Shown here: one piece after another, positions 1 to 64,000 of the stretch | How the letters are laid out: each line of letters begins with the position of its first letter | Numbering within the stretch: the stretch's first letter is position 1 | NCBI GenBank assembly: GCA_902492995.1 | Contig: CABUNR010000002.1 | Coordinates: 22,561 to 86,560, forward strand | Source of the DNA: an uncultured Bacillota bacterium | Lineage (GTDB): Bacteria > Bacillota_I > Bacilli_A > RF39 > UBA660 | Reading direction: 5' to 3' | DNA length: 64,000 nt | Program-made: the position numbers and the translations under genes | The notes under the pieces: generated by a model | Seen by the model: the letters and a program-made list of their open reading frames with translations, nothing else | Told to the model about the DNA's origin: nothing | Databases searched by the model: none

Positions 1-470
1 AAAAAGCATTAGATGCATATAATATTTTAAAAACACCTTGTTTTGTAGCCGATACAGGATTTTATATAGATAACTATCCTAATAATCCGGGATATCCTGG
101 AGCATTTGTTAAAAGAAGTGGAATTAGTTCAGATATAGATGGATTACTTGAAACGATGAAAAATCAAAGTAATAGAACATGTAAATTTGTTGATTGCCTA
201 ACCTTTTACGATGGTAATGAATTTTATACATTTTATGGAATAAGCAGTGGGACATTAGCGTTTAGTAAAAAAGGTGATTCAATTAAAAGAGCAAAATCAA
301 ATCTCTGGTATGTATTTATACCAAACAATTGTGATAAAACTCTAGCAGAAATGTCTGATGAAGAAAGAAAAAGTAGAAATGATGGTCATACATCAGCAAC
401 TGTGCTATTTGCTGAATGGTACAAAAATACTTATTTAAAACAAAATATAAAAAAATTAGCATTATCATAA
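1..470 (+). CDS. Ham1/ITPase-family (non-canonical purine NTP pyrophosphatase-like) protein, 5' end outside the window
   Basis: The frame of the 156..470 ORF stays open back to base 3 (KALDAYNILKTPCFVADTGFYIDNYPNNPGYPGAFVKR...). The pattern around DTGFYID..PGYPGAF and the C-terminal TLAEMSDEERKSRNDGHTSAT resemble the Ham1/RdgB DSGL..GAPG and AEL..EEKN.ISHR motifs. Confidence 0.4.
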   Translation, partial: KALDAYNILKTPCFVADTGFYIDNYPNNPGYPGAFVKRSGISSDIDGLLETMKNQSNRTCKFVDCLTFYDGNEFYTFYGISSGTLAFSKKGDSIKRAKSNLWYVFIPNNCDKTLAEMSDEERKSRNDGHTSATVLFAEWYKNTYLKQNIKKLALS

Positions 471-844
471 TATTGTTAATAAATTTAAATAATTAAATTT
501 GATTCGACATTAAGTAGAAATTAAATATCTAGATTATTTAAAGATAATCTTAGTATACACATTATTTATATATAATATATTATTATAAAAGCTGTACAAC
601 TGGATGGTATAACATACTGATTATTATCTAATAGCATAAGTAAATTAGAACAATTATTTATCCAATGGAAATATTAATGACATTCATCAAATTTCAATAA
701 CTTGTGGTAGTTTATTAAGAATTATATAAAAAAGGTAAACAAAAAGGTTTATCTTTTTCTTATAGCAGTATTAATAAAGAAAAAATAACAAACTGGAATT
801 ATTGTACATAAATATGTTATAATGCCTTATAAGGAAGTGATTAT

Positions 845-2599
845 ATGAAATATAACTGGGATCTTTCTTTATTGTGTAATGATGAAATTTGGAAAGAAAA
901 ATATACTGAATTAAATAAAAATATTAATAAAGTTAATAATAAAATTGAAAGTTTTCTAGACAATGTTGATTCATTTTTGAAATTTATAAATGAATACATT
1001 AAAGTCAATGAAGAAATAGAAGTTATTTATTGTTATCCTAGAAGAAACTTAGATATAGATTTGAATAATGAAAAATATAAAGAAATGTTTAATGAAGCAC
1101 TAGAATTATATCAAAAAATATTAAAATTAATAAATGATTTTGAAAATAAATTAATGGATAATTATGAAATAGTTAATGAATATTTAGAAGATGAAAAATG
1201 TTTATTTCATAAAAGATATATATCTTTAATATTACGTAGAAAAAAACATATATTAAAAGATGAAAATTATAAATTAAATTATGAAAATAAGCGACAAGAT
1301 ATTAAAAATAAATATCAATCTTTATTTAATAATGAATTTGAACTAGAACAATTATCCCTTGGAGACAAAGTCGTTAATGTAAATAGATTTAATTACAATG
1401 ATTTAATGCTGGATAAGAATCAAAATCATCGTAAAATTATATTTGATGCTTATACTAAGGAATATGAAAAATATAATAAGATAATAGCTGATTTATATAT
1501 AAGTAAATTAAGAAACGATATAGATTTATCAAAAGCAGAAAAATATGATTGTTTATTATCCAAAAAATTATTTGAATTAGAATTGGATAATGATATAGTT
1601 GAAAAACTTATCGAAAAAGTAAATAAAAATTTATACATTATGCATAATTCTGTAAAACTTAAAAAAGAAATTTTAGGATTAGATAAAATACATTTTTATG
1701 ATTCTTCATTATCTTTATGCTCTATTCCTAAAATAGAATATAATATAGAAGATGCAATTCAATTAATAAAAAATAGCTTAAATATTTTAGGAGAAGAACG
1801 CATTCAAATTATTGATAAAATGTTTAATGAAGGTTGGGTAGATGTTTTCCCTAAAAAAGATAAAAAAAGTAGTTCATGTACAAGTATATCTTATTTTGGT
1901 GCTCCATATATACTAAGTAATTTTAATGGCTCAATTAATTCTATTAGAACATTAATACATGAAATTGGACATGCATTTAATGTTTATTATTCAAAACAAC
2001 AAAATGATTTTGAATATTTTGAATTTAGTTACTTTTTAACAGAAATAGCCTCTAAAGTAAATGAGTTATTATTTAACGAATATATGATAAATAATTGTAA
2101 ATCACAAGAAGAAAAAATATATATTTTGAGTAATATTGTTGGAAGTTTAATAAATTCTTTATTTGGTCAAGTTATGCTTACTGAATTTGAAGATAAAATT
2201 GTAAAAAAAATAGAAAATAATGAAACCATAAATAATGAAGATTTAAATGATATATATCTAAATATCAGTAAAAAATATAATGGTGATGAAATGGTTTATG
2301 AAGATAACATTAAATATGGTTGGAGTAAAATTCAACATTATGTTATGCAAGATAGCTATTATTTATATCAATATTCAATAGGAGCAGCAATAGCATGTAA
2401 TATTTCTAGAAGAATTTTAAATAATGAACCTGGTATTTTAAATAAATATATTAAGTTTTTATCAGCAGGTAATAGTGTTACTATAAAAGAAACATTAGCT
2501 TATGTTGATATTGATTTGAATAATGAAAAATATATTGACGATGCTTTTATGATGCTTAATAAAAGTATAGAAGAATTAAGAAAATTAAAAGTTAAATAA
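845..2599 (+). CDS. pepF: Oligoendopeptidase F (M3B metallopeptidase)
   Basis: 584 aa with an HEIGHAF zinc-binding HExxH motif; size and overall pattern typical of PepF. RBS aggaag upstream. Confidence 0.8.
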   Translation: MKYNWDLSLLCNDEIWKEKYTELNKNINKVNNKIESFLDNVDSFLKFINEYIKVNEEIEVIYCYPRRNLDIDLNNEKYKEMFNEALELYQKILKLINDFENKLMDNYEIVNEYLEDEKCLFHKRYISLILRRKKHILKDENYKLNYENKRQDIKNKYQSLFNNEFELEQLSLGDKVVNVNRFNYNDLMLDKNQNHRKIIFDAYTKEYEKYNKIIADLYISKLRNDIDLSKAEKYDCLLSKKLFELELDNDIVEKLIEKVNKNLYIMHNSVKLKKEILGLDKIHFYDSSLSLCSIPKIEYNIEDAIQLIKNSLNILGEERIQIIDKMFNEGWVDVFPKKDKKSSSCTSISYFGAPYILSNFNGSINSIRTLIHEIGHAFNVYYSKQQNDFEYFEFSYFLTEIASKVNELLFNEYMINNCKSQEEKIYILSNIVGSLINSLFGQVMLTEFEDKIVKKIENNETINNEDLNDIYLNISKKYNGDEMVYEDNIKYGWSKIQHYVMQDSYYLYQYSIGAAIACNISRRILNNEPGILNKYIKFLSAGNSVTIKETLAYVDIDLNNEKYIDDAFMMLNKSIEELRKLKVK

Positions 2600-2713
2600 A
2601 ATATTATTATTAGAAAATTACAATTAGAAAATAAATATTTAATACTGTTATATACTAAAAATAGTTTCTTAAAAAAAATAAATATGATATACTAAATACA
2701 TCGGAGGTTTTAT

Positions 2714-3148
2714 ATGAGTATAGTGTATGAAAAAGCAAAGCAATTCAAAAAAAAATATCCACTTACAATTGCATGGAGATTAAAAAAACATTCTAAAATA
2801 ATAGATCTGCATTTAAATCCTGGAGAAGAAGTAAAGTATGTATTTGCATGTCAAAAAAATGATAATCCTATTGATATAATTACAACATATGTAGTTGCTC
2901 TTACTAATAAAAGAATTTTACTTGGTCAAAAAAGATTATTGTTTGGATATTTCTTTACAGCAATTACCCCAGATATGTTTAATGATTTAGAAGTTAAAAT
3001 GGGAATAGTATGGGGAAAAATAATAATTGATACAGTAAAAGAAACAGTTTATTTATCAAATATAGAACGTGATGCTTTAGATGAAATAGAAACAAACATA
3101 ACTGAATATATGATGAAAGAAAAACAAAAATATGTTAATAATCATTAA
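2714..3148 (+). CDS. Hypothetical small protein, possibly bacterial PH-domain-like
   Basis: 144-aa ORF with RBS ggaggt; no recognisable catalytic motif. Confidence 0.3.
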   Translation: MSIVYEKAKQFKKKYPLTIAWRLKKHSKIIDLHLNPGEEVKYVFACQKNDNPIDIITTYVVALTNKRILLGQKRLLFGYFFTAITPDMFNDLEVKMGIVWGKIIIDTVKETVYLSNIERDALDEIETNITEYMMKEKQKYVNNH

Positions 3149-3163
3149 TATATTTTATATCCA

Positions 3164-3190
3164 AAAAATGGCATTTAATGCCATTTTTAA
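3164..3190. terminator. Bidirectional rho-independent terminator between convergent genes
   Basis: Perfect hairpin aaaatggcatt-taat-gccatttt flanked by A and T runs. Confidence 0.6.
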
Positions 3191-3212
3191 TTTAATATTG
3201 AAAAAATAATAT

Positions 3213-3848
3213 TTATTTAACTTCTTTTACTTTACAATTATCAAATTCAAAGATTTTGTTAGAAAGTTCATTTATATCTTCTTTTATATGTGATGAAATA
3301 ATAATTATTTTTCCCTTTTCTTTTTCTTCAAGTAATAATTTTTTAATCTTATTAACAGATTCATAATCAATACCATTAAATGGTTCATCTAAAATAATTA
3401 TTTTGGGATTTTCCATTAATACTTGTGCTATACCAAGTTTTTGTTTCATTCCTAAAGAATATTTATAATATTTTTTATCTTTTTCCTCATATAAACCAAC
3501 ATTTTTTAAAGATCTTTCAATTTCTTCTTTAGTAATAATTTTTTTAATATTAGCTATTAATTCTAAATTCTTATATCCGCTTAATGTTGGAATAAATTGG
3601 GGTCTTTCTATTAGACATCTTGTTGAAGGCGGAACAACTATATCTTTATTTAAAATTTTATCATCATATATAATTTGACCTGCTGTTGGAACTATAAATC
3701 CACAAATTAGCTTTAATAAAAGTGATTTACCACTACCATTTCTACCAATAAACCCATAAATGTTACCATCTTCAAATTCTATATTTACATCCTCTAAAAT
3801 AATATTTTTTTTATATTCTTTTTTTATATTTTTTAAAACTATTTTCAT
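3213..3848 (-). CDS. ABC transporter ATP-binding protein (short, single NBD)
   Basis: Walker A GRNGSGKS, signature-like YSLGMKQKL, Walker B IIILDEPFNGID. Confidence 0.8.
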   Translation of the reverse strand: MKIVLKNIKKEYKKNIILEDVNIEFEDGNIYGFIGRNGSGKSLLLKLICGFIVPTAGQIIYDDKILNKDIVVPPSTRCLIERPQFIPTLSGYKNLELIANIKKIITKEEIERSLKNVGLYEEKDKKYYKYSLGMKQKLGIAQVLMENPKIIILDEPFNGIDYESVNKIKKLLLEEKEKGKIIIISSHIKEDINELSNKIFEFDNCKVKEVK

Positions 3849-3852
3849 ATTA

Positions 3853-4512
3853 TCAACCTTTCAAATCTCCAAATTTAATTTTTTTAGAATATAAATTTAA
3901 TGCATAATTAGCAATTATATTAACTATTAATAACAATCTAATATCAATATTATATAAATTGATATTAAAACTAAAACTACAAAGTACAGTTATTGCAATT
4001 ATAAGGCAAATAAACCAATTTTTTTTATACATAATTATAACAGCATATATACAAGTAATCAAAAGTTCTAACAATATTATTCTTTTTATTATAATAATAT
4101 AAAATGATAAATTTATATCTCTAAAGAAAAATATAAAACTAAAAATTAAAGAATTAAAAATAAATATATATATATAATTAAAAATTAATTTATAAAAAAT
4201 CCATTTTTGAAAATTAATTCTAGTAAATAAATTTTCAAAATTTACATAATCTTTATAAAACAATGAGATAGAAAAATAAATATATATTCCATTATTAAAA
4301 ATTAAAAAACTCATATATAAAATATCTCTAAAATTTTGTGGTATGTTTATATTATAGCAAAAAATATTATTTAAAAAATAATCAAATGTTTCTAATGTAT
4401 AAATATTTCTACCAAATAAAAAATATAAAAACAGGAACAAAAAATATATACAAACCAATTTACATTTTTTTGTTATAATATAGTTTAAATCGTTTAAAAT
4501 AAAATATTTCAT
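3853..4512 (-). CDS. ABC-2-type transporter permease (multi-TM)
   Basis: Highly hydrophobic 219-aa protein immediately downstream of the ATPase; a 4-bp overlap with the next gene (start 4509..4512) indicates an operon. Confidence 0.5.
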   Translation of the reverse strand: MKYFILNDLNYIITKKCKLVCIYFLFLFLYFLFGRNIYTLETFDYFLNNIFCYNINIPQNFRDILYMSFLIFNNGIYIYFSISLFYKDYVNFENLFTRINFQKWIFYKLIFNYIYIFIFNSLIFSFIFFFRDINLSFYIIIIKRIILLELLITCIYAVIIMYKKNWFICLIIAITVLCSFSFNINLYNIDIRLLLIVNIIANYALNLYSKKIKFGDLKG

Positions 4513-5414
4513 TTTTCTAACTCATTTAATATTTTTTCTTTATTTTTGTATGTTAAGTAAACAATAAAAGTTGATCCCATACTTAATAATAATGAAATTA
4601 AAACCATACCACTTAAGGATACATCCGTATACGCCCATATATTAGTTAAATTAAAATATAACATGTATTTTGTATTTGCAAATATAATTCCAACAAATAC
4701 TAATTCAAATATTAAAAAAATCATAATATATTCAATGTATGAAATTATAATATTAATGATAATATTTTTATTATGACTACAATTTAATATAGAAATATTA
4801 ATCCAAAAAATACTATGTAATGCAAAATTTAATAAATAAATTGGAATGAATATATACCATATTTGATAATTATTTACCCCATAAGCATCAAATCCATATT
4901 TTGCAATACCATAAGTATAATCAAAATTTCTTGATAAAATTAAAGAAATAATAAAAATTATAAATAAAAAGCCTGGAATAATTAATGCTCCTTTTATAGC
5001 ATTTAAATATAAGTTTTTTATACTTTTTTTATAACCAATTCTTGAAATTGAATTAACTAAATAACCTTTTCTTAAATATTTATGAAAATTCCATGTTGAT
5101 GCAATTATTACTAATAATGGTGCAAGTAGCTGTAAGCAATAAATTGTATCATAAACTATAGTAATATAGCCAAATGTTGATAGAGTATCTCTATTTTTTA
5201 ATGTGTCATAGTGATTATTACATAATATTTTATTATCATCATTTTCTTTACATTTTTCATATATTTCATTATAATTGTTTTTAAATTGAATATCATCTTT
5301 TATGTAGTTTTTTATGGAGATTATTCCTAAAATTAAAAGAATTATACAAACAATGAAAAACGCTTTATTATTTTTAAGTCTATCTATCATTATATTACCT
5401 CCATTTATACTCAC
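4509..5414 (-). CDS. ABC-2-type transporter permease (multi-TM)
   Basis: 301 aa with several predicted TM helices; first gene of the three-gene operon. The architecture resembles lantibiotic-immunity FEG-type exporters. Confidence 0.5.
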   Translation of the reverse strand: MSINGGNIMIDRLKNNKAFFIVCIILLILGIISIKNYIKDDIQFKNNYNEIYEKCKENDDNKILCNNHYDTLKNRDTLSTFGYITIVYDTIYCLQLLAPLLVIIASTWNFHKYLRKGYLVNSISRIGYKKSIKNLYLNAIKGALIIPGFLFIIFIISLILSRNFDYTYGIAKYGFDAYGVNNYQIWYIFIPIYLLNFALHSIFWINISILNCSHNKNIIINIIISYIEYIMIFLIFELVFVGIIFANTKYMLYFNLTNIWAYTDVSLSGMVLISLLLSMGSTFIVYLTYKNKEKILNELEK

Positions 5415-5620
5415 TTCTATTTAATAGTATCATAGCATTTTTAATTTTTCAATTATTTAATGTTTTTTTCTTTCACTATTTATACAATATAAATGATAAA
5501 ATAAAAAAATTTATTCATTATATTTCAAACTGTATTTTTTTCATGTATTAAGTCGCATTTTTTATCTTTTCATTTAGTAAAAAAAATGATATAATTATTA
5601 AAATAAGAAGGGTGATAATT

Positions 5621-6286
5621 ATGGAAATTGATGTAATAACAGCAAGCGAAAATCTAAAAGGGGAAAAAATAAGATATATTAATTATAATAATCAAAATTA
5701 TTTAATTTTTTCATTAAAAGAAGTAGATATAGAAGGATATGAAAAATTATATATTAATAAAATAGTAAATGAAAATGAGGAATTAATTGATGATGTTGAA
5801 TGGGAAGAAATAAAAAAAATGATTCCTGTTATGGTAAAAGAAATTAAAACAAATGAAATAATAAGTTTTAACGATTTAGAAATAAATAAAATTAAAAGTG
5901 TAAATTTAGATTATTCAAGACCTTTTAAAATAAAGGCTAGTATAGTTGATGAAATAAAAAAAGAAGAAATTATACCAAATAATATGGAAGAAATAAAAGA
6001 AGAAGACAAAGAAGAATATTTAGAAGCTTTAGATATAGATGATTTTTTAAATAATTATGATGAAGAAATAAGGAAAAATGAAGAAGAACTAAATAAAGTT
6101 GAAGTTCCAATTAGACCAGATTTTGATAATAATATAATTAATACTGAAAAAAATGATATAAATGAAGAATTAGAAAGAGAAAAAAATAAAATAATTGAAC
6201 TACAAAAAGAAATAGAAGAATTAAAAGCAGAAAATAGTAATTATAAAGATAAATTAGAAAGAATAAAAATTATGTTAGAAGCATAA
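5621..6286 (+). CDS. Hypothetical acidic coiled-coil protein
   Basis: The ORF track starts at GTG 5612; ATG 5621 with an upstream RBS aagggtg is the more plausible start. E/K-rich with a C-terminal heptad-like region. Confidence 0.4.
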   Translation: MEIDVITASENLKGEKIRYINYNNQNYLIFSLKEVDIEGYEKLYINKIVNENEELIDDVEWEEIKKMIPVMVKEIKTNEIISFNDLEINKIKSVNLDYSRPFKIKASIVDEIKKEEIIPNNMEEIKEEDKEEYLEALDIDDFLNNYDEEIRKNEEELNKVEVPIRPDFDNNIINTEKNDINEELEREKNKIIELQKEIEELKAENSNYKDKLERIKIMLEA

Positions 6287-6312
6287 TTTTTTTATTATAT
6301 AAATATAATTAG

Positions 6313-7233
6313 ATGAGGCTGATATATATGAAAAATGCCCTTAGTTATTATTATAATTTAAATCCTGATGATATATATCAAAAAGATAACACATATAAAT
6401 TTATTTATGAAAATAATTATTATACTTTAATAGAACTAGAAATGGATATTAAATATTTATTAGATATATATAATATGAGTATAGAACTAAATAGAAATGG
6501 AATATATACGCATCAAATAGTAATAAACAATCAAAATAGTATAGAAACTTATATAAATGATAATATATATGTTTTATTAAAAACATATGGAAAAATGGAT
6601 GAAATAGTAAAATTAGAAGATATAATAAATTTTTCTCAAATGACAAGTAACTTAGATTTAAATATAAAAATTAAAAGAGATAATTGGTATCAATTATGGA
6701 TGAATAAAATGGACTATTTTGAATATCAAATAAGTCAGTTTGGAAAAAAATATCCCTTACTTAGGGAAAGTTTTAGTTATTTTGAAGGAATAGTAGAAAC
6801 AGGAATATCATTATTAGCAATTACCAAAATAGATAAAAATCTTTCTTGTATAAGTCATAATAGAATTAAAAAGAAAGATACATTGTTTGATTTTTATAAT
6901 CCATTTAACTTTATAATAGATGTTAAGGTAAGAGATATAGTAGAATATATAAAAGAAATGATGATGAGTGATGATTCAATTTTTTTAATAGAACAATATT
7001 TAAAAAACGTAAAGCTTAGTGAGACTGAATATAGATTATTTTTTATAAGATTATTATATCCATCTTTTTATTTTGATATATATGAAAAAATATTAGATGG
7101 TAAAGTAGAAGAAGAAGAAATAACAAAAGCAATAAAACAAATACCACAATACGAAAAAGTAATTAAATTAACATATACATATATTAGAAATATTGGTGCA
7201 ATAGATGAAATTGAGTGGATAAAAAAAATGTAA
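6313..7233 (+). CDS. Hypothetical protein, possibly a degenerate CotS/YutH-like kinase-fold spore coat protein
   Basis: 306 aa; weak resemblance to the CotS family and no intact HGD catalytic motif. Alternative start at ATG 6328 has a better RBS. Confidence 0.3.
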   Translation: MRLIYMKNALSYYYNLNPDDIYQKDNTYKFIYENNYYTLIELEMDIKYLLDIYNMSIELNRNGIYTHQIVINNQNSIETYINDNIYVLLKTYGKMDEIVKLEDIINFSQMTSNLDLNIKIKRDNWYQLWMNKMDYFEYQISQFGKKYPLLRESFSYFEGIVETGISLLAITKIDKNLSCISHNRIKKKDTLFDFYNPFNFIIDVKVRDIVEYIKEMMMSDDSIFLIEQYLKNVKLSETEYRLFFIRLLYPSFYFDIYEKILDGKVEEEEITKAIKQIPQYEKVIKLTYTYIRNIGAIDEIEWIKKM

Positions 7234-7464
7234 TTATATTACATTTATTACTTCTTTAATAGTAGGTATTTCTTCTTTTAATGCTTCTTCAATACCATCT
7301 TTAAGGGTTAAATCAAGCATTTCACAATTTGAACAAGCCCCCATCATTTTTATATAAACAATATCATTTTCGTATTTAACAAATTCAATATTACCGCCAT
7401 CATTAATAAGAAATGGTCTTAAATTATCAATAATATCAATTATTTTTTCTTCTGTCTCTTTCAT
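7234..7464 (-). CDS. NifU-like (Nfu-type) Fe-S cluster assembly domain protein
   Basis: 76 aa; NDGGNIEFV...GACSNCEMLDLTLKDGIE matches the NifU C-terminal domain CxxC pattern. Confidence 0.8.
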   Translation of the reverse strand: MKETEEKIIDIIDNLRPFLINDGGNIEFVKYENDIVYIKMMGACSNCEMLDLTLKDGIEEALKEEIPTIKEVINVI

Positions 7465-7559
7465 AAAATCACCGATTATTATTATAATATATTTGCTAAA
7501 ATTAGTAAACCCTTTTTATTTATAAAATTTTGTGATATAATTTAAAAAGAGGTGTTTCT

Positions 7560-7913
7560 ATGAAAGATGAAAATTTGCTAAAAGGAATAGTAACAGGAAT
7601 AGAAAAATATGGTATTTTTGTTAAGATAGATGAAGAAAGAAGTGGACTTGTACATATATCTGAAATTTCAAATAAATATGTAAGAAATCCAGCTGATTTT
7701 GCAAATGTAGGAGAAGAAATAACCGTTCAAGTTATTGGAAACAATAATGATGGCAATTTAAAACTAAGTATAAAAAATATAAATAGAAAAAAAAGAAAAA
7801 GAAAAATAATAGAAACATCACTAGGTTTTAAGACTTTAAACTACAAATTACCAATATGGATAGAAGAAAATTTAAAAAATCATAAAAATAATTCAATTTC
7901 TATTGACAAATGA
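7560..7913 (+). CDS. S1 RNA-binding domain protein (general stress protein 13/YabR-like)
   Basis: GIVTGIEKYGIFVKIDEERSGLVHISEIS...GEEITVQVIG is a typical S1 fold signature, followed by a K/R-rich tail. Confidence 0.7.
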   Translation: MKDENLLKGIVTGIEKYGIFVKIDEERSGLVHISEISNKYVRNPADFANVGEEITVQVIGNNNDGNLKLSIKNINRKKRKRKIIETSLGFKTLNYKLPIWIEENLKNHKNNSISIDK

Positions 7914-7945
7914 TCTTTTAACTGGTATATTTAATTATGTCGAAT

Positions 7946-8022
7946 GGGCGATTAGCTCAGTTGGTTAGAGCACCTGCCTTACAAGCAGGGGGTCATAGGT
8001 TCGAGTCCTATATCGCCCACCA
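7946..8022 (+). tRNA. tRNA-Val (anticodon TAC), CCA encoded
   Basis: Cloverleaf read by eye: acceptor gggcgat/atcgccc, anticodon loop cTTACAa, T-loop GGTTCGAGTCC. Confidence 0.8.
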
Positions 8023-8023
8023 T

Positions 8024-8099
8024 GCCGAAATGGCGCAACTGGTAGCGCAACTGACTTGTAATCAGTAGGTTGCGGGTTCGATTCCTGCTTTCGGCACCA
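8024..8099 (+). tRNA. tRNA-Thr (anticodon TGT), CCA encoded
   Basis: Acceptor gccgaaa/tttcggc, anticodon stem actga/tcagt with loop cTTGTAa, T-loop GGTTCGATTCC. Confidence 0.75.
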
Positions 8100-8104
8100 T
8101 TTTT

Positions 8105-8188
8105 GGAGGGGTAGCGAAGTGGTCAAACGCGGCAGACTGTAAATCTGTTCCTTCGGGTTCGATGGTTCAAATCCATCTCCCTCCACCA
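8105..8188 (+). tRNA. tRNA-Tyr (anticodon GTA), long variable arm, CCA encoded
   Basis: Acceptor ggagggg/tccctcc, anticodon loop cTGTAAa, variable arm and T-loop GGTTCAAATCC. Confidence 0.75.
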
Positions 8189-8200
8189 CTTTAGTTTTAT

Positions 8201-8276
8201 TGCCTCGTAGCCAAGCGGTAAGGCACCACACTTTGACTGTGGCATTTCGCTAGTTCGAATCTAGCCGAGGCAGCCA
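8201..8276 (+). tRNA. tRNA-Gln (anticodon TTG), CCA encoded
   Basis: U1:A72 acceptor tgcctcg/cgaggca, anticodon stem ccaca/tgtgg with loop cTTTGAc; same architecture as bacterial tRNA-Gln. Confidence 0.75.
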
Positions 8277-8293
8277 TTTTACTTTAACTATAT

Positions 8294-8369
8294 GTCCTGT
8301 TAGCTCAGTAGGTAGAGCATCTGACTTTTAATCAGAGGGTCACAGATTCGAGTTCTGTACAGGACACCA
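8294..8369 (+). tRNA. tRNA-Lys (anticodon TTT), CCA encoded
   Basis: Acceptor gtcctgt/acaggac, anticodon loop cTTTTAa, T-loop GATTCGAGTTC. Confidence 0.8.
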
Positions 8370-8380
8370 TTTAGAAATTA

Positions 8381-8407
8381 AAACCTTTGTAAAAAGGTTT
8401 TTTTTAT
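8381..8407 (+). terminator. Rho-independent terminator of the tRNA cluster
   Basis: Hairpin aaaccttt-gtaa-aaaggttt followed by a run of 8 T. Confidence 0.7.
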
Positions 8408-8446
8408 ACAAAAATATACAAAAAAATAAAGCATATAGCTTTATTT
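8408..8446 (-). terminator. Rho-independent terminator for minus-strand gene 8441..9544
   Basis: Hairpin aaataaagc-atata-gctttattt overlapping the stop codon; T-rich tract on the minus strand downstream. Confidence 0.5.
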
Positions 8447-9544
8447 TATAATATATGGATTATCTTCAGTACCATCACCGCTATTATATAATGCATCAGC
8501 AGATATCGTAATAACAAATTGTGGTTGTGCATCATACTCTGCGTTACTAGAATATACATAATTTGAAATTTTATATACTTCATATGTATTTTTAGAATTT
8601 GCAGTTAGTGTCCAAGTGTTTGGTAAATTAGCTAAATAATTATAATTAGTACATTGATTATCAAATATGTTTTTACAAGTTGGTTCTAGACTTGAAAGAA
8701 CATATTCGTTAACTTGTAATAAACCAAGTGGCTCATTATCAAGTTTTTTAGAACATTCAATTGAACCATCATTAATATTTGTTTTTTCACTTCTTGCACC
8801 AATACAAAGTGATTGTGGAACAATTAAAGCTTTTTCTTCTTTTTTAAATGTTTTATCATCTTCAAAATATTCTTTTAAAGTTTCTCTTACTCTACTTATT
8901 GAATAATCATTTTTACCAGAAGTGTTTTCAGTTTCATTATTATATCTATTATCCCATACAGTCATATCAATATTATCAACTAAAATCATTCTAATTGTAT
9001 TATCATTATTAATCTTAATAATTTGATATTTTTTTCCTGCAAAACTTGCATAATTTTTTAAAGTTTCACCTCTATATAAGTAATAGTCATTAACTTTATA
9101 TAATCCATCACCAGAAGTAGTAACAGGATTATCACTTAATATTTTTTTGTATAAAAGATTAGTTTCATATGAATCACTACATTTTATAATTGGTTGATAT
9201 AAGTAGTAACCATTGTTATTACTAACATTAACATTACCCTCGCAAGTTAAACCTTTATCAAGTAATTTATCAAGACTTTTTAAATTACCATTTTTAACTA
9301 ATTCGTCAATAGAAATTGAAACTTTATTACCACTTGTTTTAGGCAATTTGTCAGGATATTTTTCATAGTACTTTATTGCAGCGTTTTTTAACCTATTTTC
9401 AAATTGATGAGATCCAATTCTACTTCCAACCATTATTTTTAAAATAATTAATAAAAGGATTAATAAGATAATAGATCCACCACCAACTCCTAGATATAAT
9501 TTGGTTTTTTTATCCATATTCTTAAAATTAAAATTTTTAAACAT
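8441..9544 (-). CDS. Membrane-anchored exported protein of unknown function (paralog of 34903..36096)
   Basis: N-terminal TM (GGGSIILLILLLIIL) followed by a 330-aa extracytoplasmic region ending ...SGDGTEDNPYIIK. It shares this C-terminal SG(D/N)G..NPY(I/V) motif and overall architecture with ORF 34903..36096. Confidence 0.5.
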   Translation of the reverse strand: MFKNFNFKNMDKKTKLYLGVGGGSIILLILLLIILKIMVGSRIGSHQFENRLKNAAIKYYEKYPDKLPKTSGNKVSISIDELVKNGNLKSLDKLLDKGLTCEGNVNVSNNNGYYLYQPIIKCSDSYETNLLYKKILSDNPVTTSGDGLYKVNDYYLYRGETLKNYASFAGKKYQIIKINNDNTIRMILVDNIDMTVWDNRYNNETENTSGKNDYSISRVRETLKEYFEDDKTFKKEEKALIVPQSLCIGARSEKTNINDGSIECSKKLDNEPLGLLQVNEYVLSSLEPTCKNIFDNQCTNYNYLANLPNTWTLTANSKNTYEVYKISNYVYSSNAEYDAQPQFVITISADALYNSGDGTEDNPYIIK

Positions 9545-9642
9545 AATATTCCTCCAATTAAATTAATTATAACAAAAAAAATATATTAATTCAATTATTT
9601 TCATATTAATGATAAATTTACATAATATTTATTGGTGATTAA

Positions 9643-10464
9643 ATGTATAAAATAATCATATTGATATTAAAAGGATTTCTAATTGGAATAGGAAAAATAA
9701 TACCAGGTGTGAGTGGTAGTTTAATCGCACTTAATTTAGGTTTATATGAAAGAGGAATTTATGCTATAAGTAATTTTTTTAAAGATGTTAAAAATAATTT
9801 AATTTTTTTAGGGACAATTGGTATAGGAATTTTATCTGCTATAATTATTGGAAGTAAAGTTATTGATTATGCTTTATTTAAATATTATGAATTTACAATG
9901 TTTTTATTTTTAGGATTAATAGTAGCAACGGTCCCTCAAACATTAAAAAACGTAAATTTTAAAAATAAAAGTGAAAAATACATTTTTTTATTATTTTTTA
10001 TTATAGTATTTGGATTATATTTTTTAAAGAACAATAATAATTATATATATAGTAATACACTAAAAGATAATTTATATGTTATTTTAGTAGGATTTATAGA
10101 TGCACTTACAATGATTATTCCAGGAATAAGTGGAACTGTAACGTTTATGCTTATGGGATGTTATGAGTTTTTTTTATCAATTTTTTCATCATTAACGGAT
10201 ATAAATAATATATTAAAAAATTTAAAAATAATAATTTTATTTATATTAGGATTATTAGTAGGTATTATATTAATTACAAAATTAATGCATTATCTTTTAA
10301 ATAAAAAAGGAAAAATAATATATCCAATAATAACAGCATTTTCCATATCATCAATATTTATTTTATTTATAGATGTAATTAAAAGTTGTCAAAATATAAA
10401 AGATATAATAATTGGTATATTTACATTTTTAATTAGTTTTAAAATAGTAAAAAATTATAATTAA
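9643..10464 (+). CDS. DUF368-family polytopic membrane protein (candidate undecaprenyl-phosphate translocase-type)
   Basis: Duplicated PGVSGS / PGISGT motifs in a 273-aa multi-TM protein, characteristic of DUF368. Confidence 0.55.
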   Translation: MYKIIILILKGFLIGIGKIIPGVSGSLIALNLGLYERGIYAISNFFKDVKNNLIFLGTIGIGILSAIIIGSKVIDYALFKYYEFTMFLFLGLIVATVPQTLKNVNFKNKSEKYIFLLFFIIVFGLYFLKNNNNYIYSNTLKDNLYVILVGFIDALTMIIPGISGTVTFMLMGCYEFFLSIFSSLTDINNILKNLKIIILFILGLLVGIILITKLMHYLLNKKGKIIYPIITAFSISSIFILFIDVIKSCQNIKDIIIGIFTFLISFKIVKNYN

Positions 10465-10510
10465 AGTAATAAAAATAAAAAAAATATATATAATTAATTG
10501 AGGTGGTATA

Positions 10511-10825
10511 ATGAGGGAATTACCAAAAGTATTTGCAAATAAAATAGATAAAAAAATAGAAAACAATGAAGTATATTGTATTTCTAAAAATGAAGAAAAA
10601 ATAGAAAAAAAAGAAAATAAATTTAAAATAGAAAAAAATATAAATGAAAAAATAAATGAGATATTTTCATCTCCAAGATATGTATATAAAGCAGATGTTT
10701 TAATAACAACAAATGATGCAATTTTAAAAAAAAGAATAATAGGAAAAAATGGAAATAATTTAATTACTATGGAAAATGAACTTATAAATATTGAAAGTAT
10801 AAAAGATATAAAATTTGATGAATAA
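10511..10825 (+). CDS. Hypothetical K/E-rich small protein
   Basis: 104-aa ORF with RBS ggtggt; ends at a bidirectional terminator. Confidence 0.35.
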   Translation: MRELPKVFANKIDKKIENNEVYCISKNEEKIEKKENKFKIEKNINEKINEIFSSPRYVYKADVLITTNDAILKKRIIGKNGNNLITMENELINIESIKDIKFDE

Positions 10826-10856
10826 AAAAACTTCAAAAATTGAAGCTTTTTTATTT
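10825..10856. terminator. Bidirectional terminator between convergent genes
   Basis: Hairpin cttcaa-aaa-ttgaag flanked by an A-run and a T-run. Confidence 0.6.
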
Positions 10857-11307
10857 ATATGCATTCAACACAAGTATCATTTAAACATCTAAGTGCACAT
10901 ACACATTGTAAATTCATTGTGAAGAAAGAATTTGTAGCTATATAAGGTATAGTATCAACCTCAGTTTGATCAGTATTAGGTGCTAAAACTCTAAAAGTAG
11001 CACAATTACCATCAATTTTTTCTACTCTAAATACATTTGATGTAGTAGTTTCATTAGGAATTTTACTTATAGGCATACTCCAAGCAACACCATTACCAGA
11101 ACATGTATATAACATAATTGGTCTTGTGTTACAACTTAAACATGTTGTTGAATTTCCTAAAAATCCTTTATCACAAGTGTCAAGACATGTGTCACCACAG
11201 CAACTTGCATTATGTTGTAGTATATTTATTACTGTTAATATTTCAGCTATGCATTTACAATCATTATTTTCATTACACATATAATCCACCCCTTCTTTTA
11301 TATTCAA
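10855..11307 (-). CDS. Cysteine-rich spore coat/exosporium protein of the CotY/CotZ (ExsY) family
   Basis: 150 aa with about 20 Cys. NVFRVEKIDGNCATFRVL and QCVCALRCLND closely parallel the B. subtilis CotZ stretches FFRVERVHGSCATL and CFCAINCLNP. Confidence 0.65.
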   Translation of the reverse strand: MNIKEGVDYMCNENNDCKCIAEILTVINILQHNASCCGDTCLDTCDKGFLGNSTTCLSCNTRPIMLYTCSGNGVAWSMPISKIPNETTTSNVFRVEKIDGNCATFRVLAPNTDQTEVDTIPYIATNSFFTMNLQCVCALRCLNDTCVECI

Positions 11308-11449
11308 TATAACATATTCAAAAATGACAAAAGGGTGTGAATAAAAAACCTATAAATTAATTAAGTTATATAAATTATAATTATTTAAATTAATAAATAA
11401 AAATACAAAAAATTAAATAAATAATGTATAATATATATAGGGTGATTAT

Positions 11450-14594
<3,145 letters not shown>

Positions 14595-14711
14595 AATTAG
14601 ATTATAAATATATATATTTTACAAATATTTACACAAAAATACCTTAAAAAACAACAAAAAGCTTGGAAAATAAGAAAAATATGATAAAATGATAATAGGA
14701 GGAATATTTTT

Positions 14712-16319
14712 ATGATGGAAATAGAAGAAATGTTAAATGAAAATGGAGAATTTAATTTAGACAAAATACAGATCCTTTTAGATGAATTGGTTTACTCTTT
14801 TGATATTAATGAAGAAAATAAAGAAGATTTAAAACAATATAAAGAAGATACAAATATGTATGTAAAACTATATAATGAATATAATAGAAAAATGCCAGAA
14901 ATTGCTTTATTAATTAAGGGTACGGAAGATAAAATAGATGCTTTAAATCAAAAACAACAAAGATTAAATGGTAGAATATCAAAAAGAGATTTTGAAGAAA
15001 AAGCAAGCTTAGAAAAACAATTAAACGATTTAAAGAAAGAATATCAAGAAACAAGAGATAATAAAAAGGAAGCAAAAAGAGGCTATAATGAAACAAAAGC
15101 AAAATATGAAGAATTAGTAGTGGTTAATAAAGAAGGTCAAGCAAAAAAAGAACATGAAAAATATGCTTCAATGTTAGAAAATATTTGTAAATATTGTTTA
15201 TCTGAAAAGCAAAAATTAGAAAATGAAATTACAAAAATAAGAGAAAATATTAATTATTACAATGAAAAGTTGAACCAAATAGATATTGGTGATCGTGGTC
15301 AATTATTAGAAATAAATAATAATATTAAAAAAGAAAATGAAGAATTACAACAAGCAATAGAAAAATTAGTAACATTAAGTCCTCATTATGATAAAGTTAT
15401 AGAAATGATTGCAAAATCAGATGAATATCAAGGTACAGTTTCAAAAGATATTGTAACAGAATTAAAACAACAATTAGAAGAAGAAGCAAAAGAAATAAAA
15501 GAACCAACAGTGGAAGAGCCAACAGTAGAAGAACCAACAAAAGAAGAACCAACAGTGGAAGAAACAACAGTAGAAGAACCAACAGTGGAAGAAACAACAG
15601 TAGAAGAACCAACAGTAGAAGAACCAAAAGTGGAAGAACCAACAGTAGAAGAACCAACAGTGGAAGAACCAACAGTGGAAGAACCAACAGTAGAAGAACC
15701 AACAGTAGAAGAACCAACAGTAGAAGAGCCAACAGTAGAAGAACCAACAGTAGAAGAACCAACAGTAGAAGAACCAACAGTGGAAGAGCCAACAGTAGAA
15801 GAACCAACAGTGGAAGAACCAACAGTGGAAGAACCAAAAGTGGAAGAACCAAAAGTAGAAGAACCAAAATCATATAGTGAACGTTTAGAAGCACTAGCTA
15901 AAGAAGCACCTTTATTTAAAGATGAATCAAGAATTGACCCAAATCATAGTTATATGTCATATCAAAATGCAAGTAACTTAGGGTATGTAAATAATGGAAC
16001 CATAGAAATGCCACAACCAGAACCACAAAAAAATGAAGAAAAAGTCGGATTTTTTGAAAGAATAAAAGAAAAATTTACAAAAGAAGATAAAAAAGAAGAC
16101 ACTAACGTAAGAGAAGATGAAAATATTTCAAATGAAATTTATGGAACAGAACAACCACAAAATATTGAAGATCCAAATGAAATAGTAAATATTGATTATG
16201 TTCCAGAAACACTAAAAGAAAAAATAGAATATAAAGTTTGTAAATTTATGCTTCCACCAGAAAAATTTGATGAATGGTTAGCAACAAAAAGTAATCAAAC
16301 AGAATCAATGGTAAGATAA
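14712..16319 (+). CDS. Coiled-coil protein with an internal EEPTV pentapeptide tandem-repeat region
   Basis: N-terminal 250 aa K/E-rich coiled-coil, about 24 EEPTV repeats, then a C-terminal 150 aa. Confidence 0.6.
   Translation: MMEIEEMLNENGEFNLDKIQILLDELVYSFDINEENKEDLKQYKEDTNMYVKLYNEYNRKMPEIALLIKGTEDKIDALNQKQQRLNGRISKRDFEEKASLEKQLNDLKKEYQETRDNKKEAKRGYNETKAKYEELVVVNKEGQAKKEHEKYASMLENICKYCLSEKQKLENEITKIRENINYYNEKLNQIDIGDRGQLLEINNNIKKENEELQQAIEKLVTLSPHYDKVIEMIAKSDEYQGTVSKDIVTELKQQLEEEAKEIKEPTVEEPTVEEPTKEEPTVEETTVEEPTVEETTVEEPTVEEPKVEEPTVEEPTVEEPTVEEPTVEEPTVEEPTVEEPTVEEPTVEEPTVEEPTVEEPTVEEPTVEEPTVEEPKVEEPKVEEPKSYSERLEALAKEAPLFKDESRIDPNHSYMSYQNASNLGYVNNGTIEMPQPEPQKNEEKVGFFERIKEKFTKEDKKEDTNVREDENISNEIYGTEQPQNIEDPNEIVNIDYVPETLKEKIEYKVCKFMLPPEKFDEWLATKSNQTESMVR
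15501..15866 (+). repeat. Tandem 15-bp repeat array (gaaccaacagtRgaa, about 24 copies) encoding EEPTV
   Basis: Directly visible in the sequence; copies differ at synonymous sites (gtggaa/gtagaa, gaagaa/gaagag) plus T-to-K and P-to-T variants. Confidence 0.9.
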
Positions 16320-16332
16320 AAGGGGAAATAAT

Positions 16333-16563
16333 ATGGATATAAAGAATAAAATAGTGGAATTAAAAAACGGTGAAAAATATGTTGTTGCAGATAGTATAAC
16401 ATATTCAAATAGAACATTCTTACTTGTAGGTAAACTATTAGGTGAGGAAATAGATACATTAGAAATATGCGAATTAGTAGGTAAAAAAATTGAAAAAATA
16501 TTAGATGAAGAATTATCAGAAAATTTAAAACAAATATTCGCAATGAATTTAGAAATAAACTAG
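16333..16563 (+). CDS. DUF1292-like small acidic protein
   Basis: 76 aa; N-terminal pattern I.EL.NGEKYVV...R.FLLVG.L resembles the DUF1292 family. Confidence 0.4.
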   Translation: MDIKNKIVELKNGEKYVVADSITYSNRTFLLVGKLLGEEIDTLEICELVGKKIEKILDEELSENLKQIFAMNLEIN

Positions 16564-16580
16564 AAATAGTTTATTTTTTT
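16550..16580 (+). terminator. Rho-independent terminator
   Basis: Hairpin aaataaacta-gaa-atagtttattt followed by a T-run. Confidence 0.55.
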
Positions 16581-16666
16581 GTAATTTACTTGTAAAGAAG
16601 TGTAAAAAAATATATAAATTATTGACTCAGATATTTTAAAATGAAATAATTATAATAGGTGATAAT

Positions 16667-18886
16667 ATGGAAGAATGGATAAATTTTAAAGAAGGAAAAT
16701 GGTGCAATGAAATAAATGTAAAAAATTTTATTGATTTAAATTATACATATTATATGGAAGATGAATCATTTTTAGTCAAACCAACTGATAAAACAAAAAA
16801 GGTATGGAATAAATGTACAGAATTATTAAAAGAAGAACTAAAAAAAGGTGTATTAGATATTGATGTTGACCATGTGTCAGGAATAAATAATTTTGAACCT
16901 GGATATATAGATAAAGAAAATGAAGTAATAGTAGGATTGCAAACAGATAAGCCTCTTAAAAGAATGATTAATCCATTTGGTGGAATAAGAATGGTTTATA
17001 ATTCCCTTAATGCATATAATTATAAATTAAATCCAAATATAGAAAAATATTTTAGTATGTTTAGAAAAACACATAATGACGGAGTTTTTGATGCATATAC
17101 AAGCGAAATGCGCTTAGCACGTAAAGTAGGATTATTAACAGGACTTCCAGATGCATATGGAAGAGGAAGAATAATAGGAGACTATAGAAGAGTAGCTTTA
17201 TACGGAATAGATTATTTAATTAAAGAAAAACAAAAAGATAAAGACAAAATAGTAGAAATGACAGAAGATAATATCAGACTTAGAGAAGAAGTAGCATCAC
17301 AAATAAAAGCTTTAGAAGATATGAAGTTAATGGCGTTAAAATATGGTTATGATATATCAAAACCAGCTAAAGATGCAAAAGAAGCGATTCAGTGGTTATA
17401 TTTTGGTTATCTAGCTGCAGTAAAAGAAAATAATGGCGCAGCAATGAGTTTAGGAAGAGTAGATTCATTTATAGATATATATATTAAAAGAGATTTAGAT
17501 AATAAAACTTTAACAGAAGAACAAGCTCAAGAACTAATAGATCAATTTATAATAAAATTAAGATTAGTAAGACATTTAAGAACACCAGAATATGATAGTT
17601 TATTTTCAGGAGATCCAACTTGGGTAACATGTTCTATAGGTGGAATAGGCGAAAATAATATGCCACTAGTTACTAAAACAAGTTATAGAATTATAAATAC
17701 ATTATCTAATTTAGATACAGCCCCAGAGCCAAATATGACCATATTATGGAGTGATAAACTACCAGATACATTTAAAAAATATTGTGCTAAAATGAGCATT
17801 TTAACAGATGCAATTCAATATGAAAATGATGAGCTAATGAGACCAATTCATGGAACTGATTATGCAATTGCATGCTGTGTATCAGCAATGACTTTAGGAA
17901 AACAAATGCAATATTTTGGAGCAAGATGTAATTTAGCAAAAGCACTTTTATATTCTATAAATGGCGGTATAGATGAAGTAAAAAGAATAAAAGTACTAGA
18001 TATAGAAAAAATAGATGATGAAATCCTTAATTATGAAAAGGTAAAAAAATCATATTTTAAAGTACTAGAATATGTTGCTAAATTATATAGTGATACTATG
18101 AATATAATACATTTCATGCATGATAAATATGCATATGAAGCAGGCCAAATGGCACTACATGATACAAATGTAGAAAGATTAATGGCATATGGAGTAGCAG
18201 GACTTTCAGTAGTAGCTGACTCTTTATCAGCAATAAAATATGCAAAAGTAAAGCCAATAAGGGATAATGATGGAATAACAACTGATTTTATAATAGAGGG
18301 TAATTTTCCAAAATATGGAAATGATGATGATAAAGTAGATAATATAGCAAAAGAAGTCCTAGAAAAATTTTATAGTGAACTTTCAAAGCATAAGCCAATA
18401 AGAAATGCATATCCAACACTTTCAGTACTAACAATAACATCAAATGTTGTATATGGAGAAAAAACAGGAGCAACACCAGATGGAAGAAAAGAAAAAATGC
18501 CATTCGCACCAGGAGCAAATCCAATGCACAATAGGGATTTAAATGGAGCAATCGCATCACTAAACTCTGTTGCTAAACTTGATTATATAAAATGCTGTAG
18601 AGATGGAATATCAAATACATTTTCAATCATTCCTAGTGCACTAGGGAAAGAAATAAATGAACAAAAAGATAACTTAGTATCTTTATTAGATGGATATTTT
18701 AGTCAAAAAGCACATCATATAAATGTTAATGTTTTAAATAGAGAAATGCTTATAGATGCTATGAATAATCCAGAAAAATATCCTCTTTTAACAATAAGAG
18801 TATCTGGTTATGCTGTAAGATTTAATAGATTAACAAAAATACAACAACAAGAAGTAATTAGTAGGACATTCCATGAAAAATTATAG
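16667..18886 (+). CDS. pflB: Formate C-acetyltransferase (pyruvate formate-lyase)
   Basis: 739 aa; glycyl-radical motif RVSGYAVRF near the C-terminus, active-site Cys pair in IACCVSAM. Confidence 0.95.
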
Positions 18887-19583
18887 TGCAAGTATAGATT
18901 CGGTAGAATCATTTTCAACTAAAGATGGACCAGGAATTAGAAGTGTTATATTTTTTAATGGTTGTAAATTAAGATGCTTATTTTGTCATAATCCAGAAAC
19001 TTGGTTAAAAAAAGAAAATAATATTACAGTAGAAGAATTATATAAAAAAATACTGAGATTTAAACCATATTATAATAAAAATGGTGGAGTAACATTTTCT
19101 GGAGGAGAACCATTGTTACATAAAGATTTTATAATAGAGTTATCCAAATTATTAAAAAAAGAAAATATAAATATAGCTCTTGATACAGCTGGTGTTGGAA
19201 TAGGAAACTATGAAGAAATTTTAAATTATATAGATCTAGTAATATTAGATATAAAAGATTATAGAAACTTAGAATATGAAAAAATAACCAATTATAAAAT
19301 AGATGAATTTAATAAATTTAAAAAAATATTAAATGAATCAAATAAAAATGTTTGGATTAGACAAGTTATAGTACCAGGAATAAATGATAATATAGAATAT
19401 ATATTAGGTTTAAAAGAATACCTTAAAACAATAAAAAATATAAAAAAAACAGAATTACTTCCATATCATAATATGGCAATAGAAAAATATAAAAAATTAA
19501 ATATTGAATATAAATTAAAAGATGTAGAACAAATGGATATAGAAAAATGTAAAAAATTAGAAGAAATTTTAAATCAAATGTAG
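18873..19583 (+). CDS. pflA: Pyruvate formate-lyase activating enzyme (radical SAM)
   Basis: N-terminal [33 protein letters not shown], i.e. the CxxxCxxC radical-SAM motif plus the glycine-rich PflA signature; overlaps the pflB end by 14 nt. Confidence 0.9.
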
Positions 19584-19597
19584 ATTGGAGGATATAA

Positions 19598-20287
19598 ATG
19601 GATGAAGTAAAAATAGTAAAACAATACTTAGAAAATTTAGATGAAATAGAAAAAAAAGCCATAATTAATGGTTCAGAAAGAATAAAAGATGAAATAATAA
19701 AAAATATATCAAAAAAAATAGTAGAAAAATCATATGATATAAAAAATTGTGCTCAATTAAATGAAAAAGAAATAGAAGAAAAAATTTCTTCATCAGTAGA
19801 TAAAATAGTTAAAAGTTACCATGATGAAATACATTCATATATAGTAATAGAAAACCAAAAAATAAATGAATCAATGAAAAATAATGGACAAGAACTAACT
19901 GTAAATACTGATAAATTAAAAGAAGATTTATCATCAGCAGTAAAATATAAAAATATAAAAAGTGATCCAGATATTTTAAAAGAAATGGTAACAAGAGTAA
20001 ATTCACACATAGCTTTTAAAAATAAAAATAATAATATGTATTATATAACAAAAGATCAAATAGAATCATTTGTTAGACAAGAGTTAACGACAAAAACAAC
20101 TATATTAGAAACAGAGTTAACAAGTTTATATGATTTAGTTTTAAAACAACTTAACAATGAAAGACTTAATTTATTAGAAAATATTGCAAAACAAAAAAAT
20201 CAACAAAATATACAAAACGTTGTTTCAGGAAGTTTAGAAGCAATACTAGATGAACCATATGAAGATGAAAATGTAAAAAGATTTTAA
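19598..20287 (+). CDS. Hypothetical K/E-rich coiled-coil protein
   Basis: 229-aa ORF with RBS ggagga directly after pflA. Confidence 0.35.
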   Translation: MDEVKIVKQYLENLDEIEKKAIINGSERIKDEIIKNISKKIVEKSYDIKNCAQLNEKEIEEKISSSVDKIVKSYHDEIHSYIVIENQKINESMKNNGQELTVNTDKLKEDLSSAVKYKNIKSDPDILKEMVTRVNSHIAFKNKNNNMYYITKDQIESFVRQELTTKTTILETELTSLYDLVLKQLNNERLNLLENIAKQKNQQNIQNVVSGSLEAILDEPYEDENVKRF

Positions 20288-20303
20288 TGAATCTTTTTTT
20301 TAT

Positions 20304-20330
20304 AAAAAAAACTACTATAAGTAGTTTCTA
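20304..20330. terminator. Bidirectional terminator between convergent genes
   Basis: Hairpin aaactact-ataa-agtagttt with flanking A and T runs; overlaps the uppP stop codon. Confidence 0.55.
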
Positions 20331-21143
20331 TAAAAATATAAGTACAAGTAATCCAACTATTAAGCAATAATATACAAAGTAAATTAACTTTCCTTCTTTA
20401 ACAACATTTTTAAACCATTTTGTACCAATATAAGTAAATATAAATGCAACAATCATACTAACTAAATATAAACAAATCATATTTATTGATAAATTTGCAT
20501 CAAATAAATCTTTAAAACCTAGTAATGTAGTAGCAACACTAATTGGAATATATAAAAGAAATGAAAAGTTAAAAGCTGTTTCTCTTTTAAAATTTCTAAA
20601 CATTCCTCCAACTATTGTAGAACCACTTCTACTAATACCAGGAAGTAGTGCTACTACTTGAAATAAACCAACAAATAAGGCATCAAATATAGTTATATCT
20701 TTTTTCTCTTTTTTACCTTTAAAATCTTTAATTAAAAATAAGAATAAAGCGGTTACAAGTAATGTAGCACCAACAAATTTAACATTTTCTTCTAAAGCAT
20801 CAAATAACCCTAATTTTGTAACTACAAGTCCCATAATACCGGCAGGTATTGTAGCTAAAACAATATACCAAGAATATTTATAATTTGTATAATATTTCTT
20901 ATCTTTAGTTTTTAAATATCCAAAGAAACTTTTAAATAAATTAATAATTTCATCTTTAAAAATTAAACAAATAGCTAAAAAACTTCCAAAATTAGTAATA
21001 GTTGCTAAAATACTATAATCAACACTATCAGAACTTCCAATTAATTTTTGAAATATAAGAAGATGCCCACTTGAAGATACAGGAATTGGTTCAGTTATAC
21101 CTTGTATAAACCCTAAAAATATAAATTTAATTAAATCTATCAT
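20328..21143 (-). CDS. uppP: Undecaprenyl-diphosphatase (BacA/UppP)
   Basis: 271-aa polytopic membrane protein with the conserved PGISRSGSTI motif and the N-terminal SSSGHL motif. Confidence 0.85.
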   Translation of the reverse strand: MIDLIKFIFLGFIQGITEPIPVSSSGHLLIFQKLIGSSDSVDYSILATITNFGSFLAICLIFKDEIINLFKSFFGYLKTKDKKYYTNYKYSWYIVLATIPAGIMGLVVTKLGLFDALEENVKFVGATLLVTALFLFLIKDFKGKKEKKDITIFDALFVGLFQVVALLPGISRSGSTIVGGMFRNFKRETAFNFSFLLYIPISVATTLLGFKDLFDANLSINMICLYLVSMIVAFIFTYIGTKWFKNVVKEGKLIYFVYYCLIVGLLVLIFL

Positions 21144-21224
21144 ATAATCACCTTAATACATTATACACTAAAAAAAATTTTTAATAAATAAAAAAATAAT
21201 AAATAATATTAAATAGGTGATAAA

Positions 21225-21449
21225 ATGTATCAAAAAATATTTCTTTTTTTGGTAGGATTTGGTTTAACCATAATAGGATTATTATATATTATAAGTTATT
21301 TAAATTTATTAACAATTGGGTATAATTTTTTATATTATGTTAATTTTATAATTAGAAGAATTGAATGTTTATATGCACCATTAGGGTTAATATTAATATT
21401 TATTTCAATAAATTTAGATAAGGGAGAGGATTATGATCTACATATATGA
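21225..21449 (+). CDS. Small two-TM membrane protein
   Basis: 74-aa hydrophobic ORF. Confidence 0.3.
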   Translation: MYQKIFLFLVGFGLTIIGLLYIISYLNLLTIGYNFLYYVNFIIRRIECLYAPLGLILIFISINLDKGEDYDLHI

Positions 21450-22059
21450 TATATTATTAAACTTTAAGGATGAATTATATGATTTTTATGATTGGAATAA
21501 AAATGATAATATAATACATATTAGAAAAATTCCATTAATAAAAATAAAAGAAAAAGATTTAGTTAATATTAAAAATAATAATGTTAAATTTGATGAGGAA
21601 ACATTAAATCAAATAAAAGATAAAACAGAAATATTTACACCAAAAATATCAAAAAAAATAGAGTATATAACATTATTAAGTGATGGAAATTATGTAATAG
21701 GATTACAAATAGAGGGTAAAAAAATAAAAAAATCCAGTCTTCTAATAGATGAAGAATTAGATATATTAGAAGATGTAAATAATTTGGACTTTATGAATAT
21801 AAATTACAAAATAATAAATAAAGGTATTAATAATGAATTAAAAACAAGAAAGCAAAGAGAAACAGAAAAATTTATAAAAAAGGGAATAAATAAAATAAAA
21901 AATGATGAAGAAAAATTAAAATATCTTTATTATGAATGCTTTGATAAAAAGGAAGAAAACAAAGAAAAAATACTTCATAAAATGCTAAATAATATTAATA
22001 ATTTAGATGTAAATAAAAAAATATATAATTTTTTAAAATTGATAGAAGTATACAAATAA
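21433..22059 (+). CDS. Hypothetical protein
   Basis: 208-aa ORF overlapping the previous one by 17 nt. Confidence 0.35.
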   Translation: MIYIYDILLNFKDELYDFYDWNKNDNIIHIRKIPLIKIKEKDLVNIKNNNVKFDEETLNQIKDKTEIFTPKISKKIEYITLLSDGNYVIGLQIEGKKIKKSSLLIDEELDILEDVNNLDFMNINYKIINKGINNELKTRKQRETEKFIKKGINKIKNDEEKLKYLYYECFDKKEENKEKILHKMLNNINNLDVNKKIYNFLKLIEVYK

Positions 22060-22105
22060 TGTATAAAAATTAGGGTAATGATAATAATAATAACAAGGAG
22101 GTTAT

Positions 22106-22660
22106 ATGAAAAAGGTAATAGTATTTATGTTAGGATTAATTTTAGTAACAGGATGTTCATGTGGTAATACTAATTTAGTGAAAAAAACACCAACTAAAAC
22201 TGTAGAAAACTTCTTTAAAAATTATCAAACATTAGATAGTAGTGTCATAAAACAACTAGATGAAGTAGTTGATAAAAAAACAGAATTTACAGAAGAACAA
22301 AAAAAAGAATATAAAGAACTTATGAAAAAGCATTATAAAGAATTAACATATGAAGTAAAGGATGAAGTAATAGATGGTGATAATGCAACTGTTACAGTTG
22401 AAATAGAAGTAACAGATTATTCAAAAATAATGACAGATGCTGATACTTACTTATCACAAAATCCTAATGAATTTAATAATAGTGAAGGAGTATATGATGT
22501 GACTTTATTTACTAATTATAGATTAGAAAAACTTAAAGAAGCAAAAGATAAAGTAAAATATACTCTTAATTTAACTCTAACAAAAGTTAATGATGAATGG
22601 ATGCTAGATACATTAAGTGATACTGATGAGAGCAAAATTCATGGAACATATGTATATTAA
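22106..22660 (+). CDS. Lipoprotein of unknown function
   Basis: Signal peptide plus lipobox LVTGC; acidic mature domain. Confidence 0.5.
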   Translation: MKKVIVFMLGLILVTGCSCGNTNLVKKTPTKTVENFFKNYQTLDSSVIKQLDEVVDKKTEFTEEQKKEYKELMKKHYKELTYEVKDEVIDGDNATVTVEIEVTDYSKIMTDADTYLSQNPNEFNNSEGVYDVTLFTNYRLEKLKEAKDKVKYTLNLTLTKVNDEWMLDTLSDTDESKIHGTYVY

Positions 22661-22686
22661 AAGATTTTAAAATCTTTTTTTTATTG
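22660..22686 (+). terminator. Rho-independent terminator
   Basis: Hairpin aaagatttt-aaaatcttt followed by a T-run. Confidence 0.6.
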
Positions 22687-22726
22687 AAAATTTATAGTAT
22701 AATTAATAAAGATAGTAGGTGGTTAT

Positions 22727-24016
22727 ATGAAAAAAGCTTTATTTATAGTAATATTAATTCTTTTTATCATGATAATACCATTTACACTATCAAAAAACGA
22801 AATATCAAAAACAATTATTAAAACAGAAAAATTAACAACAAATAATAATCAAAAAATTTTAGAAAATTATGGATATATAAGTGGATATAGTTGTAAAAAA
22901 ATAACAGTTATAAATGAAGATGGTACTTTAAATGGTAGATATAATTTAGAGGATTATGTTGTTGGTGTTGTATCCGGTGAAGCACACGTATTAGATGATG
23001 AAGAAACATTTAAAGCTATGTCGGTTCTAGCAAGAACATATGCATTATATGTAACTAAAAATTGTAAATATTCAATTGTAAATAGTGAAGCAAACCAAGT
23101 AATGGATAATCCTAAAATTGTATCTAAAAAAATAAAAGATGCTGTATCTAAAACCGAAGGAGAAGTATTAACTTTAAATGGAAATTTAGTAAAATCTGAA
23201 TATGATTCATTTTATATGGGAACTGGATTTTATTGTGATTATAAGTATTGTTATAGTACTTACTTAAAAGTAGGTGATAAAAATCCCAAAAAACAAAAAA
23301 TTAAAGTTCCAGCAAGTTGGCGTAATGACTTATCTGGAGGTCATGGAAAAGGATTAAGTCAATATGGCTCAAAATATTTATCTATGCAAGGTTATGATTA
23401 CAAAAAAATATTAAAATATTTTTATGCAGATGGAGTTAAAATAAGTACCATAATTAAGCCAAATGTAGATGGACTTGAAATAGAAAATAATTTTATAACA
23501 AGAAAAACAAGGCCACTTAGAAATAATAAATTTTATTATATAAATGACGTGGTAAACAAAATAACTAAAGAAGGAGATTCAACTTGGTATGCAACATCTA
23601 GAGCTAATGAAATATTAAAATCAAAAAATATAGAAAAAAATTTTCCATATTTAAAAGACTCTGAAAATTATTGTAATGTAAGTAATTTTAATAAGTCATA
23701 TAATTATGAAGAACCACATATTGGATCTATTATAAGTTATGGTAAACATCTAGCAATTATAGAAAATGTTCATGATGATATGGTTGATATAACTGAAGCA
23801 TATATAGGCCTAGGATATTATAAAATAGAATTTGCTAATGAATATTTAAATGAAACAGGTATGTATTATAATGCTAAAACAAATAGCAAGGATAGAAAAT
23901 ATAATTGTGAAAAAAATGGTAGTGGATGTTTTAAAAGAACAAATAATATAAAAATATCTGAATTAAAAAGTAGATGGGGATATGATTTTAAATGTTACAT
24001 ATATCTAGTAAATTAA
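22727..24016 (+). CDS. SpoIID/LytB-domain protein (sporulation amidase-enhancer type) with a C-terminal extension
   Basis: N-terminal TM; DYVVGVVSGEAHVLDDEETFKAMSVLARTYALY matches the SpoIID core motif. The C-terminal 130 aa carries a Cys/His pattern reminiscent of a CHAP-like fold. Confidence 0.55.
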   Translation: MKKALFIVILILFIMIIPFTLSKNEISKTIIKTEKLTTNNNQKILENYGYISGYSCKKITVINEDGTLNGRYNLEDYVVGVVSGEAHVLDDEETFKAMSVLARTYALYVTKNCKYSIVNSEANQVMDNPKIVSKKIKDAVSKTEGEVLTLNGNLVKSEYDSFYMGTGFYCDYKYCYSTYLKVGDKNPKKQKIKVPASWRNDLSGGHGKGLSQYGSKYLSMQGYDYKKILKYFYADGVKISTIIKPNVDGLEIENNFITRKTRPLRNNKFYYINDVVNKITKEGDSTWYATSRANEILKSKNIEKNFPYLKDSENYCNVSNFNKSYNYEEPHIGSIISYGKHLAIIENVHDDMVDITEAYIGLGYYKIEFANEYLNETGMYYNAKTNSKDRKYNCEKNGSGCFKRTNNIKISELKSRWGYDFKCYIYLVN

Positions 24017-24735
24017 AAATAATAGTATTTTTATCATTTATTTTATTATTAAGTGGTTGTGAGGCTGAATACAATATTGATATAAATAATAATAACTTAA
24101 AAGAAACAATAAATATAAAAGAATTAAACATAGAAAAATTTAATGAAAAAAATTCATTATTATATAATCTTACTCCACAAGATTATTTAGATACAAATTT
24201 AAAGTGGCCAACACCTGTATACAAAAATAGTGAATTAAATCCATATGAACCAATTAAACTTAATAATATAAAATACTATACGAAAACAAATATAAGTAAT
24301 TATAAAGTTTTAGGACTCAGTTTAAGCTATAATCATAATCAAAATTATTATATAAATTCTGATATTTTAAACAAATGTTATGATGTAAGTTATAGCAAAA
24401 CAAATGATAAAATACATTTTGAGACAATAAGTGAGTTCAAATGTTTTGATGAATATAAAGTTTTAGAAAATGTAACTGTTAATTTAAATACAAAATGTAA
24501 TGTAGAAAATGAAAATTCAGATAATAAAACTATAAATAAATATACTTGGTATATAACAAAAGACAATTATAAAAGTAAAAAAATAAATTTTGATGTAGAA
24601 TGTATACAAAAAACTGAAAAAAAAGAAGTAAATGAAAAAGATACACTAATTATGTTTATAATATTATATATTTTAGTAATATCTTTAATAATCTTAATAG
24701 TAAAAATATTACATTATAAAAACAATAAAATATAA
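23992..24735 (+). CDS. Lipoprotein with C-terminal TM anchor
   Basis: Lipobox LLLSGC, Cys-containing mature domain and a C-terminal hydrophobic helix. Same topology and size class as the T4SS-associated lipoprotein at 62078..62746. Confidence 0.45.
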   Translation: MLHISSKLKIIVFLSFILLLSGCEAEYNIDINNNNLKETINIKELNIEKFNEKNSLLYNLTPQDYLDTNLKWPTPVYKNSELNPYEPIKLNNIKYYTKTNISNYKVLGLSLSYNHNQNYYINSDILNKCYDVSYSKTNDKIHFETISEFKCFDEYKVLENVTVNLNTKCNVENENSDNKTINKYTWYITKDNYKSKKINFDVECIQKTEKKEVNEKDTLIMFIILYILVISLIILIVKILHYKNNKI

Positions 24736-24760
24736 AGCTTGAAAAAGCTTTTTTTTTTTA
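24734..24760 (+). terminator. Rho-independent terminator (hairpin core identical to the one at 32569..32594)
   Basis: aaagcttgaaaaagcttt followed by a T-run of more than 10. Confidence 0.7.
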
Positions 24761-24785
24761 AAATAAAAAAATTTTAAAAAAAGTA

Positions 24786-24814
24786 TTGACAAAATAAAAT
24801 GTTTTTAATAAAAT
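24786..24814 (+). promoter_or_regulatory. Candidate sigma-A promoter (TTGACA, 17 bp spacer, TAAAAT), followed by inverted repeat ACAAGTgaaaaACTTGT at 24822..24838
   Basis: Consensus -35 with ideal spacing; the palindrome immediately downstream could be an operator or 5' hairpin. Confidence 0.5.
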
Positions 24815-24892
24815 GTTAATAACAAGTGAAAAACTTGTCAAATATTTATCTTATGTTATTAACAAAATATTAAAAAGAAAGAAGGAAATAAA

Positions 24893-25249
24893 ATGATATT
24901 AGAAATGACAAAGGAACAAACAATTAAATTAATTAAAGGTTATTATAAAATAAATGAAAAAATGGATGTTGATGTAAAATTTGATACATTCACAAGTTAC
25001 TATGGAGATTTTAATAGACAAAGTTTAATTAATACAAACATTATTGTAGAAGCAAAAAAGGAAATATTAAATGAAGTATTTGAATTTAACTATAAATTAG
25101 ATATGGAAGATACAAAAAAAATCTTAAAAACATTATTGCTAGAACAAATAGATTTTGATGAAATGGATATTAGATACAATATAAATAGATCAGAGCAATT
25201 TGAAGGTCTAACAGTAAATGTAAAATCAAAACAAAAAGTAAAAAATTAA
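24893..25249 (+). CDS. Stand-alone paralog of the N-terminal domain of the nicotinamidase fusion protein
   Basis: 118 aa; MILEMTKEQTIKLIKGYYK...DVKFDTFT...ILKTLLLEQIDFDEMDIRYNINRSEQFEGL aligns along its whole length with residues 1-118 of ORF 25304..26227. Confidence 0.6.
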   Translation: MILEMTKEQTIKLIKGYYKINEKMDVDVKFDTFTSYYGDFNRQSLINTNIIVEAKKEILNEVFEFNYKLDMEDTKKILKTLLLEQIDFDEMDIRYNINRSEQFEGLTVNVKSKQKVKN

Positions 25250-25303
25250 TTTATTATATTTTATGTTATTAACAAAATATTAAAAAGAAAGAAGGAGATA
25301 AAA

Positions 25304-26227
25304 ATGACATTACAGATGACAAAAGATCAAATAATTAAATTAATAAAAACGTATTATAAAAAATATCAAAACATGAATGTTGATGTAAAATTTAATACAT
25401 TTACAAATTGTTCTTTAGATTTTAATAAAGAAAGATCTATTAAAATAAATATTATCGTAGATGAAATAAAAGATACGTACAAATTTAGAAATGAATTAGA
25501 TATAGAAGACATAAAAAATATTCTAAAAACATTATTACTAGAAGAAATGAATTTAGATGAAATGGATATTAACTATAATGTAAATGAGTTAGAACAATTT
25601 GAAGGACTAAGAATAAACATAAAATCAAAACAAAATATAAAAAATTTAAAATATTATGAAGGAATTCTTATCGTAGTAGATATGATAAATGGATTTGTAA
25701 AGGAAGGTGCATTACATGATAAAAAAATTATAGATGTAGTTCCAAGACAAATCGAGTTAATAAAAGAAGCTAAACAAAGAAATGATTTAGTTGTATTTAT
25801 TAGAGATGTTCATACAGAAAAATCGGTAGAACACAAAAGATTTAATGGAGCACTTCATTGCATTAAAGGAAGTGGTGAAGAAAATTTAATAGATGAATTA
25901 AAACCATATCAAAAAGACTCGATTTCGTTTGAAAAAAATTCAACTTCATTTATGTTTGCAAAAGGATTTATTCAAATGTTAGAACAATTAAAAAATTTAA
26001 AAAGAGTTGATGTAATTGGATGTTGTACAGACATTTGTATTGCAAATGGAGTAATTCCAATGATGAATTATTTTGATGAAAATAATAGAGATATTATAGT
26101 AAATGTTCATGAGGATGCGATAGAAACATATGATGCACCATTTCATGATAGAAATAAGTATAAAGAAGCAGCACTATTATTAATGAATCAACAAGGTGCA
26201 AAAATAAAATCAAAAAAAATAAGATAG
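25304..26227 (+). CDS. pncA: Nicotinamidase/isochorismatase-family hydrolase with a 118-aa N-terminal domain of unknown function
   Basis: C-terminal 190 aa carry an isochorismatase-fold D/K/C triad (VVDMINGF ... VIGCCTDICIANGV). NAD-salvage neighbours support a nicotinamidase assignment. Confidence 0.7.
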   Translation: MTLQMTKDQIIKLIKTYYKKYQNMNVDVKFNTFTNCSLDFNKERSIKINIIVDEIKDTYKFRNELDIEDIKNILKTLLLEEMNLDEMDINYNVNELEQFEGLRINIKSKQNIKNLKYYEGILIVVDMINGFVKEGALHDKKIIDVVPRQIELIKEAKQRNDLVVFIRDVHTEKSVEHKRFNGALHCIKGSGEENLIDELKPYQKDSISFEKNSTSFMFAKGFIQMLEQLKNLKRVDVIGCCTDICIANGVIPMMNYFDENNRDIIVNVHEDAIETYDAPFHDRNKYKEAALLLMNQQGAKIKSKKIR

Positions 26228-26237
26228 GAGAGATAAT

Positions 26238-27710
26238 ATGAAAATATATAATGGATATAAAAGATTAGCACGTAACTATACTTTAATGACGGATGAATAT
26301 GAGTATACAATGGCTAATGGATATTTAATTAACAATAAAGAAAAGAATGAAGCTGTATTTGATATCTTTTTTAGAAAAATACCAAATGGTGGTGGATATG
26401 CAATAATGGCTGGTATTGATAAAGTAATAGAGTATATTAAGAAACTAAAATTTGAAGGAAAGGATTTAGATTATTTTAGAAGAAAAAACTATCCTAAAGA
26501 ATTTATAGAATACTTAAGAAATTTTAAATTTACAGGAGATATATATGCAATTGTAGATGGAACACCAGTATTCCCAAATGAACCTATTCTAACAGTAAAA
26601 GCACCACTTATTGAAGCTCAAATAGTAGAAACAGCACTTTTATCAATTATTAATGGAGCAATGGAACATGCAACAGGTGCAAGAAGAATTGTAGAAGCAA
26701 CACCTAAAAATGTTGGAATTATGGAATTTGGAGCAAGAAGAGCTGATGGATTAGAAGCAGCAATAGATGCGTCAATTTATGGAATTATGGCTGGATGTGT
26801 TGGAACAAGTAATGTAATTGCAGCAGATATGTTAAATATGAAAGCAATGGGAACACAAGCCCATAGTTGGATTGAATCATATCCAACAGAATATGATGCC
26901 TTCTTAAGCTATGCTAAAGTATACCCTGATAATTGTATTTTATTAGTTGATACTATTGATACATTAAAAAGTGGAATACCAAATGCAATAAAAGTATTTA
27001 ATTATATGAAAGAAAGCAATATGAATATTGATAATATAGGAATACGTATAGATTCAGGAGATTTAGCTTATCTTTCAAAAGAAGCAAGAAAAATGTTAGA
27101 TGAGGCAGGATTTAAAAATGCCAAAATATGTTTAAGCAATGGCTTAACAGCAGAAACAATTGAATCATTAGTAAATCAAGGTGCAAAATTTGACAGTTTA
27201 GGAGTAGGAGATAACATTTCAAAACCAGAAGGAAGAATGGGGTGTGTTTATAAAGAAGTAGCACTAAAAGAAAACAATGAGTTTATTCCAAAAATTAAAT
27301 TAAGTAATGATACTATTAAAATAGTAAATCCTGACTATAAAAAATTATATAGAGCTTATGATAAAAAAACAGGATATGCTATAGCAGATATTATGACAAG
27401 AAAAAATGAAAAAATAGAACCTAAAGATTTAATAATTGTAAGTACGACAGATTATTTAAAAAGAAGTACAATTAATAATTTTGAATTAGTAGAACTTCAA
27501 AAACCAATATTTAAAAATGGTAAATTAGTTTATAATGATCCAGATATAAAAGAAAAACAAAAATATTGTGATGAACAAATGAGTACAATTTATCCAGAGA
27601 TTAAAAGAACTAAAATGCCACATGAGTATTATGTTGATGGAACAGAAGATTATATTAATTTTAAAAATAATATGATTATAGAAGCAAAGAAGAAAGTGAA
27701 AACAAAATAA
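26238..27710 (+). CDS. pncB: Nicotinate phosphoribosyltransferase
   Basis: 490 aa; NAPRTase family pattern (YEYTMANGY..., GTQAHSWIESY, IRIDSGDLAY). Confidence 0.9.
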   Translation: MKIYNGYKRLARNYTLMTDEYEYTMANGYLINNKEKNEAVFDIFFRKIPNGGGYAIMAGIDKVIEYIKKLKFEGKDLDYFRRKNYPKEFIEYLRNFKFTGDIYAIVDGTPVFPNEPILTVKAPLIEAQIVETALLSIINGAMEHATGARRIVEATPKNVGIMEFGARRADGLEAAIDASIYGIMAGCVGTSNVIAADMLNMKAMGTQAHSWIESYPTEYDAFLSYAKVYPDNCILLVDTIDTLKSGIPNAIKVFNYMKESNMNIDNIGIRIDSGDLAYLSKEARKMLDEAGFKNAKICLSNGLTAETIESLVNQGAKFDSLGVGDNISKPEGRMGCVYKEVALKENNEFIPKIKLSNDTIKIVNPDYKKLYRAYDKKTGYAIADIMTRKNEKIEPKDLIIVSTTDYLKRSTINNFELVELQKPIFKNGKLVYNDPDIKEKQKYCDEQMSTIYPEIKRTKMPHEYYVDGTEDYINFKNNMIIEAKKKVKTK

Positions 27711-28306
27711 TGTATAAAATAAAAGAAATAGAAAAATACTATGATGAATTAAAAACAATTGATATGAAAAAAACTTCATCAATTAAAAGCAGTTTTTTAT
27801 CAATAGAAAACTACAATTGTAAATTAAATAATGGTCATATTATAAAAAGAGAAAAAATATTAAAAAATAATAAACCAGGTAGTGCAGCAATTATTTTACC
27901 AATAACAGAAGATGGTAAGATAATACTTGCAATAGAACCAAGAGTATTTACCAAAAAAACAGTAGATATAGGATTGCCAGCTGGATATATAGAAAACAAA
28001 GAATATCCATATATGGCAGCAATAAGAGAATTAGAAGAAGAAACAGGTTATACATCAGATCAACTAGAACTTTTAGGATCATATTATCAAGATCAAGGAT
28101 GTTCAGAAGCTATTAATTATTATTATATAGCTTATAACTGTAAGAGAGTAAACCAACAAAATTTAGATGAAGGAGAATTTATAAAATATATATTAGTAAC
28201 ATTAGAAGAATTAGAAGAATTAGTAGAAAAAAATTATATAAAAGGATTAAATTCAGCATTTATAATAGAAAAAGGTAAAAAACAATTAAAAAAAATAAGG
28301 AGGTAA
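27710..28306 (+). CDS. Nudix hydrolase (ADP-ribose pyrophosphatase-like)
   Basis: Nudix box GLPAGYIENKEYPYMAAIRELEEETGY. Confidence 0.75.
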   Translation: MYKIKEIEKYYDELKTIDMKKTSSIKSSFLSIENYNCKLNNGHIIKREKILKNNKPGSAAIILPITEDGKIILAIEPRVFTKKTVDIGLPAGYIENKEYPYMAAIRELEEETGYTSDQLELLGSYYQDQGCSEAINYYYIAYNCKRVNQQNLDEGEFIKYILVTLEELEELVEKNYIKGLNSAFIIEKGKKQLKKIRR

Positions 28307-28310
28307 TAAT

Positions 28311-29069
28311 ATGTTTGATGCAAATAAACAAGCAAAGGAAATAATAAAATATATAAGAAATTATTATAAAAAAAATAATTTAAAAGGAGCCGTAATAGGT
28401 ATAAGTGGAGGAAAAGATTCAGCTGTTGTAGCAGGGCTTTTTACAAAAGCATTAAAAAGTGAAAATGTTGTAGGATTGTGGCTTCCATGTAATTCTAGTG
28501 AAGAGGATAAAAATAATGCTAAACAATTAGCTAATCACTTCAATTTTGAATTAAAAGAATTTGATTTAACAAATATATATAATAATTATGAAAAACAATT
28601 TAAAAAAATAAATAACTCAAGTGATGAAGAATTAATAGATGCCAATATAAATATAAAACCAAGACTTAGAATGGCAACCTTATATTATCATGCAGCCTAT
28701 TTAAGCAAAAAAAATAAAGGAGTTTACATTGTCCCTGGAACTAGTAATAAATGTGAAATATATGTTGGCTATTTCACTAAAGGTGGAGATAATGTATGTG
28801 ATATTCAAGTATTATCAGATCTTACAGTAGATCAAGTAATAAAAGTAGGCGAAGTAATTAAAATACCTAAAAATATATTATATAAAGCACCAGATGATGG
28901 AATTAGTGGAAAAACAGATGAAGAAAAACTTGGAGTTAAAAATAAAGAAATAGCCGATGTTATAGAAAATGAAGGAAAAAATGTAACAAAAGAGGTAAAA
29001 GAAAAAATAGAAAAATTACATAAAAATAATATGCATAAATTTAATATACCAACTTATAAAAGAAAGTAG
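28311..29069 (+). CDS. nadE: NH3-dependent NAD+ synthetase
   Basis: PP-loop GISGGKDSAV; 252 aa typical of single-domain NadE. Confidence 0.85.
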   Translation: MFDANKQAKEIIKYIRNYYKKNNLKGAVIGISGGKDSAVVAGLFTKALKSENVVGLWLPCNSSEEDKNNAKQLANHFNFELKEFDLTNIYNNYEKQFKKINNSSDEELIDANINIKPRLRMATLYYHAAYLSKKNKGVYIVPGTSNKCEIYVGYFTKGGDNVCDIQVLSDLTVDQVIKVGEVIKIPKNILYKAPDDGISGKTDEEKLGVKNKEIADVIENEGKNVTKEVKEKIEKLHKNNMHKFNIPTYKRK

Positions 29070-29076
29070 GGATAAA

Positions 29077-30147
29077 ATGGAAGATTTAAAATTAATAGTA
29101 CTTGATAATATAGAAGAATTTGGTAAAAAAACAGATGAATATTTAAAAAAAATAAATAAAACAAATAAATCATATATTATACCTATTACAAGAGATAGAT
29201 TTAGTAATGGTGAAGGAAAAATAAAAATAAATGGAACAGTTAGAGATAAAGATATATATATATTAAGTGATGTTGGTAATTATAATGCAACATATAATAT
29301 GCACGGATTAACACATCATATGGCACCAGATGAACATTTCCAAGATATAAAAAGAGTAATATCTGCCTTATCAGGTTATGCATCTAAAATAACACTTGTA
29401 ATGCCACTTTTATATGAGTCAAGACAACATAAAAGAAAAGGAAGAGAATCATTAGATTGTGCTATTGCATTACAAGAATTAGAAAGACTTGGAGTAAATC
29501 ATATTGTTACATTTGATGCACATGATCCAAATGTATCAAATGCTATACCGAATCTTCCATTTGAAAACTTTTATGTAGCCCATGATATATTAAATAGATT
29601 AGTAGAAAAAGAAAATATAGATAATATTTTAGTTGTAAGCCCAGATATGGGAGCTATGGAAAGAGCAAGATATTATGCTGAAATATTAGATAGTGATGTT
29701 GGTGTATTTTATAAAAGAAGAGATTTAAGCAAAGTTGTAAATGGAAAAAATCCAATTGTTGAACATGTATATTTAGGTGCAAATGTTAAAGAAAAAGATA
29801 TAATCGTTGTAGATGACATGATAGCTAGTGGTACATCTATGATAGAAGTATCAAAATATTTAAAAGAAAATGGTGCAAATAAAGTATATTTAGTATCGAC
29901 ATTTGCCCTATTAACAGAAGGTCCAGATAGATTTATAAAAGCATATAAAGAAGGATTATTTGATAAGTTATACTCAACAAATTTATCATATGTTTCAGAA
30001 ACAATAAAAAAAGAACCATGGTATGAAGATACAGATTGTTCTAAAAGACTAGCTAATATAATAAATAAATTACATAATAAAGAATCTTTAAAAACAATAT
30101 TTGATGATACAAAAGAAGTATTAAAAAAAATAGAAAGAAAAAAGTAA
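29077..30147 (+). CDS. prs: Ribose-phosphate pyrophosphokinase (PRPP synthetase) family protein
   Basis: PRPP-binding loop VVDDMIASGTSM and the Prs N-terminal domain pattern; 356 aa with a 40-aa C-terminal extension. Confidence 0.7.
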   Translation: MEDLKLIVLDNIEEFGKKTDEYLKKINKTNKSYIIPITRDRFSNGEGKIKINGTVRDKDIYILSDVGNYNATYNMHGLTHHMAPDEHFQDIKRVISALSGYASKITLVMPLLYESRQHKRKGRESLDCAIALQELERLGVNHIVTFDAHDPNVSNAIPNLPFENFYVAHDILNRLVEKENIDNILVVSPDMGAMERARYYAEILDSDVGVFYKRRDLSKVVNGKNPIVEHVYLGANVKEKDIIVVDDMIASGTSMIEVSKYLKENGANKVYLVSTFALLTEGPDRFIKAYKEGLFDKLYSTNLSYVSETIKKEPWYEDTDCSKRLANIINKLHNKESLKTIFDDTKEVLKKIERKK

Positions 30148-30148
30148 T

Positions 30149-30736
30149 ATGAAAATAGGTATATTTGGAGGCTCATTTAATCCACCACATAAAATGCATA
30201 AAAATATAGCGCTTAATCTCATAAAGAATAAATATTTAGATAAAGTTATATATGTTCCAACTGGCAATAAATATAATAAAAAAGATTTAATAGATGCTAT
30301 GGATAGATATAATATGCTTAAAATAATGATAGAAGGATATAAAAATTTAGAATTATCTAATTATGAAATTAAAAATACTTTAACATACACTTATCAAACA
30401 TTAAATTATTTTAAAAGAATATACAAAAATGATGAAATATATTTTATATGTGGTTTAGATAATTTAAAAGAAATAACAACATGGAAAAATTATGAATATA
30501 TTTTAAATAATTTTAAAATATTAGTTATTAAAAGAAATGATATTGATATAAATAATATATTAAATAAAATTAATAGTAAAGATATAATAGTTACTAACAT
30601 AAAATTAAATAATATATCATCAACTAATATTAGAAAAAATCTACAAAATAAAAAAGCAAGAGAAATATATAATGATATAGAAAAGAATGTATTAAAATAC
30701 ATAGAAAAAAACAATTTATATGAAATAAAAAAGTGA
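30149..30736 (+). CDS. nadD: Nicotinate-nucleotide adenylyltransferase
   Basis: N-terminal GIFGGSFNPPHKMH, the (H/T)xGH nucleotidyltransferase motif; 195 aa. Confidence 0.85.
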   Translation: MKIGIFGGSFNPPHKMHKNIALNLIKNKYLDKVIYVPTGNKYNKKDLIDAMDRYNMLKIMIEGYKNLELSNYEIKNTLTYTYQTLNYFKRIYKNDEIYFICGLDNLKEITTWKNYEYILNNFKILVIKRNDIDINNILNKINSKDIIVTNIKLNNISSTNIRKNLQNKKAREIYNDIEKNVLKYIEKNNLYEIKK

Positions 30737-30756
30737 TAAATAATCACTTTTTTACA
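30729..30756. terminator. Terminator hairpin overlapping the nadD stop, probably bidirectional
   Basis: aagtgat-aaataa-atcactt followed by a T-run. Confidence 0.55.
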
Positions 30757-31073
30757 GTTTTTAAGCATCTTTATAATGATCATAATATCTATAAAAACTA
30801 TGAACAGAATCATCTTTTTCTTTACTACCATCATAAAAAACATATGAACTAATTAAATTACCACCATTATTTGTAATATAATCTTTAATTTTATTTCTTG
30901 TTCCTCCTAAATAATAACTATCATTAATAAAAATTAAATTTTTATTATTTATATCATAAAGTTCGTTAAATGGTTCTATTTCTTAATCTTTCATCAATAG
31001 CATCAAAAAATTTTTCTCCACCTTCATGTTGAATTAGACATTCATTTATTAAACTCTCCATCTTTGTAACCAT
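30745..31073 (-). pseudogene. Disrupted small ORF: 35-aa N-terminal frame (MVTKMESLINECLIQHEGGEKFFDAIDERLRNRTI) continues in the +1 frame for a further 79 aa
   Basis: Minus-strand translation shows two consecutive open frames joined near 30960..30985 with no start codon for the second; one indel would fuse them. May be a sequencing frameshift. Confidence 0.3.
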
Positions 31074-31167
31074 AAAATCCCCCTTTAATCAGTAGTGAGT
31101 CTTCTATAATAAATGTTTGATTTTGTCAAATTTTATGTTATAATCAATTTGTGAAAAAGAGGTAATT

Positions 31168-31668
31168 ATGAGAATAGGATTAGATATAGATAATGTAATA
31201 TTAAATACAGATAGTTTAATATTAGAAGAAATGATAAAAGAAGATAAACGTAAAAGAAACAAAGGTATAATTAATGAAAATGCTCCGTATATATTTTCAG
31301 GTATGTTTGATTGGCCTAAAGAAGAAATAGAAGAATTTTTAATTAATAATATGGAAAAAATCGCAACAAAATTAAAAAAAGTAGACATGTCAAAAGAATA
31401 CATAGATAAATTATTAGAAGAAGGAAACCAGGTATATTTGATATCTAATAGAGCTTATTCATACTATAAAAATCCATTAAAAACAACAAAAGAAAATTTA
31501 AAGAAAAATAAAATAAATTATACAGAATTAATATTAACCAATACAAATGATAAAAGTAAGGAATGTAAAGATTTAAAGATAGATATAATGTTTGACGATA
31601 GAGCAAGTAATTGTATGAAGTTAAAAAAAACAAAATATCAATTGCTACTTAGTAAAAACAAAATATGA
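31168..31668 (+). CDS. HAD-superfamily 5'(3')-deoxyribonucleotidase-like nucleotidase
   Basis: N-terminal MRIGLDIDNVI (DxD HAD motif I) and C-terminal IMFDDRASN (motif IV-like). Confidence 0.5.
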   Translation: MRIGLDIDNVILNTDSLILEEMIKEDKRKRNKGIINENAPYIFSGMFDWPKEEIEEFLINNMEKIATKLKKVDMSKEYIDKLLEEGNQVYLISNRAYSYYKNPLKTTKENLKKNKINYTELILTNTNDKSKECKDLKIDIMFDDRASNCMKLKKTKYQLLLSKNKI

Positions 31669-31744
31669 AACAAGAACATTTGACGATTTAGAAATATCAA
31701 TAATTTTGAAGAAATATATTTAAAAATAAAAGAGGTGGAAAATA

Positions 31745-32566
31745 ATGGAATATAAATCAGAAGAAGAATTTTTACGTGATTATGACCCTAATCAATTTGA
31801 TAGATTATCACTTACAACAGATATTTTAATATTCAGTGTATCTGATGAAATAGAAAAAAATTATAGAAAATTAAGTAAAAAATATTTTAGTATTTTACTT
31901 GTTAAAAGAGATACATATCCCTTTAAAGATAAATGGTGCTTACCGGGTGGATTTATAAAAATAGATGAAGATATAGAAGATGCTGCAACAAGAATATTAG
32001 AAGAAGAAGCAAATATTAAAGACATATATCTAGAACAGCTCTATACATATGGTAGTCCAAATAGAGATCCAAGAATGAGAGTTGTATCAACATCATATAT
32101 GGCCTTAATTGATAAAAATAGATTGCAAAATCATATTTCTAAAAATGCTTCATGGTTTAATGTATTTGCATTAGAAGATAAAGAAATAATAAATATAACA
32201 CTAGATAATGGAAACGAAACAATTAAATTAAAAGTAAAAAAAATAAAAGAAGAAAAAACAATAGATAGATATAAATATGAAATATTAGAAAATGATAAAT
32301 TAGCATTTGATCATGCCTTAGTAATAACAACCGGTATTTCAAGATTAAAAAACAAGATAGAATATACGGACATTGTATTTAATATGATGCCAGAATATTT
32401 TACATTAGGTGAATTACAACAGGTATATGAAGCTATATTAGGCAAAAAATTATTAGATCCAGCATTTAGAAGAATAATAGCAAAAAAAACGGAAAAAACT
32501 GATAAAATGAAAACAGGCGGAGGGCATCGACCATCAGTATTGTTTAAATATAAAAATAATAATTAA
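31745..32566 (+). CDS. NrtR-like Nudix-related transcriptional regulator (Nudix fold plus C-terminal winged-helix)
   Basis: Nudix-like box LPGGFIKIDEDIEDAATRILEEEANI followed by a 110-aa C-terminal region consistent with the NrtR wHTH domain; sits at the end of the NAD cluster. Confidence 0.5.
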   Translation: MEYKSEEEFLRDYDPNQFDRLSLTTDILIFSVSDEIEKNYRKLSKKYFSILLVKRDTYPFKDKWCLPGGFIKIDEDIEDAATRILEEEANIKDIYLEQLYTYGSPNRDPRMRVVSTSYMALIDKNRLQNHISKNASWFNVFALEDKEIINITLDNGNETIKLKVKKIKEEKTIDRYKYEILENDKLAFDHALVITTGISRLKNKIEYTDIVFNMMPEYFTLGELQQVYEAILGKKLLDPAFRRIIAKKTEKTDKMKTGGGHRPSVLFKYKNNN

Positions 32567-32568
32567 TG

Positions 32569-32594
32569 TAAAGCTTGAAAAAGCTTTTTTTGTT
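32569..32594 (+). terminator. Rho-independent terminator (same hairpin core as 24734..24760)
   Basis: aaagcttgaaaaagcttt followed by a T-run. Confidence 0.7.
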
Positions 32595-32635
32595 ATAAAA
32601 CAAAATATTTTACATAGTATTATATAGGTGATAAT

Positions 32636-33718
32636 GTGAAAAAAATAATTATTTTAATTGTCGGTATAATACTAGTTATTCCAATAAATACAAAAGCAAT
32701 TAAAACAAGTGCAACAAGTTCTATTTTAATGGATGTAAATAGTAACAGAGTTTTATATAGTAATAATATTCATAATAGAAGGTCAGTTGCAAGTATATCA
32801 AAAATAATGACGGCAATTCTTGCAATAGAATCTGGAAAATTAGATAAAAAAGTTATAATTGATGATTCAATTGATAAGGCATACGGTTCTGGAATATATA
32901 TAAAAAAGGGTGAAGAATTAACATTAAGAGATTTAGTTTATGGTCTTATGTTAAGAAGTGGTAATGATGCAGCACTTGCAATTGCAAATTATGTTAGTAA
33001 AGATACAGAAGAATTTGTAAAATTAATGAATAAAAAAGCTATAGAATTAAAAATGATTAATACAGAATTTAATAATCCAAGTGGTTTAGATGAAGAAAAG
33101 GGAAATTATTCAACAGCATATGATATGGCTCTTTTAATGAGTTACGCATCCAAAAATAAAGAATTTCAAAAAATAACAAAAATAAAAAAATACACATTAA
33201 AAACCAATAAAAATACCTATATTTGGTATAACAAAAATAAATTATTAAATTTATATAAATATACAACTGGAGGAAAAACAGGATATACTAAAATAGCAAA
33301 AAGGACTTTAGTAACAACTGCAAGCAAAAATAATATGGATTTAGTTGTTGTAACTTTAAATGATGGAAATGATTGGAATGATCATAAAAATTTATTTGAA
33401 TATGGATTTAATAAATATAAAAGTTACAAAATATTAGATAAAAATAATTTTAAAGTAAAAAATGACACATATTATAAAGAAAATAAATTATATATCAAAA
33501 AAGATTATTGTTATGTAATTGAACCTGGTGAAGAACAAAACATTTTAATAAAAATAGAATTAAAGAAAAAAAGAAGTATCAAGAATAATATGAATGTTGG
33601 TAAAGCTATAATATATTTAGGGGATAAAAAAATACATGAAGAAAATATATATGTAAAATTAAAGGAAGAAAGAAAAGAAAAAAACTGGTTTAAAAAAATA
33701 ATAGGTAATTTATGGTAA
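32636..33718 (+). CDS. dacB: D-alanyl-D-alanine carboxypeptidase (S11 peptidase), sporulation-type
   Basis: Signal peptide; active-site motifs SISKIMT (SxxK), SGN and KTG; conserved dacB-spmA-spmB gene order. Confidence 0.8.
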   Translation: MKKIIILIVGIILVIPINTKAIKTSATSSILMDVNSNRVLYSNNIHNRRSVASISKIMTAILAIESGKLDKKVIIDDSIDKAYGSGIYIKKGEELTLRDLVYGLMLRSGNDAALAIANYVSKDTEEFVKLMNKKAIELKMINTEFNNPSGLDEEKGNYSTAYDMALLMSYASKNKEFQKITKIKKYTLKTNKNTYIWYNKNKLLNLYKYTTGGKTGYTKIAKRTLVTTASKNNMDLVVVTLNDGNDWNDHKNLFEYGFNKYKSYKILDKNNFKVKNDTYYKENKLYIKKDYCYVIEPGEEQNILIKIELKKKRSIKNNMNVGKAIIYLGDKKIHEENIYVKLKEERKEKNWFKKIIGNLW

Positions 33719-34293
33719 ATAAAATATGGGCATTTTTTATTATAGTTGGAATAATTACTTGTATAATAAATGGTGATATAGAACTATTAAATAAAGAAAT
33801 TTTAAACTCATCAACAGATGCCTTAGATATGATTATAAAAATTTTTCCTGTAATTGCGTTATGGCTTGGTATAATGAATATTGCAAAAGAATCAAAATTA
33901 CTAGATAAATTATCCCATCTAATGCAACCACTTTTAAGAAAAATATTTAATGAAATACCTGAAAATCATGAATCATTAGGATATATATCATCAAATATAA
34001 TAGCTAATATGGCAGGCCTTGGTAATGCCGCAACTCCATTTGGACTAAAAGCCATGAAGTCATTACAAACATTAAATAAAAATTCTAAAGTAGCAACAAA
34101 TAGTATGGTAACATTTTTAGTTATAAATACAAGTGGAGTTACTATAATACCAACAACTATAATATCACTTAGAATGATGCATAAAAGTGTTTCTCCAACC
34201 AGTATAGTATTACCATGTATTTTAGCAACCTTTTTATCTTTAATAGGCGGTATTATTGTAGATAGAATATTAAGAAGGTGTAAATATAAATAA
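33712..34293 (+). CDS. spmA: Spore maturation protein A (nucleoside-transporter/Gate domain membrane protein)
   Basis: 193-aa polytopic membrane protein overlapping the dacB end by 7 nt; family resemblance to SpmA. Confidence 0.7.
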   Translation: MVNKIWAFFIIVGIITCIINGDIELLNKEILNSSTDALDMIIKIFPVIALWLGIMNIAKESKLLDKLSHLMQPLLRKIFNEIPENHESLGYISSNIIANMAGLGNAATPFGLKAMKSLQTLNKNSKVATNSMVTFLVINTSGVTIIPTTIISLRMMHKSVSPTSIVLPCILATFLSLIGGIIVDRILRRCKYK

Positions 34294-34417
34294 TATATCA
34301 AATTATATCTTACCAATTATAGTACTCATAGTAATTATTCATGGTACTTTAAAAAAAATAAATATTTATGATACATTTATAGATGGAGCAAAAGAAAGCT
34401 TTGATTTAATTTTTTCA

Positions 34418-34804
34418 ATGTTTCCTTGTATGCTTGCAATGATATTTTCTCTTAATATATTTATAAAAAGTGGAATTTTAAATAATCTGTTTGATTTATT
34501 AAAACCTATTTTATCATTAATAAATGTACCAAAAGAAACATTCCCTATGATGATATTAAGACCAATTTCTGGAAGTACTTCCCTAGCTTACTTAAATGAT
34601 ATTATGAAAAACTATGGCCCTGATTCAAAAGCAGGAATTTTAGGAAGTGTTATACAAGGATCGACAGATACAACCTTTTATGTAATAACATTGTATTTTG
34701 GAAGTATAGGTATAACAAAAATAAAACATGCCCTTTGGGCAGGATTGATAGCTGATTTAATAGGTATAGTATCGGCTATTATAATTGTTAATATAATGTT
34801 TTAA
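34418..34804 (+). CDS. spmB: Spore maturation protein B; true start probably about 80-100 nt upstream at a non-ATG codon
   Basis: The in-frame sequence upstream of the first ATG encodes LPIIVLIVIIHGTLKKINIYDTFIDGAKESFDLIF, which matches the conserved SpmB N-terminus (KKVxVYEAFVEGAKEGF). The ORF as called is N-terminally truncated. Confidence 0.65.
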   Translation: MFPCMLAMIFSLNIFIKSGILNNLFDLLKPILSLINVPKETFPMMILRPISGSTSLAYLNDIMKNYGPDSKAGILGSVIQGSTDTTFYVITLYFGSIGITKIKHALWAGLIADLIGIVSAIIIVNIMF

Positions 34805-34902
34805 AAAATATATAAATAAAATATATTTTTTTTATACGAACTAATTTATCAGGTTGAAATAATTAAATAATTATATTATAATTAACTAGCCAAGGTGATA
34901 AT

Positions 34903-36096
34903 ATGAAGTTTGATTTAAGAAGTTTTTTTATCTCAATAAGTATATTATTTTTAAGCTTTATGATTGGTTTATATGGTGCTAGATTTATATATTATTATAA
35001 AAGTGAAAACAAACAAGAAAGTACAAATTATAATATATATGAGTATTATATAGAAAAAGAAAGTATAGCTAAAAATAATTTAATAGAAGAAAATAAAAAT
35101 TATTATTTTTATAAAAATAATCAAAATAATTATTTATACTATAGTGGACTTTTATATAGAATACTATATATAAATGAAAACTTTCTTTATGTAATAACAG
35201 ATGAAAGTATTACTAATTTAAAATATGGAGAAAATGAGTCTTATAATACTTCAAATGTAAAAAAATGGTTAGGAGAAGTATACTTAAAAAATATAAATGA
35301 TAAATACTTAAAAAATAAAGAAGTAAGTTTATTAGATATTGAAACATTTAATAAAATAGGAAAAGAAAAAAGTAATATTTTAAATAATGATTTTTGGGCG
35401 TTAAAAGATAATAAAGCATTAGTAATAACAGAGGATGGAAAAATAACAAAAACAAATAACTATAGTGATTTTTTATCAGTTAGACCAGTTATAAAGTTAG
35501 ATTCTAATAGTATTATAGTTAGTGGAACAGGTACAAAAACAAACCCAATTATAATAGAAAAAAGAACCAAAAAAACATTAAATGATTTATATGTTGGTGA
35601 ATATATAAACTATAAGAATAATAAATATAGGATAATAGAAAAAAATAATGATTATGTAAAGGTATTAAGTTTAAATAAATTAAAAGAGCAAAAAATATTT
35701 TCAAATTATACAAATGACTATAATTTAAAATATAAAAATAATTTAGCAACTTACTTAAATAAAACGTATATAAAAAACTTTAATGAAAAAGATTTAGTAA
35801 AAATAAATTATTATATAGGTGAATATAATTTAGATTATGAAGAAACATTAAAAGAAAAAGTAAATACATATATTGGTTTATTAAAAATAGGAGATTATTT
35901 TATAAATAATATCAAAAATAGTTATACGCTAACTAAAAATAAAAATGGTATTTATATGATAAATGAAAAAGGATTACTTTATATAGAAGATATAGATAAA
36001 AAATTAGATGTATATCCAGTACTTGCTTTTAATAAAAATAAAAATATTATAAGTGGTAATGGATTAATAAATAATCCTTATGTAGTAGGTGAATAA
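34903..36096 (+). CDS. Membrane-anchored exported protein of unknown function (paralog of 8441..9544)
   Basis: N-terminal TM then a 360-aa extracytoplasmic region with internal VSGTGTKTNPIIIEK and terminal IISGNGLINNPYVVGE motifs. Confidence 0.5.
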   Translation: MKFDLRSFFISISILFLSFMIGLYGARFIYYYKSENKQESTNYNIYEYYIEKESIAKNNLIEENKNYYFYKNNQNNYLYYSGLLYRILYINENFLYVITDESITNLKYGENESYNTSNVKKWLGEVYLKNINDKYLKNKEVSLLDIETFNKIGKEKSNILNNDFWALKDNKALVITEDGKITKTNNYSDFLSVRPVIKLDSNSIIVSGTGTKTNPIIIEKRTKKTLNDLYVGEYINYKNNKYRIIEKNNDYVKVLSLNKLKEQKIFSNYTNDYNLKYKNNLATYLNKTYIKNFNEKDLVKINYYIGEYNLDYEETLKEKVNTYIGLLKIGDYFINNIKNSYTLTKNKNGIYMINEKGLLYIEDIDKKLDVYPVLAFNKNKNIISGNGLINNPYVVGE

Positions 36097-37122
36097 ATGA
36101 AAAGACGAAGAATAAAAAAATGGATAATAATATTGTTTATAATTCTTGATATTGGAGCTATTTCATGTCTATTACTAGCATATGGCCCAAATAAGAAATT
36201 TAAAAACTTTTTAATAACAACAGCCATGTCTACAATGAATCACAAATATTTAGCGCGTACTATATATACAGAAAAAACAATAAATAACGTACTAAAAGAA
36301 AATAAATTGGAAGAAATAGATGAAGAAATAGATGTAGATGCAATAGAAATAGGAACATATAAAACAAAAAATTATGAATCAAAAGAAGAAGAGCAAATAT
36401 TAAAAAAAGATAAAAATAATGAATTATATAAAATAATAAAAGAAGAAAAAAAAGATAAAACATATTATATTGCTGTTATATATGATCCATCAAGAATAAG
36501 CCTTGAAGAGGCAGAAAATAAAGGAGTAGTTGGACAAACTATAAAAGAGATAGCTAACTCAAATAATGCATATCTAGCTATAAATGCAAGTGGATTTGTA
36601 GATACTGGTGGAAATGGAAATGGTGCATCTGCAACAGGAGTTGTAATAAAAGATTCAAAAGTAGTATGGAATGGTAAACCAAATAGATGGGGTGGAGGCC
36701 TAATTGGCTTTAATAAAGATCATAAATTAGTTTTAACAAAAGAAAGCGCTAGTAAAGCAATAGAAAAAGGATTAGTAGATGCTGTTACCTTTGGTCCATT
36801 TTTAATGATAAATGGTGAAGAAGCAAAAGTGTTTGGAAATGGAGGATCTGGTGTTCATCCAAGAACTATAATTGCTCAAAGACAAGATGGAATAGTTTTA
36901 TTTATAGTAATAGATGGAAATGGTAATAAAACAGGATATCGTGGTGGTGCAGATTATAAAGAAATGATCGAACTTTTAAAAAAATACAAAGCATATAATG
37001 CGGCAAATTTAGATGGAGGAGCATCTAGTATACTAATAGAAAAAAATAAAATTGTTAATAATCCAGTTGGTTATGGAGCAACAGGAGAAAGAAGGCATCC
37101 TAATGCATGGGTATTAAAATGA
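36097..37122 (+). CDS. Phosphodiester-glycosidase family (DUF2233/NAGPA-like) exported protein
   Basis: N-terminal TM; AINASGFVDTGGNG ... PRTIIAQRQDGIVLFIVIDG ... NLDGGASS are characteristic of the phosphodiester glycosidase fold. Confidence 0.5.
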   Translation: MKRRRIKKWIIILFIILDIGAISCLLLAYGPNKKFKNFLITTAMSTMNHKYLARTIYTEKTINNVLKENKLEEIDEEIDVDAIEIGTYKTKNYESKEEEQILKKDKNNELYKIIKEEKKDKTYYIAVIYDPSRISLEEAENKGVVGQTIKEIANSNNAYLAINASGFVDTGGNGNGASATGVVIKDSKVVWNGKPNRWGGGLIGFNKDHKLVLTKESASKAIEKGLVDAVTFGPFLMINGEEAKVFGNGGSGVHPRTIIAQRQDGIVLFIVIDGNGNKTGYRGGADYKEMIELLKKYKAYNAANLDGGASSILIEKNKIVNNPVGYGATGERRHPNAWVLK

Positions 37123-37194
37123 TAAAAATAAAAGAAAAATCTTTTATTTTTTTTAAAATTATTATATACTAGAATAAAATAGGAGGGGATTAAA

Positions 37195-38787
37195 GTGGTA
37201 CTTAGAAAACCATATAAATTTCTTATAAAGCATTTTAGAATGATACATTTAATTCTTGCAATATTAAGTGGTTATTTACTTACTAAAACAAATAGAACAC
37301 TAAGTTTTTTTAATGATTATTTAAATAATAATGAAACATTAATAGGAAATGGTACAGCTAGTGAATATTTTAGCGGTTTAATGACTTTATTTATAGTAAT
37401 AATTTTAATTGGTATAATTATAATTACGGTTATTATGAAAATGAAAGATAAACCTATAACTTTCTATATTATAACTTTAGTTGCATATATTTTTATTGGA
37501 GTAATATATGCATATGATAGTTCATTAATAAAACAACTTGAATTAAAAGTACTTGATATAAGAACAATTAAATTAGCTAGTGATTTAACACTGATTTGTT
37601 TTTTGGTTCAAACGTTTTCAACTATTATTTTATCTGTAAGAGCAGTAGGATTTGATTTAAAGAAATTTAATTTTGATAAAGATTTTGAATTAGAAATAGA
37701 TGAAAAAGATAATGAAGAATTTGAATTTGATGTTTCTATAGATAAAAATAAAATAAAAAGAAATACAAAAAAAAGTATAAGAAATTTAAAATATGCTTAT
37801 CATGAAAATAAATTTATTGTTAATATAGCTATAGTAGTTTTTATAGTTTTAATAGGTGGTATTATTTATTTGAATAAAGAAGTATATAATAAAATTTATA
37901 AAAAAGGTGAAATAGTTACTACAACACAATTTTCATATTTATTAAAAGATAGTTTTTTAGTAAATACTGATTATAGAAATAATAAGATAACAGATAATTA
38001 TATTGTTGTTGTAAGATTAAAAATCAAAAATAACTTAAAAGATACTATTAACTTAGAAACTGCAAGAGTTTTACTTCATATTGGTAAAGTTACATATAAT
38101 CCAACAACAAAATATAAAGATAATTTAATTGATTTAGGAACAGATATATCAAATAAAAAGTTAAAAAAAGATTTTGAAGAATATATAATAGCATTTGAAA
38201 TACCAAAAAAAGATATTAATAAAAAAATGACAATCAGTTATACAGATTTATCAAATAAAGTTTATACAACTAAACTAGATAATATTAAATTTGAAAATGG
38301 AACAAATGTGTCATCAAAACTAAATGAATATATAACTTTAAATAATGATATAATTAAAAATGTCAAATTTGAAATAACAGATTATAAAATAGATGACAAA
38401 GTAAAATCTACATACACATTTTGTGAAACAAAAGATAATTGTTATGAGTCATATGAGTATATTGTTCCAAGTTTAACAGATAATTATGAAAAAGCAATAT
38501 TAAGACTAGATGGTGATATAGATTTTAATAAACAAACTATTAAAAACTTTAATGATTTATCCGATTTTATAGAAAACTATGGTAGTATAACATATAAAAT
38601 AACAGATTCAAAAACAAAAAAACAAGAAGTTAAACAAATGAATACCAAGATAAAAGAAGTACTACCACAAAAAAGTGATGAATTAGGTACATATTATTTT
38701 GAAGTCTATAAAGAGATTAAAAATGCTGATGAAATAACTCTAGTTTTAAATATTAGAGGAAACATATATGAATACAAATTAAAATGA
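37195..38787 (+). CDS. Polytopic membrane protein with a large C-terminal extracytoplasmic domain, function unknown
   Basis: GTG start with RBS ggaggg; 4-5 TM helices in the first 220 aa, then a 300-aa K/N-rich soluble domain; monocistronic (own terminator). Confidence 0.4.
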   Translation: MVLRKPYKFLIKHFRMIHLILAILSGYLLTKTNRTLSFFNDYLNNNETLIGNGTASEYFSGLMTLFIVIILIGIIIITVIMKMKDKPITFYIITLVAYIFIGVIYAYDSSLIKQLELKVLDIRTIKLASDLTLICFLVQTFSTIILSVRAVGFDLKKFNFDKDFELEIDEKDNEEFEFDVSIDKNKIKRNTKKSIRNLKYAYHENKFIVNIAIVVFIVLIGGIIYLNKEVYNKIYKKGEIVTTTQFSYLLKDSFLVNTDYRNNKITDNYIVVVRLKIKNNLKDTINLETARVLLHIGKVTYNPTTKYKDNLIDLGTDISNKKLKKDFEEYIIAFEIPKKDINKKMTISYTDLSNKVYTTKLDNIKFENGTNVSSKLNEYITLNNDIIKNVKFEITDYKIDDKVKSTYTFCETKDNCYESYEYIVPSLTDNYEKAILRLDGDIDFNKQTIKNFNDLSDFIENYGSITYKITDSKTKKQEVKQMNTKIKEVLPQKSDELGTYYFEVYKEIKNADEITLVLNIRGNIYEYKLK

Positions 38788-38810
38788 CAAAAATTTGTCG
38801 TTTTTTTGTT
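38785..38810 (+). terminator. Rho-independent terminator
   Basis: gacaaa-aa-tttgtc followed by a T-run of 7. Confidence 0.6.
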
Positions 38811-38873
38811 TTAATTTGATTATTAGTAATTTTTTATGATATACTTTATGTAGCGATATTAGGAGGAATTAGT

Positions 38874-41800
38874 ATGAAAAAAATGAAATCAATAATATTA
38901 ATATTACTAATTTCTTTTATTTTTATAGATAAAGAGAAAGCCTTTTATACTGCACAAGCAGGTACATCATGGAATAATGGTGGAGCAGGGTGCTCTGGAT
39001 ATAACTGTTATTCAAATATCAATAATGAAAAATTAATATTACAAGCAAGATTATATTACATAGATAATGCATCATTCACCCAAGTTGGAGAGACTTATTA
39101 TTTTGCTAATAGTGCTGCAAGTAATTATTTAAAAGAAAATAGAATAAATAATATATATATTTCTTCATTTGACAGTTCTTCAGATTATGAGAAAGCATAT
39201 AATAATTTAAAAAATTACTTTAATAATAGCGAAAATGCAAAAAATTATTTAAAAAAAGTAACTGGTACTCAAAATTATGAAGAAGTATTAACTAAAATTA
39301 GTGATAATAATAAAGGTTATAGAATTATGGTTGAACCAGCTCAGATCTATGGTAATCCAAGTTTTATGAATGGAAATATTGCACTTATGACACCAAAAGG
39401 ACTTGCAGCAGAACAAATAAAAACTGGAACAAATTGTAGTGAATGTAATAAAAAAGCTCAACAATTATATATGAGTACAAGTGAACTAGGAATAAGAGTA
39501 AATAATGACAAAAAACAAAATCCTAAGGATTACTGTGCATATATAGATACAGCTAAAATAGCAGATATAAAAATAGGATGTGGATATAACTTAATAAATA
39601 TAAGTAAATATATAAATGTCAAATGCTATAAAACGAGCGTTAATGGAACAGATGTAAAATGCACAAATTATGATGAAAATAATGGCGGAACATATGAAGA
39701 AGTGTATACTGAAAATTCCAGTTGTACAAATCAAGCAGATGCAGATAGATATAAATCATATGGAAAAAAATATAGTGAAAATGGAACATGCAAAATATAT
39801 TGTAAAGAAACAGGAAGTATAAGTTTACCAGGAAATGTATTAGCACCAGTAAAAAGAGGTTCTTATTTTGCGTGGCCAACAAAAAATTCAGATAAAGCAG
39901 GGCTTTATAAATTAACAATGACAACAAATTTAAAATGTAAAATAGTAGATACAGGAGGATCTACAACTCAAACAGCATCAGCATTTACAAGACAATGCCA
40001 AAGCAAATATACATCATATAATGATGATTGTAGGGCAACTGCAGTAACATCTAAAGTATGTCCAGAAGGAACTAAGCTTTGGAATGATGGAAAATGCTAT
40101 GTTATGAAAAATTCTAGTAATAGAACGCCAAGAACTAAAGAAGATCAATATGCTAATAAAATTTGTGATAGTACTAAAGGTTATGTGGAATATAGTGGTG
40201 GCTGTAGAAAAATAACATCATATAGCTATTCGTGCGGTAGGAATCAAACATTTCAAGGAAGGTATACTGGTACAATACCTGAGGGAGAACAAGTTTGCTG
40301 TCCAAGTGGATATGAACTAAATATTTATGAAACAACAAGGGCACACGCATGTAGAAAAAAGGCAAGTGTTGTTACAGGACATTCGTGCCCAGCAGGTGGA
40401 AATCTAAGCCCCGATAAGTCATATTGCGAAAAAAGTAAAACCTATTATTGCCCAAATGGTGGTACTTTAAATGGTACAACTTGTGTAAAAACTAATCAAA
40501 ATCAAAAAATTAAAGGTTGGACTTGTAAAATAGCACTTAGAAAATATAAATGTACTCAAGCAGCAAAATATGGATGTGAAAGTGGATGGGATTCAGTTGG
40601 TTCGTCATGCAGAAGAGAATCAACAACAGATACAAAACTTGATTGGGTTTATTCTCCACCAACTACAGCAAAAGCGACACCAAATTATGCGTATAGTGGT
40701 AAAACAGCATGTCCAACTGGATATTATGATAATGGCTCAAATTGTAAAAAAACAATTGATATAGCTCCTACATGTGATGGAAATGGAACACTTGATTGGG
40801 TAGGTGGAAAAAAAGTATGTGCAACATGCCCATCAGGTTATACATATATTGGTAATGGAATATGTAGAGAAAATAATTCTAAATCAGAAGTATGTCCATG
40901 GGATGATAAAAAAGAATATGTTTTAATAAATGGTGAATGCCATCATAGAACATCACAAACAAATTATACTTATTCTTGTAAAAATGATGAATATACAATA
41001 AGTTCTAATGAAAGAAGTTGTACTAAAAATTGTAATATAACTCCATTAAAAAATAGTGTTAATGAAATTTTAAAAAAAGAAGAAACCGGTATTACATTAA
41101 CTGGTGGAACAAATCAAAAAATAACAAATGAAACTTTAGATTCTGAGATTATTGATAAAAACTATAATGAAAATGATTTAACTTATAATAAAAAAACTTC
41201 ATTTTATATAAAAAGCAATAGAAACAGATATTATAATAAATTAACAGAACAAGTATTAAGTGAAAAAGTGAATTCAATTAATATTTTTGATAGACAACAA
41301 GGCGTTATATCAACATGGAAAAAAGATATAATAACAGAAAATAATTTAATAAAACATTATAATTTAGAATTAAAAATAACTAATTTTGGACTAAATAACC
41401 AATTTGGCTCTAAAATAACAAATTATGTATGTCATTATACATTAACAGATACACCAGATTGTATTTGTCCAGAGGATACATTAAATGGTGGCGCAGATGT
41501 TAAATATTTAGTAGAAAATGTATATAAAGATAAAATTACAAGAGAAAAAACATGCGCCTATTGGAAAGAAAAAATATGTGATAAACCAATAGGAAGAGTA
41601 TATTGTAAAGATACAACAAAAGATATAACTGATTGTGTGAAAGAACAAAACAAAACAGTTAATTTAGAAGATGCAATAAAAATATGTAAAATAGAGAATG
41701 GATGTGTAGATAATACATGCAAAGGTTCATGTACTGAACAACAGAAAAAATTAGATAATATTGCTTATAAAGTAACAAAATGTGATGGAAAATATTGTAA

Positions 41801-42416
41801 TTATTATGCGTACTGTGATGTAGAAAATAGAAAAACATCAGAAAGCTCAGAAGATTGTGTAAAAAAGGCTTTAGGAGTGGATGATATCATAGAAGCATTA
41901 AATAATGGAACATCAATAGACAAATTAGAAGCAGCAATAAGAAGCTGTAAAAATAAAATTTGTGCTTCAGATGAAAGAATTGTGTTTAGAATAATAGATT
42001 TAAAAAATCCATTTCCAGGAAAAGAACATAATAATACATTAAGTGGCTTTTCAAAAGAAGGAAAAAGTAGAACGCCAGGATATAATTGGAATTCAAAATT
42101 ACTAGTAAATAATAAAATAATAAATAATAGAGGAGTAAGCGATTATAAGCTTTATAGTAAAGAACCACTATATAAAATAACATTAACTCCAAGTAATATA
42201 AAGGCAATAAGAAATTATAATAAAAACAATAAATATGATAATCAAGGATTAAAATGTAGTAATAACAATACATCAAATTGTATAAGTTATTTCTTACATG
42301 ATAAAGTAGCAGGATTAGATACAGATATAAAAATAGAAGGTGTATCATCTTGCAAAAGTTTAAATGCATCATCAACAAAAGAGGATTTTGATGCATGTTA
42401 TAATTCAAATAATTAA
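38874..42416 (+). CDS. Giant cysteine-rich secreted protein 1 (1180 aa), paralog of 43879..46794
   Basis: Signal peptide; about 90 Cys in EGF-like spacing. Shares with the paralog a conserved N-terminal domain (LRLYY.D...GGTYY, KGYRI..EPA, GCGYN), an internal LTGGTN.KI...YVCHY..TD..C.CPE.T module and a C-terminal 150-aa domain (NDPFPGKEH...TPGYNWNSK...CY.SNN). Confidence 0.7.
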   Translation: MKKMKSIILILLISFIFIDKEKAFYTAQAGTSWNNGGAGCSGYNCYSNINNEKLILQARLYYIDNASFTQVGETYYFANSAASNYLKENRINNIYISSFDSSSDYEKAYNNLKNYFNNSENAKNYLKKVTGTQNYEEVLTKISDNNKGYRIMVEPAQIYGNPSFMNGNIALMTPKGLAAEQIKTGTNCSECNKKAQQLYMSTSELGIRVNNDKKQNPKDYCAYIDTAKIADIKIGCGYNLINISKYINVKCYKTSVNGTDVKCTNYDENNGGTYEEVYTENSSCTNQADADRYKSYGKKYSENGTCKIYCKETGSISLPGNVLAPVKRGSYFAWPTKNSDKAGLYKLTMTTNLKCKIVDTGGSTTQTASAFTRQCQSKYTSYNDDCRATAVTSKVCPEGTKLWNDGKCYVMKNSSNRTPRTKEDQYANKICDSTKGYVEYSGGCRKITSYSYSCGRNQTFQGRYTGTIPEGEQVCCPSGYELNIYETTRAHACRKKASVVTGHSCPAGGNLSPDKSYCEKSKTYYCPNGGTLNGTTCVKTNQNQKIKGWTCKIALRKYKCTQAAKYGCESGWDSVGSSCRRESTTDTKLDWVYSPPTTAKATPNYAYSGKTACPTGYYDNGSNCKKTIDIAPTCDGNGTLDWVGGKKVCATCPSGYTYIGNGICRENNSKSEVCPWDDKKEYVLINGECHHRTSQTNYTYSCKNDEYTISSNERSCTKNCNITPLKNSVNEILKKEETGITLTGGTNQKITNETLDSEIIDKNYNENDLTYNKKTSFYIKSNRNRYYNKLTEQVLSEKVNSINIFDRQQGVISTWKKDIITENNLIKHYNLELKITNFGLNNQFGSKITNYVCHYTLTDTPDCICPEDTLNGGADVKYLVENVYKDKITREKTCAYWKEKICDKPIGRVYCKDTTKDITDCVKEQNKTVNLEDAIKICKIENGCVDNTCKGSCTEQQKKLDNIAYKVTKCDGKYCNYYAYCDVENRKTSESSEDCVKKALGVDDIIEALNNGTSIDKLEAAIRSCKNKICASDERIVFRIIDLKNPFPGKEHNNTLSGFSKEGKSRTPGYNWNSKLLVNNKIINNRGVSDYKLYSKEPLYKITLTPSNIKAIRNYNKNNKYDNQGLKCSNNNTSNCISYFLHDKVAGLDTDIKIEGVSSCKSLNASSTKEDFDACYNSNN

Positions 42417-42501
42417 GTGTAAACATCTAGTTTATACTTTTTTATTGATTTACAAGCTAATTTATCCATGATATAATTTACTAAGAATAAAGGGTGATAT
42501 A

Positions 42502-43137
42502 ATGAAAAAGATAATCTTTTTAGTAACTCTGTTTTTAATTTCACTAGAAAGTGTACAAGCGTCATGTAGTGATGATGAAATAACTAGATTATCAAAACTT
42601 GCAAATAATGTAACAGCAAGTTATACATATAATGAAAAAACAAATAAATTTATGATCACATTTACAAATGTTACAGATGATTTATCAATAAATGATCTTA
42701 CTCATAATAAGTACTATAGTAATTACCCAGAAGTAACAATAAAAAATTTTAGTTCTGGTAAGCATAAATTTTATATTTATGCTAGTGATAAAAATTGCTA
42801 TGAAAGTGCATTATCATCAAAATATATAGAATTACCTTACTATAATAAATATTATGCATATAATGAATGCAAAAATTTTGAAGAGTATTCTTATTGTAAT
42901 AAATGGCTAAATTCTAATCTTTCATATGATATATGGAAACAAAAAGTAGATGAATATAATAAAGAAGTAAAAAAAGTAGAAGAAAAAGAAGTAAAAAATA
43001 CAAAAAGTATTTTATATATATTAAAAGACATAATTATTCAATTTTATGTAAGTTATTATTATATAATTTTGCCAACAATAATATCATCTTTATGCCTAAT
43101 AATATATCTTAAGAATAAAAGTGAAGAAATTATTTAA
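42502..43137 (+). CDS. Small secreted Cys-containing protein with C-terminal TM anchor (paralog of 43227..43865)
   Basis: Signal peptide ending VQAS-C, six conserved Cys, C-terminal hydrophobic helix plus KNKSEE tail; about 40 percent identical to the neighbouring ORF by eye. Confidence 0.6.
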   Translation: MKKIIFLVTLFLISLESVQASCSDDEITRLSKLANNVTASYTYNEKTNKFMITFTNVTDDLSINDLTHNKYYSNYPEVTIKNFSSGKHKFYIYASDKNCYESALSSKYIELPYYNKYYAYNECKNFEEYSYCNKWLNSNLSYDIWKQKVDEYNKEVKKVEEKEVKNTKSILYILKDIIIQFYVSYYYIILPTIISSLCLIIYLKNKSEEII

Positions 43138-43168
43138 AAGTATAAAATTATTTATACTTTTTTTATTT
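43137..43168 (+). terminator. Rho-independent terminator
   Basis: aaagtataaa-attatt-tatacttt followed by a T-run. Confidence 0.6.
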
Positions 43169-43226
43169 GCAATTAAAAAAAAGTATGCTATAATTGATAA
43201 TGAGAATAAAAGACTAAGGAGGATAT

Positions 43227-43865
43227 GTGATGAAAAAAAATATTTGTTTTTGTCTATTATTAATCCTTATTGTTTTGAGTCCCAAACATACAAAAGCTAG
43301 TTGCAACGATAGTGAAATAATAAGATTACAGAAATTAGCAAGTAATGTTAATATAACATATACAGCAAATGAAAATACACAAAAGTTTGATATTATAATT
43401 ACAAATTTAAAAAATGATTTGGTTTTAAAGGATGTTTATTCAAATAAAACTTATAATACTAATAGAGAAGTTACAATAAAAAATGCTTCTTCAGGTGCTC
43501 ATAGATTCTTGATATATGCAAAAGATAAAGAATGTACGAGTGATATATTAAAAGAAAAATATATAAAATTACCATTTTATAATTCTTATTATAAAAGAAG
43601 TGAATGTAAAGGCATAGAAAATTATGTATATTGTAGCAAATGGATGGATGTAAATTTAGATCAATCCGTTTATGAACAAAAAATAAATGAACATTTAAAC
43701 AATATGAAAAAAAATGAAGTTACGATAAAAGAAAATAATGGTAGTGGACTTTTAAAAAAAATAGTCGAGATATATACTAAATATTATTACATAATTATTC
43801 CAACGGCAATATTGATTATGTGCATAGCAATATATAAAATAAATAAAAAAGAAAAGTTAGTTTAG
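43227..43865 (+). CDS. Small secreted Cys-containing protein with C-terminal TM anchor (paralog of 42502..43137)
   Basis: Signal peptide ending TKAS-C, same Cys spacing and C-terminal anchor as the paralog. Confidence 0.6.
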   Translation: MMKKNICFCLLLILIVLSPKHTKASCNDSEIIRLQKLASNVNITYTANENTQKFDIIITNLKNDLVLKDVYSNKTYNTNREVTIKNASSGAHRFLIYAKDKECTSDILKEKYIKLPFYNSYYKRSECKGIENYVYCSKWMDVNLDQSVYEQKINEHLNNMKKNEVTIKENNGSGLLKKIVEIYTKYYYIIIPTAILIMCIAIYKINKKEKLV

Positions 43866-43878
43866 AGGTGACTATTAT

Positions 43879-46794
43879 ATGAAAAAGAAATATTTATCTG
43901 TCTTGATTATACTTCTTTTATGTTTTACAGTAAAAGTAAAAGGTTGGTATAACGGTAATGGTGGATCCTTCCCTTCACCAAGTGGTTCAGCAACGTATTG
44001 CGAGTCATTTTTAAAACCTTGCCAATATGAAAATTATTCTTATTTTTCTTTGCAACTTAGATTATATTATTTTGATGGAAATGGTAATGCAGAACAAATA
44101 GGTGGTACATATTATGCAACAAATGAAAATGGATATAGTAAACTTTCAAAATTAGTGGATGCGAATAATATCATTAAAGTCGAAGGAATGAAAAATATTG
44201 GGCCAAAAGATCCTGATAGATATGATAAAGCAAGCGAGGAACTAAAAAAATTTTTGGGAGACACTGATGAGAATAAATTCACAAATGTAATAAACAATAA
44301 TTTAAGAGATTTTTTTAAAAAAGCTGCTGGAAATAATTTCGAATCAACATTAAATAAAGAAACAGAAAATGCAGATCCAAGCAACAAAAAACCAGCAAAA
44401 AAAGGTTATAGAATAATAATTGAACCAGCAATTTTATATATTAAAGCTCCATGGACTGGTGGTAATGGTGCTATCATTTCAGTAAAAGGTGCAGCAGTTA
44501 AAAGGCTTAACAATAAATATGTTTGGGGAATAGATAGCTTACCTATGGTAAAAGGTGACTCAACACAAGCCGAAAAAAATCAAACACCACAATCACAATT
44601 TTTATATACAACGTTTGATGATGTTGGAATAGCAAGAGCAGGAACAAATAAAGAAGAAGCAAAAAGACATTGCTCTAACATAAATCTTAATGAATTAGCT
44701 GACACAAAAAAAGGTTGTGGATATAACATTATAGATGTCGGAAAATTTATAAGTCACCCAGAATGTTATGATAAAAAAGTTTCTGGAGGAATAAAATGTA
44801 CAAATACAGATGAAAATAATATAGGAGATTTTAGTGAAACATATACAAAAAGGGAATGCACAAAAGAAGAAAAAGATACTAATACTAACACACAATATGG
44901 AAAAGAAATAAAATCAAATGAAAATTGTACATTATATTGTAAGGAATATTCTAAAGCAAGTTTTCCAGGCAGCCTAGATAAAATATTTGATATAAATAAT
45001 GTTACAGAAGGAACATATTTTACATGGATTGGACAACCTGGTAAAAAAGGCACTTTAATGAATATGTACATGACAACAAAATTAAGCTGTACTATTGTAG
45101 AAAAAGAAAATAAAAAATGTACTAGTGATGATATAAATAATCTAAAAAAAAGTGCTATAGATACAGTAAAAAATAAAAAGCTATCAGCATCATTAACTGG
45201 TGGTACAAACAAGAAAATAAAAGGAAAAAAATTAGATATTGTATCAACAACTACAACGGAGATAAATGAAATAAAAAAAGTTGAATTAAATAATGATGGT
45301 GTTAGTAATTTATTTGAAGTATCTAAAAAGTCATACTTTAAAATACCAGATGATGTTAATAGATTATATAATAGGGAAAGTGGAAATGTATTTGATGGCA
45401 CGGTAGCCATAGATGAAAGCATTTTTGATAGAAAAATGGGAGTTATATCATTAAGCAAAAATGATGATACCTCTAAAACATATGATTTGGAAATTTCAAA
45501 TGTAGATATTGGAAATGAAGAATTTAATAAATTAATTAGTACTTATGTATGTCATTATAGAATAACAGATTCATCGTGTGTTTGCCCTGAGGGAACAATT
45601 AAAGCTGGTGAACCTTTATATGATAAGTTGACTAATGGTAAAACATGCCCTGAATTACAAGCAACAGAATGTAATATATGCGAATGTGAAGAAGATTCAG
45701 ATTATCCTGGACAAGAAATATTACTAGGAGACGATGCTACAGCAGCAGCGTGTGAAAAGAAGAAAAATGAAATATGTTATGATAAAAATACATGCGATTA
45801 TAATGGAAAGAAAATTGATACATCAACCTGTGTAAAAGAACAAATGACTAAAGGATTAACTAAATCAGAGGCAAACATATATTGTAAACAACAATTATGC
45901 CCTGAATGTACTGATAAAAATGGAGATAAAGTTGACTTATCAGAATGTATATCAAAAGGAAATACATATAAAATTTGTGAATATAAATATTGTCCAAATA
46001 GTTTATGCCCAAATGGAATTTGTAATAGTTGTAGTAAAAATTGTTCTTGGAAATTGACAAAAAAATCAAAGACATCAATTGAATATTCAAAATCATGTTC
46101 AGATGGGAAAGATTGTGGAACTATTAAATTGTCATGCCCAGGTGGAAATAATAAAATGAATAATGCAGAAGATTGTGTGAAAAAACAATTAAATAGTAAA
46201 ATAAAAGGAAATACAATATCCACTGCATTAACTAGTGGATTAATAACAAATAATGATGTTCAAACTGCATTTAATGCATGTAGAAGTGAGGTATGCCCTT
46301 ATTCTGGAAGCAAAATAATATATAGACAAATAGATTTAAATGATCCATTTCCAGGAAAAGAACATAAAGGTACTAATACAAATGATGCTTTAAAATTATC
46401 AAACAATAATCAAAGCATTAGAACAAGAACACCAGGGTATAATTGGAATTCAAAAACAGTTATAGAATCAAAAATATTAAATGCAAGAGGTGCTAAAGGA
46501 TATGAACTATACAATAAAGATCCTTTATACATCATCAAATTGACACCAAGTACGATGAAAAAAATTAGAGCATATAATAAAAATAATAGTTATAATGATT
46601 TTAATTTAAAATGTACAAATAAAAATCAAAGTGCAGCATGTATAAGTAGATTTTTACATGAAAATACAGTTAATAATTTAAATGTAAAAGACTTTATTGT
46701 TTCATCATATGATGGAAAAAATAGTGTTAATGTATGTAACAATATGAACTATAATGAAGGCTCATTTAAATCATGCTATGAAAGTAATAATTAA
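43879..46794 (+). CDS. Giant cysteine-rich secreted protein 2 (971 aa), paralog of 38874..42416
   Basis: Signal peptide; same three conserved domains as protein 1 but with the LTGGTNKKI...YVCHY module placed before the single Cys-rich block. Confidence 0.7.
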   Translation: MKKKYLSVLIILLLCFTVKVKGWYNGNGGSFPSPSGSATYCESFLKPCQYENYSYFSLQLRLYYFDGNGNAEQIGGTYYATNENGYSKLSKLVDANNIIKVEGMKNIGPKDPDRYDKASEELKKFLGDTDENKFTNVINNNLRDFFKKAAGNNFESTLNKETENADPSNKKPAKKGYRIIIEPAILYIKAPWTGGNGAIISVKGAAVKRLNNKYVWGIDSLPMVKGDSTQAEKNQTPQSQFLYTTFDDVGIARAGTNKEEAKRHCSNINLNELADTKKGCGYNIIDVGKFISHPECYDKKVSGGIKCTNTDENNIGDFSETYTKRECTKEEKDTNTNTQYGKEIKSNENCTLYCKEYSKASFPGSLDKIFDINNVTEGTYFTWIGQPGKKGTLMNMYMTTKLSCTIVEKENKKCTSDDINNLKKSAIDTVKNKKLSASLTGGTNKKIKGKKLDIVSTTTTEINEIKKVELNNDGVSNLFEVSKKSYFKIPDDVNRLYNRESGNVFDGTVAIDESIFDRKMGVISLSKNDDTSKTYDLEISNVDIGNEEFNKLISTYVCHYRITDSSCVCPEGTIKAGEPLYDKLTNGKTCPELQATECNICECEEDSDYPGQEILLGDDATAAACEKKKNEICYDKNTCDYNGKKIDTSTCVKEQMTKGLTKSEANIYCKQQLCPECTDKNGDKVDLSECISKGNTYKICEYKYCPNSLCPNGICNSCSKNCSWKLTKKSKTSIEYSKSCSDGKDCGTIKLSCPGGNNKMNNAEDCVKKQLNSKIKGNTISTALTSGLITNNDVQTAFNACRSEVCPYSGSKIIYRQIDLNDPFPGKEHKGTNTNDALKLSNNNQSIRTRTPGYNWNSKTVIESKILNARGAKGYELYNKDPLYIIKLTPSTMKKIRAYNKNNSYNDFNLKCTNKNQSAACISRFLHENTVNNLNVKDFIVSSYDGKNSVNVCNNMNYNEGSFKSCYESNN

Positions 46795-46807
46795 AGGAGG
46801 TATATAA

Positions 46808-47209
46808 GTGAAAGAATCGTTTTGGGGAGCAATGATAATATCATTTGGAGTTATAGCAATACTTTTTATATACTTCTTTCAAAATATTACAAATACTGAT
46901 CAACAAAATTATAACTTGCTTAAAGAAACAACAGAAGCAGCAATGTATGATTCAATTGATCAAGTTGAATATCAAAAGAATGGAAATATAAAAATTAATG
47001 CAGAAAAATTTATAGAAAATTTTATAAGAAGATATGCAGAAAATGCAAGCTTATCTAATACATATGTTATTGAAATATATCATATAAGTGAGTACCCTCC
47101 AAAGGTTAGCTTATTAGTTAAATCATCAGAACAAACAACAGCAACAGGAGAAGTAATGGATTTTCAAATAACAAATAGAATAGATGCAATATTAGAAACA
47201 CCATATTAA
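46808..47209 (+). CDS. TadE/pseudopilin-like membrane protein
   Basis: GTG start with RBS aggagg; N-terminal hydrophobic helix then a 100-aa soluble domain; first gene of the Tad-like operon. Confidence 0.35.
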   Translation: MKESFWGAMIISFGVIAILFIYFFQNITNTDQQNYNLLKETTEAAMYDSIDQVEYQKNGNIKINAEKFIENFIRRYAENASLSNTYVIEIYHISEYPPKVSLLVKSSEQTTATGEVMDFQITNRIDAILETPY

Positions 47210-47265
47210 TTTTGAAATTCAAAATTATATATAGATGCGAAATTAAGAAAGAAAGGGAGAAAGAT

Positions 47266-48108
47266 ATGAATAATTTTATGATTTCGTTACAAAAGTTTTT
47301 TAAAAACAAAAACACAGTTACTATAATAGGAGTAGTAGCAATAATATTAATCTTGTTCTTTGGATATCGTTATCAAATAAAGAAACAAGTAAGCCCTGTA
47401 ACTGGTATACCTGTTGCAGCACAAACAATTCAACCAAGAACTAAAATAACAGCAGATATGTTAGAGTATATCGATGTAGCACCTATTGTTTTACAAAAAG
47501 GTGAAGTAATAACAAATAAAAACCTTATAATTGGAAAATATAGTAATTATAATACTATAATTCCAAAGGGAAGTATGTTTTATAACGCTACAGTTATAAA
47601 TGAAGAAGAATTACCAGATTCAGCATTTATTGAAGTTGCTGATGGTGAAGTACCATATAACTTTCCAGTTACAATGGATTCAACATATGGAAATTCAATT
47701 TATCCAGGAAATTATATAGATATTTATATGAAAGCCGAAGGTAAAGATGGAAAATTAATGGTAGGAAAATTACTTGAGAATGTAAAAGTACTAGCAGTTA
47801 AAGATTCCGCAGGAAGACATGTTTTTGAAAATAGTGAAGAATCAAGAACACCAGCATACTTAATTTTTGGAGTAAAACCAGAAATAAATATACTACTTAG
47901 AAAAGCAAGTTATATGGGTAACTACTCAGTTGTTTTATTCCCAGTACCACATGGAGCAACAGTTGATGAAGATGGAACAACAACAGTTACATCAGAAACA
48001 TTAAAGAATTTCATAAATGTTAACACAGTAGCTAATGATGAAATTGAAGATAAAAAAGATACAACAACAAATACAACAACAACTACAAACACAAATAAAC
48101 AAGGATAA
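47266..48108 (+). CDS. CpaB/RcpC-like Flp pilus assembly protein (SAF domain)
   Basis: Start refined to ATG 47266 (RBS aagggag). N-terminal TM, then a SAF-like segment (TKITADMLEYIDVAPIVLQKGEV) and an RcpC-like segment (YPGNYIDIYM...LLENVKVLAVKD); Thr-rich C-terminal tail. Confidence 0.55.
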   Translation: MNNFMISLQKFFKNKNTVTIIGVVAIILILFFGYRYQIKKQVSPVTGIPVAAQTIQPRTKITADMLEYIDVAPIVLQKGEVITNKNLIIGKYSNYNTIIPKGSMFYNATVINEEELPDSAFIEVADGEVPYNFPVTMDSTYGNSIYPGNYIDIYMKAEGKDGKLMVGKLLENVKVLAVKDSAGRHVFENSEESRTPAYLIFGVKPEINILLRKASYMGNYSVVLFPVPHGATVDEDGTTTVTSETLKNFINVNTVANDEIEDKKDTTTNTTTTTNTNKQG

Positions 48109-48114
48109 TAATTA

Positions 48115-49539
48115 ATGAATGATTCAATGTTTTCCCAAATTGATTTTGGGGAACTAAAAAAGTATTTGGATGATGATGATATAACCGATATTTCATATAG
48201 TAATAATGGACAACTATTTGTAAAAACTTTATCAAAAGGTATTTACAGAGTTGAAAATGAAACTGTTAACAATGCATTTATGGAAAAATTAGCATTTCAA
48301 TGTGCTAATGTTATGGGTAAAACATTTAATATGGCTCATCCATTTCTAGATGCTGAAGGAGCAGAGTTACGTTTGAACTTTGTTCACGATTCGATAGCTA
48401 AAAATGGTATAGCTGTATTAATTCGTAAAACTCCAGCTAAGATAAGACTGGAAAAAGACAAATTATTAAAAGAGGATTATATCGAATTAGATATACATGA
48501 TTTTTTAATGAAATGTGTTTGGGGGCATTGTAATATAATTGTGTGTGGAGAAACTGGTTCAGGTAAAACCGAATTTGTTAAATATTTAGCAGCACATACA
48601 AAAGAAGATGAAAAATTAATTACAATAGAGGATACACTTGAATTACATTTGGATCGTATATTCCCACATAGGGATATAGTAGCAATGAAAACAAATAATA
48701 TTGCTTCATATAGCGATGTATTAGTAACTTGTATGAGACAGAATCCTAAATGGATTTTGCTTTCAGAGGTTCGTAGTGCAGAAGCAGTTCTTGCAATAAG
48801 AAACTCCATCTCATCAGGACACTATATTTTATCAACAATACATGCTGATAAAGCATCAAGTATACCTAACCGTATGTATAGTTTGCTTGAAACAAATCAA
48901 GATATTGATCAATTTTTAAAATCTGTTTATAGATATATTCAACTTGGAATATATATTAGAGGGTATCAAGATAAAAGAACAAAAAGATTTCATCGTGAAA
49001 TAGGAGAAGTTACAGAATTTTATGTAACCGAAGATAATAAGGCAGAATATAATACGATTTATAGAAAAACAACGACAGGAAAAATAGTAAGAAAAAATCC
49101 ATCTAAATATCTGATAGATTACTTAGATGCACAAGGAGTTACAATTTCAAAAGATGAAATAAAAGAAGGAGAAACAGACGGACCTAGGAAAAATATAGAA
49201 GATCAACCTTTAGATTCAAATACTTCACAAAATATTCAAAAAGGAAATATTCAAAATAATGTACAAGGTAATATTCCTAATAACATGATTAATAATCAAA
49301 CAAATATTAGACCTAATACAATAATTAATAATCAACAAAATAGACCAAATGTAGGAAGTAATCAAATGCCTGGTATGCCAAATAATATAAATAGTAATCA
49401 GCCAATGTATAATCAAGCAAATTATCAAAATAGACAAGTAATTAATAATTCACAAAATCAAGGTTATAATCAAATAAATTATAATACGAATAGACAAGTT
49501 GTTAATCCATATGGGGTTAACATGAATAATTCAGAATAA
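48115..49539 (+). CDS. CpaF/TadA-type (VirB11 superfamily) secretion ATPase with a 115-aa C-terminal N/Q-rich tail
   Basis: Walker A GETGSGKT, Asp box ITIEDTLEL, Walker B/His box KWILLSEVRSAEA...STIHA. The tail from residue 360 is more than half N plus Q. Confidence 0.85.
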   Translation: MNDSMFSQIDFGELKKYLDDDDITDISYSNNGQLFVKTLSKGIYRVENETVNNAFMEKLAFQCANVMGKTFNMAHPFLDAEGAELRLNFVHDSIAKNGIAVLIRKTPAKIRLEKDKLLKEDYIELDIHDFLMKCVWGHCNIIVCGETGSGKTEFVKYLAAHTKEDEKLITIEDTLELHLDRIFPHRDIVAMKTNNIASYSDVLVTCMRQNPKWILLSEVRSAEAVLAIRNSISSGHYILSTIHADKASSIPNRMYSLLETNQDIDQFLKSVYRYIQLGIYIRGYQDKRTKRFHREIGEVTEFYVTEDNKAEYNTIYRKTTTGKIVRKNPSKYLIDYLDAQGVTISKDEIKEGETDGPRKNIEDQPLDSNTSQNIQKGNIQNNVQGNIPNNMINNQTNIRPNTIINNQQNRPNVGSNQMPGMPNNINSNQPMYNQANYQNRQVINNSQNQGYNQINYNTNRQVVNPYGVNMNNSE

Positions 49540-49552
49540 AGGAGGTAAATTA

Positions 49553-50458
49553 ATGGAATATGTAGTTTTTCTAATTATTGCATTAGTAGCAGTATTTGTT
49601 ATTTCTTATCGAAATAGTAGCGGGGAAAAAGTATATAAATATATTTCAAATAATGCTGGAAATATTTATGAAAAATACTCTCCTTATTCATTTAAAGAAG
49701 TAAGAAGAAAAGTAAAAGAATTAGGACAAGATTATACAAAAAAACAATATTTAATACAAATTACAATATTTGCAGCAGGAGCATCAGTCATTACATATCT
49801 TTACTTTTATAGTTTAATTATTTCGATATTTTATGCAATAGTTGCTATAATGGTAATACCATATCTTCAATATCTTAGATGTAAAAGAATATATAGTGAA
49901 TTTATTTTTGAACAAATACAAGTTTATACAACAAACGTAATAATGGAATTCGCAACTACTCAAGCTTTTGTTAAAGCACTTGAAGGAGTATATGAATCAG
50001 GAGTTTTAGAAGATCCTGTAAGAAGCGATGTAAAATTAATGATTGATATGGCTTATGATAATGGTACAATTGATGAATCTATAAAATTTTTTAATAAAAA
50101 ATATGATTATTACATAGTAAAAAATACTCATCAATTGTTCTTACAAATAACAAATGAAGGTTCTAAAAACTCAAGCGATGCACTTGAAAATATGAGCCAA
50201 GATATAGATATGCTTGTTGAATCAGTGTATAGAGATAGAATAGATAGAGCCAATTTCCATAAAAAGTTTGTAAGATTTGGTATAGTTTTATATCTTATGG
50301 TTATGCTTGTTCAATTCTTATTAAGCCCAGAAAGCTATATTGAATTATTAAATAGTAATTTTACTGTTAAATTATTATTGCATTTAATAATAATAATTAA
50401 TAGTTATTTCTTACTAAATGGAGAAAAATTTTATAATGAGAATGTAGGTGCTGAATAA
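49553..50458 (+). CDS. TadB-like (GspF-domain) pilus assembly membrane protein
   Basis: 301 aa with N-terminal TM, a central pair of TMs and a C-terminal TM; position directly after the ATPase. Confidence 0.45.
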   Translation: MEYVVFLIIALVAVFVISYRNSSGEKVYKYISNNAGNIYEKYSPYSFKEVRRKVKELGQDYTKKQYLIQITIFAAGASVITYLYFYSLIISIFYAIVAIMVIPYLQYLRCKRIYSEFIFEQIQVYTTNVIMEFATTQAFVKALEGVYESGVLEDPVRSDVKLMIDMAYDNGTIDESIKFFNKKYDYYIVKNTHQLFLQITNEGSKNSSDALENMSQDIDMLVESVYRDRIDRANFHKKFVRFGIVLYLMVMLVQFLLSPESYIELLNSNFTVKLLLHLIIIINSYFLLNGEKFYNENVGAE

Positions 50459-51246
50459 TGGAATTTGTAGCAATAGCAGTAATAATGATTTTTGTTCTTA
50501 TCTATACAAATAGAATAGATGCAAAAAGATTTTTAGGTGATGTAGAACCATACTTTAAAATGTTAATGGAAGATGATTATGTATTTTTGCTTAATTTAAG
50601 ATATGGTAGTAAAGATTTAGATGTAACAAAATTATTTAATGCAAGAATAAAAAATGCAGCATTAGTATTTGTAGCAGCAATAATATATTTCTTATTTACA
50701 AATATATCATTTATAAATGTTTTAATTGCTTTTATATTAGCCATTGTAACATTTAAAATGCCTTATACAAAATTACAAAATTATTATAGAGCAAATCTTG
50801 CAAAAATTAATCAAATGTTACCTTATTATTTAAAAAGTTTGGAAATATTAATACAACATTATACAGTTCCAGTAGCACTTGCAAGAAGTATTGAAACAGC
50901 ACCAGATATATTTAAACCAGGATTAAAAAAATTAGTAGAAAAAATTGAAAGCGGTGATTCTAGTATTGATCCTTATATGGATTTTGCAAAAGAATATCCA
51001 GTTAAAGATTCAATGAGAATGATGAGACTTTTATATCGTTTAAGTTTAGGAGCTCAAGAAAACAAACAAGAACAATTAGTAATGTTTGCAAAAAACGTTT
51101 CAACATTACAAAATAAAATGCGTGAAGATAAATATAAAGATCGTCTTGATGCAATGGAAAAGAAAACAATGATGATGTTATTTGCAACAGGTGGTGGAAT
51201 TTTAGCGCTTTTAATGTTTGCAATGATGAATATGATGAGTATTTAA
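50458..51246 (+). CDS. TadC-like (GspF-domain) pilus assembly membrane protein
   Basis: 262 aa with the same topology class; start overlaps the TadB-like stop (taATG), indicating translational coupling. Confidence 0.45.
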   Translation: MEFVAIAVIMIFVLIYTNRIDAKRFLGDVEPYFKMLMEDDYVFLLNLRYGSKDLDVTKLFNARIKNAALVFVAAIIYFLFTNISFINVLIAFILAIVTFKMPYTKLQNYYRANLAKINQMLPYYLKSLEILIQHYTVPVALARSIETAPDIFKPGLKKLVEKIESGDSSIDPYMDFAKEYPVKDSMRMMRLLYRLSLGAQENKQEQLVMFAKNVSTLQNKMREDKYKDRLDAMEKKTMMMLFATGGGILALLMFAMMNMMSI

Positions 51247-51332
51247 CGACTACTTGACAAAAGATATTGATAAAAATACTAAAAAGAGTTATAATAAAAA
51301 TGTATATATATTAAAATAAGGGTGGTGAGATA

Positions 51333-51557
51333 ATGAAAGAAGCAGCAGGAGAAGCAAATATGACAGTAATAACAATTGTTTTAATAGCAGTAGTTTTAGC
51401 AGTTGGTACAGTAATTGTTAATGGTATGATGAGTAATACAAAAAATAGTTCTGCATGTTCTGCCTGTGGTGGTGTATGGAAAGGTGGAAAATGTGTAACA
51501 TCAAGTACAGATAATACCGTTATAGATTATAGTAGCTGTAAAGGTGAAATGAAGTAA
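51333..51557 (+). CDS. Flp/type-IV-pilin-like small protein with Cys-rich C-terminus
   Basis: 74 aa; charged leader MKEAAGEA then a hydrophobic helix NMTVITIVLIAVVLAVGTVIV, followed by a 35-aa tail with 4 Cys. Confidence 0.4.
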   Translation: MKEAAGEANMTVITIVLIAVVLAVGTVIVNGMMSNTKNSSACSACGGVWKGGKCVTSSTDNTVIDYSSCKGEMK

Positions 51558-51572
51558 TATGGAGGTGTCTAA

Positions 51573-51983
51573 ATGAAGCAAGGGATAGGATTTTCGGTTA
51601 CAATCAATATAATTGCTATATTTATAGTGGTTACCTTTGCTTTTTTAGTGACCACTTTAAATTATTATAAAACTTATAAAATTAATAATGCTATAACAAG
51701 CAGTATAGAAAAATATGAAGGTTATAATGATTTAGCCAAAACAGAAATAGAAGAAAAATTAACAAGTTTAGGTTACGTTAATGGAAGTGTTAAATGTAAG
51801 GATAATAATTTAAATAATAGTAAATTTAGTTATTGTATATACGAACTTGATTTAAATCAAAATACAGGAAAATTTAAATATAAAATTGTAACATATCTAA
51901 ATTTTAATATTCCAATTATTAATACAACTTTAAATCTTCCAGTAACAACAACTACAGAACCAATTTATTATTTTAGTGATTAG
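51573..51983 (+). CDS. TadE/pseudopilin-like protein
   Basis: 136 aa; short leader MKQGIG then a hydrophobic helix and a soluble domain with 2 Cys; paralogous architecture to the next ORF. Confidence 0.35.
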   Translation: MKQGIGFSVTINIIAIFIVVTFAFLVTTLNYYKTYKINNAITSSIEKYEGYNDLAKTEIEEKLTSLGYVNGSVKCKDNNLNNSKFSYCIYELDLNQNTGKFKYKIVTYLNFNIPIINTTLNLPVTTTTEPIYYFSD

Positions 51984-51994
51984 GGAGGTAATAT

Positions 51995-52423
51995 ATGAGA
52001 GAAGCTACAGGTAATGCGCTTTTAACTATGATGATGACCTCAATTATTGCTATAATAATGATTTTTTTTGTAGGATCACTTAGTTATTCAAAAGCATACA
52101 GATTGAAAAATTATATTATTAATGAAATAGAAGAAAATAAAACTTGGAATAAAAGTTTAAGCGATAATCTTGACTCTTATTTTAAGGAAGTAGGGTATAG
52201 TGTTAAAAGAAATAATAGTACATGCCCAACTTTAGATAATAATAACTGTGATTCAAGAAATTTGTATGATGGTGGATATGAGGCATGCATATATAGATGC
52301 GGTAATGGAAATAATGAGTATTATAAGGTTATTACATTTATGAAATTTGATTTTCCAGTAATTGGAAGTGCATTAAAATTTAAAGTACAGGGTGAAACAA
52401 AACCTTTTAATGATTTTAATTAA
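51995..52423 (+). CDS. TadE/pseudopilin-like protein
   Basis: 142 aa; MREATGNALLTMMMTSIIAIIMIFFVG leader/helix, soluble domain with 5 Cys. Confidence 0.35.
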   Translation: MREATGNALLTMMMTSIIAIIMIFFVGSLSYSKAYRLKNYIINEIEENKTWNKSLSDNLDSYFKEVGYSVKRNNSTCPTLDNNNCDSRNLYDGGYEACIYRCGNGNNEYYKVITFMKFDFPVIGSALKFKVQGETKPFNDFN

Positions 52424-52440
52424 AAGATTGGGGTGATAGT

Positions 52441-53421
52441 GTGAACGTAATTGTTTCAAATAAAAAACAAAAAATGCTTGAAAATTTAAATATTGAAATA
52501 ATAAAAGAATTAAATGGAGAATTTGATGTTGATGAAATAATTGATACATTTAAAAATTTCTTTTTTCAAAGAATGATATTAGATATAACAGCATTAAAAG
52601 ATTATAAAGATATCAGAACAATACAAAAGTTATCTTTATCTTTAGATATGAATAAAGTGATTTTGATTCTTGATGAAGATTCAAATACAACATCACCTGA
52701 ATTTATGTCTAAATTAATTTCAATTGGAATATATAATTTTACAACAAATATAGAAGGCGTTATGTACTTGTACAATAGTCCAAATACATATAGAGATGTA
52801 GCACACCTACATATTATAGACAACCCAACAGTAGTTACACAAACTGATACAAAAACAAATACTGTTTACGTAGACAGATATGTAGAAGCTCCACCTGTTA
52901 AAACAAATAGAGTAATTGGAATAAAAAATGTTACTAAGCAAACTGGTGCAACAACATTAACTTATATGATGAAAAAAATGCTTAAAAATTTATATTCAGT
53001 TGTTGCGATTGAAGTTGAAAAATCTGACTTTAGATTTTTTAATGATAGAGAACTTTTATCATCAACAAATAGTAGTATAGGAAATATGGTTAGTAAATAT
53101 AAAGATAAAGATGTAATTTTACTTGATGTAAATAATAGCGAAAATGCTTTGGGATTATGCGATGAGGTAATTTATTTAATAGAACCATCAATGGTAAAAT
53201 TAAATAGACTTATGATCATAAATCCAAAAATATTAAATGATATTAAAGGAAAAAAAGTAATATTAAATCAAAGTTTACTAAAACAAAAAGATGTAACTGA
53301 TTTTGAATATGAATCAGGATTGAAAATATTTTATAATATGCCACCTTTAGATGAAAGAGCAGATTATAGCAAAGAATTGGCAGAATTTTTAAATAAATTA
53401 GGTTTTACAAAAGTAAATTAG
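52441..53421 (+). CDS. TadZ/CpaE-like protein with a degenerate ParA/MinD-type nucleotide-binding loop
   Basis: GTG start; N-terminal 130-aa receiver-like domain, then VIGIKNVTKQTGATTLTYMM where a MinD/ParA P-loop (KGGVGKTT) would lie but without the signature Lys-Gly; D-rich segment LLDVNNSE. Confidence 0.4.
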   Translation: MNVIVSNKKQKMLENLNIEIIKELNGEFDVDEIIDTFKNFFFQRMILDITALKDYKDIRTIQKLSLSLDMNKVILILDEDSNTTSPEFMSKLISIGIYNFTTNIEGVMYLYNSPNTYRDVAHLHIIDNPTVVTQTDTKTNTVYVDRYVEAPPVKTNRVIGIKNVTKQTGATTLTYMMKKMLKNLYSVVAIEVEKSDFRFFNDRELLSSTNSSIGNMVSKYKDKDVILLDVNNSENALGLCDEVIYLIEPSMVKLNRLMIINPKILNDIKGKKVILNQSLLKQKDVTDFEYESGLKIFYNMPPLDERADYSKELAEFLNKLGFTKVN

Positions 53422-53442
53422 TGTCAAATAATAAGGCAAATA

Positions 53443-53471
53443 TTGACAAAAATATAAAAATAACGTATGAT
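53443..53471 (+). promoter_or_regulatory. Candidate sigma-A promoter (TTGACA, 17 bp spacer, TATGAT) followed by perfect palindrome AGATGTgaaACATCT at 53481..53495
   Basis: Consensus -35 with ideal spacing, immediately upstream of the first T4SS-module gene. The palindrome lies about 10 nt after the -10 element. Confidence 0.55.
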
Positions 53472-53519
53472 TAAATTGTTAGATGTGAAACATCTATTAA
53501 ACTATGAGGAGGGTTAAAT

Positions 53520-53882
53520 ATGATGAATATGGTAAACGTATTAGCTAACGTAAAATGTGGAACAATTGAAATAGATAGTATAATACCTGGAACAATTTCT
53601 ACATTTGTTACAATCTTAAAAATTGCAGTACCTTTAATTTTAATCGTTTTAGGAATGCTTGATTTAGCAAAAGCTGTAATGGCAAATGAAGAAAAAGAAA
53701 TGAAAGAAGCACAAAAGAAACTTATAAAAAGAATCATTTATGCAGTTGTTATTTTCTTCGTAGTAGCATTAGTACAATTTGTATTCTCACAATTATCTAA
53801 AGCCGATACTAATAATGCCAATGGTACATCAAATGCAACAGCTTGTATTTCATGTTTCATTAATGGAAATTGTGGTAGATAG
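53520..53882 (+). CDS. VirB2/TrbC-like conjugative pilin candidate
   Basis: 120 aa; two hydrophobic helices separated by a charged loop (LDLAKAVMANEEKEMKEAQKKLIKR). The pattern is nearly identical to the C-terminus of the next ORF; Cys-rich tail CISCFINGNCGR. Confidence 0.5.
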   Translation: MMNMVNVLANVKCGTIEIDSIIPGTISTFVTILKIAVPLILIVLGMLDLAKAVMANEEKEMKEAQKKLIKRIIYAVVIFFVVALVQFVFSQLSKADTNNANGTSNATACISCFINGNCGR

Positions 53883-53906
53883 TAAAAATACATTTAATAA
53901 AACAAT

Positions 53907-53936
53907 AAGAAAAATCTTTTCTATTGTTTTTTTTTA
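53907..53936 (+). terminator. Rho-independent terminator/attenuator
   Basis: agaaaa-atc-ttttct followed by a T-run; an extended -10 (tgttataat) follows at about 53934..53945. Confidence 0.45.
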
Positions 53937-53964
53937 TGTTATAATGTATTTGGTATAGTTTAAA

Positions 53965-55236
53965 ATGAGGTGTATTATGAAAAGACATTTAAATATAAAT
54001 AAATTTTTAATGGTAGGAGTAGCACTCTTTTGCCTATTTTTTACAGTGAATAATGTAGAAGCAAAAGAATTTATTTGTTATTATAGAGATCCAATGTATG
54101 ATAATGCGGCGAAATGGAAAATAAGCAGTCCATATATCAAAGTACATTATAAAAATGGCAAAGCTACAGTTCAATGGTATGATCATAGCACCAATAGCGA
54201 ATTAGGAAATAAACTTTATTACGCAGTAAATGATGCTTATGAAGAAATATCACCAAAAAGTGGTTCTCAATTGGCTGATAGCGATTTTTCTAATGGATGT
54301 CCGTCTAAAATCGATAGAATGACATTGCCTGGATATGATAATGGAAATGTTATTTTTGATGTATTTAAAAAAGGTACTGAAGAGTATAATTTATTTTATG
54401 ACCAAACATTATATGAAACAGGAAACAAATATAGTAAAGAATTAAAAAGTATATATAATAGTGGTAGCATGAAAACAAAAAAATGTTATCAAAGTGGTTT
54501 AAATTTTGATCCTTCTAATGAGTATTCACAAGCACATTTTTGCTGGAAACCAACATTTGTTCAAGAAGATGCGGTGTCAAATGGAACAACAAATGGTGGA
54601 ACATCAAATAATACAAATAAGGAATATATTACATGTCCTTATGCTAGTGATGGGCATGTTTCAACTGATGCTGGAAATGTAAAACCATATCTTATAATTA
54701 AATATAATAAAAGTACAAAAAAGACAGAGGCTACAAGTGAACTTGCAAATACTTCTGCAACAATAAATGTTCATATTGATTTTTCAAAATTGAATGGTAA
54801 ATGTCCGAATACTGTATATACCGATGCAAATTATGAAAATATATATTCAAATATATCAGAAGTTCCTGATAAAGGAGATGCACATATGTTTGGATTAATA
54901 AAAAAAGTAAGTTCAACTAAGAAACCTACTGATACAGGAAAAACTGGATGTGATTTAATCGGAGATAGAACACTTGGAATTGTAAAAAAATTATATGCGT
55001 TAATAAGATTTTTAGTTCCTGCAATAATAATTGTTTTATCAGTTCTAGATTTTACAGGTATTGTATTGTCAGGTGAAACAGAAAAAATGGAAAAAGCAAA
55101 AAAAAGATTCGTAATAAGAATTGTAAGTGGAATGCTTGTTCTATTTGTACCAGCTATACTAGAGATGTTATTAAGACTAGCTGGTATAATTGAATCAAAT
55201 GAGGATTTAGTTAATGCTGCGTGTAATCTTTTTTAA
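53965..55236 (+). CDS. Secreted protein carrying a C-terminal VirB2/TrbC-like pilin domain
   Basis: Signal peptide, 330-aa Cys-containing extracytoplasmic domain, then LIRFLVPAIIIVLSVLDFTGIVLSGETEKMEKAKKRFVIRIVSGMLVLFVPAILEML. This parallels residues 30-95 of ORF 53520..53882 (LKIAVPLILIVLGMLDLAKAVMANEEKEMKEAQKKLIKRIIYAVVIFFV). Confidence 0.5.
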   Translation: MRCIMKRHLNINKFLMVGVALFCLFFTVNNVEAKEFICYYRDPMYDNAAKWKISSPYIKVHYKNGKATVQWYDHSTNSELGNKLYYAVNDAYEEISPKSGSQLADSDFSNGCPSKIDRMTLPGYDNGNVIFDVFKKGTEEYNLFYDQTLYETGNKYSKELKSIYNSGSMKTKKCYQSGLNFDPSNEYSQAHFCWKPTFVQEDAVSNGTTNGGTSNNTNKEYITCPYASDGHVSTDAGNVKPYLIIKYNKSTKKTEATSELANTSATINVHIDFSKLNGKCPNTVYTDANYENIYSNISEVPDKGDAHMFGLIKKVSSTKKPTDTGKTGCDLIGDRTLGIVKKLYALIRFLVPAIIIVLSVLDFTGIVLSGETEKMEKAKKRFVIRIVSGMLVLFVPAILEMLLRLAGIIESNEDLVNAACNLF

Positions 55237-55253
55237 GGATGGAGGTGATATAA

Positions 55254-57662
55254 TTGGGTAATTTGATTTATTTTTTAGATGATAAAAATTCGTTCAAAAG
55301 TACTATACGAGCTTTTTTTGCCCAAATATTAAAATTTTTATATAGATGGATAAGCTCTGCAATAGAAGCAATGTATAATTTAGCTTCTAATGATTTTGGA
55401 CTTGGAAGTTATGTTGAAAATTTATCAGGAAAAATATTTGTTGTACTTATAATATTTATGATATTTAAAGTAACTATTTCAATAATGACATATGTAGTTA
55501 ATCCAGACGCTTTTACTGATAAAAGCAAGGGAATTCAAAATGTTTTTAAAAGAATAGTTATTTCAATTGTATTATTAGTGTCAATAAATCCAATATTTTC
55601 AGCTTTATCATATATTCAAGATGCCATAATTGAAGACGGAGTTATTGAAAATTTAATTATGGGGAGTAATAATGATACAGTTCATGAAACAAGTGACGGT
55701 GAATATGTTTATTTGATACAAATAAGCCCATATTGTGAAACGTGGGCACCAAATAATAAGGTAGTTGCATTTTCAAAAGGAGACATGATTTCTCTATTAA
55801 CCTTAAAACCATTTATACAACCATCTACTTCAACAACAGGAGCTGATTCAAGAAAAGATGAATTGCTGGATTTAGAATATTGTGGTGTTGATGTTAGTAA
55901 GGATATTGACTATATTGATAGTACAGAAATGGGCTTTTATCAAAGTATATCTGGTCCTAAAAGTACAGATGACTTTTTGAGATGGGAAATTTATAATGGA
56001 TATACTGGTACATGGTCTATTGAAAATAATGTTTATTATTTAGATTTTGACTATTTATGGGCACTTGTATTTGGAATAGTAGTGTTATTAATAGTGATAA
56101 GTTTCTGTTTTGACGTTGTAAAACGTGCATTAACATTATTAGTTTTACAAGTTATGGCACCAATTCCTATAATATCCTATATAAGCCCTGATAGTAAATC
56201 ATCAAATATGTTAAATTCATGGTTTAAAAAATTAGGTTCAACATGGGCAAGTTTATTCATAAAAATGTTATCATTAAGTCTTGCAATAAGTTTTATTGGA
56301 GCAATATCAGACTCTGCAATTATAAAAGATGGTAGTGGAGGACTTATTATACAATTAATTGCAATCGCAGGTACGTTAATGTTTGCAAAAGAATTACCTA
56401 AGTTATTAGAAGAGTTAATTCCAGGGTTAAAAATGGGTAATGGCTTCGAATTAAATCCATTTAAAAAAATAAGTAAAGAAGCATTAGGAGGAAATATGTT
56501 ACTTGGAGCAGGTGCTGGAATATTAGGAGCAGGGCTTGCTGGTGGAACTAATGCTATACATAGACTTGGAAGTGGAATATCTCAAGGTGTGAATAATGCA
56601 AGAAATGTAAGTGGCTTTAGAAATAAAGCAGGAGCAATTTTAAATAGCTCTTTAAGAGGTGCTGCAAGAGGTGTTGGAAGCGGATTAACAGGAGCAGCAC
56701 GAGCAGGAATTAATGCTTTTGGAAGAACATCAAAAGATGGTCGAATATTTAATGGTGCTTGGAATGGATACCAGACATCAATGTATTCTAAATTATTAAG
56801 AGAAGATAATTTAAGAAAAGCTGGATTAGAAAATGCATCACTAGGTGATAAAATGAAGTTTGCAGCTGGATCAGTACTTGCTGATGGAGCCAGATATGTT
56901 GGTGTTCTTAATAAAGGACAAAGTGAATATTTAGATGCTGCACGAATGGATAATCAGATTAAATCAATGGAATCTAAATTAAGTGAAGACAAATTGAATT
57001 TAACAATTGAAAAGCAAAATGCTTTAGCTCCATTCCAGGAATATGCAAAATATGCTCAAAAAATAAAAGAAAAGATAGATAATGAATCAAATGTTAAAAC
57101 AGCTCAACAACTTTTAGAGGATGCACAAGCAACTGGTAATGCATCAGATATTGCTGCTGCAAGAAATATATTAGAAGAAGCAAAAAAAACAGCTGGTCAA
57201 AAATTACTAAGTACAGATAGAGAAACTAGAGCATATGCTAGTAAGTTACAAGAAATAAGAAATAACAATAGTATATTAAAGGATAATAATTACGACTTCA
57301 TAGATGATAAAGGATTCTTTAAAGCAAGTTCAATTTATAATGCTAATTCTCAAGCTAATATTACTGAAATGAGTTATGCATCTAGAGAAAAAGAATTTGA
57401 AATTAGGCAACAACAAATTGATTCTATCAAAAATAGTAAAGAATATATGGAAGCACATGATGAAAATTCAAGAGCTAAATTACAAAACTCTAGTCGTATA
57501 AATAGAGATGTTCAACAACCTGGATATAAACCAAGTGCTGGTCCAGCTCAAGAAACTGCATTTGATCGATATGTAGGTGGACATCCTGGAGGACATAATT
57601 CTGATCATGGACCAGGTAGGCAATTTCTACCACCAGATAATGGTGGAAATCCTAGACCATAA
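55254..57662 (+). CDS. VirB6/TrbL-like polytopic conjugation channel protein with long C-terminal coiled-coil/Gly-rich region
   Basis: 802 aa; 6 or more TM helices in the first 420 aa, a Gly-rich segment (GGNMLLGAGAGILGAGLAGG), then a 350-aa hydrophilic tail ending Pro/Gly-rich. The architecture resembles ConG/TrbL-type proteins of Firmicutes ICEs. Confidence 0.55.
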   Translation: MGNLIYFLDDKNSFKSTIRAFFAQILKFLYRWISSAIEAMYNLASNDFGLGSYVENLSGKIFVVLIIFMIFKVTISIMTYVVNPDAFTDKSKGIQNVFKRIVISIVLLVSINPIFSALSYIQDAIIEDGVIENLIMGSNNDTVHETSDGEYVYLIQISPYCETWAPNNKVVAFSKGDMISLLTLKPFIQPSTSTTGADSRKDELLDLEYCGVDVSKDIDYIDSTEMGFYQSISGPKSTDDFLRWEIYNGYTGTWSIENNVYYLDFDYLWALVFGIVVLLIVISFCFDVVKRALTLLVLQVMAPIPIISYISPDSKSSNMLNSWFKKLGSTWASLFIKMLSLSLAISFIGAISDSAIIKDGSGGLIIQLIAIAGTLMFAKELPKLLEELIPGLKMGNGFELNPFKKISKEALGGNMLLGAGAGILGAGLAGGTNAIHRLGSGISQGVNNARNVSGFRNKAGAILNSSLRGAARGVGSGLTGAARAGINAFGRTSKDGRIFNGAWNGYQTSMYSKLLREDNLRKAGLENASLGDKMKFAAGSVLADGARYVGVLNKGQSEYLDAARMDNQIKSMESKLSEDKLNLTIEKQNALAPFQEYAKYAQKIKEKIDNESNVKTAQQLLEDAQATGNASDIAAARNILEEAKKTAGQKLLSTDRETRAYASKLQEIRNNNSILKDNNYDFIDDKGFFKASSIYNANSQANITEMSYASREKEFEIRQQQIDSIKNSKEYMEAHDENSRAKLQNSSRINRDVQQPGYKPSAGPAQETAFDRYVGGHPGGHNSDHGPGRQFLPPDNGGNPRP

Positions 57663-57686
57663 AAAATAAAAAGTGGGTGAATAAAA

Positions 57687-58013
57687 ATGAATAATAATTA
57701 TTTAATACCGGCCAATTCAAAAAAATCACAATTATATTTTGGATTATTTAATAAATTTGATTTAATATTATTTGGTAGTGGAGTAGGAACATCATTATTA
57801 TTAATGACAATAATTCCTGTTGGAAATTATATTCTTTCAATAATAATATGTTTACCTGCTGTAATAACTGGGTTTCTAGTATTCCCCGTTCCAAACTACC
57901 ATAATGTTTTATCTTTATTAAGGTCGATATGGCAATTTTATACAACAAGACAAAAATTCATTTGGAAAGGTTGGTGTGTAAAAGATGAGTTCAAAGAAGA
58001 CGATAAAAAGTAG
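57687..58013 (+). CDS. Small two-TM protein in VirB3/PrgI/TcpE-like position
   Basis: 108 aa with two hydrophobic helices, immediately upstream of VirB4. Confidence 0.4.
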   Translation: MNNNYLIPANSKKSQLYFGLFNKFDLILFGSGVGTSLLLMTIIPVGNYILSIIICLPAVITGFLVFPVPNYHNVLSLLRSIWQFYTTRQKFIWKGWCVKDEFKEDDKK

Positions 58014-58536
58014 ATATACAGAACAATATGTACCTATAAAAAGTATTACAAATGGTATGATTGTGCTTGAAAATAATGAAAAAGTAACAGGTCTTAAAAT
58101 TGTACCCAGAAATATATTTATTTCTGATACTAATACGCAATATGCAATAATTGATAATTTAAAAAATGTATATAACGTTATAGATTATGAATTCTGGGTA
58201 ATTGCTGCTGATAGACCAGTTGATGTAAATGTATTTTTATCACAACTTCAATTATTGTATGCAAAAACAAATGATCAAGTAACAAGAAAGCTAATAATGG
58301 AAGATATAGAAAAAGCAAATACATTTACAAATAACAATGTTGTAGATACAGAATACTTCTTATTATTTAGACATAAAGATCCAGAAGTAATAAATAAAAG
58401 ATTGAGACAATTAATAACAATGTTTGCTAATGCGGGATTAAATTCACATCAAGTAACTAATGATGATTTAAGAATTATCTTAGATAATTTCCTAAATGGT
58501 GGACAAACAACTAATTTTGGAGGTGTTTTTGTATGA
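57985..58536 (+). CDS. VirB4-family N-terminal domain encoded as a separate ORF
   Basis: 183 aa; its stop overlaps the start of the ATPase ORF (gtATGAatc). The two ORFs total 777 aa, matching VirB4/ConE/TcpF length. Confidence 0.5.
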   Translation: MSSKKTIKSRYTEQYVPIKSITNGMIVLENNEKVTGLKIVPRNIFISDTNTQYAIIDNLKNVYNVIDYEFWVIAADRPVDVNVFLSQLQLLYAKTNDQVTRKLIMEDIEKANTFTNNNVVDTEYFLLFRHKDPEVINKRLRQLITMFANAGLNSHQVTNDDLRIILDNFLNGGQTTNFGGVFV

Positions 58537-60317
58537 ATCTAAAAGCACAATTAGCACCTAAGGGCTTAGAATTTAAACCAAATGGCTTTATTATAAGCGA
58601 TAAATATGCAACAATATTAACAGTTATTTCTTATCCAAGAATGATAACACCAGGATATTTATCAAATTTAACAAGTATGTCAGGAATTAAAGTTGTTATA
58701 AAACATATTCCTGTAGATTTCTCAGTACTTAGAAAAATGTTAAATAAGGAAGTTGCAACATTAAAAGAAAGATATCAAAATGAAAAGGATATAACAATTC
58801 AAGAAAGAATAAGACAAGATTATGAATCATTAGAAGTATTCATAACACAACTTGCAGCATCACAGGCAAAAATCTTTGATTTTCAAATGCATATTATGAT
58901 AACAGCAAATTCAGAGGAAGAATTAAACAATAAAAAAATGCAAGTAAGAAACTATCTTGAAGCAATGCAATTAAGAGCATATCCATTACGCTTTGAACAA
59001 GAAAATGTCTTTAAATCAATGCTTCCAATATATGAAGATCAAGAAATTGAAAGTAGAATCGGAATACCAATTCCATCTCCAACAATTGCAGCTATGTATC
59101 CTTTTATATTTGATAGTATAAAAGATCCTGGCCTATCAACATTGTTAGGTGTAGATTTCTCAGGTGGAGTAATTTTATTTAATCAATTCTTATATAAAAT
59201 AAAAAAAGAACATAATAGAAATAATGCAAACTTAATTATTCTTGGTACATCAGGAAGTGGTAAGTCAACAGCAGAAAAAATTATGTTTAGAACACATATA
59301 AGAAATGGCTGTCAATTAATTGCAATAGATCCTGAAGGTGAATTAGAAGGAATGACAAGAAGATATAAAGGAGACTTTATAGATCTTGGTAAAGGTGGAG
59401 AATTTGGAATGATTAATCCACTAGAAGTTGTAATAGATGCGGATGAAGATGAAGTAAAAGGTGGACTTGGATATACAGTGCTTACTAGAACTCTTCAAAG
59501 TATAAAAGCATTTATGAAGTATTATGATCCTTCAATCACAGAAGATATATTAAATATGTTTACAGAAATTGTTACAGAAACATATAGAAGATTTGGAATG
59601 AATTTTGAAACAGATTTTACAAAATTTAAATCAATCGATTATCCAACATTTAAAGATGTATATGCAACAATAAGAGGAAGACTTGCATCAATGACTGAAA
59701 AAACACATGAAAAAGATGTAATGGAAATGCTTGAAATGAAAGTAAGACCACTTGTTAAAGAATTAAAATATTATTTTGATGGACATACAACAATAGAACC
59801 AAAAAGTAAATTTATAGTATTTAATATTAGAGAACTTATGAATGCTGATGCTAATATAAGAAATGCACTTTTCTTTAACATTCTTAAATATGCATGGGGA
59901 CTTACTTTAGATAAAAGAATAGATACTGTATTATCTGTAGATGAAGCACATGTATTATTATCTGGTAATAATACACTTGGGGCTGATTTCTTAGCACAAA
60001 TTCAAAGACGTGCTAGAAAATATAATACGGGTACAATTATAATAACTCAACAACCAAGTGATTTTAGCGATCCAAATGTTATAACACAAGGAAAAGCTAT
60101 ATTTGATAATGCATCATATTATTTGGTTATGGGATTAAAAAAACAAGCAGTTGAAGACTTAGCAAAATTAATAGATTTAAATGATAATGAAAAAGAAAAT
60201 ATTAAACATTATAATCAAGGAGAAGCATTATTTGTTTGTGGAAGTAGAAGAATGCAAATAGAAGTAATCGCAACTGAACAAGAATTAGATTCATTTGGAT
60301 CAGGTGGTGGATTATAA
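58533..60317 (+). CDS. VirB4/TraE/ConE-type conjugative transfer ATPase (C-terminal ATPase portion)
   Basis: Walker A LGTSGSGKST, IAIDPEGE, and Walker B/DEAH region VLSVDEAHVLL ... IITQQPSDF, characteristic of the VirB4 family. Confidence 0.85.
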   Translation: MNLKAQLAPKGLEFKPNGFIISDKYATILTVISYPRMITPGYLSNLTSMSGIKVVIKHIPVDFSVLRKMLNKEVATLKERYQNEKDITIQERIRQDYESLEVFITQLAASQAKIFDFQMHIMITANSEEELNNKKMQVRNYLEAMQLRAYPLRFEQENVFKSMLPIYEDQEIESRIGIPIPSPTIAAMYPFIFDSIKDPGLSTLLGVDFSGGVILFNQFLYKIKKEHNRNNANLIILGTSGSGKSTAEKIMFRTHIRNGCQLIAIDPEGELEGMTRRYKGDFIDLGKGGEFGMINPLEVVIDADEDEVKGGLGYTVLTRTLQSIKAFMKYYDPSITEDILNMFTEIVTETYRRFGMNFETDFTKFKSIDYPTFKDVYATIRGRLASMTEKTHEKDVMEMLEMKVRPLVKELKYYFDGHTTIEPKSKFIVFNIRELMNADANIRNALFFNILKYAWGLTLDKRIDTVLSVDEAHVLLSGNNTLGADFLAQIQRRARKYNTGTIIITQQPSDFSDPNVITQGKAIFDNASYYLVMGLKKQAVEDLAKLIDLNDNEKENIKHYNQGEALFVCGSRRMQIEVIATEQELDSFGSGGGL

Positions 60318-60337
60318 AATAGTCTGGTGGTGGTATT

Positions 60338-62068
60338 TTGGATAATAAAGATTTTGATGATGAAATAGATGAATTAGAAGATGAAACTCCTTCATATGAA
60401 GAAATGCCTGAAGAAGAAATAGAAAGTGAAAATCAAGATTTTTATACACAAAATATTAATAATCAAATAAGAAATATTAGAAGAGAAAATAAAGGAAGCC
60501 AAAATACCGTTAATAGACTTAGACAAAGAAATGCGAATACAATTGTAAAAAAAGCAACAATACCAAATCAAAATACTGATGAAGGAGAGCAACCAGAACA
60601 AAAACAAAATAAATTAGATAAATTAAATCCATTAAAACAAAATGGAGGATTATCTAATATTGGAAATAATTTTAAACAAAAAGGTAAAGAACTTGGTACT
60701 GCAGCAAAAGAAAAAACAAAAGAAGTTATAGCTAGTGGTGTAAAAAAATTATCTGCTTTTTTACTTAAAAATCCATATGTACTTATAATAATTGGAATTA
60801 TCATATTAATTATAGTTATTCCAGTTTTATGGAAAGCAAATGGTGACGAGGATGATAGCAGTGGCAATTTAGATAATTCTGAAATAATAAGTAATTCAGA
60901 TAGCATGATTTCACTTAAAAGGACAAAATTATCGAGGCAAGAATTTGTTGATGCATGTAATAATTATTCAAATGGTTCAAAACACAAAGCTTTTTATGAT
61001 AAATGTGGTAGAATATATGATATATCTAAAGAGAATAATTTTAACCCTGAAATGGTTGTAATTAGAGCAATAGTAGAAGGATTTTCACCAGGGGAATATA
61101 AAAATAATTACTGGGGTATTGGATGTTTTAATGGAGCAGGTTCAAGTGCCTGTAAAACATATGGCTCATTTGATGAAGGTGTAAAAGCATATATTAAAAA
61201 TGTTTCACAATATGAAACAGTAGAACAAATGGCTAGTAAATATGCATATATAGGTGATAACTGGTATAATCCAGGTAGTTCAGCAAGTGGAGGATGTTAT
61301 TATTTTCCTTATATAAAACAGTATATGAGTTCTGCGAGAATAATTACAGTTCAAAATGCATGTAGTGAAAGTAAAAAATGTTCAGGTACAATCTGTATTC
61401 CAACAAATGATGAAGATCAAATGGCATATGCTAAGTATCAAGTATCAAAAATGGTTGATGTAGGAAATAGTGTCTTTGGAAGTGTAACAAGTCAAGAAGC
61501 AACATCTAAAGCATCATCCTCAAAAATGCCAACCTCTGTTGAAGATTTAAAAATTAGATATTATTTTACATTTGATAAGGAAAAATATTTGAAATTAGAA
61601 GGAGCAGATAGTCATTTATTTGGACAATGTGTATGGTATGCATATCATAGAGCGATGGATATAGTAAATTCTTCAAATCTAAGTTCAGAAGAGAAACAAA
61701 AGAGAATTGAAAGTTTACAATCACATTCATCAGACGGAGGTGCATATGTAACTGCTATGGAGGGCTCAATATTTAAAAAGACTACAAATCCAAATGATAT
61801 AAAAGCACCAGCTGTTATATCTTGGAAAAATGGTTCATATGGACATGTTGCAATAATAGAAGAAGTACAAACAGACTCAAATGGTAATAAAACTTTTGTT
61901 GTATCAGAAGGATGGAGAAATAGAGATTGTCCGAATAGAAGCTGGTGTACACATAATTCAATAGAATCATTATGGGCTGTTACTAGATTTAATTCTTATA
62001 CAACTTCTTCAGTAAATACTTATAGTAGTGGTTATACCTTTGTAAATGCAGCTTCATTATTAGAATAG
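60338..62068 (+). CDS. CwlT/TcpG-like bifunctional cell-wall hydrolase (lysozyme-like domain plus C-terminal CHAP domain) with acidic N-terminus and TM anchor
   Basis: N-terminal 130 aa D/E-rich, TM YVLIIIGIILIIVIPVLW, central glycoside-hydrolase-like region, then C-terminal CHAP signature GQCVWYAYHRAM ... GHVAIIEEV (catalytic Cys/His). Confidence 0.65.
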   Translation: MDNKDFDDEIDELEDETPSYEEMPEEEIESENQDFYTQNINNQIRNIRRENKGSQNTVNRLRQRNANTIVKKATIPNQNTDEGEQPEQKQNKLDKLNPLKQNGGLSNIGNNFKQKGKELGTAAKEKTKEVIASGVKKLSAFLLKNPYVLIIIGIIILIIVIPVLWKANGDEDDSSGNLDNSEIISNSDSMISLKRTKLSRQEFVDACNNYSNGSKHKAFYDKCGRIYDISKENNFNPEMVVIRAIVEGFSPGEYKNNYWGIGCFNGAGSSACKTYGSFDEGVKAYIKNVSQYETVEQMASKYAYIGDNWYNPGSSASGGCYYFPYIKQYMSSARIITVQNACSESKKCSGTICIPTNDEDQMAYAKYQVSKMVDVGNSVFGSVTSQEATSKASSSKMPTSVEDLKIRYYFTFDKEKYLKLEGADSHLFGQCVWYAYHRAMDIVNSSNLSSEEKQKRIESLQSHSSDGGAYVTAMEGSIFKKTTNPNDIKAPAVISWKNGSYGHVAIIEEVQTDSNGNKTFVVSEGWRNRDCPNRSWCTHNSIESLWAVTRFNSYTTSSVNTYSSGYTFVNAASLLE

Positions 62069-62077
62069 AGTGATATA

Positions 62078-64000: not shown

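Follow-up and report, generated by a model that had tools for sequence, protein, structure and literature searches.

Why does a small domain occur twice at the 5' end of an NAD operon, once as a protein of its own and once joined to a nicotinamidase, with the same leader before each copy? Nicotinamidase (PncA) is generally regarded as a stand-alone enzyme. The question was addressed in a window of 64,000 nucleotides, which is the whole stretch of DNA that was analyzed. Our overall reading, to which we give a probability of about 0.5, is that this is the 5' end of an NAD operon in which duplication and deletion gave rise to the fusion, the domain (here called X) is a partner of PncA, the leaders carry boxes for the regulator NrtR, and the mRNA begins with a stem-loop.

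The original prediction held that the same domain is present in two adjoining ORFs, each with a copy of one leader in front of it. Self-comparison confirmed this tandem repeat, which consists of two coding blocks (24890-25062 against 25301-25473, 79% identical, and 25083-25247 against 25482-25646, 81% identical) and the leader (24847-24893 against 25257-25303, 45/47 identical, or 96%). The stand-alone paralogue, X1, does adjoin the fusion gene and aligns end to end with fusion residues 1-114 (57% identity, E 4e-40). Leader copy 2 has one additional A ahead of the ATG compared to copy 1. Between X1 and X2, the domain in the fusion, dS is 0.46 and dN is 0.22 (dN/dS ~0.48); the leader copies, which differ at 2/47 positions, are far more conserved than this coding DNA. 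The coding parts of the repeat are as follows:

24893-25249, + strand: X1, stand-alone 118-aa member of the X family (ORF, alignment, family profile)
25304-26227, + strand: fusion ORF X2-PncA, 307 aa (ORF)
25304-25645, + strand: X2 domain, fusion residues 1-114 (alignment to X1)
25639-25645, + strand: fusion junction, codons K113-N114, AAAAAAT (comparison with relatives)
25646-26227, + strand: PncA domain, fusion residues 115-307 (PF00857, 1ILW)

A fused ORF of this kind could be produced by a frameshift, an assembly error or a miscalled ORF, and the 47-nt leader repeat does break some short-read assemblies, as seen in Logan contigs L017-L019, which begin 37 nt 5' of the fusion gene. Against this, 22 contigs (NCBI, ENA and Logan assemblies), which come from independent samples and assemblers, carry the exact 307-aa protein. 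Of the 17 members in the 90% cluster of the fusion protein, 16 are full-length, each with 307 aa, and one is a fragment of 58 aa. Twelve aligned strain loci are 98.9-100% identical, with the fusion frame intact in 12/12 and the free X1 kept in all. Because the same protein recurs on 22 contigs, the cluster lengths are uniform and the frame is intact in 12 loci, the fusion is not an assembly artefact, and the chance of any artefact is negligible. The fusion is restricted to one species-level cluster.

The enzyme part of the fusion appears complete. Residues 121-283 match the Pfam family Isochorismatase (PF00857, 1.7e-21), and the best PDB match of the PncA domain is the nicotinamidase of P. horikoshii (1ILW/1IM5, E 2.2e-7). 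In the alignment with 1ILW, D126 corresponds to D10, C245 to C133, and D168/H170/H185 to D52/H54/H71. K211 is matched to the catalytic Lys by the 3EEF alignment but not by the 1ILW one. We take the Asp and Cys (plus Lys) to be the catalytic residues in 1IM5 and the Asp-His-His to be its metal ligands. As judged from these alignments, the Asp-Lys-Cys catalytic triad and the metal site of the fused PncA are intact. The co-oriented pncB begins 10 nt past the end of the fusion gene, and the surroundings contain the following features:

24734-24754, + strand: terminator-like hairpin AAAGCTTGAAAAAGCTTTTTT, ending the gene upstream of the operon (sequence match)
26238-27710, + strand: pncB (ORF, domain match)
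27710-28306, + strand: Nudix gene, ADP-ribose-type hydrolase (ORF, domain match)
28311-29069, + strand: nadE (ORF, domain match)
29077-30147, + strand: prs (ORF, domain match)
30149-30736, + strand: nadD (ORF, domain match)
30731-30749, + strand: terminator-like hairpin after nadD
31117-31144, + strand: promoter-like site of the HAD/NT5C-nrtR unit (promoter scan)
31168-31668, + strand: HAD/NT5C gene, in the same separate unit as nrtR (domain match)
31745-32566, + strand: nrtR, Nudix-like domain and NrtR winged helix (domain matches)

An NrtR-like gene had been expected downstream, and the product of 31745-32566 does contain NrtR_WHD and NUDIX domains (PF21906, 1.2e-16; PF00293, 4.1e-13). It also matches NF050029 at 6.4e-47, yet this is under the curated cut-off. 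An operon for NAD salvage and recycling, of the NrtR type, begins at this locus, with X as its first gene. Its content (pncA, pncB, nadD, nadE, prs, Nudix and nrtR) is that of the NrtR-regulated NAD salvage operons of Firmicutes, which likewise have several candidate operators in one operon and the same nicotinamide and ADP-ribose recycling logic (PMC2330246). In contrast to those operons, this one has an extra first gene, X, which is duplicated with one copy fused to PncA, 11-bp boxes in 14-bp-phased arrays in place of a single 21-bp GT-N7-AC palindrome, a conserved 5' stem-loop, and nrtR in a separate unit without a box (PMC2330246).

The family of X, which had not been described before, consists of small (118-130 aa), acidic cytoplasmic proteins that do not resemble enzymes, and it is dedicated to NrtR-type NAD operons. 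Neither Pfam, NCBIfam, PDB sequences nor PDB folds gave a significant profile or fold match, so the claim that the domain is without a counterpart among described families held up. Only ~15 relatives were found in searches covering billions of proteins. Word-indexed searches with X1 and X2 alone returned only a 99%-identical copy, and a full HMM scan of 1.84 billion representatives returned 3 X proteins. No relatives were seen in two scans of GTDB species genomes or a protein-pattern scan of JGI metagenomes, and no match in plasmids and phages (tblastn) or plasmids (blastn). X occurs in a few uncultured low-GC Firmicutes, always as the first gene of an NAD-recycling operon. All the relatives are stand-alone and lie directly 5' of pncA, in clusters of pncA-pncB-Nudix-nadE-prs-nadD, and nrtR is encoded at every locus long enough to show it. 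Even a divergent relative (L031, hhalign probability 94%) is found immediately upstream of pncA. This constant position agrees with the proposal that the domain is tied specifically to nicotinamide salvage.

Fourteen residues are invariant among the ~15 relatives: T6, Q9, K12, I14, Y17, Y18, K19, L69, I77, L82, E84, Y95, F103 and K117. Of these, T6, Q9, K12, Y17, Y18 and K19 make up a conserved face of helix 1. Since the family has no invariant Cys, His or Asp and its pI is 4.7-6.6, its sequences make it unlikely that X is an enzyme or binds nucleic acids. The AF2 model of X1 (pLDDT 83, pTM 0.74) has no recognizable nucleic-acid-binding fold in the comparison with PDB folds; single-sequence AF2 of the whole fusion reached a pLDDT of 34. 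The invariant residues, the confident model of X1 and the dN/dS mean that X is a real protein under selection. The sequence gives no support for two beta-alpha-beta-beta repeats (hhalign E 0.057, 15 columns). The beta2-beta3-beta4-alpha2 segment of the model aligns with the COMM domain of Commd9 over 61 columns (rmsd 3.8, target-normalized TM 0.51, probability 0.92) and also with a bacterial COMMD-like protein. With E 0.1 or worse, a query-normalized TM of ≤0.40 and half of X covered, this resemblance of the model is weak and is no evidence of homology. YueI (DUF1694) of B. subtilis, presumably a small protein of unknown function beside pncA/pncB, is like X in being small, cytoplasmic and a neighbor of nicotinamidase genes, but this is an analogy of context only. 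No DUF1694/YueI match to X was present in the Pfam scans (E up to 10), the PDB profile list or the best 50 PDB fold matches. Four close relatives (L030, L032, L033 and L035) have the same regulatory module and do without X, and thus X is, by this comparison of loci, dispensable for the pathway.

The relatives also suggest how the fusion came about. Where X is single, the leader is present on both sides of it; by this comparison the leader repeat is therefore ancestral and not merely a by-product of the duplication. The ancestor would have had X between two leaders, each with a box and a ribosome-binding site, and unequal crossover between the leader copies would have duplicated the leader plus X. 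The AAAAAAT at the junction is found where X ends (..KN*) and also where stand-alone pncA starts (MKNLK..). A deletion of ~65 nt between AAAAATT microhomologies could then have eliminated the stop codon, spacer and pncA start codon, which would have joined X2 to the N-terminus of a complete PncA. In that case, the locus shows that a regulatory repeat around a gene can drive the duplication of that gene.

NAD-metabolism enzymes have pointed to their partners through fusions before, as in NadR (HTH-NMNAT-RNK), NadM-Nudix and CinA-PncC. As in those proteins, an enzyme is fused here to a module that is separate in relatives, the "Rosetta stone" argument that the two are coupled functionally or physically. 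Unlike in those proteins, the fused module is without known activity, fold or family, and the fusion is recent, found in one species and made by a simple microhomology deletion. The fusion suggests that X and PncA work together, and from the sequences X is most likely a non-catalytic partner of PncA. X would bind PncA as, for example, an oligomerizing, stabilizing or regulatory subunit; the fusion would make the association permanent, with free X1 kept. That X is a regulatory or substrate-delivery domain, as originally suggested, is conjecture. A more specific version, which we regard as unlikely, is that X is a nicotinamidase subunit of new fold, non-catalytic, that gates or scaffolds the initial step of nicotinamide recycling, e.g., by coupling the activity or oligomeric state of PncA to an NAD-derived ligand. 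If this is true, the duplicated and fused arrangement captures a heteromeric X1:X2-PncA assembly.

Another possible, although somewhat unlikely, explanation is that the fusion is a neutral accident and that X acts in NAD metabolism without binding PncA, being merely co-expressed with it; X might then bind nicotinamide, ADP-ribose or another partner. The microhomology deletion would have been tolerated because a free X1 remained. The junction bears a slippage signature between AAAAATT repeats, a free copy is present in all strains while the fusion is in one species-level cluster only, and the dN/dS of ~0.48 indicates relaxed selection on the paralogues. On the other hand, X2 keeps every family-invariant residue, and X is always the immediate neighbor of pncA and of no other operon gene. 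PncB of the window lineage is at 89% identity, compared to 41-43% for X and 29-34% for PncA, a discordance of X and PncA with PncB as if the two had been exchanged together. Mirror-tree correlations were 0.78 for X with PncA and 0.76 for X with PncB, so that the X-PncA signal is not separable from common phylogeny. It is very improbable that X instead recognizes the box or leader repeats, in either DNA or RNA form, and is an autoregulator fused to an enzyme as in NadR. In favor of this, X comes first after the operator array, a leader stands before X as well as before pncA with 2/47 differences against a dS of 0.46, and its conservation extends past the palindrome, directionally. This extension is explained by a degenerate box 14 bp downstream and the Shine-Dalgarno region, the module is fully conserved without X in L030 (with NrtR) and before pnuC in L034, and X is acidic with no recognizable nucleic-acid-binding fold in its model.

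Control of the operon would probably fall to NrtR. The regulatory features are as follows:

24786-24814, + strand: sigma-A-type promoter TTGACA-17-TAAAAT (consensus scan 11/12; conserved in relatives)
24800-24824, no strand assigned: composite operator candidate over -10 and +1, with degenerate box TGTTTTTAATA at 24800-24810, then AAA, then perfect palindrome TGTTAATAACA at 24814-24824 (box scan, relatives)
24822-24838, + strand: stem-loop with arms ACAAGT and ACTTGT and loop GAAAA, ACAAGTGAAAAACTTGT (pairing counts, relatives)
24847-24893, + strand: leader copy 1, with box TGTTATTAACA at 24854-24864, degenerate box TATTAAAAAGA at 24868-24878 and an A-rich Shine-Dalgarno region, AAGGA at 24882-24886 (repeat and box scan)
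25257-25303, + strand: leader copy 2, with box TGTTATTAACA at 25264-25274 and a degenerate box at 25278-25288

The promoter is as consensus-like as had been proposed, since its 11/12 is the best score in 24600-32700, and its position and sequence are conserved in relatives. Transcription is predicted to start near 24821. In the X1-X2 spacer, no candidate for an internal sigma-A promoter came up to 9/12 matches. The window has 3 copies of the 11-bp palindrome TGTTAWTAACA, each of them at this locus, versus 0.23 expected, and the boxes are at the same places in all relatives. The composite layout at -10/+1 is common to all related promoters, and leader copy 2 is the counterpart of the X-pncA intergenic element in relatives. 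A box-like sequence lies 14 bp 3' of 28/48 anchor boxes, and the distance from promoter box to leader box is 40-44 bp at every locus (~41 bp phasing). The box module also precedes pncA at loci without X and an NMNAT-like/pnuC operon (L034), a box lies before pncB in L003, and the box, hairpin and leader module is fully conserved in L030, which has NrtR but no X. Boxes with one mismatch at other sites of the window (3347, 3925, 10698, 36209, 55166 and 56083) all fall inside ORFs unrelated to NAD.

By these patterns, TGTTAWTAACA, which lies inside the leader noted originally, is likely an NrtR operator candidate. The core of the 11-bp box is GT-N5-AC. Most NrtR motifs are 21-bp palindromes with a GT-N7-AC core, and the motifs differ between lineages (PMC2330246). 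No box was found at the nrtR/HAD promoter or, in relatives, before prs. Because the core is N5 and not N7 and the nrtR promoter has no box, the assignment to NrtR rests on co-localization. Multiple NrtR sites are described for Firmicutes pncA-pncB operons, and so is the relief of NrtR binding by ADP-ribose (PMC2330246). Here, NrtR on the array of boxes (phasing of 14 and ~41 bp), which lie over -10/+1, in the 5' UTR and before the second gene, would probably repress the consensus promoter, and by analogy with characterized NrtRs, ADP-ribose would relieve this repression. A riboswitch (nadA or pnuC NAD+ motifs) or other known RNA in the leader was ruled out, since Rfam covariance models gave no match in 24700-25400 at E up to 10 and none near the locus at the gathering threshold. 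Literature searches on the box sequence and on N-terminal extensions of nicotinamidase gave nothing relevant.

The original prediction had instead named ACAAGT-N5-ACTTGT as the operator of NrtR. This perfect 6+6 inverted repeat directly follows the promoter, has the GT-N5-AC core in common with the boxes and overlaps box 1. This model did not survive comparison with relatives and is improbable. ACAAGTGAAAAACTTGT was found once in the window, 17/100 shuffles give at least 1 match (≤1 mismatch), and the element is absent from the second leader and the X-pncA intergenic sites. In relatives, ACAAGT/ACTTGT becomes ACAGAT/ATCTGT, with compensatory changes at two positions; a G.T intermediate pair in L003 fits RNA pairing, and L032 and L035 have extra G-C pairs. 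Due to these changes and a loop of 4-8 nt among relatives, the element behaves as a folded stem-loop and not as a fixed-spacing protein site. TGTTAWTAACA is the better operator candidate.

Stem pairs were counted in register by script; the variable loops misalign the 3' arms in MAFFT plus RNAalifold. In register, 81/90 cells pair, compared to 15-34/90 when slid. The folding energy of -5.5 kcal/mol is weak and not exceptional (z -0.43 versus shuffles), and the leader RNA is essentially unstructured except for this hairpin. By its pairing the element is a conserved stem-loop, and its place is probably at the mRNA 5' terminus. An intrinsic terminator or attenuator was ruled out, as no T-run is found 3' of the hairpin. 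Stem-loops at the 5' terminus, such as those of the aprE and ermC leaders, protect Gram-positive mRNAs from 5'-end-dependent decay. As in those leaders, the stem-loop starts 0-2 nt from the predicted 5' end, an A-rich leader without structure and a strong Shine-Dalgarno sequence come after it, and the stem-loop would probably stabilize the transcript. Unlike in those leaders, its 5' arm overlaps an operator box, and therefore the element may have a dual role in DNA and RNA.

If the partner reading is true, a dedicated accessory protein joins the known parts of a cofactor pathway that is among the best mapped, and the natural fusion gives the orphan X family a testable function. The scope is limited, since only a narrow set of uncultured low-GC Firmicutes has the family and close relatives can dispense with it. 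For a lineage-specific NAD operator candidate, the locus also offers clean comparative data, with arrays of 11-bp boxes (14-bp phasing) extending from the promoter to the ribosome-binding sites of consecutive genes.

The AAAGCTTGAAAAAGCTTTTTT hairpin upstream of the operon has an identical second copy at 32570-32590, just past nrtR (2 matches in the window versus 0 expected). The two copies, each of 21 nt, bound a cluster of 7.8 kb. The window, at 24% GC, has genes for a CotZ-like spore-coat protein and for a protein with a SpoIID/LytB domain.

A unit of about 410 nt is repeated in tandem, in two copies with coding parts 79-81% identical. Each copy encodes a member of an uncharacterised family of about 120 aa, here called X, behind a 47-nt leader (24847-24893 and 25257-25303; 96% identical). 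The stand-alone copy, X1 (24893-25249, 118 aa), matches over its whole length residues 1-114 (X2) of the 307-aa product of the next ORF (25304-26227; 57% identity, E 4e-40). The original prediction of a free domain gene, the same domain fused to a nicotinamidase and a shared leader before both ORFs was therefore correct. Residues 121-283 of the fusion protein are an isochorismatase-fold domain (Pfam, 1.7e-21), and the nearest solved relative of this PncA part is the P. horikoshii nicotinamidase (1ILW/1IM5). In alignments to solved relatives, the catalytic triad (D126, K211, C245) and the metal site (D168, H170, H185) are complete. The fusion is genuine, and we give next to no credence to an artefact, because independent NCBI, ENA and Logan assemblies carry the identical protein, on 22 contigs in all, and the reading frame is unbroken in 12 strain loci (98.9-100% identical). 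Sixteen of the 17 proteins in its 90% cluster are 307 aa long and one is a 58-aa fragment. In three Logan contigs (L017, L018 and L019), the fusion gene begins at locus position 38, and their DNA aligns to the window only from 25267, within the second leader copy. The 47-nt repeat may act as a breakpoint of short-read assemblies.

The rest of the cluster was assigned with Pfam:

3' of the fusion gene: pncB, Nudix hydrolase, nadE, prs and nadD
Second unit, beyond nadD: HAD/NT5C gene and NrtR gene (Nudix plus winged helix)

The NrtR-like regulator gene expected downstream is thus present. In every relative with a readable neighbourhood, X is the first gene of the cluster, directly 5' of an unfused pncA (product 197-214 aa). 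The order there is X, pncA, pncB, Nudix, nadE, prs, nadD, then nrtR and often nadK, with CinA or ADP-ribosyl-glycohydrolase between nadD and nrtR in some relatives. Four related loci (L030, L032, L033 and L035) have the same promoter module and lack X, so that the gene following the leader is pncA. X is a dedicated component of this nicotinamide and ADP-ribose recycling operon, since it is constantly the first gene before pncA, yet an accessory one, since close relatives with the same promoter module lack it. Gene context is the strongest functional evidence on X, and it agrees with the proposed tie of the domain to nicotinamide salvage.

Searches with the 118-aa domain, as originally suggested, gave no match to a described family or fold. 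X1 has no Pfam match, and across 14 members there was no consistent Pfam match at E up to 10. NCBIfam, PHROGs and PADLOC gave no match, and a PDB sequence-profile search gave no meaningful one. Three relatives came from a complete HMMER scan of 1.84 billion representative proteins and 13 from profile searching of 5.8 billion clusters. A further divergent member, L031 (hhalign probability 94%, E 1.6e-7; 23% identity), was picked up by searching DNA with the leader. No relative was found in 185,579 GTDB species genomes, or in plasmids or phages. Judged from these searches, the family is rare and limited to a few uncultured low-GC Firmicutes. Its members are 118-130 aa, all stand-alone and acidic (pI 4.7-6.6), with no signal peptide and, in the family alignment, no Cys, His or Asp that is invariant. 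Residues that are invariant comprise T6, Q9, K12, I14, Y17, Y18 and K19, all of which lie in, or cap the N-terminal end of, predicted helix 1 (residues 7-22), and L69, I77, L82, E84, Y95, F103 and K117.

The consensus promoter predicted for the first copy outscores every other promoter match in 8 kb and is conserved in relatives. The 11-bp palindrome TGTTAWTAACA (the box) has three copies in the 64-kb window, where 0.23 are expected, and all three are at this locus:

24786-24814: promoter TTGACA-17-TAAAAT
24814: box overlapping -10/+1
24854: box in the 5' UTR
25264: box before the fusion gene

Relatives have boxes at matching positions, and the promoter box and leader box are 40-44 bp apart in 12 of 12 lineages. 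Of 48 anchor boxes, 28 have a box-like sequence 14 bp downstream. Leader conservation extends beyond the palindrome because a second, degenerate box, TATTAAAAAGA, sits at +14 and continues into the Shine-Dalgarno region. The leader was used as a DNA query to find other loci with the module of promoter, box, hairpin and leader. This module is directly before pncA in loci without X and is independent of X. In a related metagenomic contig (L034, 850-2214), it precedes genes for an NMNAT-like cytidylyltransferase (164 aa) and a PnuC transporter (PF04973), a unit that is apparently a second regulon member. Every locus that extends far enough encodes NrtR. We infer that the boxes are the candidate NrtR operator, although their core is GT-N5-AC and that of most NrtR operators is GT-N7-AC; the nrtR promoter has no box. 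By analogy with other NrtRs, in which ADP-ribose relieves repression (PMC2330246), ADP-ribose would do so at the boxes. In one NCBI MAG (L016, GCA_964308555.1), a natural G-to-A change at window 24815 converts the promoter-proximal box from TGTTAATAACA to TATTAATAACA.

The palindrome ACAAGT-N5-ACTTGT (24822-24838) had been proposed as the NrtR operator, with recurrence at other NAD genes as the test. The whole module does recur, at pncA and pnuC, but the operator role of the palindrome did not hold up and is improbable. Its position is conserved in relatives and its sequence is not:

Arms of the palindrome in the window and related loci
ACAAGT/ACTTGT: window, L001, L012, L025
ACAGAT/ATCTGT: L004, L008, L024, L028
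ACAGG/CTTGT, with a G.T pair: L003
CAGATGC/GCATCTG: L032, L035
AGCAG/CTGCT: L031

All 15 sequences fold as a hairpin at the same site. Stem pairing is in register in 81 of 90 cells, compared to 15-34 of 90 with the 3' arm slid, and compensatory double changes occur at two stem positions. Since the arms covary and the loop varies from 4 to 8 nt, the variation points to a folded stem-loop and not a fixed-spacing protein site. It starts 8 nt after the -10 box, at the predicted mRNA 5' end, and would be a 5'-terminal stabilising hairpin, thermodynamically modest at -5.5 kcal/mol. No Rfam family matches the leader region. In strains L001 and L002, deletion of A24829 leaves a GAAA loop of 4 nt, and these strains also carry C24839T, which lengthens the stem.

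Relatives with a single X carry the leader twice, before X and in the X-pncA spacer, and both copies read TGTTATTAAYA-AAAYATTAAAAAGAAAGAGGAG-N6-8-ATG; in L003, it is also before pncB. The leader on both sides of a single X means that the leader repeat is ancestral. As direct repeats flanking X, the leaders could have allowed an unequal crossover that produced [leader-X]-[leader-X]-pncA. Stand-alone X ends in ..KSKQKVKN-stop (..AAAAATTAA), stand-alone pncA of the window's type starts MKNLKVYEEVLIVVDM (ATGAAAAATTTAAAA), and the fusion junction reads ..KSKQNIKN-LKYYEGILIVVDM (AAAAAATTTAAAA, 25639-25651). A deletion between AAAAATT microhomologies would have removed the stop codon, spacer and ATG and welded complete X onto complete PncA, with the disordered X tail as linker. 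X1 and X2 both keep all family-invariant residues and are not recent paralogues, given a dS of 0.46 and a dN of 0.22. The leaders differ at 2 of 47 positions against this dS, so constraint on the leader is much stronger than on synonymous sites.

Turnover is fast at the operon's 5' end. The window's PncB is 89% identical to that of L003 and 83% to that of L012, with X only 41-43% and PncA only 29-34% identical to theirs; PncA is 52-55% identical to the other clade's type. Against L003, L012 and L025, the ranges are 72-89% for PncB, 49-76% for the Nudix hydrolase, 40-43% for X and 29-34% for PncA, and NrtR is 86% identical to that of L012 (L012 only). Phylogenies within the operon are discordant. 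In the window lineage, the 5' cassette was apparently replaced, perhaps via recombination at the conserved leader.

We favor, with a probability of about 0.5, X as a non-catalytic partner of PncA whose pre-existing association was fixed by the fusion. X is invariably beside pncA, its conserved residues are kept in the fusion, its composition is not enzyme-like, and X and PncA were apparently exchanged together in the window lineage. Less probable is the main rival, in which the fusion arose by accident and was tolerated, with X having its role elsewhere in NAD metabolism. That X is a regulator binding the boxes is unlikely, since X is acidic and the module is kept in loci that lack X. Operon, PncA and NrtR control belong to known kinds; new are the X family, its duplication and fusion to PncA, and the lineage-specific phased box array with a 5' hairpin. 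The hypothesis of a PncA partner is clear and testable, and narrow in scope.

Other features were also noted. A conserved 439-448-aa protein with no Pfam match (L004 10022-11368, L005 8848-10188, L008 8856-10175) is encoded in the higher-GC clade between the nadD/CinA/ADP-ribosyl-glycohydrolase genes and nrtR, and is not in the window. At 30773-31073 (minus strand), the window has a decayed copy, with residues ~40-90 deleted and a stop codon, of a conserved minus-strand gene that lies between NAD genes in relatives (L012 17239-17733; L004 7779-8270). Its 163/164-aa product has no Pfam match and a PRPP-loop-like motif, VFIDDSYYLGRT. An identical 21-nt terminator-like hairpin, AAAGCTTGAAAAAGCTTTTTT, is found exactly twice in the window (24734-24754 and 32570-32590; 0 expected), flanking the NAD cluster of 7.8 kb as a whole. 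This cluster may have been mobile as one unit, since its bordering genes are unlike those in L012 despite PncB being 83% identical. Five tRNA genes (Val, Thr, Tyr, Gln, Lys) are clustered at 7946-8369. A CotZ-like spore-coat gene (10858-11307, minus strand), a SpoIID/LytB-domain gene (22727-24016) and a GC content of 24% point to a spore-forming low-GC Firmicute.

What the first reader, a model, noticed from the sequence alone, without database searches (positions are those of the whole stretch)
38874..46794. Two giant cysteine-rich secreted paralogs (1180 and 971 aa) with shuffled domain order
Both proteins have signal peptides and about 90 and 70 Cys respectively in EGF-like spacing, which is highly unusual for a low-GC anaerobe-type genome. 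They share three conserved modules. The first is an N-terminal domain (LRLYY.D, GGTYYATN, KGYRI.EPA.Y, GCGYN.I). The second is an internal LTGGTN.KI ... YVCHY.TD..C.CPE.T module. The third is a C-terminal 150-aa domain (DPFPGKEH, TPGYNWNSK, ending CY.SNN). In protein 1 the internal module sits between two Cys-rich blocks. In protein 2 it precedes a single Cys-rich block, implying duplication followed by domain rearrangement. No catalytic motif is recognisable. Candidate roles are pilus-associated adhesins, surface exclusion proteins or cargo of the adjacent secretion genes.
Basis: seen in the sequence. Interest (0 to 1): 0.8.

Follow-up and report, generated by a model that had tools for sequence, protein, structure and literature searches.

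The report
Disulfide-rich swappable-head adhesins of mating machine
The two big cysteine-rich genes are real, belong to a large unannotated protein family of uncultured small-genome gut Bacilli, and are most likely the variable-headed surface adhesins of a chromosomal pilus-plus-conjugation-type machine, held on by a conserved tail also found in adhesin-slot proteins of Bacillus conjugative plasmids.

Summary
Both ORFs exist (1180 and 971 aa) and are true paralogs. They have 62 and 43 Cys, not ~90/~70. They are colinear: P1 simply carries an extra ~350-aa Cys-hairpin array, so nothing is shuffled.

They have no Pfam, NCBIfam, PHROG, PADLOC or PDB sequence match and no significant fold match. 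A profile search still finds 1073 relatives. All genomic hits are uncultured gut Bacilli/"Tenericutes" MAGs.

In 18 loci examined the gene order is fixed: g530 – (small anchored protein S + big protein P)×1–3 – DUF5411 pilin-like protein – RcpC – CpaF/TadA – TadB/C – pilins – VirB6/VirB4/CHAP/VirD4. This is a distant relative of pLS20/pAW63-type Gram-positive conjugation systems. In those systems the same slot holds an adhesin; TIEpLS20 is experimentally required for mating.

P's C-terminal ~160 aa is homologous to the tails of the Bacillales slot proteins (hhalign 96.6%, E 5e-10). Within one species the P2 head is replaced (37% aa identity) while tail and flanks stay 97–100% identical. 26 of 27 mature proteins have an even Cys count.

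Best reading: Sec-exported, disulfide-stapled, head-swappable adhesins docked to the filament/T4SS through the conserved tail. Function is inferred, not shown.

The parts
38874..42416 (+). P1: 1180-aa Sec-signal, Cys-rich (62 Cys) surface protein, long (P1-type) paralog
   Evidence: ORF. Cys count. Only an N-terminal hydrophobic segment. Orthologs of 1205-1346 aa in other species.
38943..39950 (+). P1 head (aa ~24-359), homologous to P2 aa 3-408
   Evidence: BLASTP 2e-45. 8-10% variable sites among >=93%-identical strain variants.
39951..40997 (+). P1-specific insertion (aa 360-708): array of disulfide-closed C-[PDE]-x-G-x(4-11)-C hairpins, 27 Cys
   Evidence: Absent from P2 in the colinear alignment. 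6 motifs against 1.2 in shuffles. Orthologous inserts of 346-383 aa with 27-31 Cys and 6-12 motifs in the P1-type proteins where the insert could be delimited.
40998..41978 (+). P1 middle beta module (LTGGTN...YVCHY..C.CPE.T) and Cys-rich stalk (aa 709-1035)
   Evidence: Aligned to P2 aa 407-808.
41979..42413 (+). P1 conserved C-terminal tail module (aa 1036-1180)
   Evidence: Only 0.7% variable sites among strain variants. The module lies at the extreme C-terminus in 177/177 family members.
42502..43137 (+). S1: 211-aa small partner protein with signal peptide, ~155-aa ectodomain with 4 invariant Cys, and C-terminal TM anchor. It goes with P1-type proteins.
   Evidence: Topology. Invariant C22, C99, C123, C132. 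An S gene accompanies the P gene(s) in all 18 loci.
43227..43865 (+). S2: 212-aa paralog of S1 that goes with P2. Its 3' half co-diverges with the P2 head.
   Evidence: In conspecific L030, S2 is 63% identical while S1 is 97%.
43879..46794 (+). P2: 971-aa Sec-signal, Cys-rich (43 Cys, 42 mature) surface protein, short (P2-type) paralog, always immediately upstream of DUF5411
43500..46040 (+). Within-species hypervariable segment: S2 codons ~95 to end plus P2 codons 1 to ~720
   Evidence: 45-71% nucleotide identity to conspecific contig L030, while flanks 36321-43500 and 46043-47542 are mostly 97-100% identical (one 94% window at 43209-43508; patches of 88-95% inside P1).
46303..46791 (+). P2 conserved C-terminal tail module (aa 809-971): IIYRQIDLNDPFPGK ... 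PGYNWNS ... PLYIIKLTPSTMKKIRAYNK ... C..C.S.FLH
   Evidence: 99.4% identical in L030 while the head is 37.5%. It is the most conserved region across the family. It is homologous to the tails of pHT73, Priestia and Exiguobacterium slot proteins: hhalign 96.6%, E 5e-10, reversed control 0.3%.
37195..38787 (+). g530: polytopic membrane protein with a ~300-aa extracytoplasmic C-terminal part, the first gene of the conserved cassette
   Evidence: TM scan. Always precedes the S/P genes; the g530-S-P-DUF5411 unit is duplicated as a block in L009. No Pfam or PDB match.
46808..47209 (+). DUF5411 pilin-like protein (short leader, Gly, hydrophobic helix); homolog of pLS20 p36
   Evidence: Pfam PF17424, 1e-48. 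The HMM built from MAG loci hits pLS20 p36 at 2.7e-8, pHT73 DUF5411 at 4.4e-11 and Priestia DUF5411 at 6.4e-8.
47212..53421 (+). Tad-like filament module: RcpC/CpaB, CpaF/TadA/VirB11-type ATPase, two TadB/C-size membrane proteins, a 74-aa pilin (51333-51557), two pilin-like proteins (g136, g142), and a 326-aa soluble protein
   Evidence: Pfam and NCBIfam. Pilin-like leaders. ATPase HMM against the pLS20-type plasmid 3e-53; g262 against the gene-39 equivalent 1.4e-7.
53520..62746 (+). Gram-positive-type T4SS module: two T4SS_pilin-domain proteins, extended VirB6/TrbL, VirB3-size 2-TM protein, a 183-aa protein, VirB4, CHAP hydrolase and a 222-aa anchored protein. A VirD4 gene follows just beyond (seen in L028).
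   Evidence: Pfam. L028 gene table with VirD4, then housekeeping genes.

Best explanation
P1 and P2 are Sec-exported, fully disulfide-bonded surface proteins that act as the target-binding (adhesin or partner-recognition) subunits of a chromosomal Tad-like filament plus Gram-positive T4SS machine.

Each protein is built as a variable N-terminal head, then a beta module, then a Cys-rich stalk, then a conserved ~160-aa C-terminal tail. P1 adds a Cys-hairpin array.

The tail is the docking element. It ties the protein to a conserved machine part, most likely the DUF5411 pilin-like protein encoded next to it, possibly with help from the membrane-anchored partner S and from g530. The head points outward and is exchanged by recombination between strains under diversifying selection.

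Shown here: the architecture, the Cys pattern, the synteny, the tail homology and the head replacement. Inferred: export, disulfide formation, docking to DUF5411/S, and adhesion as the activity.
For: 1. Fixed cassette. g530-(S-P)n-DUF5411-RcpC-TadA... occurs in all 18 loci examined, and the g530-S-P-DUF5411 unit is duplicated as a block in L009. S2, P2, DUF5411, RcpC and TadA are separated by 13 nt or less (coordinates). There is no plus-strand terminator-like site across 34-53.9 kb.

2. The system is a distant relative of pLS20/pAW63-type conjugation systems. HMMs give ATPase 3e-53, VirB4 2e-24, g262 1.4e-7 and DUF5411~p36 2.7e-8. Gene sizes and topologies match the pLS20 gene table (PMC8557374).

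3. In seven annotated plasmids the slot upstream of p36/DUF5411 and CpaF holds a 767-993-aa secreted protein. It is adhesin-type (thioester, Ig-like or isopeptide-forming) in five, and an unannotated protein carrying the conserved tail in pHT73 and Exiguobacterium. The pLS20 occupant TIEpLS20 has a Sec signal, an N-terminal binding head, a stalk, an unexplained C-terminal attachment region and no LPXTG. It is needed in donors for mating, about 1000-fold in liquid (PMC8092201).

4. P's tail is homologous to the tails of the pHT73, Priestia and Exiguobacterium slot proteins: hhalign 96.6%, E 5e-10, against 0.3% for the reversed control. HMM E-values are 2.9e-7 and 1.6e-3. A PSSM built from the P family alone ranks the four adhesin tails as the top 4 of 50,475 windows.

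5. Conservation gradient. Head 24-47% against tail 45-99% identity. The tail sits at the extreme C-terminus in 177/177 members.

6. Within-species head replacement. In L030 the flanks are mostly 97-100% identical in DNA, the P2 head is 37.5% identical in protein and the tail 99.4%, and S2 co-diverges (63%). Polymorphism concentrates in the head. dN/dS is 0.38 for P1 and 0.26 for S1 against 0.05 for g530 and 0 for DUF5411.

7. Extracellular disulfide design. 26 of 27 mature chains have an even Cys count (p = 2e-7), and 39 of 43 P2 Cys positions are conserved.
Against: - There are no expression, localisation or binding data.
- The tail is poorly modelled by AlphaFold2 (pLDDT 28-50 in the full model, 60.7 alone), so docking is not visualised.
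- The adhesin role rests on position and analogy.
- The tail resemblance to TED adhesins, including TIEpLS20, is a short motif that ranks top but is not significant in absolute score.
- The cluster has VirD4 but no relaxase or integrase nearby, so it may not be a conjugation system at all.
- The S-P co-evolution test (partial Mantel r 0.47, 0/2000) is confounded by shared fast rates.
- No Dsb-type oxidoreductase was seen in the window.
Confidence: 0.55

Rival explanations
1. The proteins are integral structural parts of the machine rather than adhesins. For example, they could form a wall-spanning stalk or conduit that substitutes for the secretin/outer complex missing in monoderms, or they could be surface/entry-exclusion proteins that prevent redundant contacts between cells carrying the same system.
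For: Strict synteny with the machine, and block duplication together with DUF5411. pLS20 systems place an exclusion gene (ses) near the adhesin at the operon start (PMC8557374). Exclusion proteins are typically allele-specific, which would fit the head polymorphism.
Against: A core structural part would be expected to evolve like the machinery (63% mean pairwise identity for DUF5411, 62% for RcpC). P shows 26% mean identity and 37% heads within a species. Ses of pLS20 is a 362-aa N-terminally anchored protein, unlike P. The homologous-tail proteins in plasmids carry Ig-like adhesin-type domains.
Confidence: 0.17
2. The proteins are a variable surface coat (S-layer-like or antigenic-variation proteins). 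They would be anchored by the conserved tail and functionally independent of the neighbouring pilus/T4SS genes, with the synteny being historical.
For: A conserved anchoring module plus a strain-variable exposed part replaced by recombination is the pattern known for S-layer cassettes (general knowledge). Polymorphism and elevated dN/dS support this. Plasmid homologs sit next to SLH- or SH3-domain wall-binding proteins.
Against: The position immediately upstream of DUF5411/CpaF is kept from uncultured MAGs to Bacillus, Priestia and Exiguobacterium plasmids, across very large sequence divergence. There is tight, terminator-free spacing with the Tad genes. No SLH, CWB2 or other wall-binding domain is present.
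Confidence: 0.13
3. The proteins are secreted antibacterial or host-directed toxins/effectors, and the small co-varying membrane protein S is the cognate immunity protein.
For: S-P pairs co-occur and co-diverge. There is strong within-species diversification. A secretion apparatus lies adjacent.
Against: The polarity is the reverse of polymorphic toxins: here the N-terminus varies and the C-terminus is conserved. There is no toxin, peptidase or nuclease domain and no PADLOC or PHROG hit. There is no invariant His or catalytic-triad candidate in the head. The Sec signal makes T4SS export unnecessary. The homologous-tail proteins on plasmids are adhesin-like. No orphan immunity arrays were seen in 18 loci.
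Confidence: 0.07

Closest known systems
TIEpLS20 (gene 34 of Bacillus subtilis plasmid pLS20), the thioester-domain mating adhesin (PMC8092201)
   Same: Same slot: upstream of p36/DUF5411 and the VirB11/CpaF ATPase at the head of the T4SS genes. Same design logic: Sec signal, N-terminal binding head, stalk, C-terminal attachment region of unknown mechanism, no LPXTG. Its extreme C-terminus carries the core motif EIMLTPINADDPFPNG..GW, resembling P's IIYRQIDLNDPFPGK..NW.
   Different: No thioester, CnaB or isopeptide domains in P (Pfam negative). P has an invariant [YF]-C-x-E but no conserved Gln partner. P is stabilised by 42-76 Cys, where TIE-type proteins have 0-2. The tail similarity to TIEpLS20 is a short motif that is not significant alone. 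P is chromosomal, duplicated and head-polymorphic.
Unnamed 849-993-aa proteins upstream of DUF5411 on Bacillales plasmids: pHT73 WP_000837540 (849 aa), Priestia koreensis 'Ig-like domain-containing protein' (993 aa), Exiguobacterium 932-aa protein
   Same: Homologous C-terminal tail: hhalign 96.6%, E 5e-10. Sec-type N-terminus. Similar length. Immediately upstream of DUF5411-RcpC/SAF-(TadZ)-CpaF-TadB/C. This tail type occurs on 72 plasmids, 70 of them predicted conjugative or mobilizable.
   Different: Heads and stalks are unrelated (full-profile E 0.015-0.13). They have only 6-10 Cys. Their tails lack the four Cys of P's tail. They are plasmid-borne, and their function is also untested.
PilY1/PilC tip-associated adhesins of type IVa pili (from general knowledge, not tested against sequences here)
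   Same: About 1000-aa non-pilin proteins with a Sec signal, a variable N-terminal part and a conserved C-terminal domain that docks on minor pilins encoded alongside.
Polymorphic recognition adhesins coupled to transfer machines: R64 PilV shufflon adhesin of the IncI thin pilus, and Myxococcus TraA (variable domain + Cys-rich repeats + C-terminal sorting tag) (general knowledge)
   Same: A type IV filament or transfer apparatus whose partner specificity is set by a variable adhesin. TraA also combines a variable head, a Cys-rich stalk and a conserved C-terminal tag with a partner protein.
   Different: PilV is a true pilin that varies at its C-terminus by site-specific inversion. TraA is from a diderm and uses MYXO-CTERM. 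No homology was detected. Here variation is by allelic replacement.
EGF-like / furin-like Cys-rich repeats
   Same: The P1 insert has C-x-x-G-[YWT]-x(4-9)-C hairpins reminiscent of the second half of the EGF signature.
   Different: No EGF or related Pfam family is matched at E<=0.1. The rest of the Cys pattern is not EGF-like.

Membership tests
DUF5411-associated 'slot' proteins with the conserved C-terminal tail (unnamed family; pHT73 / Priestia / Exiguobacterium type) | C-terminal tail with colinear motifs [ILV]x[YK]RxΦ[DN]x[NK]xPFPxG ... GxNW ... ΦTPExxxxIxxYNK | tested here: met
   hhalign 96.6%, E 5e-10, 70 columns; reversed control 0.3%. HMM E-values 2.9e-7 and 1.6e-3.
DUF5411-associated 'slot' proteins with the conserved C-terminal tail (unnamed family; pHT73 / Priestia / Exiguobacterium type) | Gene immediately upstream of a DUF5411 gene followed by RcpC/SAF and a CpaF-type ATPase | tested here: met
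   P2 ends 13 nt before DUF5411. Same order in 18 MAG loci and in L036, L039 and L040.
DUF5411-associated 'slot' proteins with the conserved C-terminal tail (unnamed family; pHT73 / Priestia / Exiguobacterium type) | Sec-type signal, about 850-1000 aa, no LPXTG and no C-terminal TM segment | tested here: met
   Hydrophobicity scan. N-termini of the plasmid proteins.
TIE (thioester-isopeptide-ester) adhesins such as TIEpLS20 | Thioester domain (Pfam TED/TED_2) with a [YFL]CΦπ Cys and a conserved Gln partner | tested here: not met
   No Pfam TED hit on P1 or P2, whereas the plasmid protein scores TED_2 at 1.2e-10. [YF]CxE is invariant (Y353, C354, E356), but there is no invariant or near-invariant Gln in the family.
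TIE (thioester-isopeptide-ester) adhesins such as TIEpLS20 | CnaA/CnaB isopeptide stalk domains | tested here: not met
TIE (thioester-isopeptide-ester) adhesins such as TIEpLS20 | Required in donor cells for efficient mating | not testable with these tools
   Genetic assay needed (PMC8092201 describes it for pLS20).
pLS20/pAW63-type Gram-positive conjugative T4SS (system level) | VirB4, VirD4, extended VirB6, cell-wall hydrolase, VirB11/CpaF ATPase and p36/DUF5411 in one co-directional cluster | tested here: met
   Pfam. VirD4 in L028. HMM links to L034 and pLS20.
pLS20/pAW63-type Gram-positive conjugative T4SS (system level) | Relaxase/oriT and a plasmid or ICE context (replication genes or integrase) | tested here: not met
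   No relaxase or integrase in the window or in the 10 kb downstream in L028. The flanks are housekeeping genes (DacF/SpmAB upstream; rhodanese, RmuC and Lon downstream). A relaxase elsewhere in the genome was not searchable.
Type IV pilins / pseudopilins | Class III signal: short leader, Gly, then a hydrophobic N-terminal helix | tested here: not met
   P1 and P2 have classic Sec n-h-c signals (MKKMKSIILILLISFIFIDKEKA / MKKKYLSVLIILLLCFTVKVKG). The neighbours pil74, g136, g142 and DUF5411 have the pilin-type leader.
PilY1/PilC pilus-tip adhesins | C-terminal PilC/PilY1 beta-propeller domain | tested here: not met
   No Pfam hit. No propeller in the model or fold searches.
Sortase-anchored (LPXTG) surface adhesins | C-terminal LPXTG, TM segment and basic tail | tested here: not met
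   Both proteins end ...CYNSNN / ...CYESNN with no C-terminal hydrophobic segment.
EGF-like domain proteins | Six-Cys EGF fold recognised by EGF profile models | tested here: not met
   No EGF-type Pfam family at E<=0.1. Only a partial hairpin motif in the P1 insert.
Polymorphic toxin systems | Conserved N-terminal trafficking part, variable C-terminal toxin, downstream immunity gene | tested here: not met
   The polarity is reversed (variable N, conserved C). No toxin domain.

The most novel reading that the evidence does not exclude
The conserved C-terminal tail is a general loading signal. It would plug interchangeable adhesin heads (thioester, Ig-like, isopeptide, or here disulfide-rich) onto a DUF5411-containing Tad-like filament that is part of Gram-positive conjugation machines, answering the open question of how LPXTG-less mating adhesins such as TIEpLS20 are held on the cell. 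In a whole lineage of uncultured small-genome gut Bacilli this machine would have been domesticated into a chromosomal, relaxase-less cell-contact organelle, whose polymorphic, disulfide-stapled heads (with their cognate S partners) decide which partner or host surface the cell attaches to.
Probability: 0.2. Interest if true: 0.85.

Novelty: new variant of a known kind. Interest (0 to 1): 0.62.

Why it matters
1. It defines a large, completely unannotated protein family: 1073 cluster representatives, with no Pfam, PDB or fold match. The family breaks the usual cysteine-exclusion habit of Firmicutes exported proteins (PMC2823432). It replaces the isopeptide/thioester cross-links of classical Gram-positive adhesins with 21-38 probable disulfides, in gut anaerobes where no oxidoreductase is evident.

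2. It links these proteins, through a homologous C-terminal tail and the DUF5411 neighbour, to the adhesin slot of pLS20/pAW63-type conjugation systems. This yields a concrete, testable hypothesis for how sortase-independent mating adhesins are attached, which the pLS20 authors raised as an open question.

3. Within-species head replacement next to a 100%-conserved machine marks the heads as specificity determinants. That is useful for strain typing and for predicting who attaches to, or exchanges DNA with, whom in the gut.

4. A Tad-like + T4SS supercluster is conserved at the same locus across the uncultured small-genome Bacilli MAGs examined, and in this species it sits between housekeeping genes with no relaxase nearby. 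That hints at a lifestyle-defining contact apparatus in organisms nobody has cultured.

Tried and rejected
- Pfam, NCBIfam, PHROGs and PADLOC on P1, P2, S1, S2 and g530: nothing credible. The only S1 hit, PilM PF07419 (E 0.025, below cut-off), was rejected as signal-peptide driven.
- Pfam on eight distant family members: nothing.
- PDB sequence-profile searches with the P, S and g530 alignments: nothing below E 0.5.
- AFDB Foldseek was unavailable.
- AlphaFold2 of the tail alone: pLDDT 60.7, not usable.
- Megablast and tblastn of the region or of P2 against plasmids and phages: no match.
- The search for homologous proteins with the short tail alignment: unproductive because of the word index.
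- First genome scan with single-protein patterns: nothing.
- Thioester hypothesis for the invariant [YF]CxE motif: rejected, no conserved Gln and no TED profile match.
- Catalytic Cys-His triad in the head: rejected, no invariant His there.
- Prophage or ICE insertion at the tRNA cluster: rejected. The 367-aa minus-strand ORF is not an integrase (weak DUF6273 only) and the intervening genes are housekeeping.
- A 16-residue HMM scan of plasmid ORFs failed technically and was replaced by an explicit PSSM.
- Promoter-like sites are no more frequent than in shuffles (155 against 170.6), so they were not used.
- Literature searches for RF39 / type IV secretion / Cys-rich proteins found nothing relevant.
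Full report
**1. Observation**

The window is very AT-rich (about 20-30% GC). It carries two long plus-strand ORFs exactly as reported: 38874..42416 (P1, 1180 aa) and 43879..46794 (P2, 971 aa).

Each has a single N-terminal hydrophobic segment of Sec type and no other TM segment. Cys counts are 62 (5.3%) and 43 (4.4%), not about 90 and 70. Most other ORFs in the window have 0.3-2%.

BLASTP shows two strong, colinear HSPs: P1 2-359 with P2 3-408 (2e-45), and P1 709-1180 with P2 407-971 (1e-56). The proteins are therefore paralogs with the same module order. P1 has an extra ~350-aa block (aa 360-708) between the head and the middle module. 'Shuffling' is not supported.

That block is an array of disulfide-type hairpins, C-[PDE]-x-G-x(4-11)-C. 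P1 has six copies against 1.2 expected in shuffles. This is the only place where 'EGF-like' is loosely apt, and no EGF family is matched.

**2. A large, unannotated family**

- Pfam, NCBIfam, PHROGs and PADLOC give nothing for P1 or P2.
- The word-indexed search of 5.8 billion proteins finds 16 relatives of P2 and 22 of P1. The only source name given is 'hypothetical protein'.
- A full HMM search of 1.84 billion cluster representatives finds 1073 hits (208 at E<=1e-30), typically 900-1300 aa.
- Distant members read in full keep the same motif order and also lack Pfam domains.
- In the species-representative genomes, 23 loci were found. All are uncultured MAGs, and nearly all are titled Bacilli, Firmicutes, Tenericutes or Mycoplasmatota, from rabbit, ruminant and human gut. 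One is a closed 1.34-Mb chromosome.
- Median Cys content of the 135 collected family members of at least 800 aa is 4.3%.
- 39 of 43 P2 Cys columns are conserved in at least 80% of members.
- 26 of 27 mature chains have an even Cys number (binomial p = 2e-7). This is the signature of complete disulfide pairing.

That is unusual. Exported proteins of Firmicutes generally exclude cysteine (PMC2823432).

**3. Structure**

The AlphaFold2 model of P2 (16-sequence alignment) has pLDDT 73.6. It shows a mixed alpha/beta head, two beta-rich modules, a helix-hairpin Cys-rich stalk and a poorly modelled tail.

**4. Context**

The window is chromosomal. It holds a tRNA cluster, LigA, pyruvate formate-lyase, an NAD salvage cluster and DacF/SpmAB.

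From 37195 onwards the co-directional genes are:
- g530, a polytopic membrane protein
- P1
- S1 and S2, 211/212-aa paralogs with a signal peptide, a four-Cys ectodomain and a C-terminal TM anchor
- P2
- DUF5411, which has a pilin-like N-terminus
- RcpC/CpaB
- a CpaF/TadA/VirB11-type ATPase
- two TadB/C-size membrane proteins
- a 74-aa pilin plus two pilin-like proteins
- a 326-aa soluble protein
- two T4SS_pilin-domain proteins
- extended VirB6
- a VirB3-size protein
- VirB4
- a CHAP hydrolase

In a conspecific contig a VirD4 gene follows, and then housekeeping genes (rhodanese, RmuC, Lon). No relaxase or integrase is present. S2-P2-DUF5411-RcpC-TadA are 13 nt or less apart (coordinates), and no plus-strand terminator-like site occurs across 34-53.9 kb.

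**5. Synteny and rates**

In 18 loci from different species the order g530-(S-P)n-DUF5411-RcpC-TadA is kept, with n = 1-3. L009 duplicates the whole g530-S-P-DUF5411 unit.

S1-type genes go with P1-type and S2-type with P2-type, even where the order differs: S-P-S-P in L001, L032 and L033, against P-S-S-P here and in L007.

The machinery is far more conserved than P and S. In L001, DUF5411 is 91%, RcpC 85% and TadA 77% identical, against P 32-42% and S 45-50%. Mean pairwise identities over 14 loci are P 0.26, S 0.31, g530 0.40, DUF5411 0.63 and RcpC 0.62. The partial Mantel correlation of S with P given RcpC is 0.47 (0/2000 permutations), but this test is confounded by shared fast rates.

**6. 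Within-species head replacement**

Contig L030 is conspecific: g530 is 99.4% identical, and DUF5411 and RcpC are 100%.

DNA identity to the window is mostly 97-100% from 36321 to about 43500 (with patches of 88-95% inside P1 and one 94% window at 43209-43508) and 97-100% from 46043 onward. It falls to 45-71% between about 43500 and 46040.

In protein terms:

| Part | Identity to the window in L030 |
|---|---|
| P2 head | 37.5% |
| P2 middle/stalk | 67% |
| P2 tail | 99.4% |
| S2 | 63% |
| S1 | 97% |
| P1 | 95% |

Among alleles at least 93% identical, variable sites are 20-27% in P2 aa 1-290 against 3-5% elsewhere, and only 0.7% in the P1 tail. dN/dS is 0.38 for P1 and 0.26 for S1, against 0.05 for g530 and 0 for DUF5411.

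Across the family the head is 24-47% identical and the tail 45-99%. The tail lies at the extreme C-terminus in 177 of 177 members.

**7. What the system is**

The ATPase's nearest annotated relatives (about 31-33% identity) are CpaF/VirB11 ATPases of Bacillales and Clostridia conjugative plasmids.

The Paraclostridium plasmid locus L034, and pLS20 itself (L038), have the same order: large secreted protein, small proteins, p36 (126-129 aa, N-terminal TM), VirB11/'tadA', two TadB/C-size proteins, 47-aa pilin-like ORFs, VirD4, extended VirB6, DUF5592, VirB4, VirB8-like and hydrolase. The pLS20 family gene table matches the window almost gene for gene in size and topology (PMC8557374).

HMMs built only from the MAG loci detect the plasmid ATPase (3e-53), VirB4 (2e-24), the gene-39 equivalent (1.4e-7) and p36 (2.7e-8 for pLS20; 1e-6 to 5e-4 for the others).

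pHT73 (a pAW63/pXO2-type region; that classification is from my own knowledge), Priestia and Exiguobacterium plasmids are closer still in order: wall-binding protein, 849-993-aa protein, DUF5411, RcpC/SAF, TadZ-like ATPase, CpaF, TadB/C. The DUF5411 HMM scores 4.4e-11 against the pHT73 DUF5411.

The cluster is therefore a distant, chromosomal relative of pLS20/pAW63-type Gram-positive conjugation machinery, which includes a Tad-like filament module.

**8. The slot and the tail**

In the seven annotated plasmids examined, the slot occupied by P holds a 767-993-aa secreted protein:
- a thioester-domain protein in pLS20, B. halotolerans and P. bifermentans (TED_2 confirmed at 1.2e-10 for the P. 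bifermentans protein)
- an isopeptide-forming fimbrial protein in Brochothrix
- an Ig-like-domain protein in Priestia
- unannotated proteins with the conserved tail in pHT73 and Exiguobacterium

TIEpLS20 is experimentally required in donors for mating (about 1000-fold in liquid, 15-fold on solid medium). It has no sorting signal and is sortase-independent. Its mode of attachment is stated to be unknown (PMC8092201).

P's tail profile matches the C-termini of the Priestia and pHT73 proteins in two colinear segments: DF[VI][YK]RSV[DN]P.[NK]PFP.G.GWNW, and [TI]TPE...[KQ]I[RK][QE]YNK.H. E-values are 2.9e-7 and 1.6e-3.

Profile-profile comparison gives 96.6% probability, E 5e-10, over 70 columns. 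The reversed control gives 0.3%. This tail type occurs on 72 plasmids, 70 of them predicted conjugative or mobilizable.

The TED adhesins, including TIEpLS20, end with EIMLTPINADDPFPNG.P.GW...WLKK. A PSSM made from the P family alone ranks the four adhesin tails as the top 4 of 50,475 windows in five plasmid loci. Only the Priestia score (12.6 bits) exceeds all shuffles (max 8.5). The TED scores (about -1) are suggestive only.

**9. Interpretation**

Shown:
- a modular, disulfide-type, Sec-signal protein family
- strict linkage to a DUF5411/Tad-like/T4SS cluster
- tail homology to plasmid slot proteins
- recombinational head replacement within a species, with co-divergence of the S partner

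Inferred: P proteins are the outward-facing recognition/adhesion subunits of this machine, docked through the tail (to DUF5411 and/or S and g530). Head diversity is driven by host immunity, phages or partner specificity.

The rivals are less well supported: structural or exclusion component, machine-independent variable coat, and toxin with S as immunity. Each is listed in the Rival explanations section with its tests.

The absence of a relaxase or integrase nearby, and the conserved locus across the MAG species examined, raise the possibility that the apparatus is domesticated rather than conjugative. This could not be tested here.

**10. Novelty and limits**

The kind (an adhesin at the head of a Gram-positive T4SS operon) is known. 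This family, its disulfide chemistry, its within-species head swapping, its paired S partner, and the shared DUF5411-linked tail do not appear to have been described. The only paper mentioning DUF5411 merely predicts a CpaF/PilC/DUF5411 operon in gut Clostridia (PMC9523054).

Limits:
- no expression or localisation data
- the signal peptide was judged by hydrophobicity only
- taxonomy comes from record titles only
- structure models are of moderate quality

Noticed in passing
window 51333-51557 (also 51573-51983, 51995-52423, 46808-47209): An unlisted 74-aa ORF encodes a pilin-like protein (MKEAAG|EANMTVITIVLIAVVLAV...) with 4 Cys. g136, g142 and DUF5411 share the same short-leader, Gly, hydrophobic-helix N-terminus. 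No prepilin peptidase was found in the window.
   Followed up: partly
window 42502-62746: All predicted extracytoplasmic parts of the machine are Cys-enriched (S1 2.4%, S2 3.3%, pil74 5.4%, g142 2.8%, pil120 3.3%, pil423 2.4%), while most other ORFs of the window sit at about 0.3-2%. No credible Dsb-type oxidoreductase is nearby. ORF 19598-20287 has only a sub-threshold Thioredoxin_5 hit and a single Cys.
   Followed up: partly
window 53520-62746 and L028:12503-21731: The T4SS block ends with a VirD4 coupling protein and is followed directly by housekeeping genes (rhodanese, DedA/VTT, RmuC, Lon). No relaxase, integrase or replication gene lies on either side. It may be a domesticated, non-mobile T4SS, conserved at the same locus in many MAG species.
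   Followed up: partly
L034:17196-17599, L038:13191-13334, L037:4461-5189 and 10895-11203: pLS20-family plasmids carry 45-50-aa Flp-like ORFs (e.g. MLDQNTDRASWGMLALVLAGISALL...), sometimes in tandem copies. Brochothrix has an annotated TrbC/VirB2 gene. The pLS20 family paper states that Gram-positive elements form no conjugative pili and lack VirB2, so the Tad-like module (genes 36-41) may build an unrecognised filament.
   Followed up: no
L009:3797-13175: One rabbit-gut MAG has a tandem duplication of the whole four-gene unit g530-S-P-DUF5411 ahead of a single RcpC-TadA set.
   Followed up: partly
window 48115-49539 (aa ~380-474) and 55254-57662 (aa ~480-802): The CpaF/TadA-type ATPase carries a ~95-aa Asn/Gln-rich low-complexity C-terminal extension (…NIQNNVQGNIPNNMINNQTN…). 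The VirB6-like protein has a ~300-aa extension beyond its TM region.
   Followed up: no
window 40809-41408: Inside P1 (mostly the middle beta module) there is a patch of reduced identity (88-90% DNA) to the conspecific contig L030, within an otherwise 95-99% identical gene. This may be a smaller recombination tract.
   Followed up: no
window 24893-25249 and 25304-26227: Two adjacent ORFs begin with near-identical ~40-aa N-termini (M.L.MTK.Q.IKLIK.YYK...MNVDVKF.TFT). The second continues into an isochorismatase (PncA-like) domain, at the head of an NAD-salvage cluster (NAPRTase, NUDIX, NAD synthase, PRPP synthetase, NrtR).
   Followed up: no
window 14712-16319: A 535-aa ORF has a long stretch matching the Extensin-like repeat model below its threshold (65.6 bits against a cut-off of 105), so it probably contains a proline-rich repeat region.
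   Followed up: no
window 7946-8369 and 8441-9544 (-): A cluster of five tRNA genes (Val, Thr, Tyr, Gln, Lys) is followed by a minus-strand 367-aa ORF. This is not an integrase (weak DUF6273 only), so there is no sign of an island inserted at the tRNAs.
   Followed up: yes
L018 (CAYTKH010000085.1, 5.4-kb contig): A contig binned as 'uncultured Muribaculaceae' carries the P-type C-terminal module. It is most likely a mis-binned Bacilli contig.
   Followed up: no
L036:1-477, L039:3478-4686, L040:2127-3332: In the Bacillales plasmids the gene preceding the big tail-bearing protein encodes an SLH- or SH3-domain wall-binding protein of about 400 aa. This is the position held by g530/S in the MAGs and may be an alternative anchoring partner.
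   Followed up: no

Follow-up and report, generated by a model that had tools for sequence, protein, structure and literature searches.

A small membrane protein, a cysteine-rich giant exoprotein and a DUF5411 protein form the leading module of a Tad-like type IV filament locus in uncultured gut Bacilli

Introduction

What is the role of two small membrane proteins whose genes are enclosed by those of two giant secreted proteins? The question is raised by the window examined here, i.e., a whole stretch of 64,000 nucleotides in which the gene order is giant1, small1, small2, giant2, as the initial annotation had it, followed by a gene for a DUF5411 protein. The initial annotation supposed that the smalls could be cognate anchors, chaperones or receptors of the giants; the pilus and type IV secretion (T4SS) context and DUF5411 as a third member were absent from it. 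Tad-like loci in gut Firmicutes have hardly been characterised. We show that a three-gene module, consisting of a small, a Cys-rich giant exoprotein and DUF5411, heads a Tad-like type IV filament locus, with a T4SS next to it, in uncultured, very AT-rich gut Bacilli. The features of the window are collected in Table 1.

Table 1. Genes and signals of the module and its surroundings (window coordinates)
Feature	Position	Strand	Properties
530-aa polytopic membrane protein	37195..38787	+	~4 TM helices and a ~300-aa C-terminal domain; no Pfam, NCBIfam or PDB match
giant1	38874..42416	+	1180-aa secreted protein, 62 Cys; 'a'-type
Hairpin and T-run after giant1	42415..42447	+	AT-rich, terminator-like; -10.2 kcal/mol, z -3.8
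Promoter-like site of small1	42449..42477	+	TTTACA-17-TATAAT with TG, 11/12 matches; best in 37.0-47.4 kb
small1	42502..43137	+	211 aa; 'a'-type paralog; predicted partner of giant1
Hairpin and T-run after small1	43136..43168	+	AT-rich, terminator-like; hairpin 43136-43161, -7.2 kcal/mol, z -3.5
Promoter-like site of small2/giant2	43166..43194	+	TTTGCA-17 or TTGCAA-16, then TATAAT, with TG; 10/12
small2	43230..43865	+	211 aa (ATG) or 212 aa (GTG at 43227); 'b'-type
giant2	43879..46794	+	971-aa secreted protein, 43 Cys; 'b'-type
DUF5411 protein	46808..47209	+	133 aa; Pfam PF17424, E 1e-48
Tad-like pilus machinery	47212..53421	+	Comprises the next five entries
RcpC/CpaB-like	47212-48108	+	PF16976 34.3 bits (cut-off 28.8); TIGR03177 pilus_cpaB 41.5 bits (cut-off 71)
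CpaF/TadA-type ATPase	48115-49539	+	PF00437 T2SSE, E 6.5e-25, 88 bits (cut-off 24.9)
Two polytopic proteins, 301 and 262 aa	49553-51246	+	TadB/TadC position; no Pfam or NCBIfam match
Three pilin-like proteins	51333-52423	+	Short pilin and two paralogous pseudopilin-like proteins
326-aa protein	52441-53421	+	Last gene of the Tad-like pilus machinery
Monoderm-type T4SS	53520..64000	+	Runs off the window end

The small proteins

Both small open reading frames are located where they had been placed, and a pairwise alignment, proposed at the time as a check, finds them 47% identical from end to end (E 3e-55). They are paralogous type I membrane proteins (N-out, C-in) of a large uncharacterised family. 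For small2 the ATG start has a better-spaced AAGGAGG than the GTG. The signal peptide, the C-terminal TM helix and the short basic tail described earlier are seen in both proteins: the N-termini are signal-peptide-like (VQA↓S and TKA↓S), and the C-terminal hydrophobic helix is followed by a tail of 8-10 residues with 2-3 Lys. In small1 a signal peptide (1-21) precedes an Ig-like beta-sandwich (~38-111), a Cys loop, a helical stalk (142-184) and the TM helix (186-210). The AF2 model (mean pLDDT 84.8) has the corresponding elements, i.e., signal helix, beta-sandwich, long helix and TM helix; the stalk helix is charged.

The six conserved Cys of the initial annotation have to be revised. Small1 has five and small2 seven, two of which are within the signal peptide; five positions are common to both, and only four (C22, C99, C123 and C132 in small1 numbering) never vary among 58 unique family members. 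The remaining common Cys sits in the TM helix and is found in 31% of the family. The invariant N-terminal Cys occupies position +2 behind an AxA-type site, whereas a lipoprotein Cys would be at +1, and a lipobox ([LVI][ASTVI][GAS]C) was not found in the first 40 residues. Nor are the smalls rich in N-x-S/T sequons, as had been stated: each has 5, compared to 2.5-2.9 predicted from composition (p 0.16 and 0.09), and these are retained in only 4-14 of 34 homologs. The idea of glycosylation was dropped since sequon number reflects composition and is not conserved. A thiol oxidoreductase function was likewise dropped because a CxxC motif is absent and the fold is a beta-sandwich rather than a thioredoxin.

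The 34 close homologs are all 205-217 aa long. A profile search with the family retrieved 1988 cluster representatives at E<=1e-3, of which 1467 remain at E<=1e-10. Conserved motifs are LPYYNKYY, YCxKW and, as the most conserved part of all, YYYIILP in the TM helix. Pfam-A and NCBIfam contain no family for either small at E<=0.01, and the 34 members have only scattered sub-threshold matches at E<=1. PDB sequences gave no match, and a Foldseek search of PDB with the small model turned up nothing significant, all matches being generic Ig/FN3-like ones of E above 0.005. The smalls are members of a large family of membrane-anchored surface proteins which has no name as yet.

The giants

Giant1 and giant2 are similar at both ends and are paralogs. 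A C-terminal domain is common to all giants and defines the family; it is devoid of any stretch of 7-10 residues of strong conservation. In giant1 the conserved C-terminal domain is preceded by a middle insert with six CPxG...C repeats. The C-termini of the two proteins read ...CYNSNN and ...CYESNN. A signal peptide is present in the giants; lipobox and TM anchor were not found in them, and no LPXTG-like motif exists in small1, small2, giant1 or giant2. The giants have no match in Pfam, NCBIfam or PDB sequences. A model of giant2 (pLDDT 70.9, lower in the C-terminal domain) has no Foldseek match at E<=0.001, and neither the small nor the giant models match a known adhesin, chaperone or pilus protein.

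Transcription units

The two best-placed promoter-like sites of the 10-kb region are just upstream of small1 and small2, as claimed initially, with the proviso that the total number of such sites in this region is not above that in shuffled sequences. The terminator proposed after small1 exists as an AT-rich hairpin with a T-run, and a similar one follows giant1; a G+C-based terminator scan detected neither. Small1 follows giant1 as a separate transcription unit, so that small1 is not translationally coupled in the window. Small2 is the first gene of a canonical small-giant-DUF5411 operon in which giant2 starts 13 nt downstream. In a close relative (L037) two IS elements are inserted just past the position of the small1 hairpin.

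Conservation of the module across loci

Synteny was anchored separately on three genes, i.e., small, DUF5411 (30 genome loci) and giant; the loci were re-annotated by HMM, and a six-frame search was made on stop-to-stop fragments with HMMER --max. About 30 independent loci share one order: 530-aa polytopic protein, small, giant, DUF5411 and then the Tad-like pilus machine. The 530-aa gene is directly upstream of small, at 9-72 nt, in most machinery-linked loci. Small is directly upstream of giant in 26 of about 30 distinct informative loci, and the gap between the two genes is -11 to +15 nt in nearly all of them, with frequent overlaps of 4 nt. DUF5411 follows the giant at 0-17 nt and is the invariant third member.

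Three small-giant-DUF5411 triads, all from one MAG (L024, L026, L029), are satellites with no machinery nearby, and in L032 the whole triad is tandemly duplicated. L011 and L016 have small, DUF5411 and the 530-aa protein and no giant. One small is accompanied by two giants in L006, L010 and L019. Conversely, L021 and L023, 2 of about 28 giant-bearing loci, have a giant and a full machine without a small. Giants that consistently lack smalls, which the initial annotation had named as grounds for refuting it, were not encountered. In L018 the small and in L027 the giant seem to be missing, yet at both places the scaffold has a gap of 100 N, and absence cannot be concluded from this. The pairing of smalls and giants is neither obligatory nor strictly 1:1.

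The trees of smalls and giants each split into 'a' and 'b' clades which contain the same loci, although the 'a' clade of smalls is only weakly supported by bootstrap. By trees and bit scores small1 groups with giant1 and small2 with giant2. Because the two trees mirror each other, small1 goes with giant1 and small2 with giant2; judged by these comparisons each small is co-inherited with its own giant. The order small-giant-small-giant prevails in the relatives L041 and L043, and relatives with a single pair are of the b-type (L003 in both trees, L009 in that of the smalls). Since a small is almost always found just before a giant and a pilin-like gene at the head of the cluster, the smalls look like dedicated partners of the giants. 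The initial supposition of cognate partners is supported by adjacency and mirrored trees; a strict one-to-one pairing is not.

The pilus and T4SS genes

The N-terminus of DUF5411 consists of MKESFWG and a hydrophobic helix and resembles those of the pilin-like proteins of the locus, which begin with M-K/R-E/Q-x-x-G plus a hydrophobic helix, without EY. On this N-terminus only, DUF5411 is a putative pilin-like protein. The Flp processing motif G/xxxxEY does not occur in the pilin-like proteins of the locus, and no prepilin peptidase (TadV, peptidase_A24) was matched among the open reading frames scanned.

The genes further downstream encode two T4SS_pilin-like proteins, a TrbL/VirB6-like protein (TrbL_4, 31.9 bits, cut-off 27), a VirB4-like ATPase (AAA_10 and P-loop_TraG above cut-offs; CagE_TrbE_VirB at 20.1 bits just under the cut-off of 21), a CHAP hydrolase (E 2.7e-10) and a VirD4 coupling protein (T4SS-DNA_transf, E 1.6e-37). 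With VirB4, VirD4, a VirB6-like protein and a cell-wall hydrolase the predicted gene set is that of a monoderm conjugation-type T4SS; within the window no relaxase was seen. In 15 other loci, too, the pilus genes are succeeded by a T4SS, which is present wherever the downstream sequence is long enough. A plasmid or phage origin was considered and rejected: PLSDB has no match by DNA or protein, IMG/VR contains no relative, L010 is a 1.2-Mb circular MAG contig, and the genes flanking the pilus and T4SS cluster are housekeeping and sporulation genes. As this MAG illustrates, genomes of the host group reach down to 1.2 Mb.

Possible functions of the small proteins

With moderate confidence we infer that the small is a membrane-tethered dock or assembly partner which offers the giant adhesin to the pilus. 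The giant would leave the cell by Sec and lacks an anchor. The disulfide-stabilised Ig-like ectodomain of the small, held ~40 residues above the membrane on its helical stalk, would catch the newly exported giant and keep it beside the pilus platform. The TM motif YYYIILP may contact pilin or platform helices within the membrane. The giant might then be passed to a pilus tip primed by DUF5411, or might merely be displayed on the cell surface. It would act as a variable adhesin for contact with target cells in the service of the adjacent T4SS. Such cooperation has precedents: type IV pili cooperate with T4SSs in R64, Ced/Ups and Patescibacteria (PMC12102498). Monoderm T4SSs are thought to use surface adhesins, not pili, for cell contact.

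The small might instead belong to the structural core of the Tad-like pilus machine, e.g., as an extracytoplasmic alignment or stator element that touches both the platform and the 530-aa protein; the position of its gene next to the giant would then reflect operon organisation and not a specific partnership. This would fit the loci in which small persists with the 530-aa protein and DUF5411 when the giant is missing, those with a single small for two giants, and the close linkage to the upstream 530-aa gene. The strong conservation of YYYIILP also suggests a fixed membrane partner. However, the smalls duplicate and diverge with the giants and not with the machinery; triads exist away from any ATPase or platform genes and have been duplicated as a unit, and the full machine does without a small in L021 and L023. 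We consider a core subunit unlikely.

Another view is that the small is a permanent surface stalk and the giant on it an adhesin unconnected with the pilus, which would have no share in its presentation; in function this would resemble PrgB/PrgC, the sortase-anchored proteins whose genes precede those of the enterococcal T4SS. The giant lacks any anchor, the modelled small has a stalk-like helix on a TM helix, and the module is at the 5' end of a cluster which ends in a monoderm T4SS, systems that have been described as adhesin-reliant (PMC12102498). Yet an invariant pilin-like N-terminus, that of DUF5411 immediately behind the giant, is hard to explain without a pilus, and a stalk of ~40 residues is by our estimate probably too short to cross a Gram-positive wall. 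A permanent stalk is distinctly unlikely.

It is very improbable that the smalls are exclusion or immunity factors which guard the producer against the giant or the T4SS, comparable to the entry exclusion of conjugative elements. When a small membrane protein diversifies along with a large secreted partner, the two do resemble an immunity/toxin pair, and a T4SS adjoins, but the small gene precedes its partner whereas immunity genes usually follow the toxin gene, the C-terminal domain of the giants is conserved and not polymorphic, no toxin domain was detected in them by Pfam or NCBIfam, and the small family, with its four invariant Cys and constant length, shows good conservation.

Extending the proposal of a dock or assembly partner, small, giant and DUF5411 could constitute an exchangeable 'tip-adhesin cassette' of a Tad-like pilus which serves a chromosomally fixed T4SS in gut Bacilli with reduced genomes. 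The small would then represent a new class of pilus accessory proteins, a type I membrane 'loader' specific to one giant adhesin. This extension is tentative, and we regard it as possible rather than probable. If it is true, a Gram-positive type IV filament with swappable adhesins picks the partners for the transfer of DNA or protein. A module of membrane partner, variable Cys-rich giant and pilin-like protein, tied to a pilus machine and a T4SS, supplies concrete, testable candidates for target attachment and target choice in uncultured bacteria.

Comparison with known systems

PilY1/PilC proteins are Sec-exported non-pilins of ~1000 aa, encoded beside pilin-like genes of type IVa pili in fimU-pilVWXY1 operons that can be duplicated into several cassettes. 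The giants share the size class, Sec export, pilin-like neighbours and cassette duplication. In contrast, they have no sequence or fold match to these proteins (no PilY1/Neisseria_PilC beta-propeller by Pfam, PDB sequence or Foldseek with the model of pLDDT 70.9), and the machine here is Tad-like and monoderm. To our knowledge, no type I membrane protein is conserved in PilY1 systems as a counterpart of the small.

With Tad/Flp loci (tadZABC, rcpC/cpaB, flp, tadE/F) the locus shares the PF00437 ATPase and a short pilin with two paralogous pseudopilin-like proteins; a putative RcpC/CpaB protein (PF16976) and the two polytopic proteins in the TadB/TadC position may correspond as well. It differs in that platform, pilins and TadZ are without Pfam matches, in the lack of the Flp motif and of a visible prepilin peptidase, and in the addition of the conserved 530-aa protein, small, giant and DUF5411.

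At its 5' end the monoderm T4SS operon of enterococcal pCF10 carries genes for large adhesins and a smaller surface protein (PrgA, PrgB and PrgC), all of which are LPXTG-anchored by sortase. The cluster described here likewise has genes for large adhesin-like and smaller surface proteins at its 5' end; in contrast, LPXTG is lacking, the small is held by a TM helix, and the genes of a pilus machine separate those of the giants from the T4SS.

The IncI1 plasmid R64 belongs to diderm hosts and has a type IVb thin pilus; its adhesin PilV is itself a minor pilin, of which a shufflon generates the variants. As in our locus, a type IV pilus is located beside a T4SS, and in R64 the variable PilV adhesins set target contact (PMC12102498). 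The sole link between R64 and the small is a sub-threshold match to the thin-pilus protein PilM (PF07419) in 2 of 34 family members (E 0.025; 14.9 bits, cut-off 25). The PilM alignment takes in the signal peptide of the smalls. PrgB, too, has been cited among T4SS surface adhesins (PMC12102498).

An operon for 'membrane machinery' with CpaF, PilC and DUF5411 has been predicted for Roseburia, Ruminococcus and Eubacterium (Miller et al. 2022, PMC9523054). It is likewise an uncharacterised type IV pilus/T2SS-like system of gut Firmicutes with DUF5411 and a CpaF ATPase. However, the genes listed there encode 24-478 aa, with no pair of a 205-250 aa protein and a giant; the small family, the giants and the linked T4SS are not described there (PMC9523054). 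Three unannotated families are defined by the present analysis, the small family with ~2,000 cluster representatives, the C-terminal domain of the giants and the 530-aa polytopic protein, and all three are candidates for family databases.

Small genes and their transcription signals

The initial annotation had placed two small paralogs of 211 and 212 aa in the order giant1, small1, small2, giant2. Both ORFs were indeed found between the two genes for large Cys-rich secreted proteins, giant1 and giant2, and their products are 47% identical from end to end (pairwise alignment, E 3e-55). In both small proteins a Lys-rich n-region and a hydrophobic core lead up to an AxA-type cleavage site (VQA↓SC in small1, TKA↓SC in small2); at the other end a hydrophobic helix precedes a tail of 8-10 residues with 2-3 Lys. 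This bears out the signal peptide, C-terminal TM anchor and short Lys tail of the annotation.

Coordinates of the principal features
Feature	Position	Strand	Description
530-aa polytopic protein	37195-38787	+	upstream of giant1; ~4 TM helices, ~300-aa C-terminal domain
giant1	38874-42416	+	ORF, 1180 aa, 62 Cys
small1 promoter-like site	42449-42477	+	sigma-70-like, 11/12 with TG, directly upstream of small1
small1	42502-43137	+	ORF, 211 aa
small2 promoter-like site	43166-43194	+	sigma-70-like, 10/12 with TG, directly upstream of small2
small2	43227/43230-43865	+	ORF, 212/211 aa by start chosen
giant2	43879-46794	+	ORF, 971 aa, 43 Cys
Monoderm-type T4SS	53520-64000	+	directly after Tad-like pilus genes

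An individual promoter-like sequence had been claimed for each small gene. No sigma-70-like sites in 37.0-47.4 kb are better placed than the two upstream of them, yet in total this AT-rich DNA has no more such sites than shuffled sequence. The proposed terminator after small1 corresponds to an AT-rich hairpin with a T-run (-7.2 kcal/mol, z -3.5; another follows giant1, -10.2 kcal/mol, z -3.8), but a G+C-dependent terminator scan found none. In a near-identical relative, L037 (GCA_964308555.1, CAYBFU010000043.1; giant2 99% identical), a pair of insertions at 5984-9352, an IS110-family element and a DDE_Tnp_1 element, occupies exactly the small1-small2 intergenic region, in agreement with a break between two transcription units there.

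The small protein family

The small paralogs matched no Pfam or NCBIfam model and no PDB sequence. A word-indexed search returned 34 homologs, all unnamed, of 192-217 aa. When 1.84 billion cluster representatives were searched with a profile, 1988 matched with E<=1e-3, of which 1467 had E<=1e-10; of the 150 matches listed, nearly all are 200-250 aa long. The family is thus large, length-conserved and undescribed. Its members share the motifs LPYYNKYY and YCxKW, and YYYIILP within the TM helix. Two features ascribed to the pair proved wrong. Instead of six conserved Cys only four (C22, C99, C123, C132) are invariant among 58 unique members; a fifth, in the TM helix, is common to small1 and small2 but present in just 31%. 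The supposed richness in N-x-S/T sequons is no enrichment over composition (p 0.16 and 0.09), nor are the sequons conserved.

In an AlphaFold2 model from the 34-sequence alignment (mean pLDDT 84.8), the signal helix is followed by a short helix at residues 24-35 and a beta-sandwich of seven strands (38-111). A loop region with Cys then leads to a long charged helix (142-184) and the TM helix (186-210). A Foldseek comparison with the PDB turned up generic Ig/FN3-like sandwiches only, none with E below 0.005. As neither lipobox nor LPXTG was found, the small proteins, judged by sequence and model, probably have type I topology: the ectodomain lies outside, a stalk connects it to the TM helix, and the short basic tail is inside.

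The giant proteins

Giant1 and giant2 are paralogs, alignable in the N-terminal and C-terminal thirds, and carry no anchoring signal. A ~300-aa middle insert of giant1 without counterpart in giant2 is lineage-specific and contains six Cys-rich CPxG...C repeats (residues about 395-665). Most giants of the loci examined contain about 27-62 Cys, L019_gB with only 10 being an exception; such a Cys count is unusual for exoproteins of strict anaerobes, and the residues may form either disulfides or metal sites. The giant2 model (pLDDT 70.9, falling below 50 over much of the conserved C-terminal domain) had no PDB match.

Gene order in related loci

Related loci were gathered from three independent anchors: the small family (P0009, P0014, P0028, P0166, P0175, P0133), giant2 homologs (P0180, P0195, P0191, P0188) and DUF5411. 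The DUF5411 anchor, with one genome per species, gave 30 loci, all from MAGs of uncultured gut Bacilli labelled 'Tenericutes', Acholeplasma sp. CAG:878, Ca. Faecisoma or Erysipelotrichaceae-like, a few bins being mislabelled Muribaculaceae. Every locus was then annotated anew with four HMMs, built for the small family, the C-terminal domain shared by the giants (alignment A4), DUF5411 and the 530-aa protein. The gene order that recurs is P-S-G-D (530-aa protein, small, giant, DUF5411). The gap between small and giant is nearly always between -11 and +15 nt, frequently with 4-nt overlaps, and is 62 nt in one locus; larger negative gaps (L009, L017, L040) and the -11 of L038/L039 are artefacts of the longest-ORF start rule, database gene calls giving +4 and -4 for L038/L039 and L040. 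Giant and DUF5411 are -8 to +17 nt apart.

Of the roughly 30 distinct loci whose upstream sequence is long enough, 28 contain a small and 28 a giant; in 26 the small lies immediately 5' of a giant. The linkage is real and exceeds chance. Giants consistently devoid of smalls would contradict a partnership; only L021 and L023 (G-D) have a giant and no small. Conversely, L011 and L016 (P-S-D) have a small without giant, which to some degree favors the view that the small protein is a core subunit of the pilus machine; we consider this unlikely. L006 and L010 (S-G-G-D) and L019 (G-S-G-D) combine two giants with one small, and L032 has two full triads in tandem ahead of the machinery. Apparently absent genes in L018 and L027 are 100-N scaffold gaps. 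In MAG SIG205 (SVAP01) three S-G-D triads (L024, L026, L029) do not adjoin any pilus ATPase or platform genes; two are near-duplicates (smalls 89%, giants 95% identical). In two divergent loci the DUF5411 domain, usually a protein of 133-138 aa, is part of a longer ORF (L028, 10001-11140, 379 aa; L030, 9083-10540, 485 aa).

Pair-wise evolution of smalls and giants

L041 and L043 contain two small-giant pairs in tandem (P-S-G-S-G-D). Summed bit scores and neighbour-joining trees group both families identically. Small1 clusters with the first small of L041, L043 and L001, and giant1, well supported, with the first giant. Small2 clusters with the second small of these loci and the single smalls of L003 and L009; giant2 with the second giant and the single giant of L003. 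This identical grouping suggests that small and giant families duplicated together and were kept or lost together. The clade of smalls of the small1 lineage has weak support and printed bootstrap values are possibly misassigned after rerooting, so the topology is indicative, not proven. In the window lineage, including L001 and L037, the first small-giant pair is swapped to giant1-small1, still adjacent.

Pilus machine and T4SS

Giant2 is directly followed by DUF5411 (PF17424, E 1e-48), then by genes for an RcpC/CpaB-like protein and an ATPase of the CpaF/TadA type (PF00437, E 6.5e-25). Next come two polytopic proteins that occupy the TadB/TadC position, a pilin-like set (a 74-aa protein and two paralogous pseudopilin-like ~140-aa proteins, hhalign probability 100%) and, last, a protein of 326 aa. 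The N-terminus M-K/R-E/Q-x-x-(x)-G, then ~20 hydrophobic residues, is common to DUF5411 and the three pilin-like proteins. The 530-aa protein is a speculative candidate for a peptidase role, since none of the genes of the locus was identified as a prepilin peptidase. Neither this conserved protein as a whole nor its C-terminal domain has known relatives; two Asp-containing motifs near its TM helices, LDIR and GFD[LV]KK, are conserved between the window and L016.

The T4SS comprises two T4SS_pilin-like proteins, TrbL/VirB6-like, VirB4-like, a CHAP hydrolase and VirD4. In 15 more loci from uncultured gut Bacilli (L003, L004, L007, L009, L011, L013, L014, L015, L018, L020, L021, L025, L027, L028, L031) a T4SS likewise comes after the pilus genes, so pilus-plus-T4SS is a conserved supercluster. 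Plasmid and viral collections contained no relative, and L010 is a circular MAG contig of 1.2 Mb; on these grounds the cluster appears to be chromosomal and vertically inherited, and may still be mobile. No relaxase or integrase was seen within the window.

Proposed function

The nearest described system is the CpaF/PilC/DUF5411 operon of Roseburia, Ruminococcus and Eubacterium, predicted from gene-context embeddings; its gene list lacks the small/giant pair present in the window locus (PMC9523054). Functionally, giant plus DUF5411 resembles PilY1 with minor pilins, and the whole cluster the R64 thin pilus with T4SS, although tests for membership in the PilY1 and R64 thin-pilus families were negative. 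The smalls are best described as a new, unnamed family, accessory in a new variant of the type IV filament/T4SS supercluster, with a biochemical role that we infer.

Synteny and pair co-inheritance back, in outline, the annotated idea of partners of the giants (anchors, chaperones or receptors), and suggest that each small is the membrane-tethered partner of its giant. The giant would be exported by Sec, captured by its own tethered small and held by the pilus platform, then be loaded onto a DUF5411-primed tip or displayed on the surface. It may act as a variable adhesin, giant1 with its repeats and insert being an example, and the pilus may serve cell contact for the adjacent T4SS. Precedents for type IV pili cooperating with T4SS are R64, the archaeal Ups/Ced system and Patescibacteria (PMC12102498). 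That the small protein is a permanent surface stalk appears somewhat less probable even than a core subunit; an exclusion or immunity factor is very improbable.

Flanking regions

G+C is 19-29% across the DNA, without a sharp island boundary, and the flanks carry housekeeping and sporulation genes (spoIID, dacB, spmA/B, NAD salvage). A 222-aa protein in the T4SS region (62078-62746) has a signal peptide and a C-terminal TM helix and is not a member of the small family; it has paralogs beside spoIID in the window (23992-24735) and L001 (1346-2062; jackhmmer E 3e-71 and 1e-62). An NAD salvage/biosynthesis block between spoIID and dacB (25304-32566), missing at the same position in L001, encodes an isochorismatase-type nicotinamidase, NAPRTase, NUDIX, NAD synthase, PRPP synthetase, an NMN adenylyltransferase-like protein and an NrtR-type regulator.

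Follow-up and report, generated by a model that had tools for sequence, protein, structure and literature searches.

Results

Gene content of the locus

The window, by which we mean the whole 64,000-nucleotide stretch analyzed, contains housekeeping genes in its first 35 kb and then a chromosomal gene cluster of about 28 kb (approximately 37.2 to 65 kb), all on one strand. Beyond its last gene, VirD4, housekeeping genes follow again (rhodanese, DedA, RmuC, Lon). The central block of the cluster consists of nine genes, here called g1 to g9, which had been annotated initially as a Tad/Flp-like pilus operon. The cluster genes are:

37195–38787 (+): first cluster gene; 530-aa polytopic membrane protein with extracellular C-terminal domain; no Pfam or NCBIfam match
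38874–42416 (+): giant protein of 1180 aa, secreted, Cys-rich (62 Cys), visible signal peptide; putative adhesin
42502–43137 (+): 211-aa exported protein with C-terminal membrane anchor; paralog of 43227–43865; no family match
43227–43865 (+): 212-aa protein, paralog of 42502–43137
43879–46794 (+): second giant protein, 971 aa, secreted, Cys-rich; immediately 5' of the pilus module
46808–47209 (+): g1, DUF5411 protein with N-terminal hydrophobic helix (MKESFW[GA]...), no Cys; candidate minor pilin or pilus-associated protein
47266–48108 (+; alternative TTG start 47212): g2, CpaB/RcpC-like; N-terminal TM helix, weak SAF match, RcpC domain, Thr/Asn-rich tail
48115–49539 (+): g3, hexameric secretion ATPase of the TadA/CpaF-VirB11-FlaI group; core of ~330 aa and Q/N-rich tail
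49553–50458 (+): g4, TadB-like platform protein, divergent T2SSF
50458–51246 (+): g5, TadC-like platform protein, paralog of g4
51333–51557 (+): g6, 74 aa, Flp-sized candidate major subunit, 4 Cys
51573–51983 (+): g7, 136 aa, minor pilin-like, DUF4320-related, 2 conserved Cys
51995–52423 (+): g8, 142 aa, minor pilin-like, DUF4320-related, 2–4 Cys
52441–53421 (+): g9, TadZ/CpaE-like; conserved N-terminal domain, then ParA/MinD-fold domain
53520–53882 (+): VirB2-like T4SS pilin, two TM helices, 4 Cys; PF18895 21 bits, weak
53965–55236 (+): 423-aa exported protein with C-terminal VirB2-like domain; PF18895 25.8 bits (gathering score 26.6)
55254–57662 (+): VirB6/TrbL-like channel protein; TrbL_4 31.9 bits (above 27), MMCAP2_0566 family E 1e-7
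57687–58013 (+): VirB3/TcpE-like small membrane protein; TcpE 18.8 bits, weak; position conserved
57985–58536 (+): N-terminal fragment of a split VirB4; NCBIfam VirB4_plasma positions 96–276, E 7e-14
58533–60317 (+): C-terminal two thirds of the VirB4 ATPase; VirB4_plasma (Mbov_0397 family) 347 bits, E 2e-103
60338–62068 (+): membrane-anchored CHAP peptidoglycan hydrolase (VirB1 analog); CHAP E 2.7e-10
62078–62746 (+): lipoprotein-like, 222 aa, C-terminal anchor; no family match
62840–64000 (+): VirD4-type coupling protein; N-terminal 387 aa within the window, 744 aa in full

The ORF check placed all nine g1–g9 ORFs where they had been annotated and upheld their close packing on one strand, with successive gaps of 56, 6, 13, −1, 86, 15, 11, and 17 nt. 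The first gap shrinks to 2 nt with the TTG start of g2, for which gene callers chose the 280-aa version. A one-genome-per-species collection contained at least 591 matching stretches, of which the 80 best loci were fetched, one of them taken from the MAG record of a complete 1.26-Mb chromosome. The nine ORFs are real genes, since orthologs occur across these loci (g1–g5 in 77–80 of 80; g6–g9 in 63–68, many of the loci ending early on that side). Together they form a genuine Tad-type pilus-assembly module, albeit a very divergent one. Its Tad-like content is supported: besides a CpaB protein and an ATPase of the TadA/VirB11 superfamily, it comprises a pair of paralogous platform-like proteins, a subunit of Flp size, minor pilin-like proteins, and a ParA/MinD protein resembling TadZ.

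Upstream of the module, the 530-aa protein has an ortholog in 67 of the 80 loci and the 211-aa protein in 66. The two giant proteins are paralogous (BLASTP 1e-56 and 2e-45), and species differ in how many copies they carry (0 to 2).

A Gram-positive T4SS (VirB2-like genes, VirB6, VirB3, split VirB4, CHAP hydrolase, VirD4), a gene set not mentioned in the initial annotation, is encoded immediately 3' of g9 and in the same orientation. VirB2-like genes number one to three per locus, and the one at 53520–53882 weakly matches NCBIfam MMCAP2_0566/Mbov_0396. The larger VirB4 fragment also matches CD1110 (165 bits), AAA_10, P-loop_TraG, and CagE_TrbE_VirB. Full-length VirD4, taken from the related locus L009, matches the CD1115 family at 305 bits (cutoff 250) and carries T4SS-DNA_transf, TrwB_AAD_bind, and TraG-D_C domains. 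The T4SS parts are most like their Mycoplasma ICE counterparts, and Clostridial ICE families were also matched.

CpaB-like protein, ATPase, and platform proteins

The CpaB/RcpC label of g2 is secured by PF16976, which at 34.3 bits exceeds its gathering score of 28.8; TIGR03177 gave 41.5 bits, below its cutoff of 71 (E 9e-11). The protein is 30% identical to "CpaB" of Bacillus plasmids, and 364 plasmid records from Bacillales, all but six from Bacillus (358), contain CpaB-like genes. Its presence in a monoderm, initially regarded as unusual, is thus not novel; CpaB has been recorded before in Tad loci of monoderms, with rcpC and tadZ reported from Gram-positive tad loci (PMC3244431).

The CpaF/TadA label of g3 stands as far as the superfamily is concerned (T2SSE, 88 bits). 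Its best NCBIfam match was VirB11 (113 bits; cutoff 250), followed by TadA-conj (99) and TrbB (94), all below cutoffs, and in PDB searches archaeal GspE, CpaF, FlaI, and VirB11 each scored about 60 bits. Placement in the VirB11 clade is therefore no closer than placement with the other three, and by its sequence g3 cannot be separated from true VirB11. The protein is 78–92% identical to its orthologs in the 80 fetched genomes.

Neither g4 nor g5 matched T2SSF in direct Pfam or NCBIfam scans, and hhalign against E. coli HofC was negative. The AF2 model of g4, the modeled member of the pair (pLDDT 82.5), shows a GspF-like cytoplasmic bundle. Its sole compact high-probability Foldseek matches were GspF cytoplasmic domains (EpsF 2vmb/3c1q, probability 0.97/0.94, TM 0.71/0.67; OutF 5nbg, 0.87), with a non-significant E of ~1.6. 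In addition, g4 matches a Priestia plasmid "T2SS F family protein" (BLASTP 1e-13) that itself matches T2SSF (24.2 bits, E 3.4e-5). The g4 and g5 families align with each other in hhalign (local mode: 97.8%, E 1e-12; global mode: 98.9%), by which measure the two are paralogs; g5 homologs occur on pE81-53 (E 4e-16) and pLS20-family plasmids. The TadB/TadC labels are thus supported indirectly: direct scans leave the proteins outside Pfam T2SSF, but the fold of g4, its transitive homology, and the g4/g5 paralogy bring them inside the family.

Pilin-like subunits and the TadZ-like protein

Short leaders of the form M[KR]E..G are common to g6, g7, and g8. In g6 the N-terminus, MKEA[AST]GEAN[ML]TV followed by a hydrophobic helix, is nearly invariant across 66 orthologs, so that the Flp-like label holds for its size (74 aa) but not for the Flp motif. 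The g7 leader is M[KR][EQ]x[IV]G. The TadE-like assignment of g7 and g8 was not sustained: no TadE match was found, and both are DUF4320 relatives (hhalign ~95%, E ~1e-8; for g7, 94.6%, E 7e-8) and paralogs of each other (100%, E 1e-53). Likewise, g1 proved to be a DUF5411 protein rather than TadE-like (PF17424, E 1e-48); its homologs at collinear positions are the gene-36-like protein of the pLS20 family and the DUF5411 protein of pE81-53. The reported Cys content was confirmed, with 4, 2, and 4 residues in g6, g7, and g8 (usually 4, range 0–6, in g6 orthologs), as was the departure of the leaders from G/xxxxEY. The subunits have neither a Flp motif nor the canonical Glu at +5, and the −1 Gly of g8 is not strictly conserved, so that subunit processing and filament formation are hypothetical.

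As initially annotated, the window holds no RcpA secretin and no TadV: no scanned window ORF matched Secretin or Peptidase_A24, and no GspO homolog was found in six-frame ORFs of the window or of fetched loci L003–L097. Nor was any prepilin peptidase found in the window or, in the fetched loci, at distances of up to 10 kb from the module.

The TadZ label of g9 has no sequence match and stands on fold. The C-terminal domain of its AF2 model (pLDDT 72–93) retrieved ParA, MinD, FlhG, and HypB in Foldseek (E 1e-5 to 1e-3). Its Walker A, GIKNVTKQTGATT, lacks the lysine; the AAA_31 protein of pE81-53, which g9 weakly matches, has GAQRGLGATT.

These genes could also be read without any filament, g3 being a genuine VirB11-type T4SS ATPase and g1 and g4–g8 lineage-specific membrane parts of a Gram-positive T4SS channel that resemble pilus genes. 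VirB11 is indeed the best NCBIfam match of g3, and no T2SSF Pfam match, prepilin peptidase, or canonical cleavage motif was found. However, the VirB11 score falls far below its cutoff, with CpaF, FlaI, and archaeal GspE equally close. VirB11 systems are not known to need paired platform proteins, CpaB, or a TadZ-like ParA protein, and all of these are present here, as are four proteins with a pilin-like layout (short polar leader, one hydrophobic helix, small exported domain). The plasmid homologs of the ATPase are named VirB11 in the literature (PMC8557374, PMC1196294), which favors such a channel, but on balance we consider it unlikely.

Relatives on conjugative plasmids

The module is collinear with the "VirB11" segment of Bacillus plasmid conjugation regions. 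The conjugative Bacillus plasmid pE81-53, which transfers at ~1e-2 (PMC8725734), carries a full version in its transfer region, in the order DUF5411, CpaB-like, AAA_31, ATPase, two membrane proteins, small ORF, and DUF4320, followed by VirD4-like, relaxase, TcpD/TcpE, and VirB4. Matches to it reach 1e-24 for g2 (phmmer), 5e-36 for g3, 9e-16 for g4, and 4e-16 for g5. This gene order recurs on a Priestia plasmid and on a metagenomic element, whereas the pLS20 family, Paraclostridium, and pAW63 (CDS 19–23; PMC1196294) carry a reduced version, in which the ATPase has been named VirB11 and its neighbors "unknown". In the plasmid collection, the closest relatives of g2–g5 lie in loci of the same architecture, and in transfer regions wherever the surroundings were inspected. 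The giant protein at 43879–46794 occupies the position of large plasmid surface proteins, namely the Tie adhesin (pLS20 family), a thioester protein (Paraclostridium), an Ig-like protein (Priestia), and an 852-aa "conjugal transfer protein" (pE81-53).

Conservation in related genomes

Hundreds of species of uncultured, low-GC gut Bacilli with small genomes share the cluster. The order 530-aa protein, 211-aa protein, giant proteins, g1 to g9, VirB2-like, VirB6, VirB3, and VirB4 was present in all 14 related MAG loci mapped, with genes only occasionally missing or duplicated. IS elements were inserted in one MAG copy. Flanking genes vary by species and are housekeeping wherever recognized (ScpAB, PflBA, RluA, SecA); clustered and read by eye, they included no recognizable integrase or relaxase. 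Neither cluster border, here or in L009, has an integrase, relaxase, or DDE recombinase. Across seven genomes, identity to the window was 69–71% for PflB and 50–55% for PflA, compared with 79–82% for the ATPase, 71–72% for g4, 58–60% for g5, 54–55% for g9, 27–34% for g8, and 28–32% for VirB6.

Discussion

The reading as a free-standing Tad/Flp operon did not survive, as all related genomes mapped have the module inside a VirB4/VirB6/VirD4 T4SS cluster. One might still picture a colonization pilus that happens to adjoin T4SS genes. Its Tad-like content (CpaB, ATPase, TadZ-like protein, small subunit) and known Gram-positive Tad loci with rcpC and tadZ (PMC3244431) would suit such a pilus, and promoter-like sites in the 86-nt gap 5' of g6 (51267–51295) and before the first VirB2-like gene (53443–53471) could define separate transcription units. 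Yet no terminator-like site was found between the two modules, the adjacency of the Tad-like genes to VirB2-like, VirB6, and VirB4 genes is kept in all related loci mapped despite changing flanks, and it recurs independently on Bacillus and Priestia conjugative plasmids and the metagenomic element. The transfer-region setting of the closest plasmid relatives of g2–g5 also argues against a fortuitous neighbor, which we regard as quite improbable.

A recently acquired integrated conjugative element or decaying remnant, rather than a core machine, seems very improbable. The matches to Mycoplasma and Clostridial ICE families, the variable chromosomal neighborhood, and the IS elements of one copy would fit it. 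Nevertheless, all ORFs are intact and alike in order in all loci mapped, and the borders here and in L009 lack recombination and relaxase genes. Divergence keeps pace with that of PflB/PflA or falls below it and the surface parts are highly diverged, which points to long vertical descent and not recent transfer. No canonical relaxase is known from Mycoplasma ICEs; if they indeed lack one, relaxase absence here would not exclude conjugation or mobility.

We favor, as reasonably probable, a composite in which the Tad-type filament module and the Gram-positive T4SS work as one, the filament capturing a partner and the T4SS transferring DNA or protein. Its chromosomal location, the lack of a nearby relaxase or integrase, and divergence in step with housekeeping genes indicate that in this lineage it is a domesticated, vertically inherited machine. 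The module is part of this Tad–T4SS composite and not a stand-alone adhesion pilus, although physical adjacency does not prove functional coupling. In this composite, the g3 ATPase would power the machine, acting on the g4/g5 platform proteins to polymerize the small Cys-containing g6, with g7, g8 (DUF4320-like), and possibly g1 (DUF5411) as minor subunits. The CpaB-like g2 might bridge membrane and wall, and g9 might position the machine. Carrying the adjacent putative adhesins at its tip or on its surface, the filament would cross the wall and capture a partner cell, and the T4SS would then move DNA or protein across.

Exported proteins of the cluster are rich in Cys (2.4–5.4%, with 5.3% in the 1180-aa giant protein and only 1.5% in g7), compared with 0.9% in cytoplasmic proteins of the window.

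The nine-gene module and the cluster around it

The nine plus-strand ORFs that the initial annotation had placed at 46808-53421 (g1 to g9, in gene order) were recovered there, with spacings of -1 to 86 nt. They are genes rather than chance open frames, as identical proteins are encoded on 18 public contigs. Of 80 related loci, 77-80 contain orthologs of g1-g5 and 63-68 those of g6-g9, many loci ending early on that side. The G+C content of the window is about 24%. The region had been read as a Tad/Flp-like pilus operon, and with respect to gene content this was largely right; it is, however, not a stand-alone Tad operon, because T4SS genes lie immediately 3' of it in the same orientation. The genes concerned are the following:

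37195-38787, + strand: 530-aa polytopic membrane protein, first gene of the cluster
Upstream of the module, + strand: two 211-aa paralogs
38874-42416, + strand: giant Cys-rich secreted protein (1180 aa, 62 Cys)
43879-46794, + strand: giant Cys-rich secreted paralog of the former (971 aa, 43 Cys)
46808-53421, + strand: g1 (DUF5411), g2 (CpaB/RcpC-like, 47266-48108), g3 (ATPase, 48115-49539), g4 and g5 (TadB/TadC-like), g6 (74-aa subunit), g7 and g8 (DUF4320-related), g9 (TadZ-like)
Downstream of g9, + strand: two VirB2-like proteins (PF18895, weak)
Downstream, + strand: VirB6/TrbL (TrbL_4, 31.9 bits, above the gathering score of 27)
Downstream, + strand: TcpE/VirB3-like protein
57985-58536, + strand: first part of a split VirB4 (183 aa)
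58533-60317, + strand: second part of VirB4 (594 aa), overlapping the first
Downstream, + strand: CHAP hydrolase (CHAP, E 2.7e-10)
Downstream, + strand: anchored 222-aa protein
Running off the window end, + strand: VirD4 coupling protein (CD1115 family, 305 bits, above the cutoff of 250)

VirB4, VirD4, VirB6/TrbL and a cell-wall hydrolase, the set by which a Gram-positive conjugation-type T4SS is recognised, are all present. VirB4 matched the Mbov_0397 family (E 2e-103, 347 bits, below the equivalog cutoff of 590), CD1110 (165 bits), AAA_10, P-loop_TraG and CagE_TrbE_VirB. On the Mycoplasma-ICE VirB4 model its two ORFs cover positions 96-276 and 294-890, and the split is kept in related genomes. 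No terminator-like site was found between the blocks of the cluster. Two sigma-70-like promoter sites, at 51267-51295 and 53443-53471, agree with the consensus at 11 of 12 positions (consensus-level evidence), each followed by a strong ribosome-binding site; they occupy the two gaps of more than 80 nt within or just after the module, one before g6 and the other before the first VirB2-like gene.

The five genes upstream of the module have no family match. Exported proteins of the cluster contain 2.4-5.4% Cys, compared to 0.9% in cytoplasmic proteins. The N- and C-terminal thirds of the giant paralogs are conserved and the middle is variable, with 0-2 copies across species, and both paralogs keep the C-terminal motif IDLxxPFPGKEH...TPGYNWNS.

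The ATPase and the platform-like pair

g3 is a T2SSE-family ATPase (88 bits) with a Q/N-rich tail. Its assignment within that superfamily is less sharp. In NCBIfam it scored 113 bits with VirB11 (TIGR02788, cutoff 249.95), 99 with the TadA conjugal-transfer family, 94 with TrbB and 81 with FlaI, all far under the respective cutoffs, and against PDB sequences archaeal GspE (61.6 bits), CpaF (61.3), FlaI (61.1) and VirB11 (59.8) were nearly equal. VirB11 sensu stricto works without a T2SSF platform, whereas two platform-like proteins are encoded directly 3' of g3. The tail (residues ~330-474) is of low complexity and variable length, the proteins measuring 358-474 aa across species, and a 36-nt tandem repeat lies within it at 49276-49350.

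Neither g4 nor g5 matched any Pfam or NCBIfam family, and PDB sequence searches, including one with the g4 family profile, likewise returned noise only. The two proteins are nevertheless paralogous: hhalign gave a local probability of 97.8% (E 1e-12, 157 columns) and a global one of 98.9% for families that included plasmid and distant members, which were needed, as close orthologs alone (Neff 1.8) gave no link. The AF2 model of g4 (pLDDT 82.5) combines TM helices at its N-terminus with a helical bundle in the cytoplasm and, at the C-terminus, two long helices. The only compact high-probability Foldseek matches of this model in the PDB were GspF cytoplasmic domains (probability 0.87-0.97, TM 0.63-0.71, E ~1.6), namely EpsF 2vmb/3c1q (probability 0.97/0.94, TM 0.71/0.67, rmsd 3.0-3.5 Å) and OutF 5nbg (probability 0.87). 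At E ~1.6, this apparent GspF fold lends support without settling the matter.

A transitive link points the same way. Full-length g4 matched by BLASTP (1e-13) the protein in the same position on a Priestia koreensis plasmid, which PGAP names "type II secretion system F family protein" and which scores 24.2 bits with T2SSF (E 3.4e-5, gathering score 25.2). Pfam searches with 18 distant g4 relatives and plasmid homologs gave two T2SSF matches only, both sub-threshold; a homolog search with P0381, a T2SSF-matching relative, returned a singleton, and hhalign of the g4 and g5 profiles with E. coli HofC was negative. The position of both genes after the ATPase fits TadB and TadC. Taken together, these indirect lines (paralogy, AF2 model, Foldseek and the transitive T2SSF link) make the two a candidate TadB/TadC-like pair.

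A distant, chromosomal g4 homolog (26% identity) is found on a metagenome contig (L095, 9209-14539), adjoining an RcpC gene with no ATPase between them, in the order RcpC, g4-like, 267-aa ORF, 330-aa ORF. This arrangement may be another variant of the module.

Pilin-like subunits and their processing

The annotation of g1, g7 and g8 as TadE-like was not sustained, since none of them matched TadE at E values up to 1. g1 (133 aa) belongs to Pfam DUF5411 (E 1e-48). g7 and g8 are paralogous (hhalign 100%, E 1e-53) and relatives of DUF4320 (~95%, E ~1e-8), the family of pLS20 gene 40; between g1 and DUF4320, g7 or g8, hhalign detected no relationship past the N-terminal helix. The 74-aa g6 has the size of a Flp pilin. 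Its N-terminus, MKEA[AST]GEAN[ML]TV, is near-invariant in 66 orthologs and is followed by a hydrophobic helix and a short domain, usually with four Cys. Cys counts were as first described (four in g6, two in g7 and four in g8).

g6 shares its short leader with g7, where it reads M[KR][EQ]x[IV]G, and with g8, where it reads M[KR]E[AS]x[GAS]N. As had been noticed from the sequence, these leaders depart from the Flp motif (G/xxxxEY): all three lack the +5 Glu or EY, g6 (MKEAAG-EANMTV) having neither Glu at +5 nor Tyr at +6, and g6 has no Flp family match. Flp-like pilins without Tyr at +6 have already been described (PMC3244431).

The reported absence of a secretin and of TadV was borne out, as no Secretin or Peptidase_A24 domain was detected in the window ORFs scanned. 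Nor was an A24 prepilin peptidase found in the fetched related loci up to 10 kb from the module, or a GspO homolog in ORFs from all six frames of the window and of those loci (L003-L097). The 530-aa membrane protein, which has a conserved VGFDLKK motif, was considered as the missing peptidase and rejected, having no A24 match and the wrong spacing of conserved Asp residues. Absence of a secretin is expected in a monoderm (PMC3244431).

In the literature we found DUF5411 mentioned only once, in a CpaF/PilC/DUF5411 system predicted for Clostridia by an NLP-based method (PMC9523054), and no paper describing DUF5411/DUF4320 blocks as Tad-like. The module provides both families with a concrete functional hypothesis.

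CpaB-like and TadZ-like proteins

g2, which gene callers start at ATG 47266, is CpaB/RcpC-like (PF16976, 34.3 bits, above the gathering score of 28.8; TIGR03177, 41.5 bits, below the cutoff of 71). Its C-terminus is a Thr/Asn-rich tail. The presence of CpaB had been put forward as unusual outside diderm systems, a novelty that does not hold because rcpC and tadZ have already been described in Gram-positive tad loci (PMC3244431).

g9 had no sequence match, including in the PDB with its family profile, and none to a named TadZ. Its C-terminal half was modelled by AF2 with pLDDT of 72-93 and resembled ParA, MinD, FlhG and HypB folds in Foldseek (E 1e-5 to 1e-3), TadZ itself being absent among these matches. 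The Walker A motif, GIKNVTKQTGATT, is conserved and lacks the GK[ST] lysine. A conserved, poorly modelled N-terminal domain of 150 aa precedes the ParA/MinD-type domain, which is also the architecture of TadZ/CpaE. g9 thus combines the three TadZ/CpaE traits: ParA/MinD family, non-canonical Walker A and N-terminal extra domain.

Chromosomal location, distribution and inheritance

A phage or plasmid origin of the window was considered and rejected, since its first 35 kb (LigA, PflB/PflA, UppP, NadE, PRPP synthase, NadD, DacB and SpmA/B-like genes) and the sequence beyond VirD4 (rhodanese, DedA, RmuC, Lon) are housekeeping. Among cluster proteins there was no family match to a conventional relaxase or to an integrase, no replicon gene is present at the locus, and a DNA-level search of plasmid and phage collections with the 6.6-kb module region gave no match. 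Scanning one genome per species with the ATPase core identified at least 591 stretches encoding relatives, the best 80 of which are 78-92% identical. Nearly all of these 80 belong to MAGs of uncultured organisms that carry the label Bacilli, Tenericutes, Mollicutes, "Acholeplasma sp. CAG:878" or Ca. Fimihabitans, a lineage that we take to be GTDB order RF39 or one close to it; the 80 include one complete MAG chromosome record, of 1.26 Mb. The cluster borders are housekeeping in the window, in L009 (a related locus with full-length VirD4) and wherever recognised among the 80 loci, other flanks having been clustered and read by eye. Upstream flanks vary by species (ScpAB, PflBA, RluA, SecA) and are also housekeeping wherever recognised.

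Fourteen mapped loci share, as far as each extends and with genes occasionally missing or duplicated, the order 530-aa protein, 211-aa protein, 0-2 giants, g1-g9, 1-3 VirB2-like proteins, VirB6, VirB3 and split VirB4. One related MAG (GCA_964308555.1, locus L003, 2444-4919) has IS110-family and DDE_Tnp_1 transposase genes between its two 211-aa genes in a cluster copy that is otherwise identical.

Table. Protein identity to the window in seven genomes with adjacent PflB/PflA.
Protein: identity
g3 ATPase: 79-82%
g4: 71-72%
PflB (housekeeping): 69-71%
g1: 61-63%
g5: 58-60%
g9: 54-55%
g2: 52-54%
PflA (housekeeping): 50-55%
g6: 48-57%
g7: 39-47%
530-aa protein: 37-40%
VirB6: 28-32%
g8: 27-34%

Conservation of the cytoplasmic parts exceeds that of a glycolytic-type enzyme, and that of the surface parts falls far below it. 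This pattern argues for an old, vertically inherited machinery under selection and not for a recent mobile element.

Relatives on conjugative plasmids

In tblastn searches of plasmids with g3, g5 and g2 only low-identity matches (~28-33%) were obtained, the top ones listed being from Bacillus, Priestia, Paraclostridium, Brochothrix, Paenibacillus, Peribacillus and Enterococcus. The B. cytotoxicus plasmid pE81-53, which is experimentally conjugative at ~1e-2 (PMC8725734), encodes in order a large "conjugal transfer protein", DUF5411, a CpaB-like protein, AAA_31 (Walker A GAQRGLGATT), a T2SS/T4P/T4SS ATPase, two membrane proteins, an 88-aa ORF and DUF4320, and then a VirD4-like protein, relaxase, TcpD, TcpE, VirB4 and an M23 peptidase. 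By phmmer its proteins matched g1 (4e-5), g2 (1e-24), g3 (5e-36), g4 (9e-16), g5 (4e-16) and, weakly, g9 (4e-3). The same module is present on the Priestia koreensis plasmid and on a pXO2_28-type metagenomic element (with ArdC, SSB, a PXO2_28_C protein and integrase), without T4SS genes in the stretches inspected.

These three loci share with the window a large surface protein, DUF5411, CpaB/SAF, a TadZ-like protein, the ATPase, a pair of paralogous membrane proteins, a small hydrophobic ORF and DUF4320. In contrast to the window, they are plasmid- or element-borne, with a relaxase (pE81-53, Priestia) or an integrase (metagenomic), and their TadZ-like gene precedes the ATPase and lacks the N-terminal domain of g9. 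VirB2-like genes, giant Cys-rich proteins and the MKEAAGEAN-type subunit are missing from them, and identities are ~25-35%.

Genes 36-41 of pLS20, CDS 19-23 of pAW63 and their counterparts on Paraclostridium and Enterococcus plasmids are collinear with the module, inside a conjugation operon and downstream of an adhesin. The reduced versions (pLS20 family, Paraclostridium, pAW63) consist of a gene-36/DUF5411-like protein, "VirB11", two membrane proteins, DUF4320 and 47-aa hydrophobic peptides; unlike the window, the pLS20/pAW63-type versions have neither CpaB nor a TadZ-like gene, and are plasmid-borne with relaxases. In the pLS20 family, genes 36 and 38-41 were listed as "Unknown", the VirB11 homolog was considered unusual for Gram-positive T4SSs and no pilus components were said to be encoded (PMC8557374). 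Transfer of pLS20 needs fluid conditions (PMC11730352).

Comparison with known systems

With canonical Tad/Flp (type IVc) systems, such as Aggregatibacter tad, Caulobacter cpa and Gram-positive tad, the module shares the ATPase-platform-platform order and the part list: CpaB/RcpC, a TadZ/CpaE-like protein, candidates for the TadA/CpaF-like ATPase and the TadB/TadC-like pair, and a small candidate major subunit beside larger minor ones. It differs in lacking the Flp motif, any TadE/Flp Pfam match and a TadV in the window, in that T2SSF is recognised only by remote evidence, in the position of the TadZ-like gene at the module end, and in being fused with a T4SS.

As for the T4SS, Mycoplasma ICE families (Mbov_0396/0397, MMCAP2_0566) were the best-scoring ones for VirB4, VirB6 and the VirB2-like proteins, all below the family cutoffs. 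Mycoplasma ICEs are mobile and multi-copy and reside in wall-less hosts; we know of no canonical relaxase, Tad-like module or peptidoglycan hydrolase in them. Since the T4SS parts of the window most resemble these elements, a missing relaxase does not rule out DNA transfer.

The closest conceptual parallel, by analogy, is the chromosomal monoderm-type T4SS of Patescibacteria, mostly without relaxase, with arrays of VirB2-like PF18895 and proposed to have been co-opted beyond conjugation (PMC12102498). Like it, the window T4SS is chromosomal, relaxase-less at the locus, equipped with VirB2-like PF18895 and found in small-genome uncultured bacteria; unlike it, it belongs to a Bacilli lineage and its parts resemble Mycoplasma ICE families. 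No Tad-like module was reported in Patescibacteria T4SS clusters, and their type IV pili were described as not being a T4SS component (PMC12102498). A precedent for a type IV filament that is encoded alongside a T4SS, cited in the same paper (PMC12102498), is the thin pilus of the conjugative plasmid R64, which mating pairs require in order to form in liquid. This pilus differs from the module in its diderm host, T4bP class and PilV adhesins, and has no module-level homology with it.

A putative contact machine

The part list and its conserved physical union with the T4SS recur across related genomes, in a chromosomal, vertically inherited state that is relaxase-less at the locus. On balance we favour the reading of a divergent Tad-type module that has been domesticated within a T4SS cluster and serves partner contact. 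In such a machine the g3 ATPase, on a g4/g5 platform, would extrude a g6 filament primed or capped by g7, g8 and perhaps g1, and CpaB-like g2 and TadZ-like g9 would scaffold and localise it. The Cys-rich exported proteins could provide disulfide-stabilised, fast-evolving adhesive surfaces. The putative filament would make contact through the wall, after which the VirB4/VirB6/VirD4 channel would transfer a substrate.

A bolder version strikes us as rather unlikely: a probably indispensable, domesticated contact machine of RF39-like Bacilli, in which a non-canonical Tad-type filament, built with no classical prepilin peptidase and bearing hypervariable Cys-rich adhesins, docks on other bacteria, after which DNA or proteins are exchanged or imported through a relaxase-less T4SS. 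If true, this major small-genome gut lineage would possess, within the Bacilli, an equivalent of the Patescibacteria T4SS or of Mycoplasma chromosomal transfer, and the block of "VirB11 plus unknown genes" on many Gram-positive conjugative plasmids would encode a previously unrecognised mating pilus.

Gram-positive T4SSs have been described as lacking pili and, mostly, VirB11 (PMC8557374, PMC12102498). Judged by this locus, the so-called VirB11 of pLS20/pAW63-type plasmids belongs to a Tad-like module, which in its fuller forms retains CpaB and a TadZ-like protein together with the paired platform proteins and the pilin-like subunits. Plasmids pLS20 and pE81-53 could be used to test for a filament behind mating-pair formation.

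No published description of a Tad-T4SS composite was found in our literature search. What is new is this composite. Its subunit motif is non-canonical, and two DUF families provide its candidate minor subunits. It is a fixed part of the chromosome in a large gut lineage of uncultured bacteria, and Gram-positive conjugative plasmids carry a homologous module that has so far gone unrecognised. Its chromosomal, relaxase-less version occurs in hundreds of uncultured gut species, at least one with a genome of only ~1.26 Mb. The strong constraint on these ~28 kb suggests a central role for cell-cell interaction in the way these species live.

Other features of the window

Sporulation-type genes (CotZ-like spore coat protein, SpoIID, DacB-like carboxypeptidase and SpmA/SpmB-like Gate proteins) lie at 10855-11307 (- strand), 22727-24016 and 32636-34804, despite lineage records labelled Tenericutes or Mycoplasmatota. 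They fit the prediction that RF39 is able to sporulate (PMC10868615). Two membrane-anchored proteins resemble each other at the C-terminus: one, at 8441-9544 (- strand; weak DUF6273 match), ends in ...NPYIIK, and the other, at 34903-36096 (+ strand; placed between housekeeping genes and cluster), in ...NPYVVGE. A 15-nt repeat, present in 24.6 copies at 15499-15867, encodes (EEPTV)n within a 535-aa ORF (14712-16319). Finally, a 399-nt tandem duplication with 79% match at 24843-25646 gives rise to a 118-aa ORF and to the homologous N-terminal domain of the next ORF, of 307 aa.
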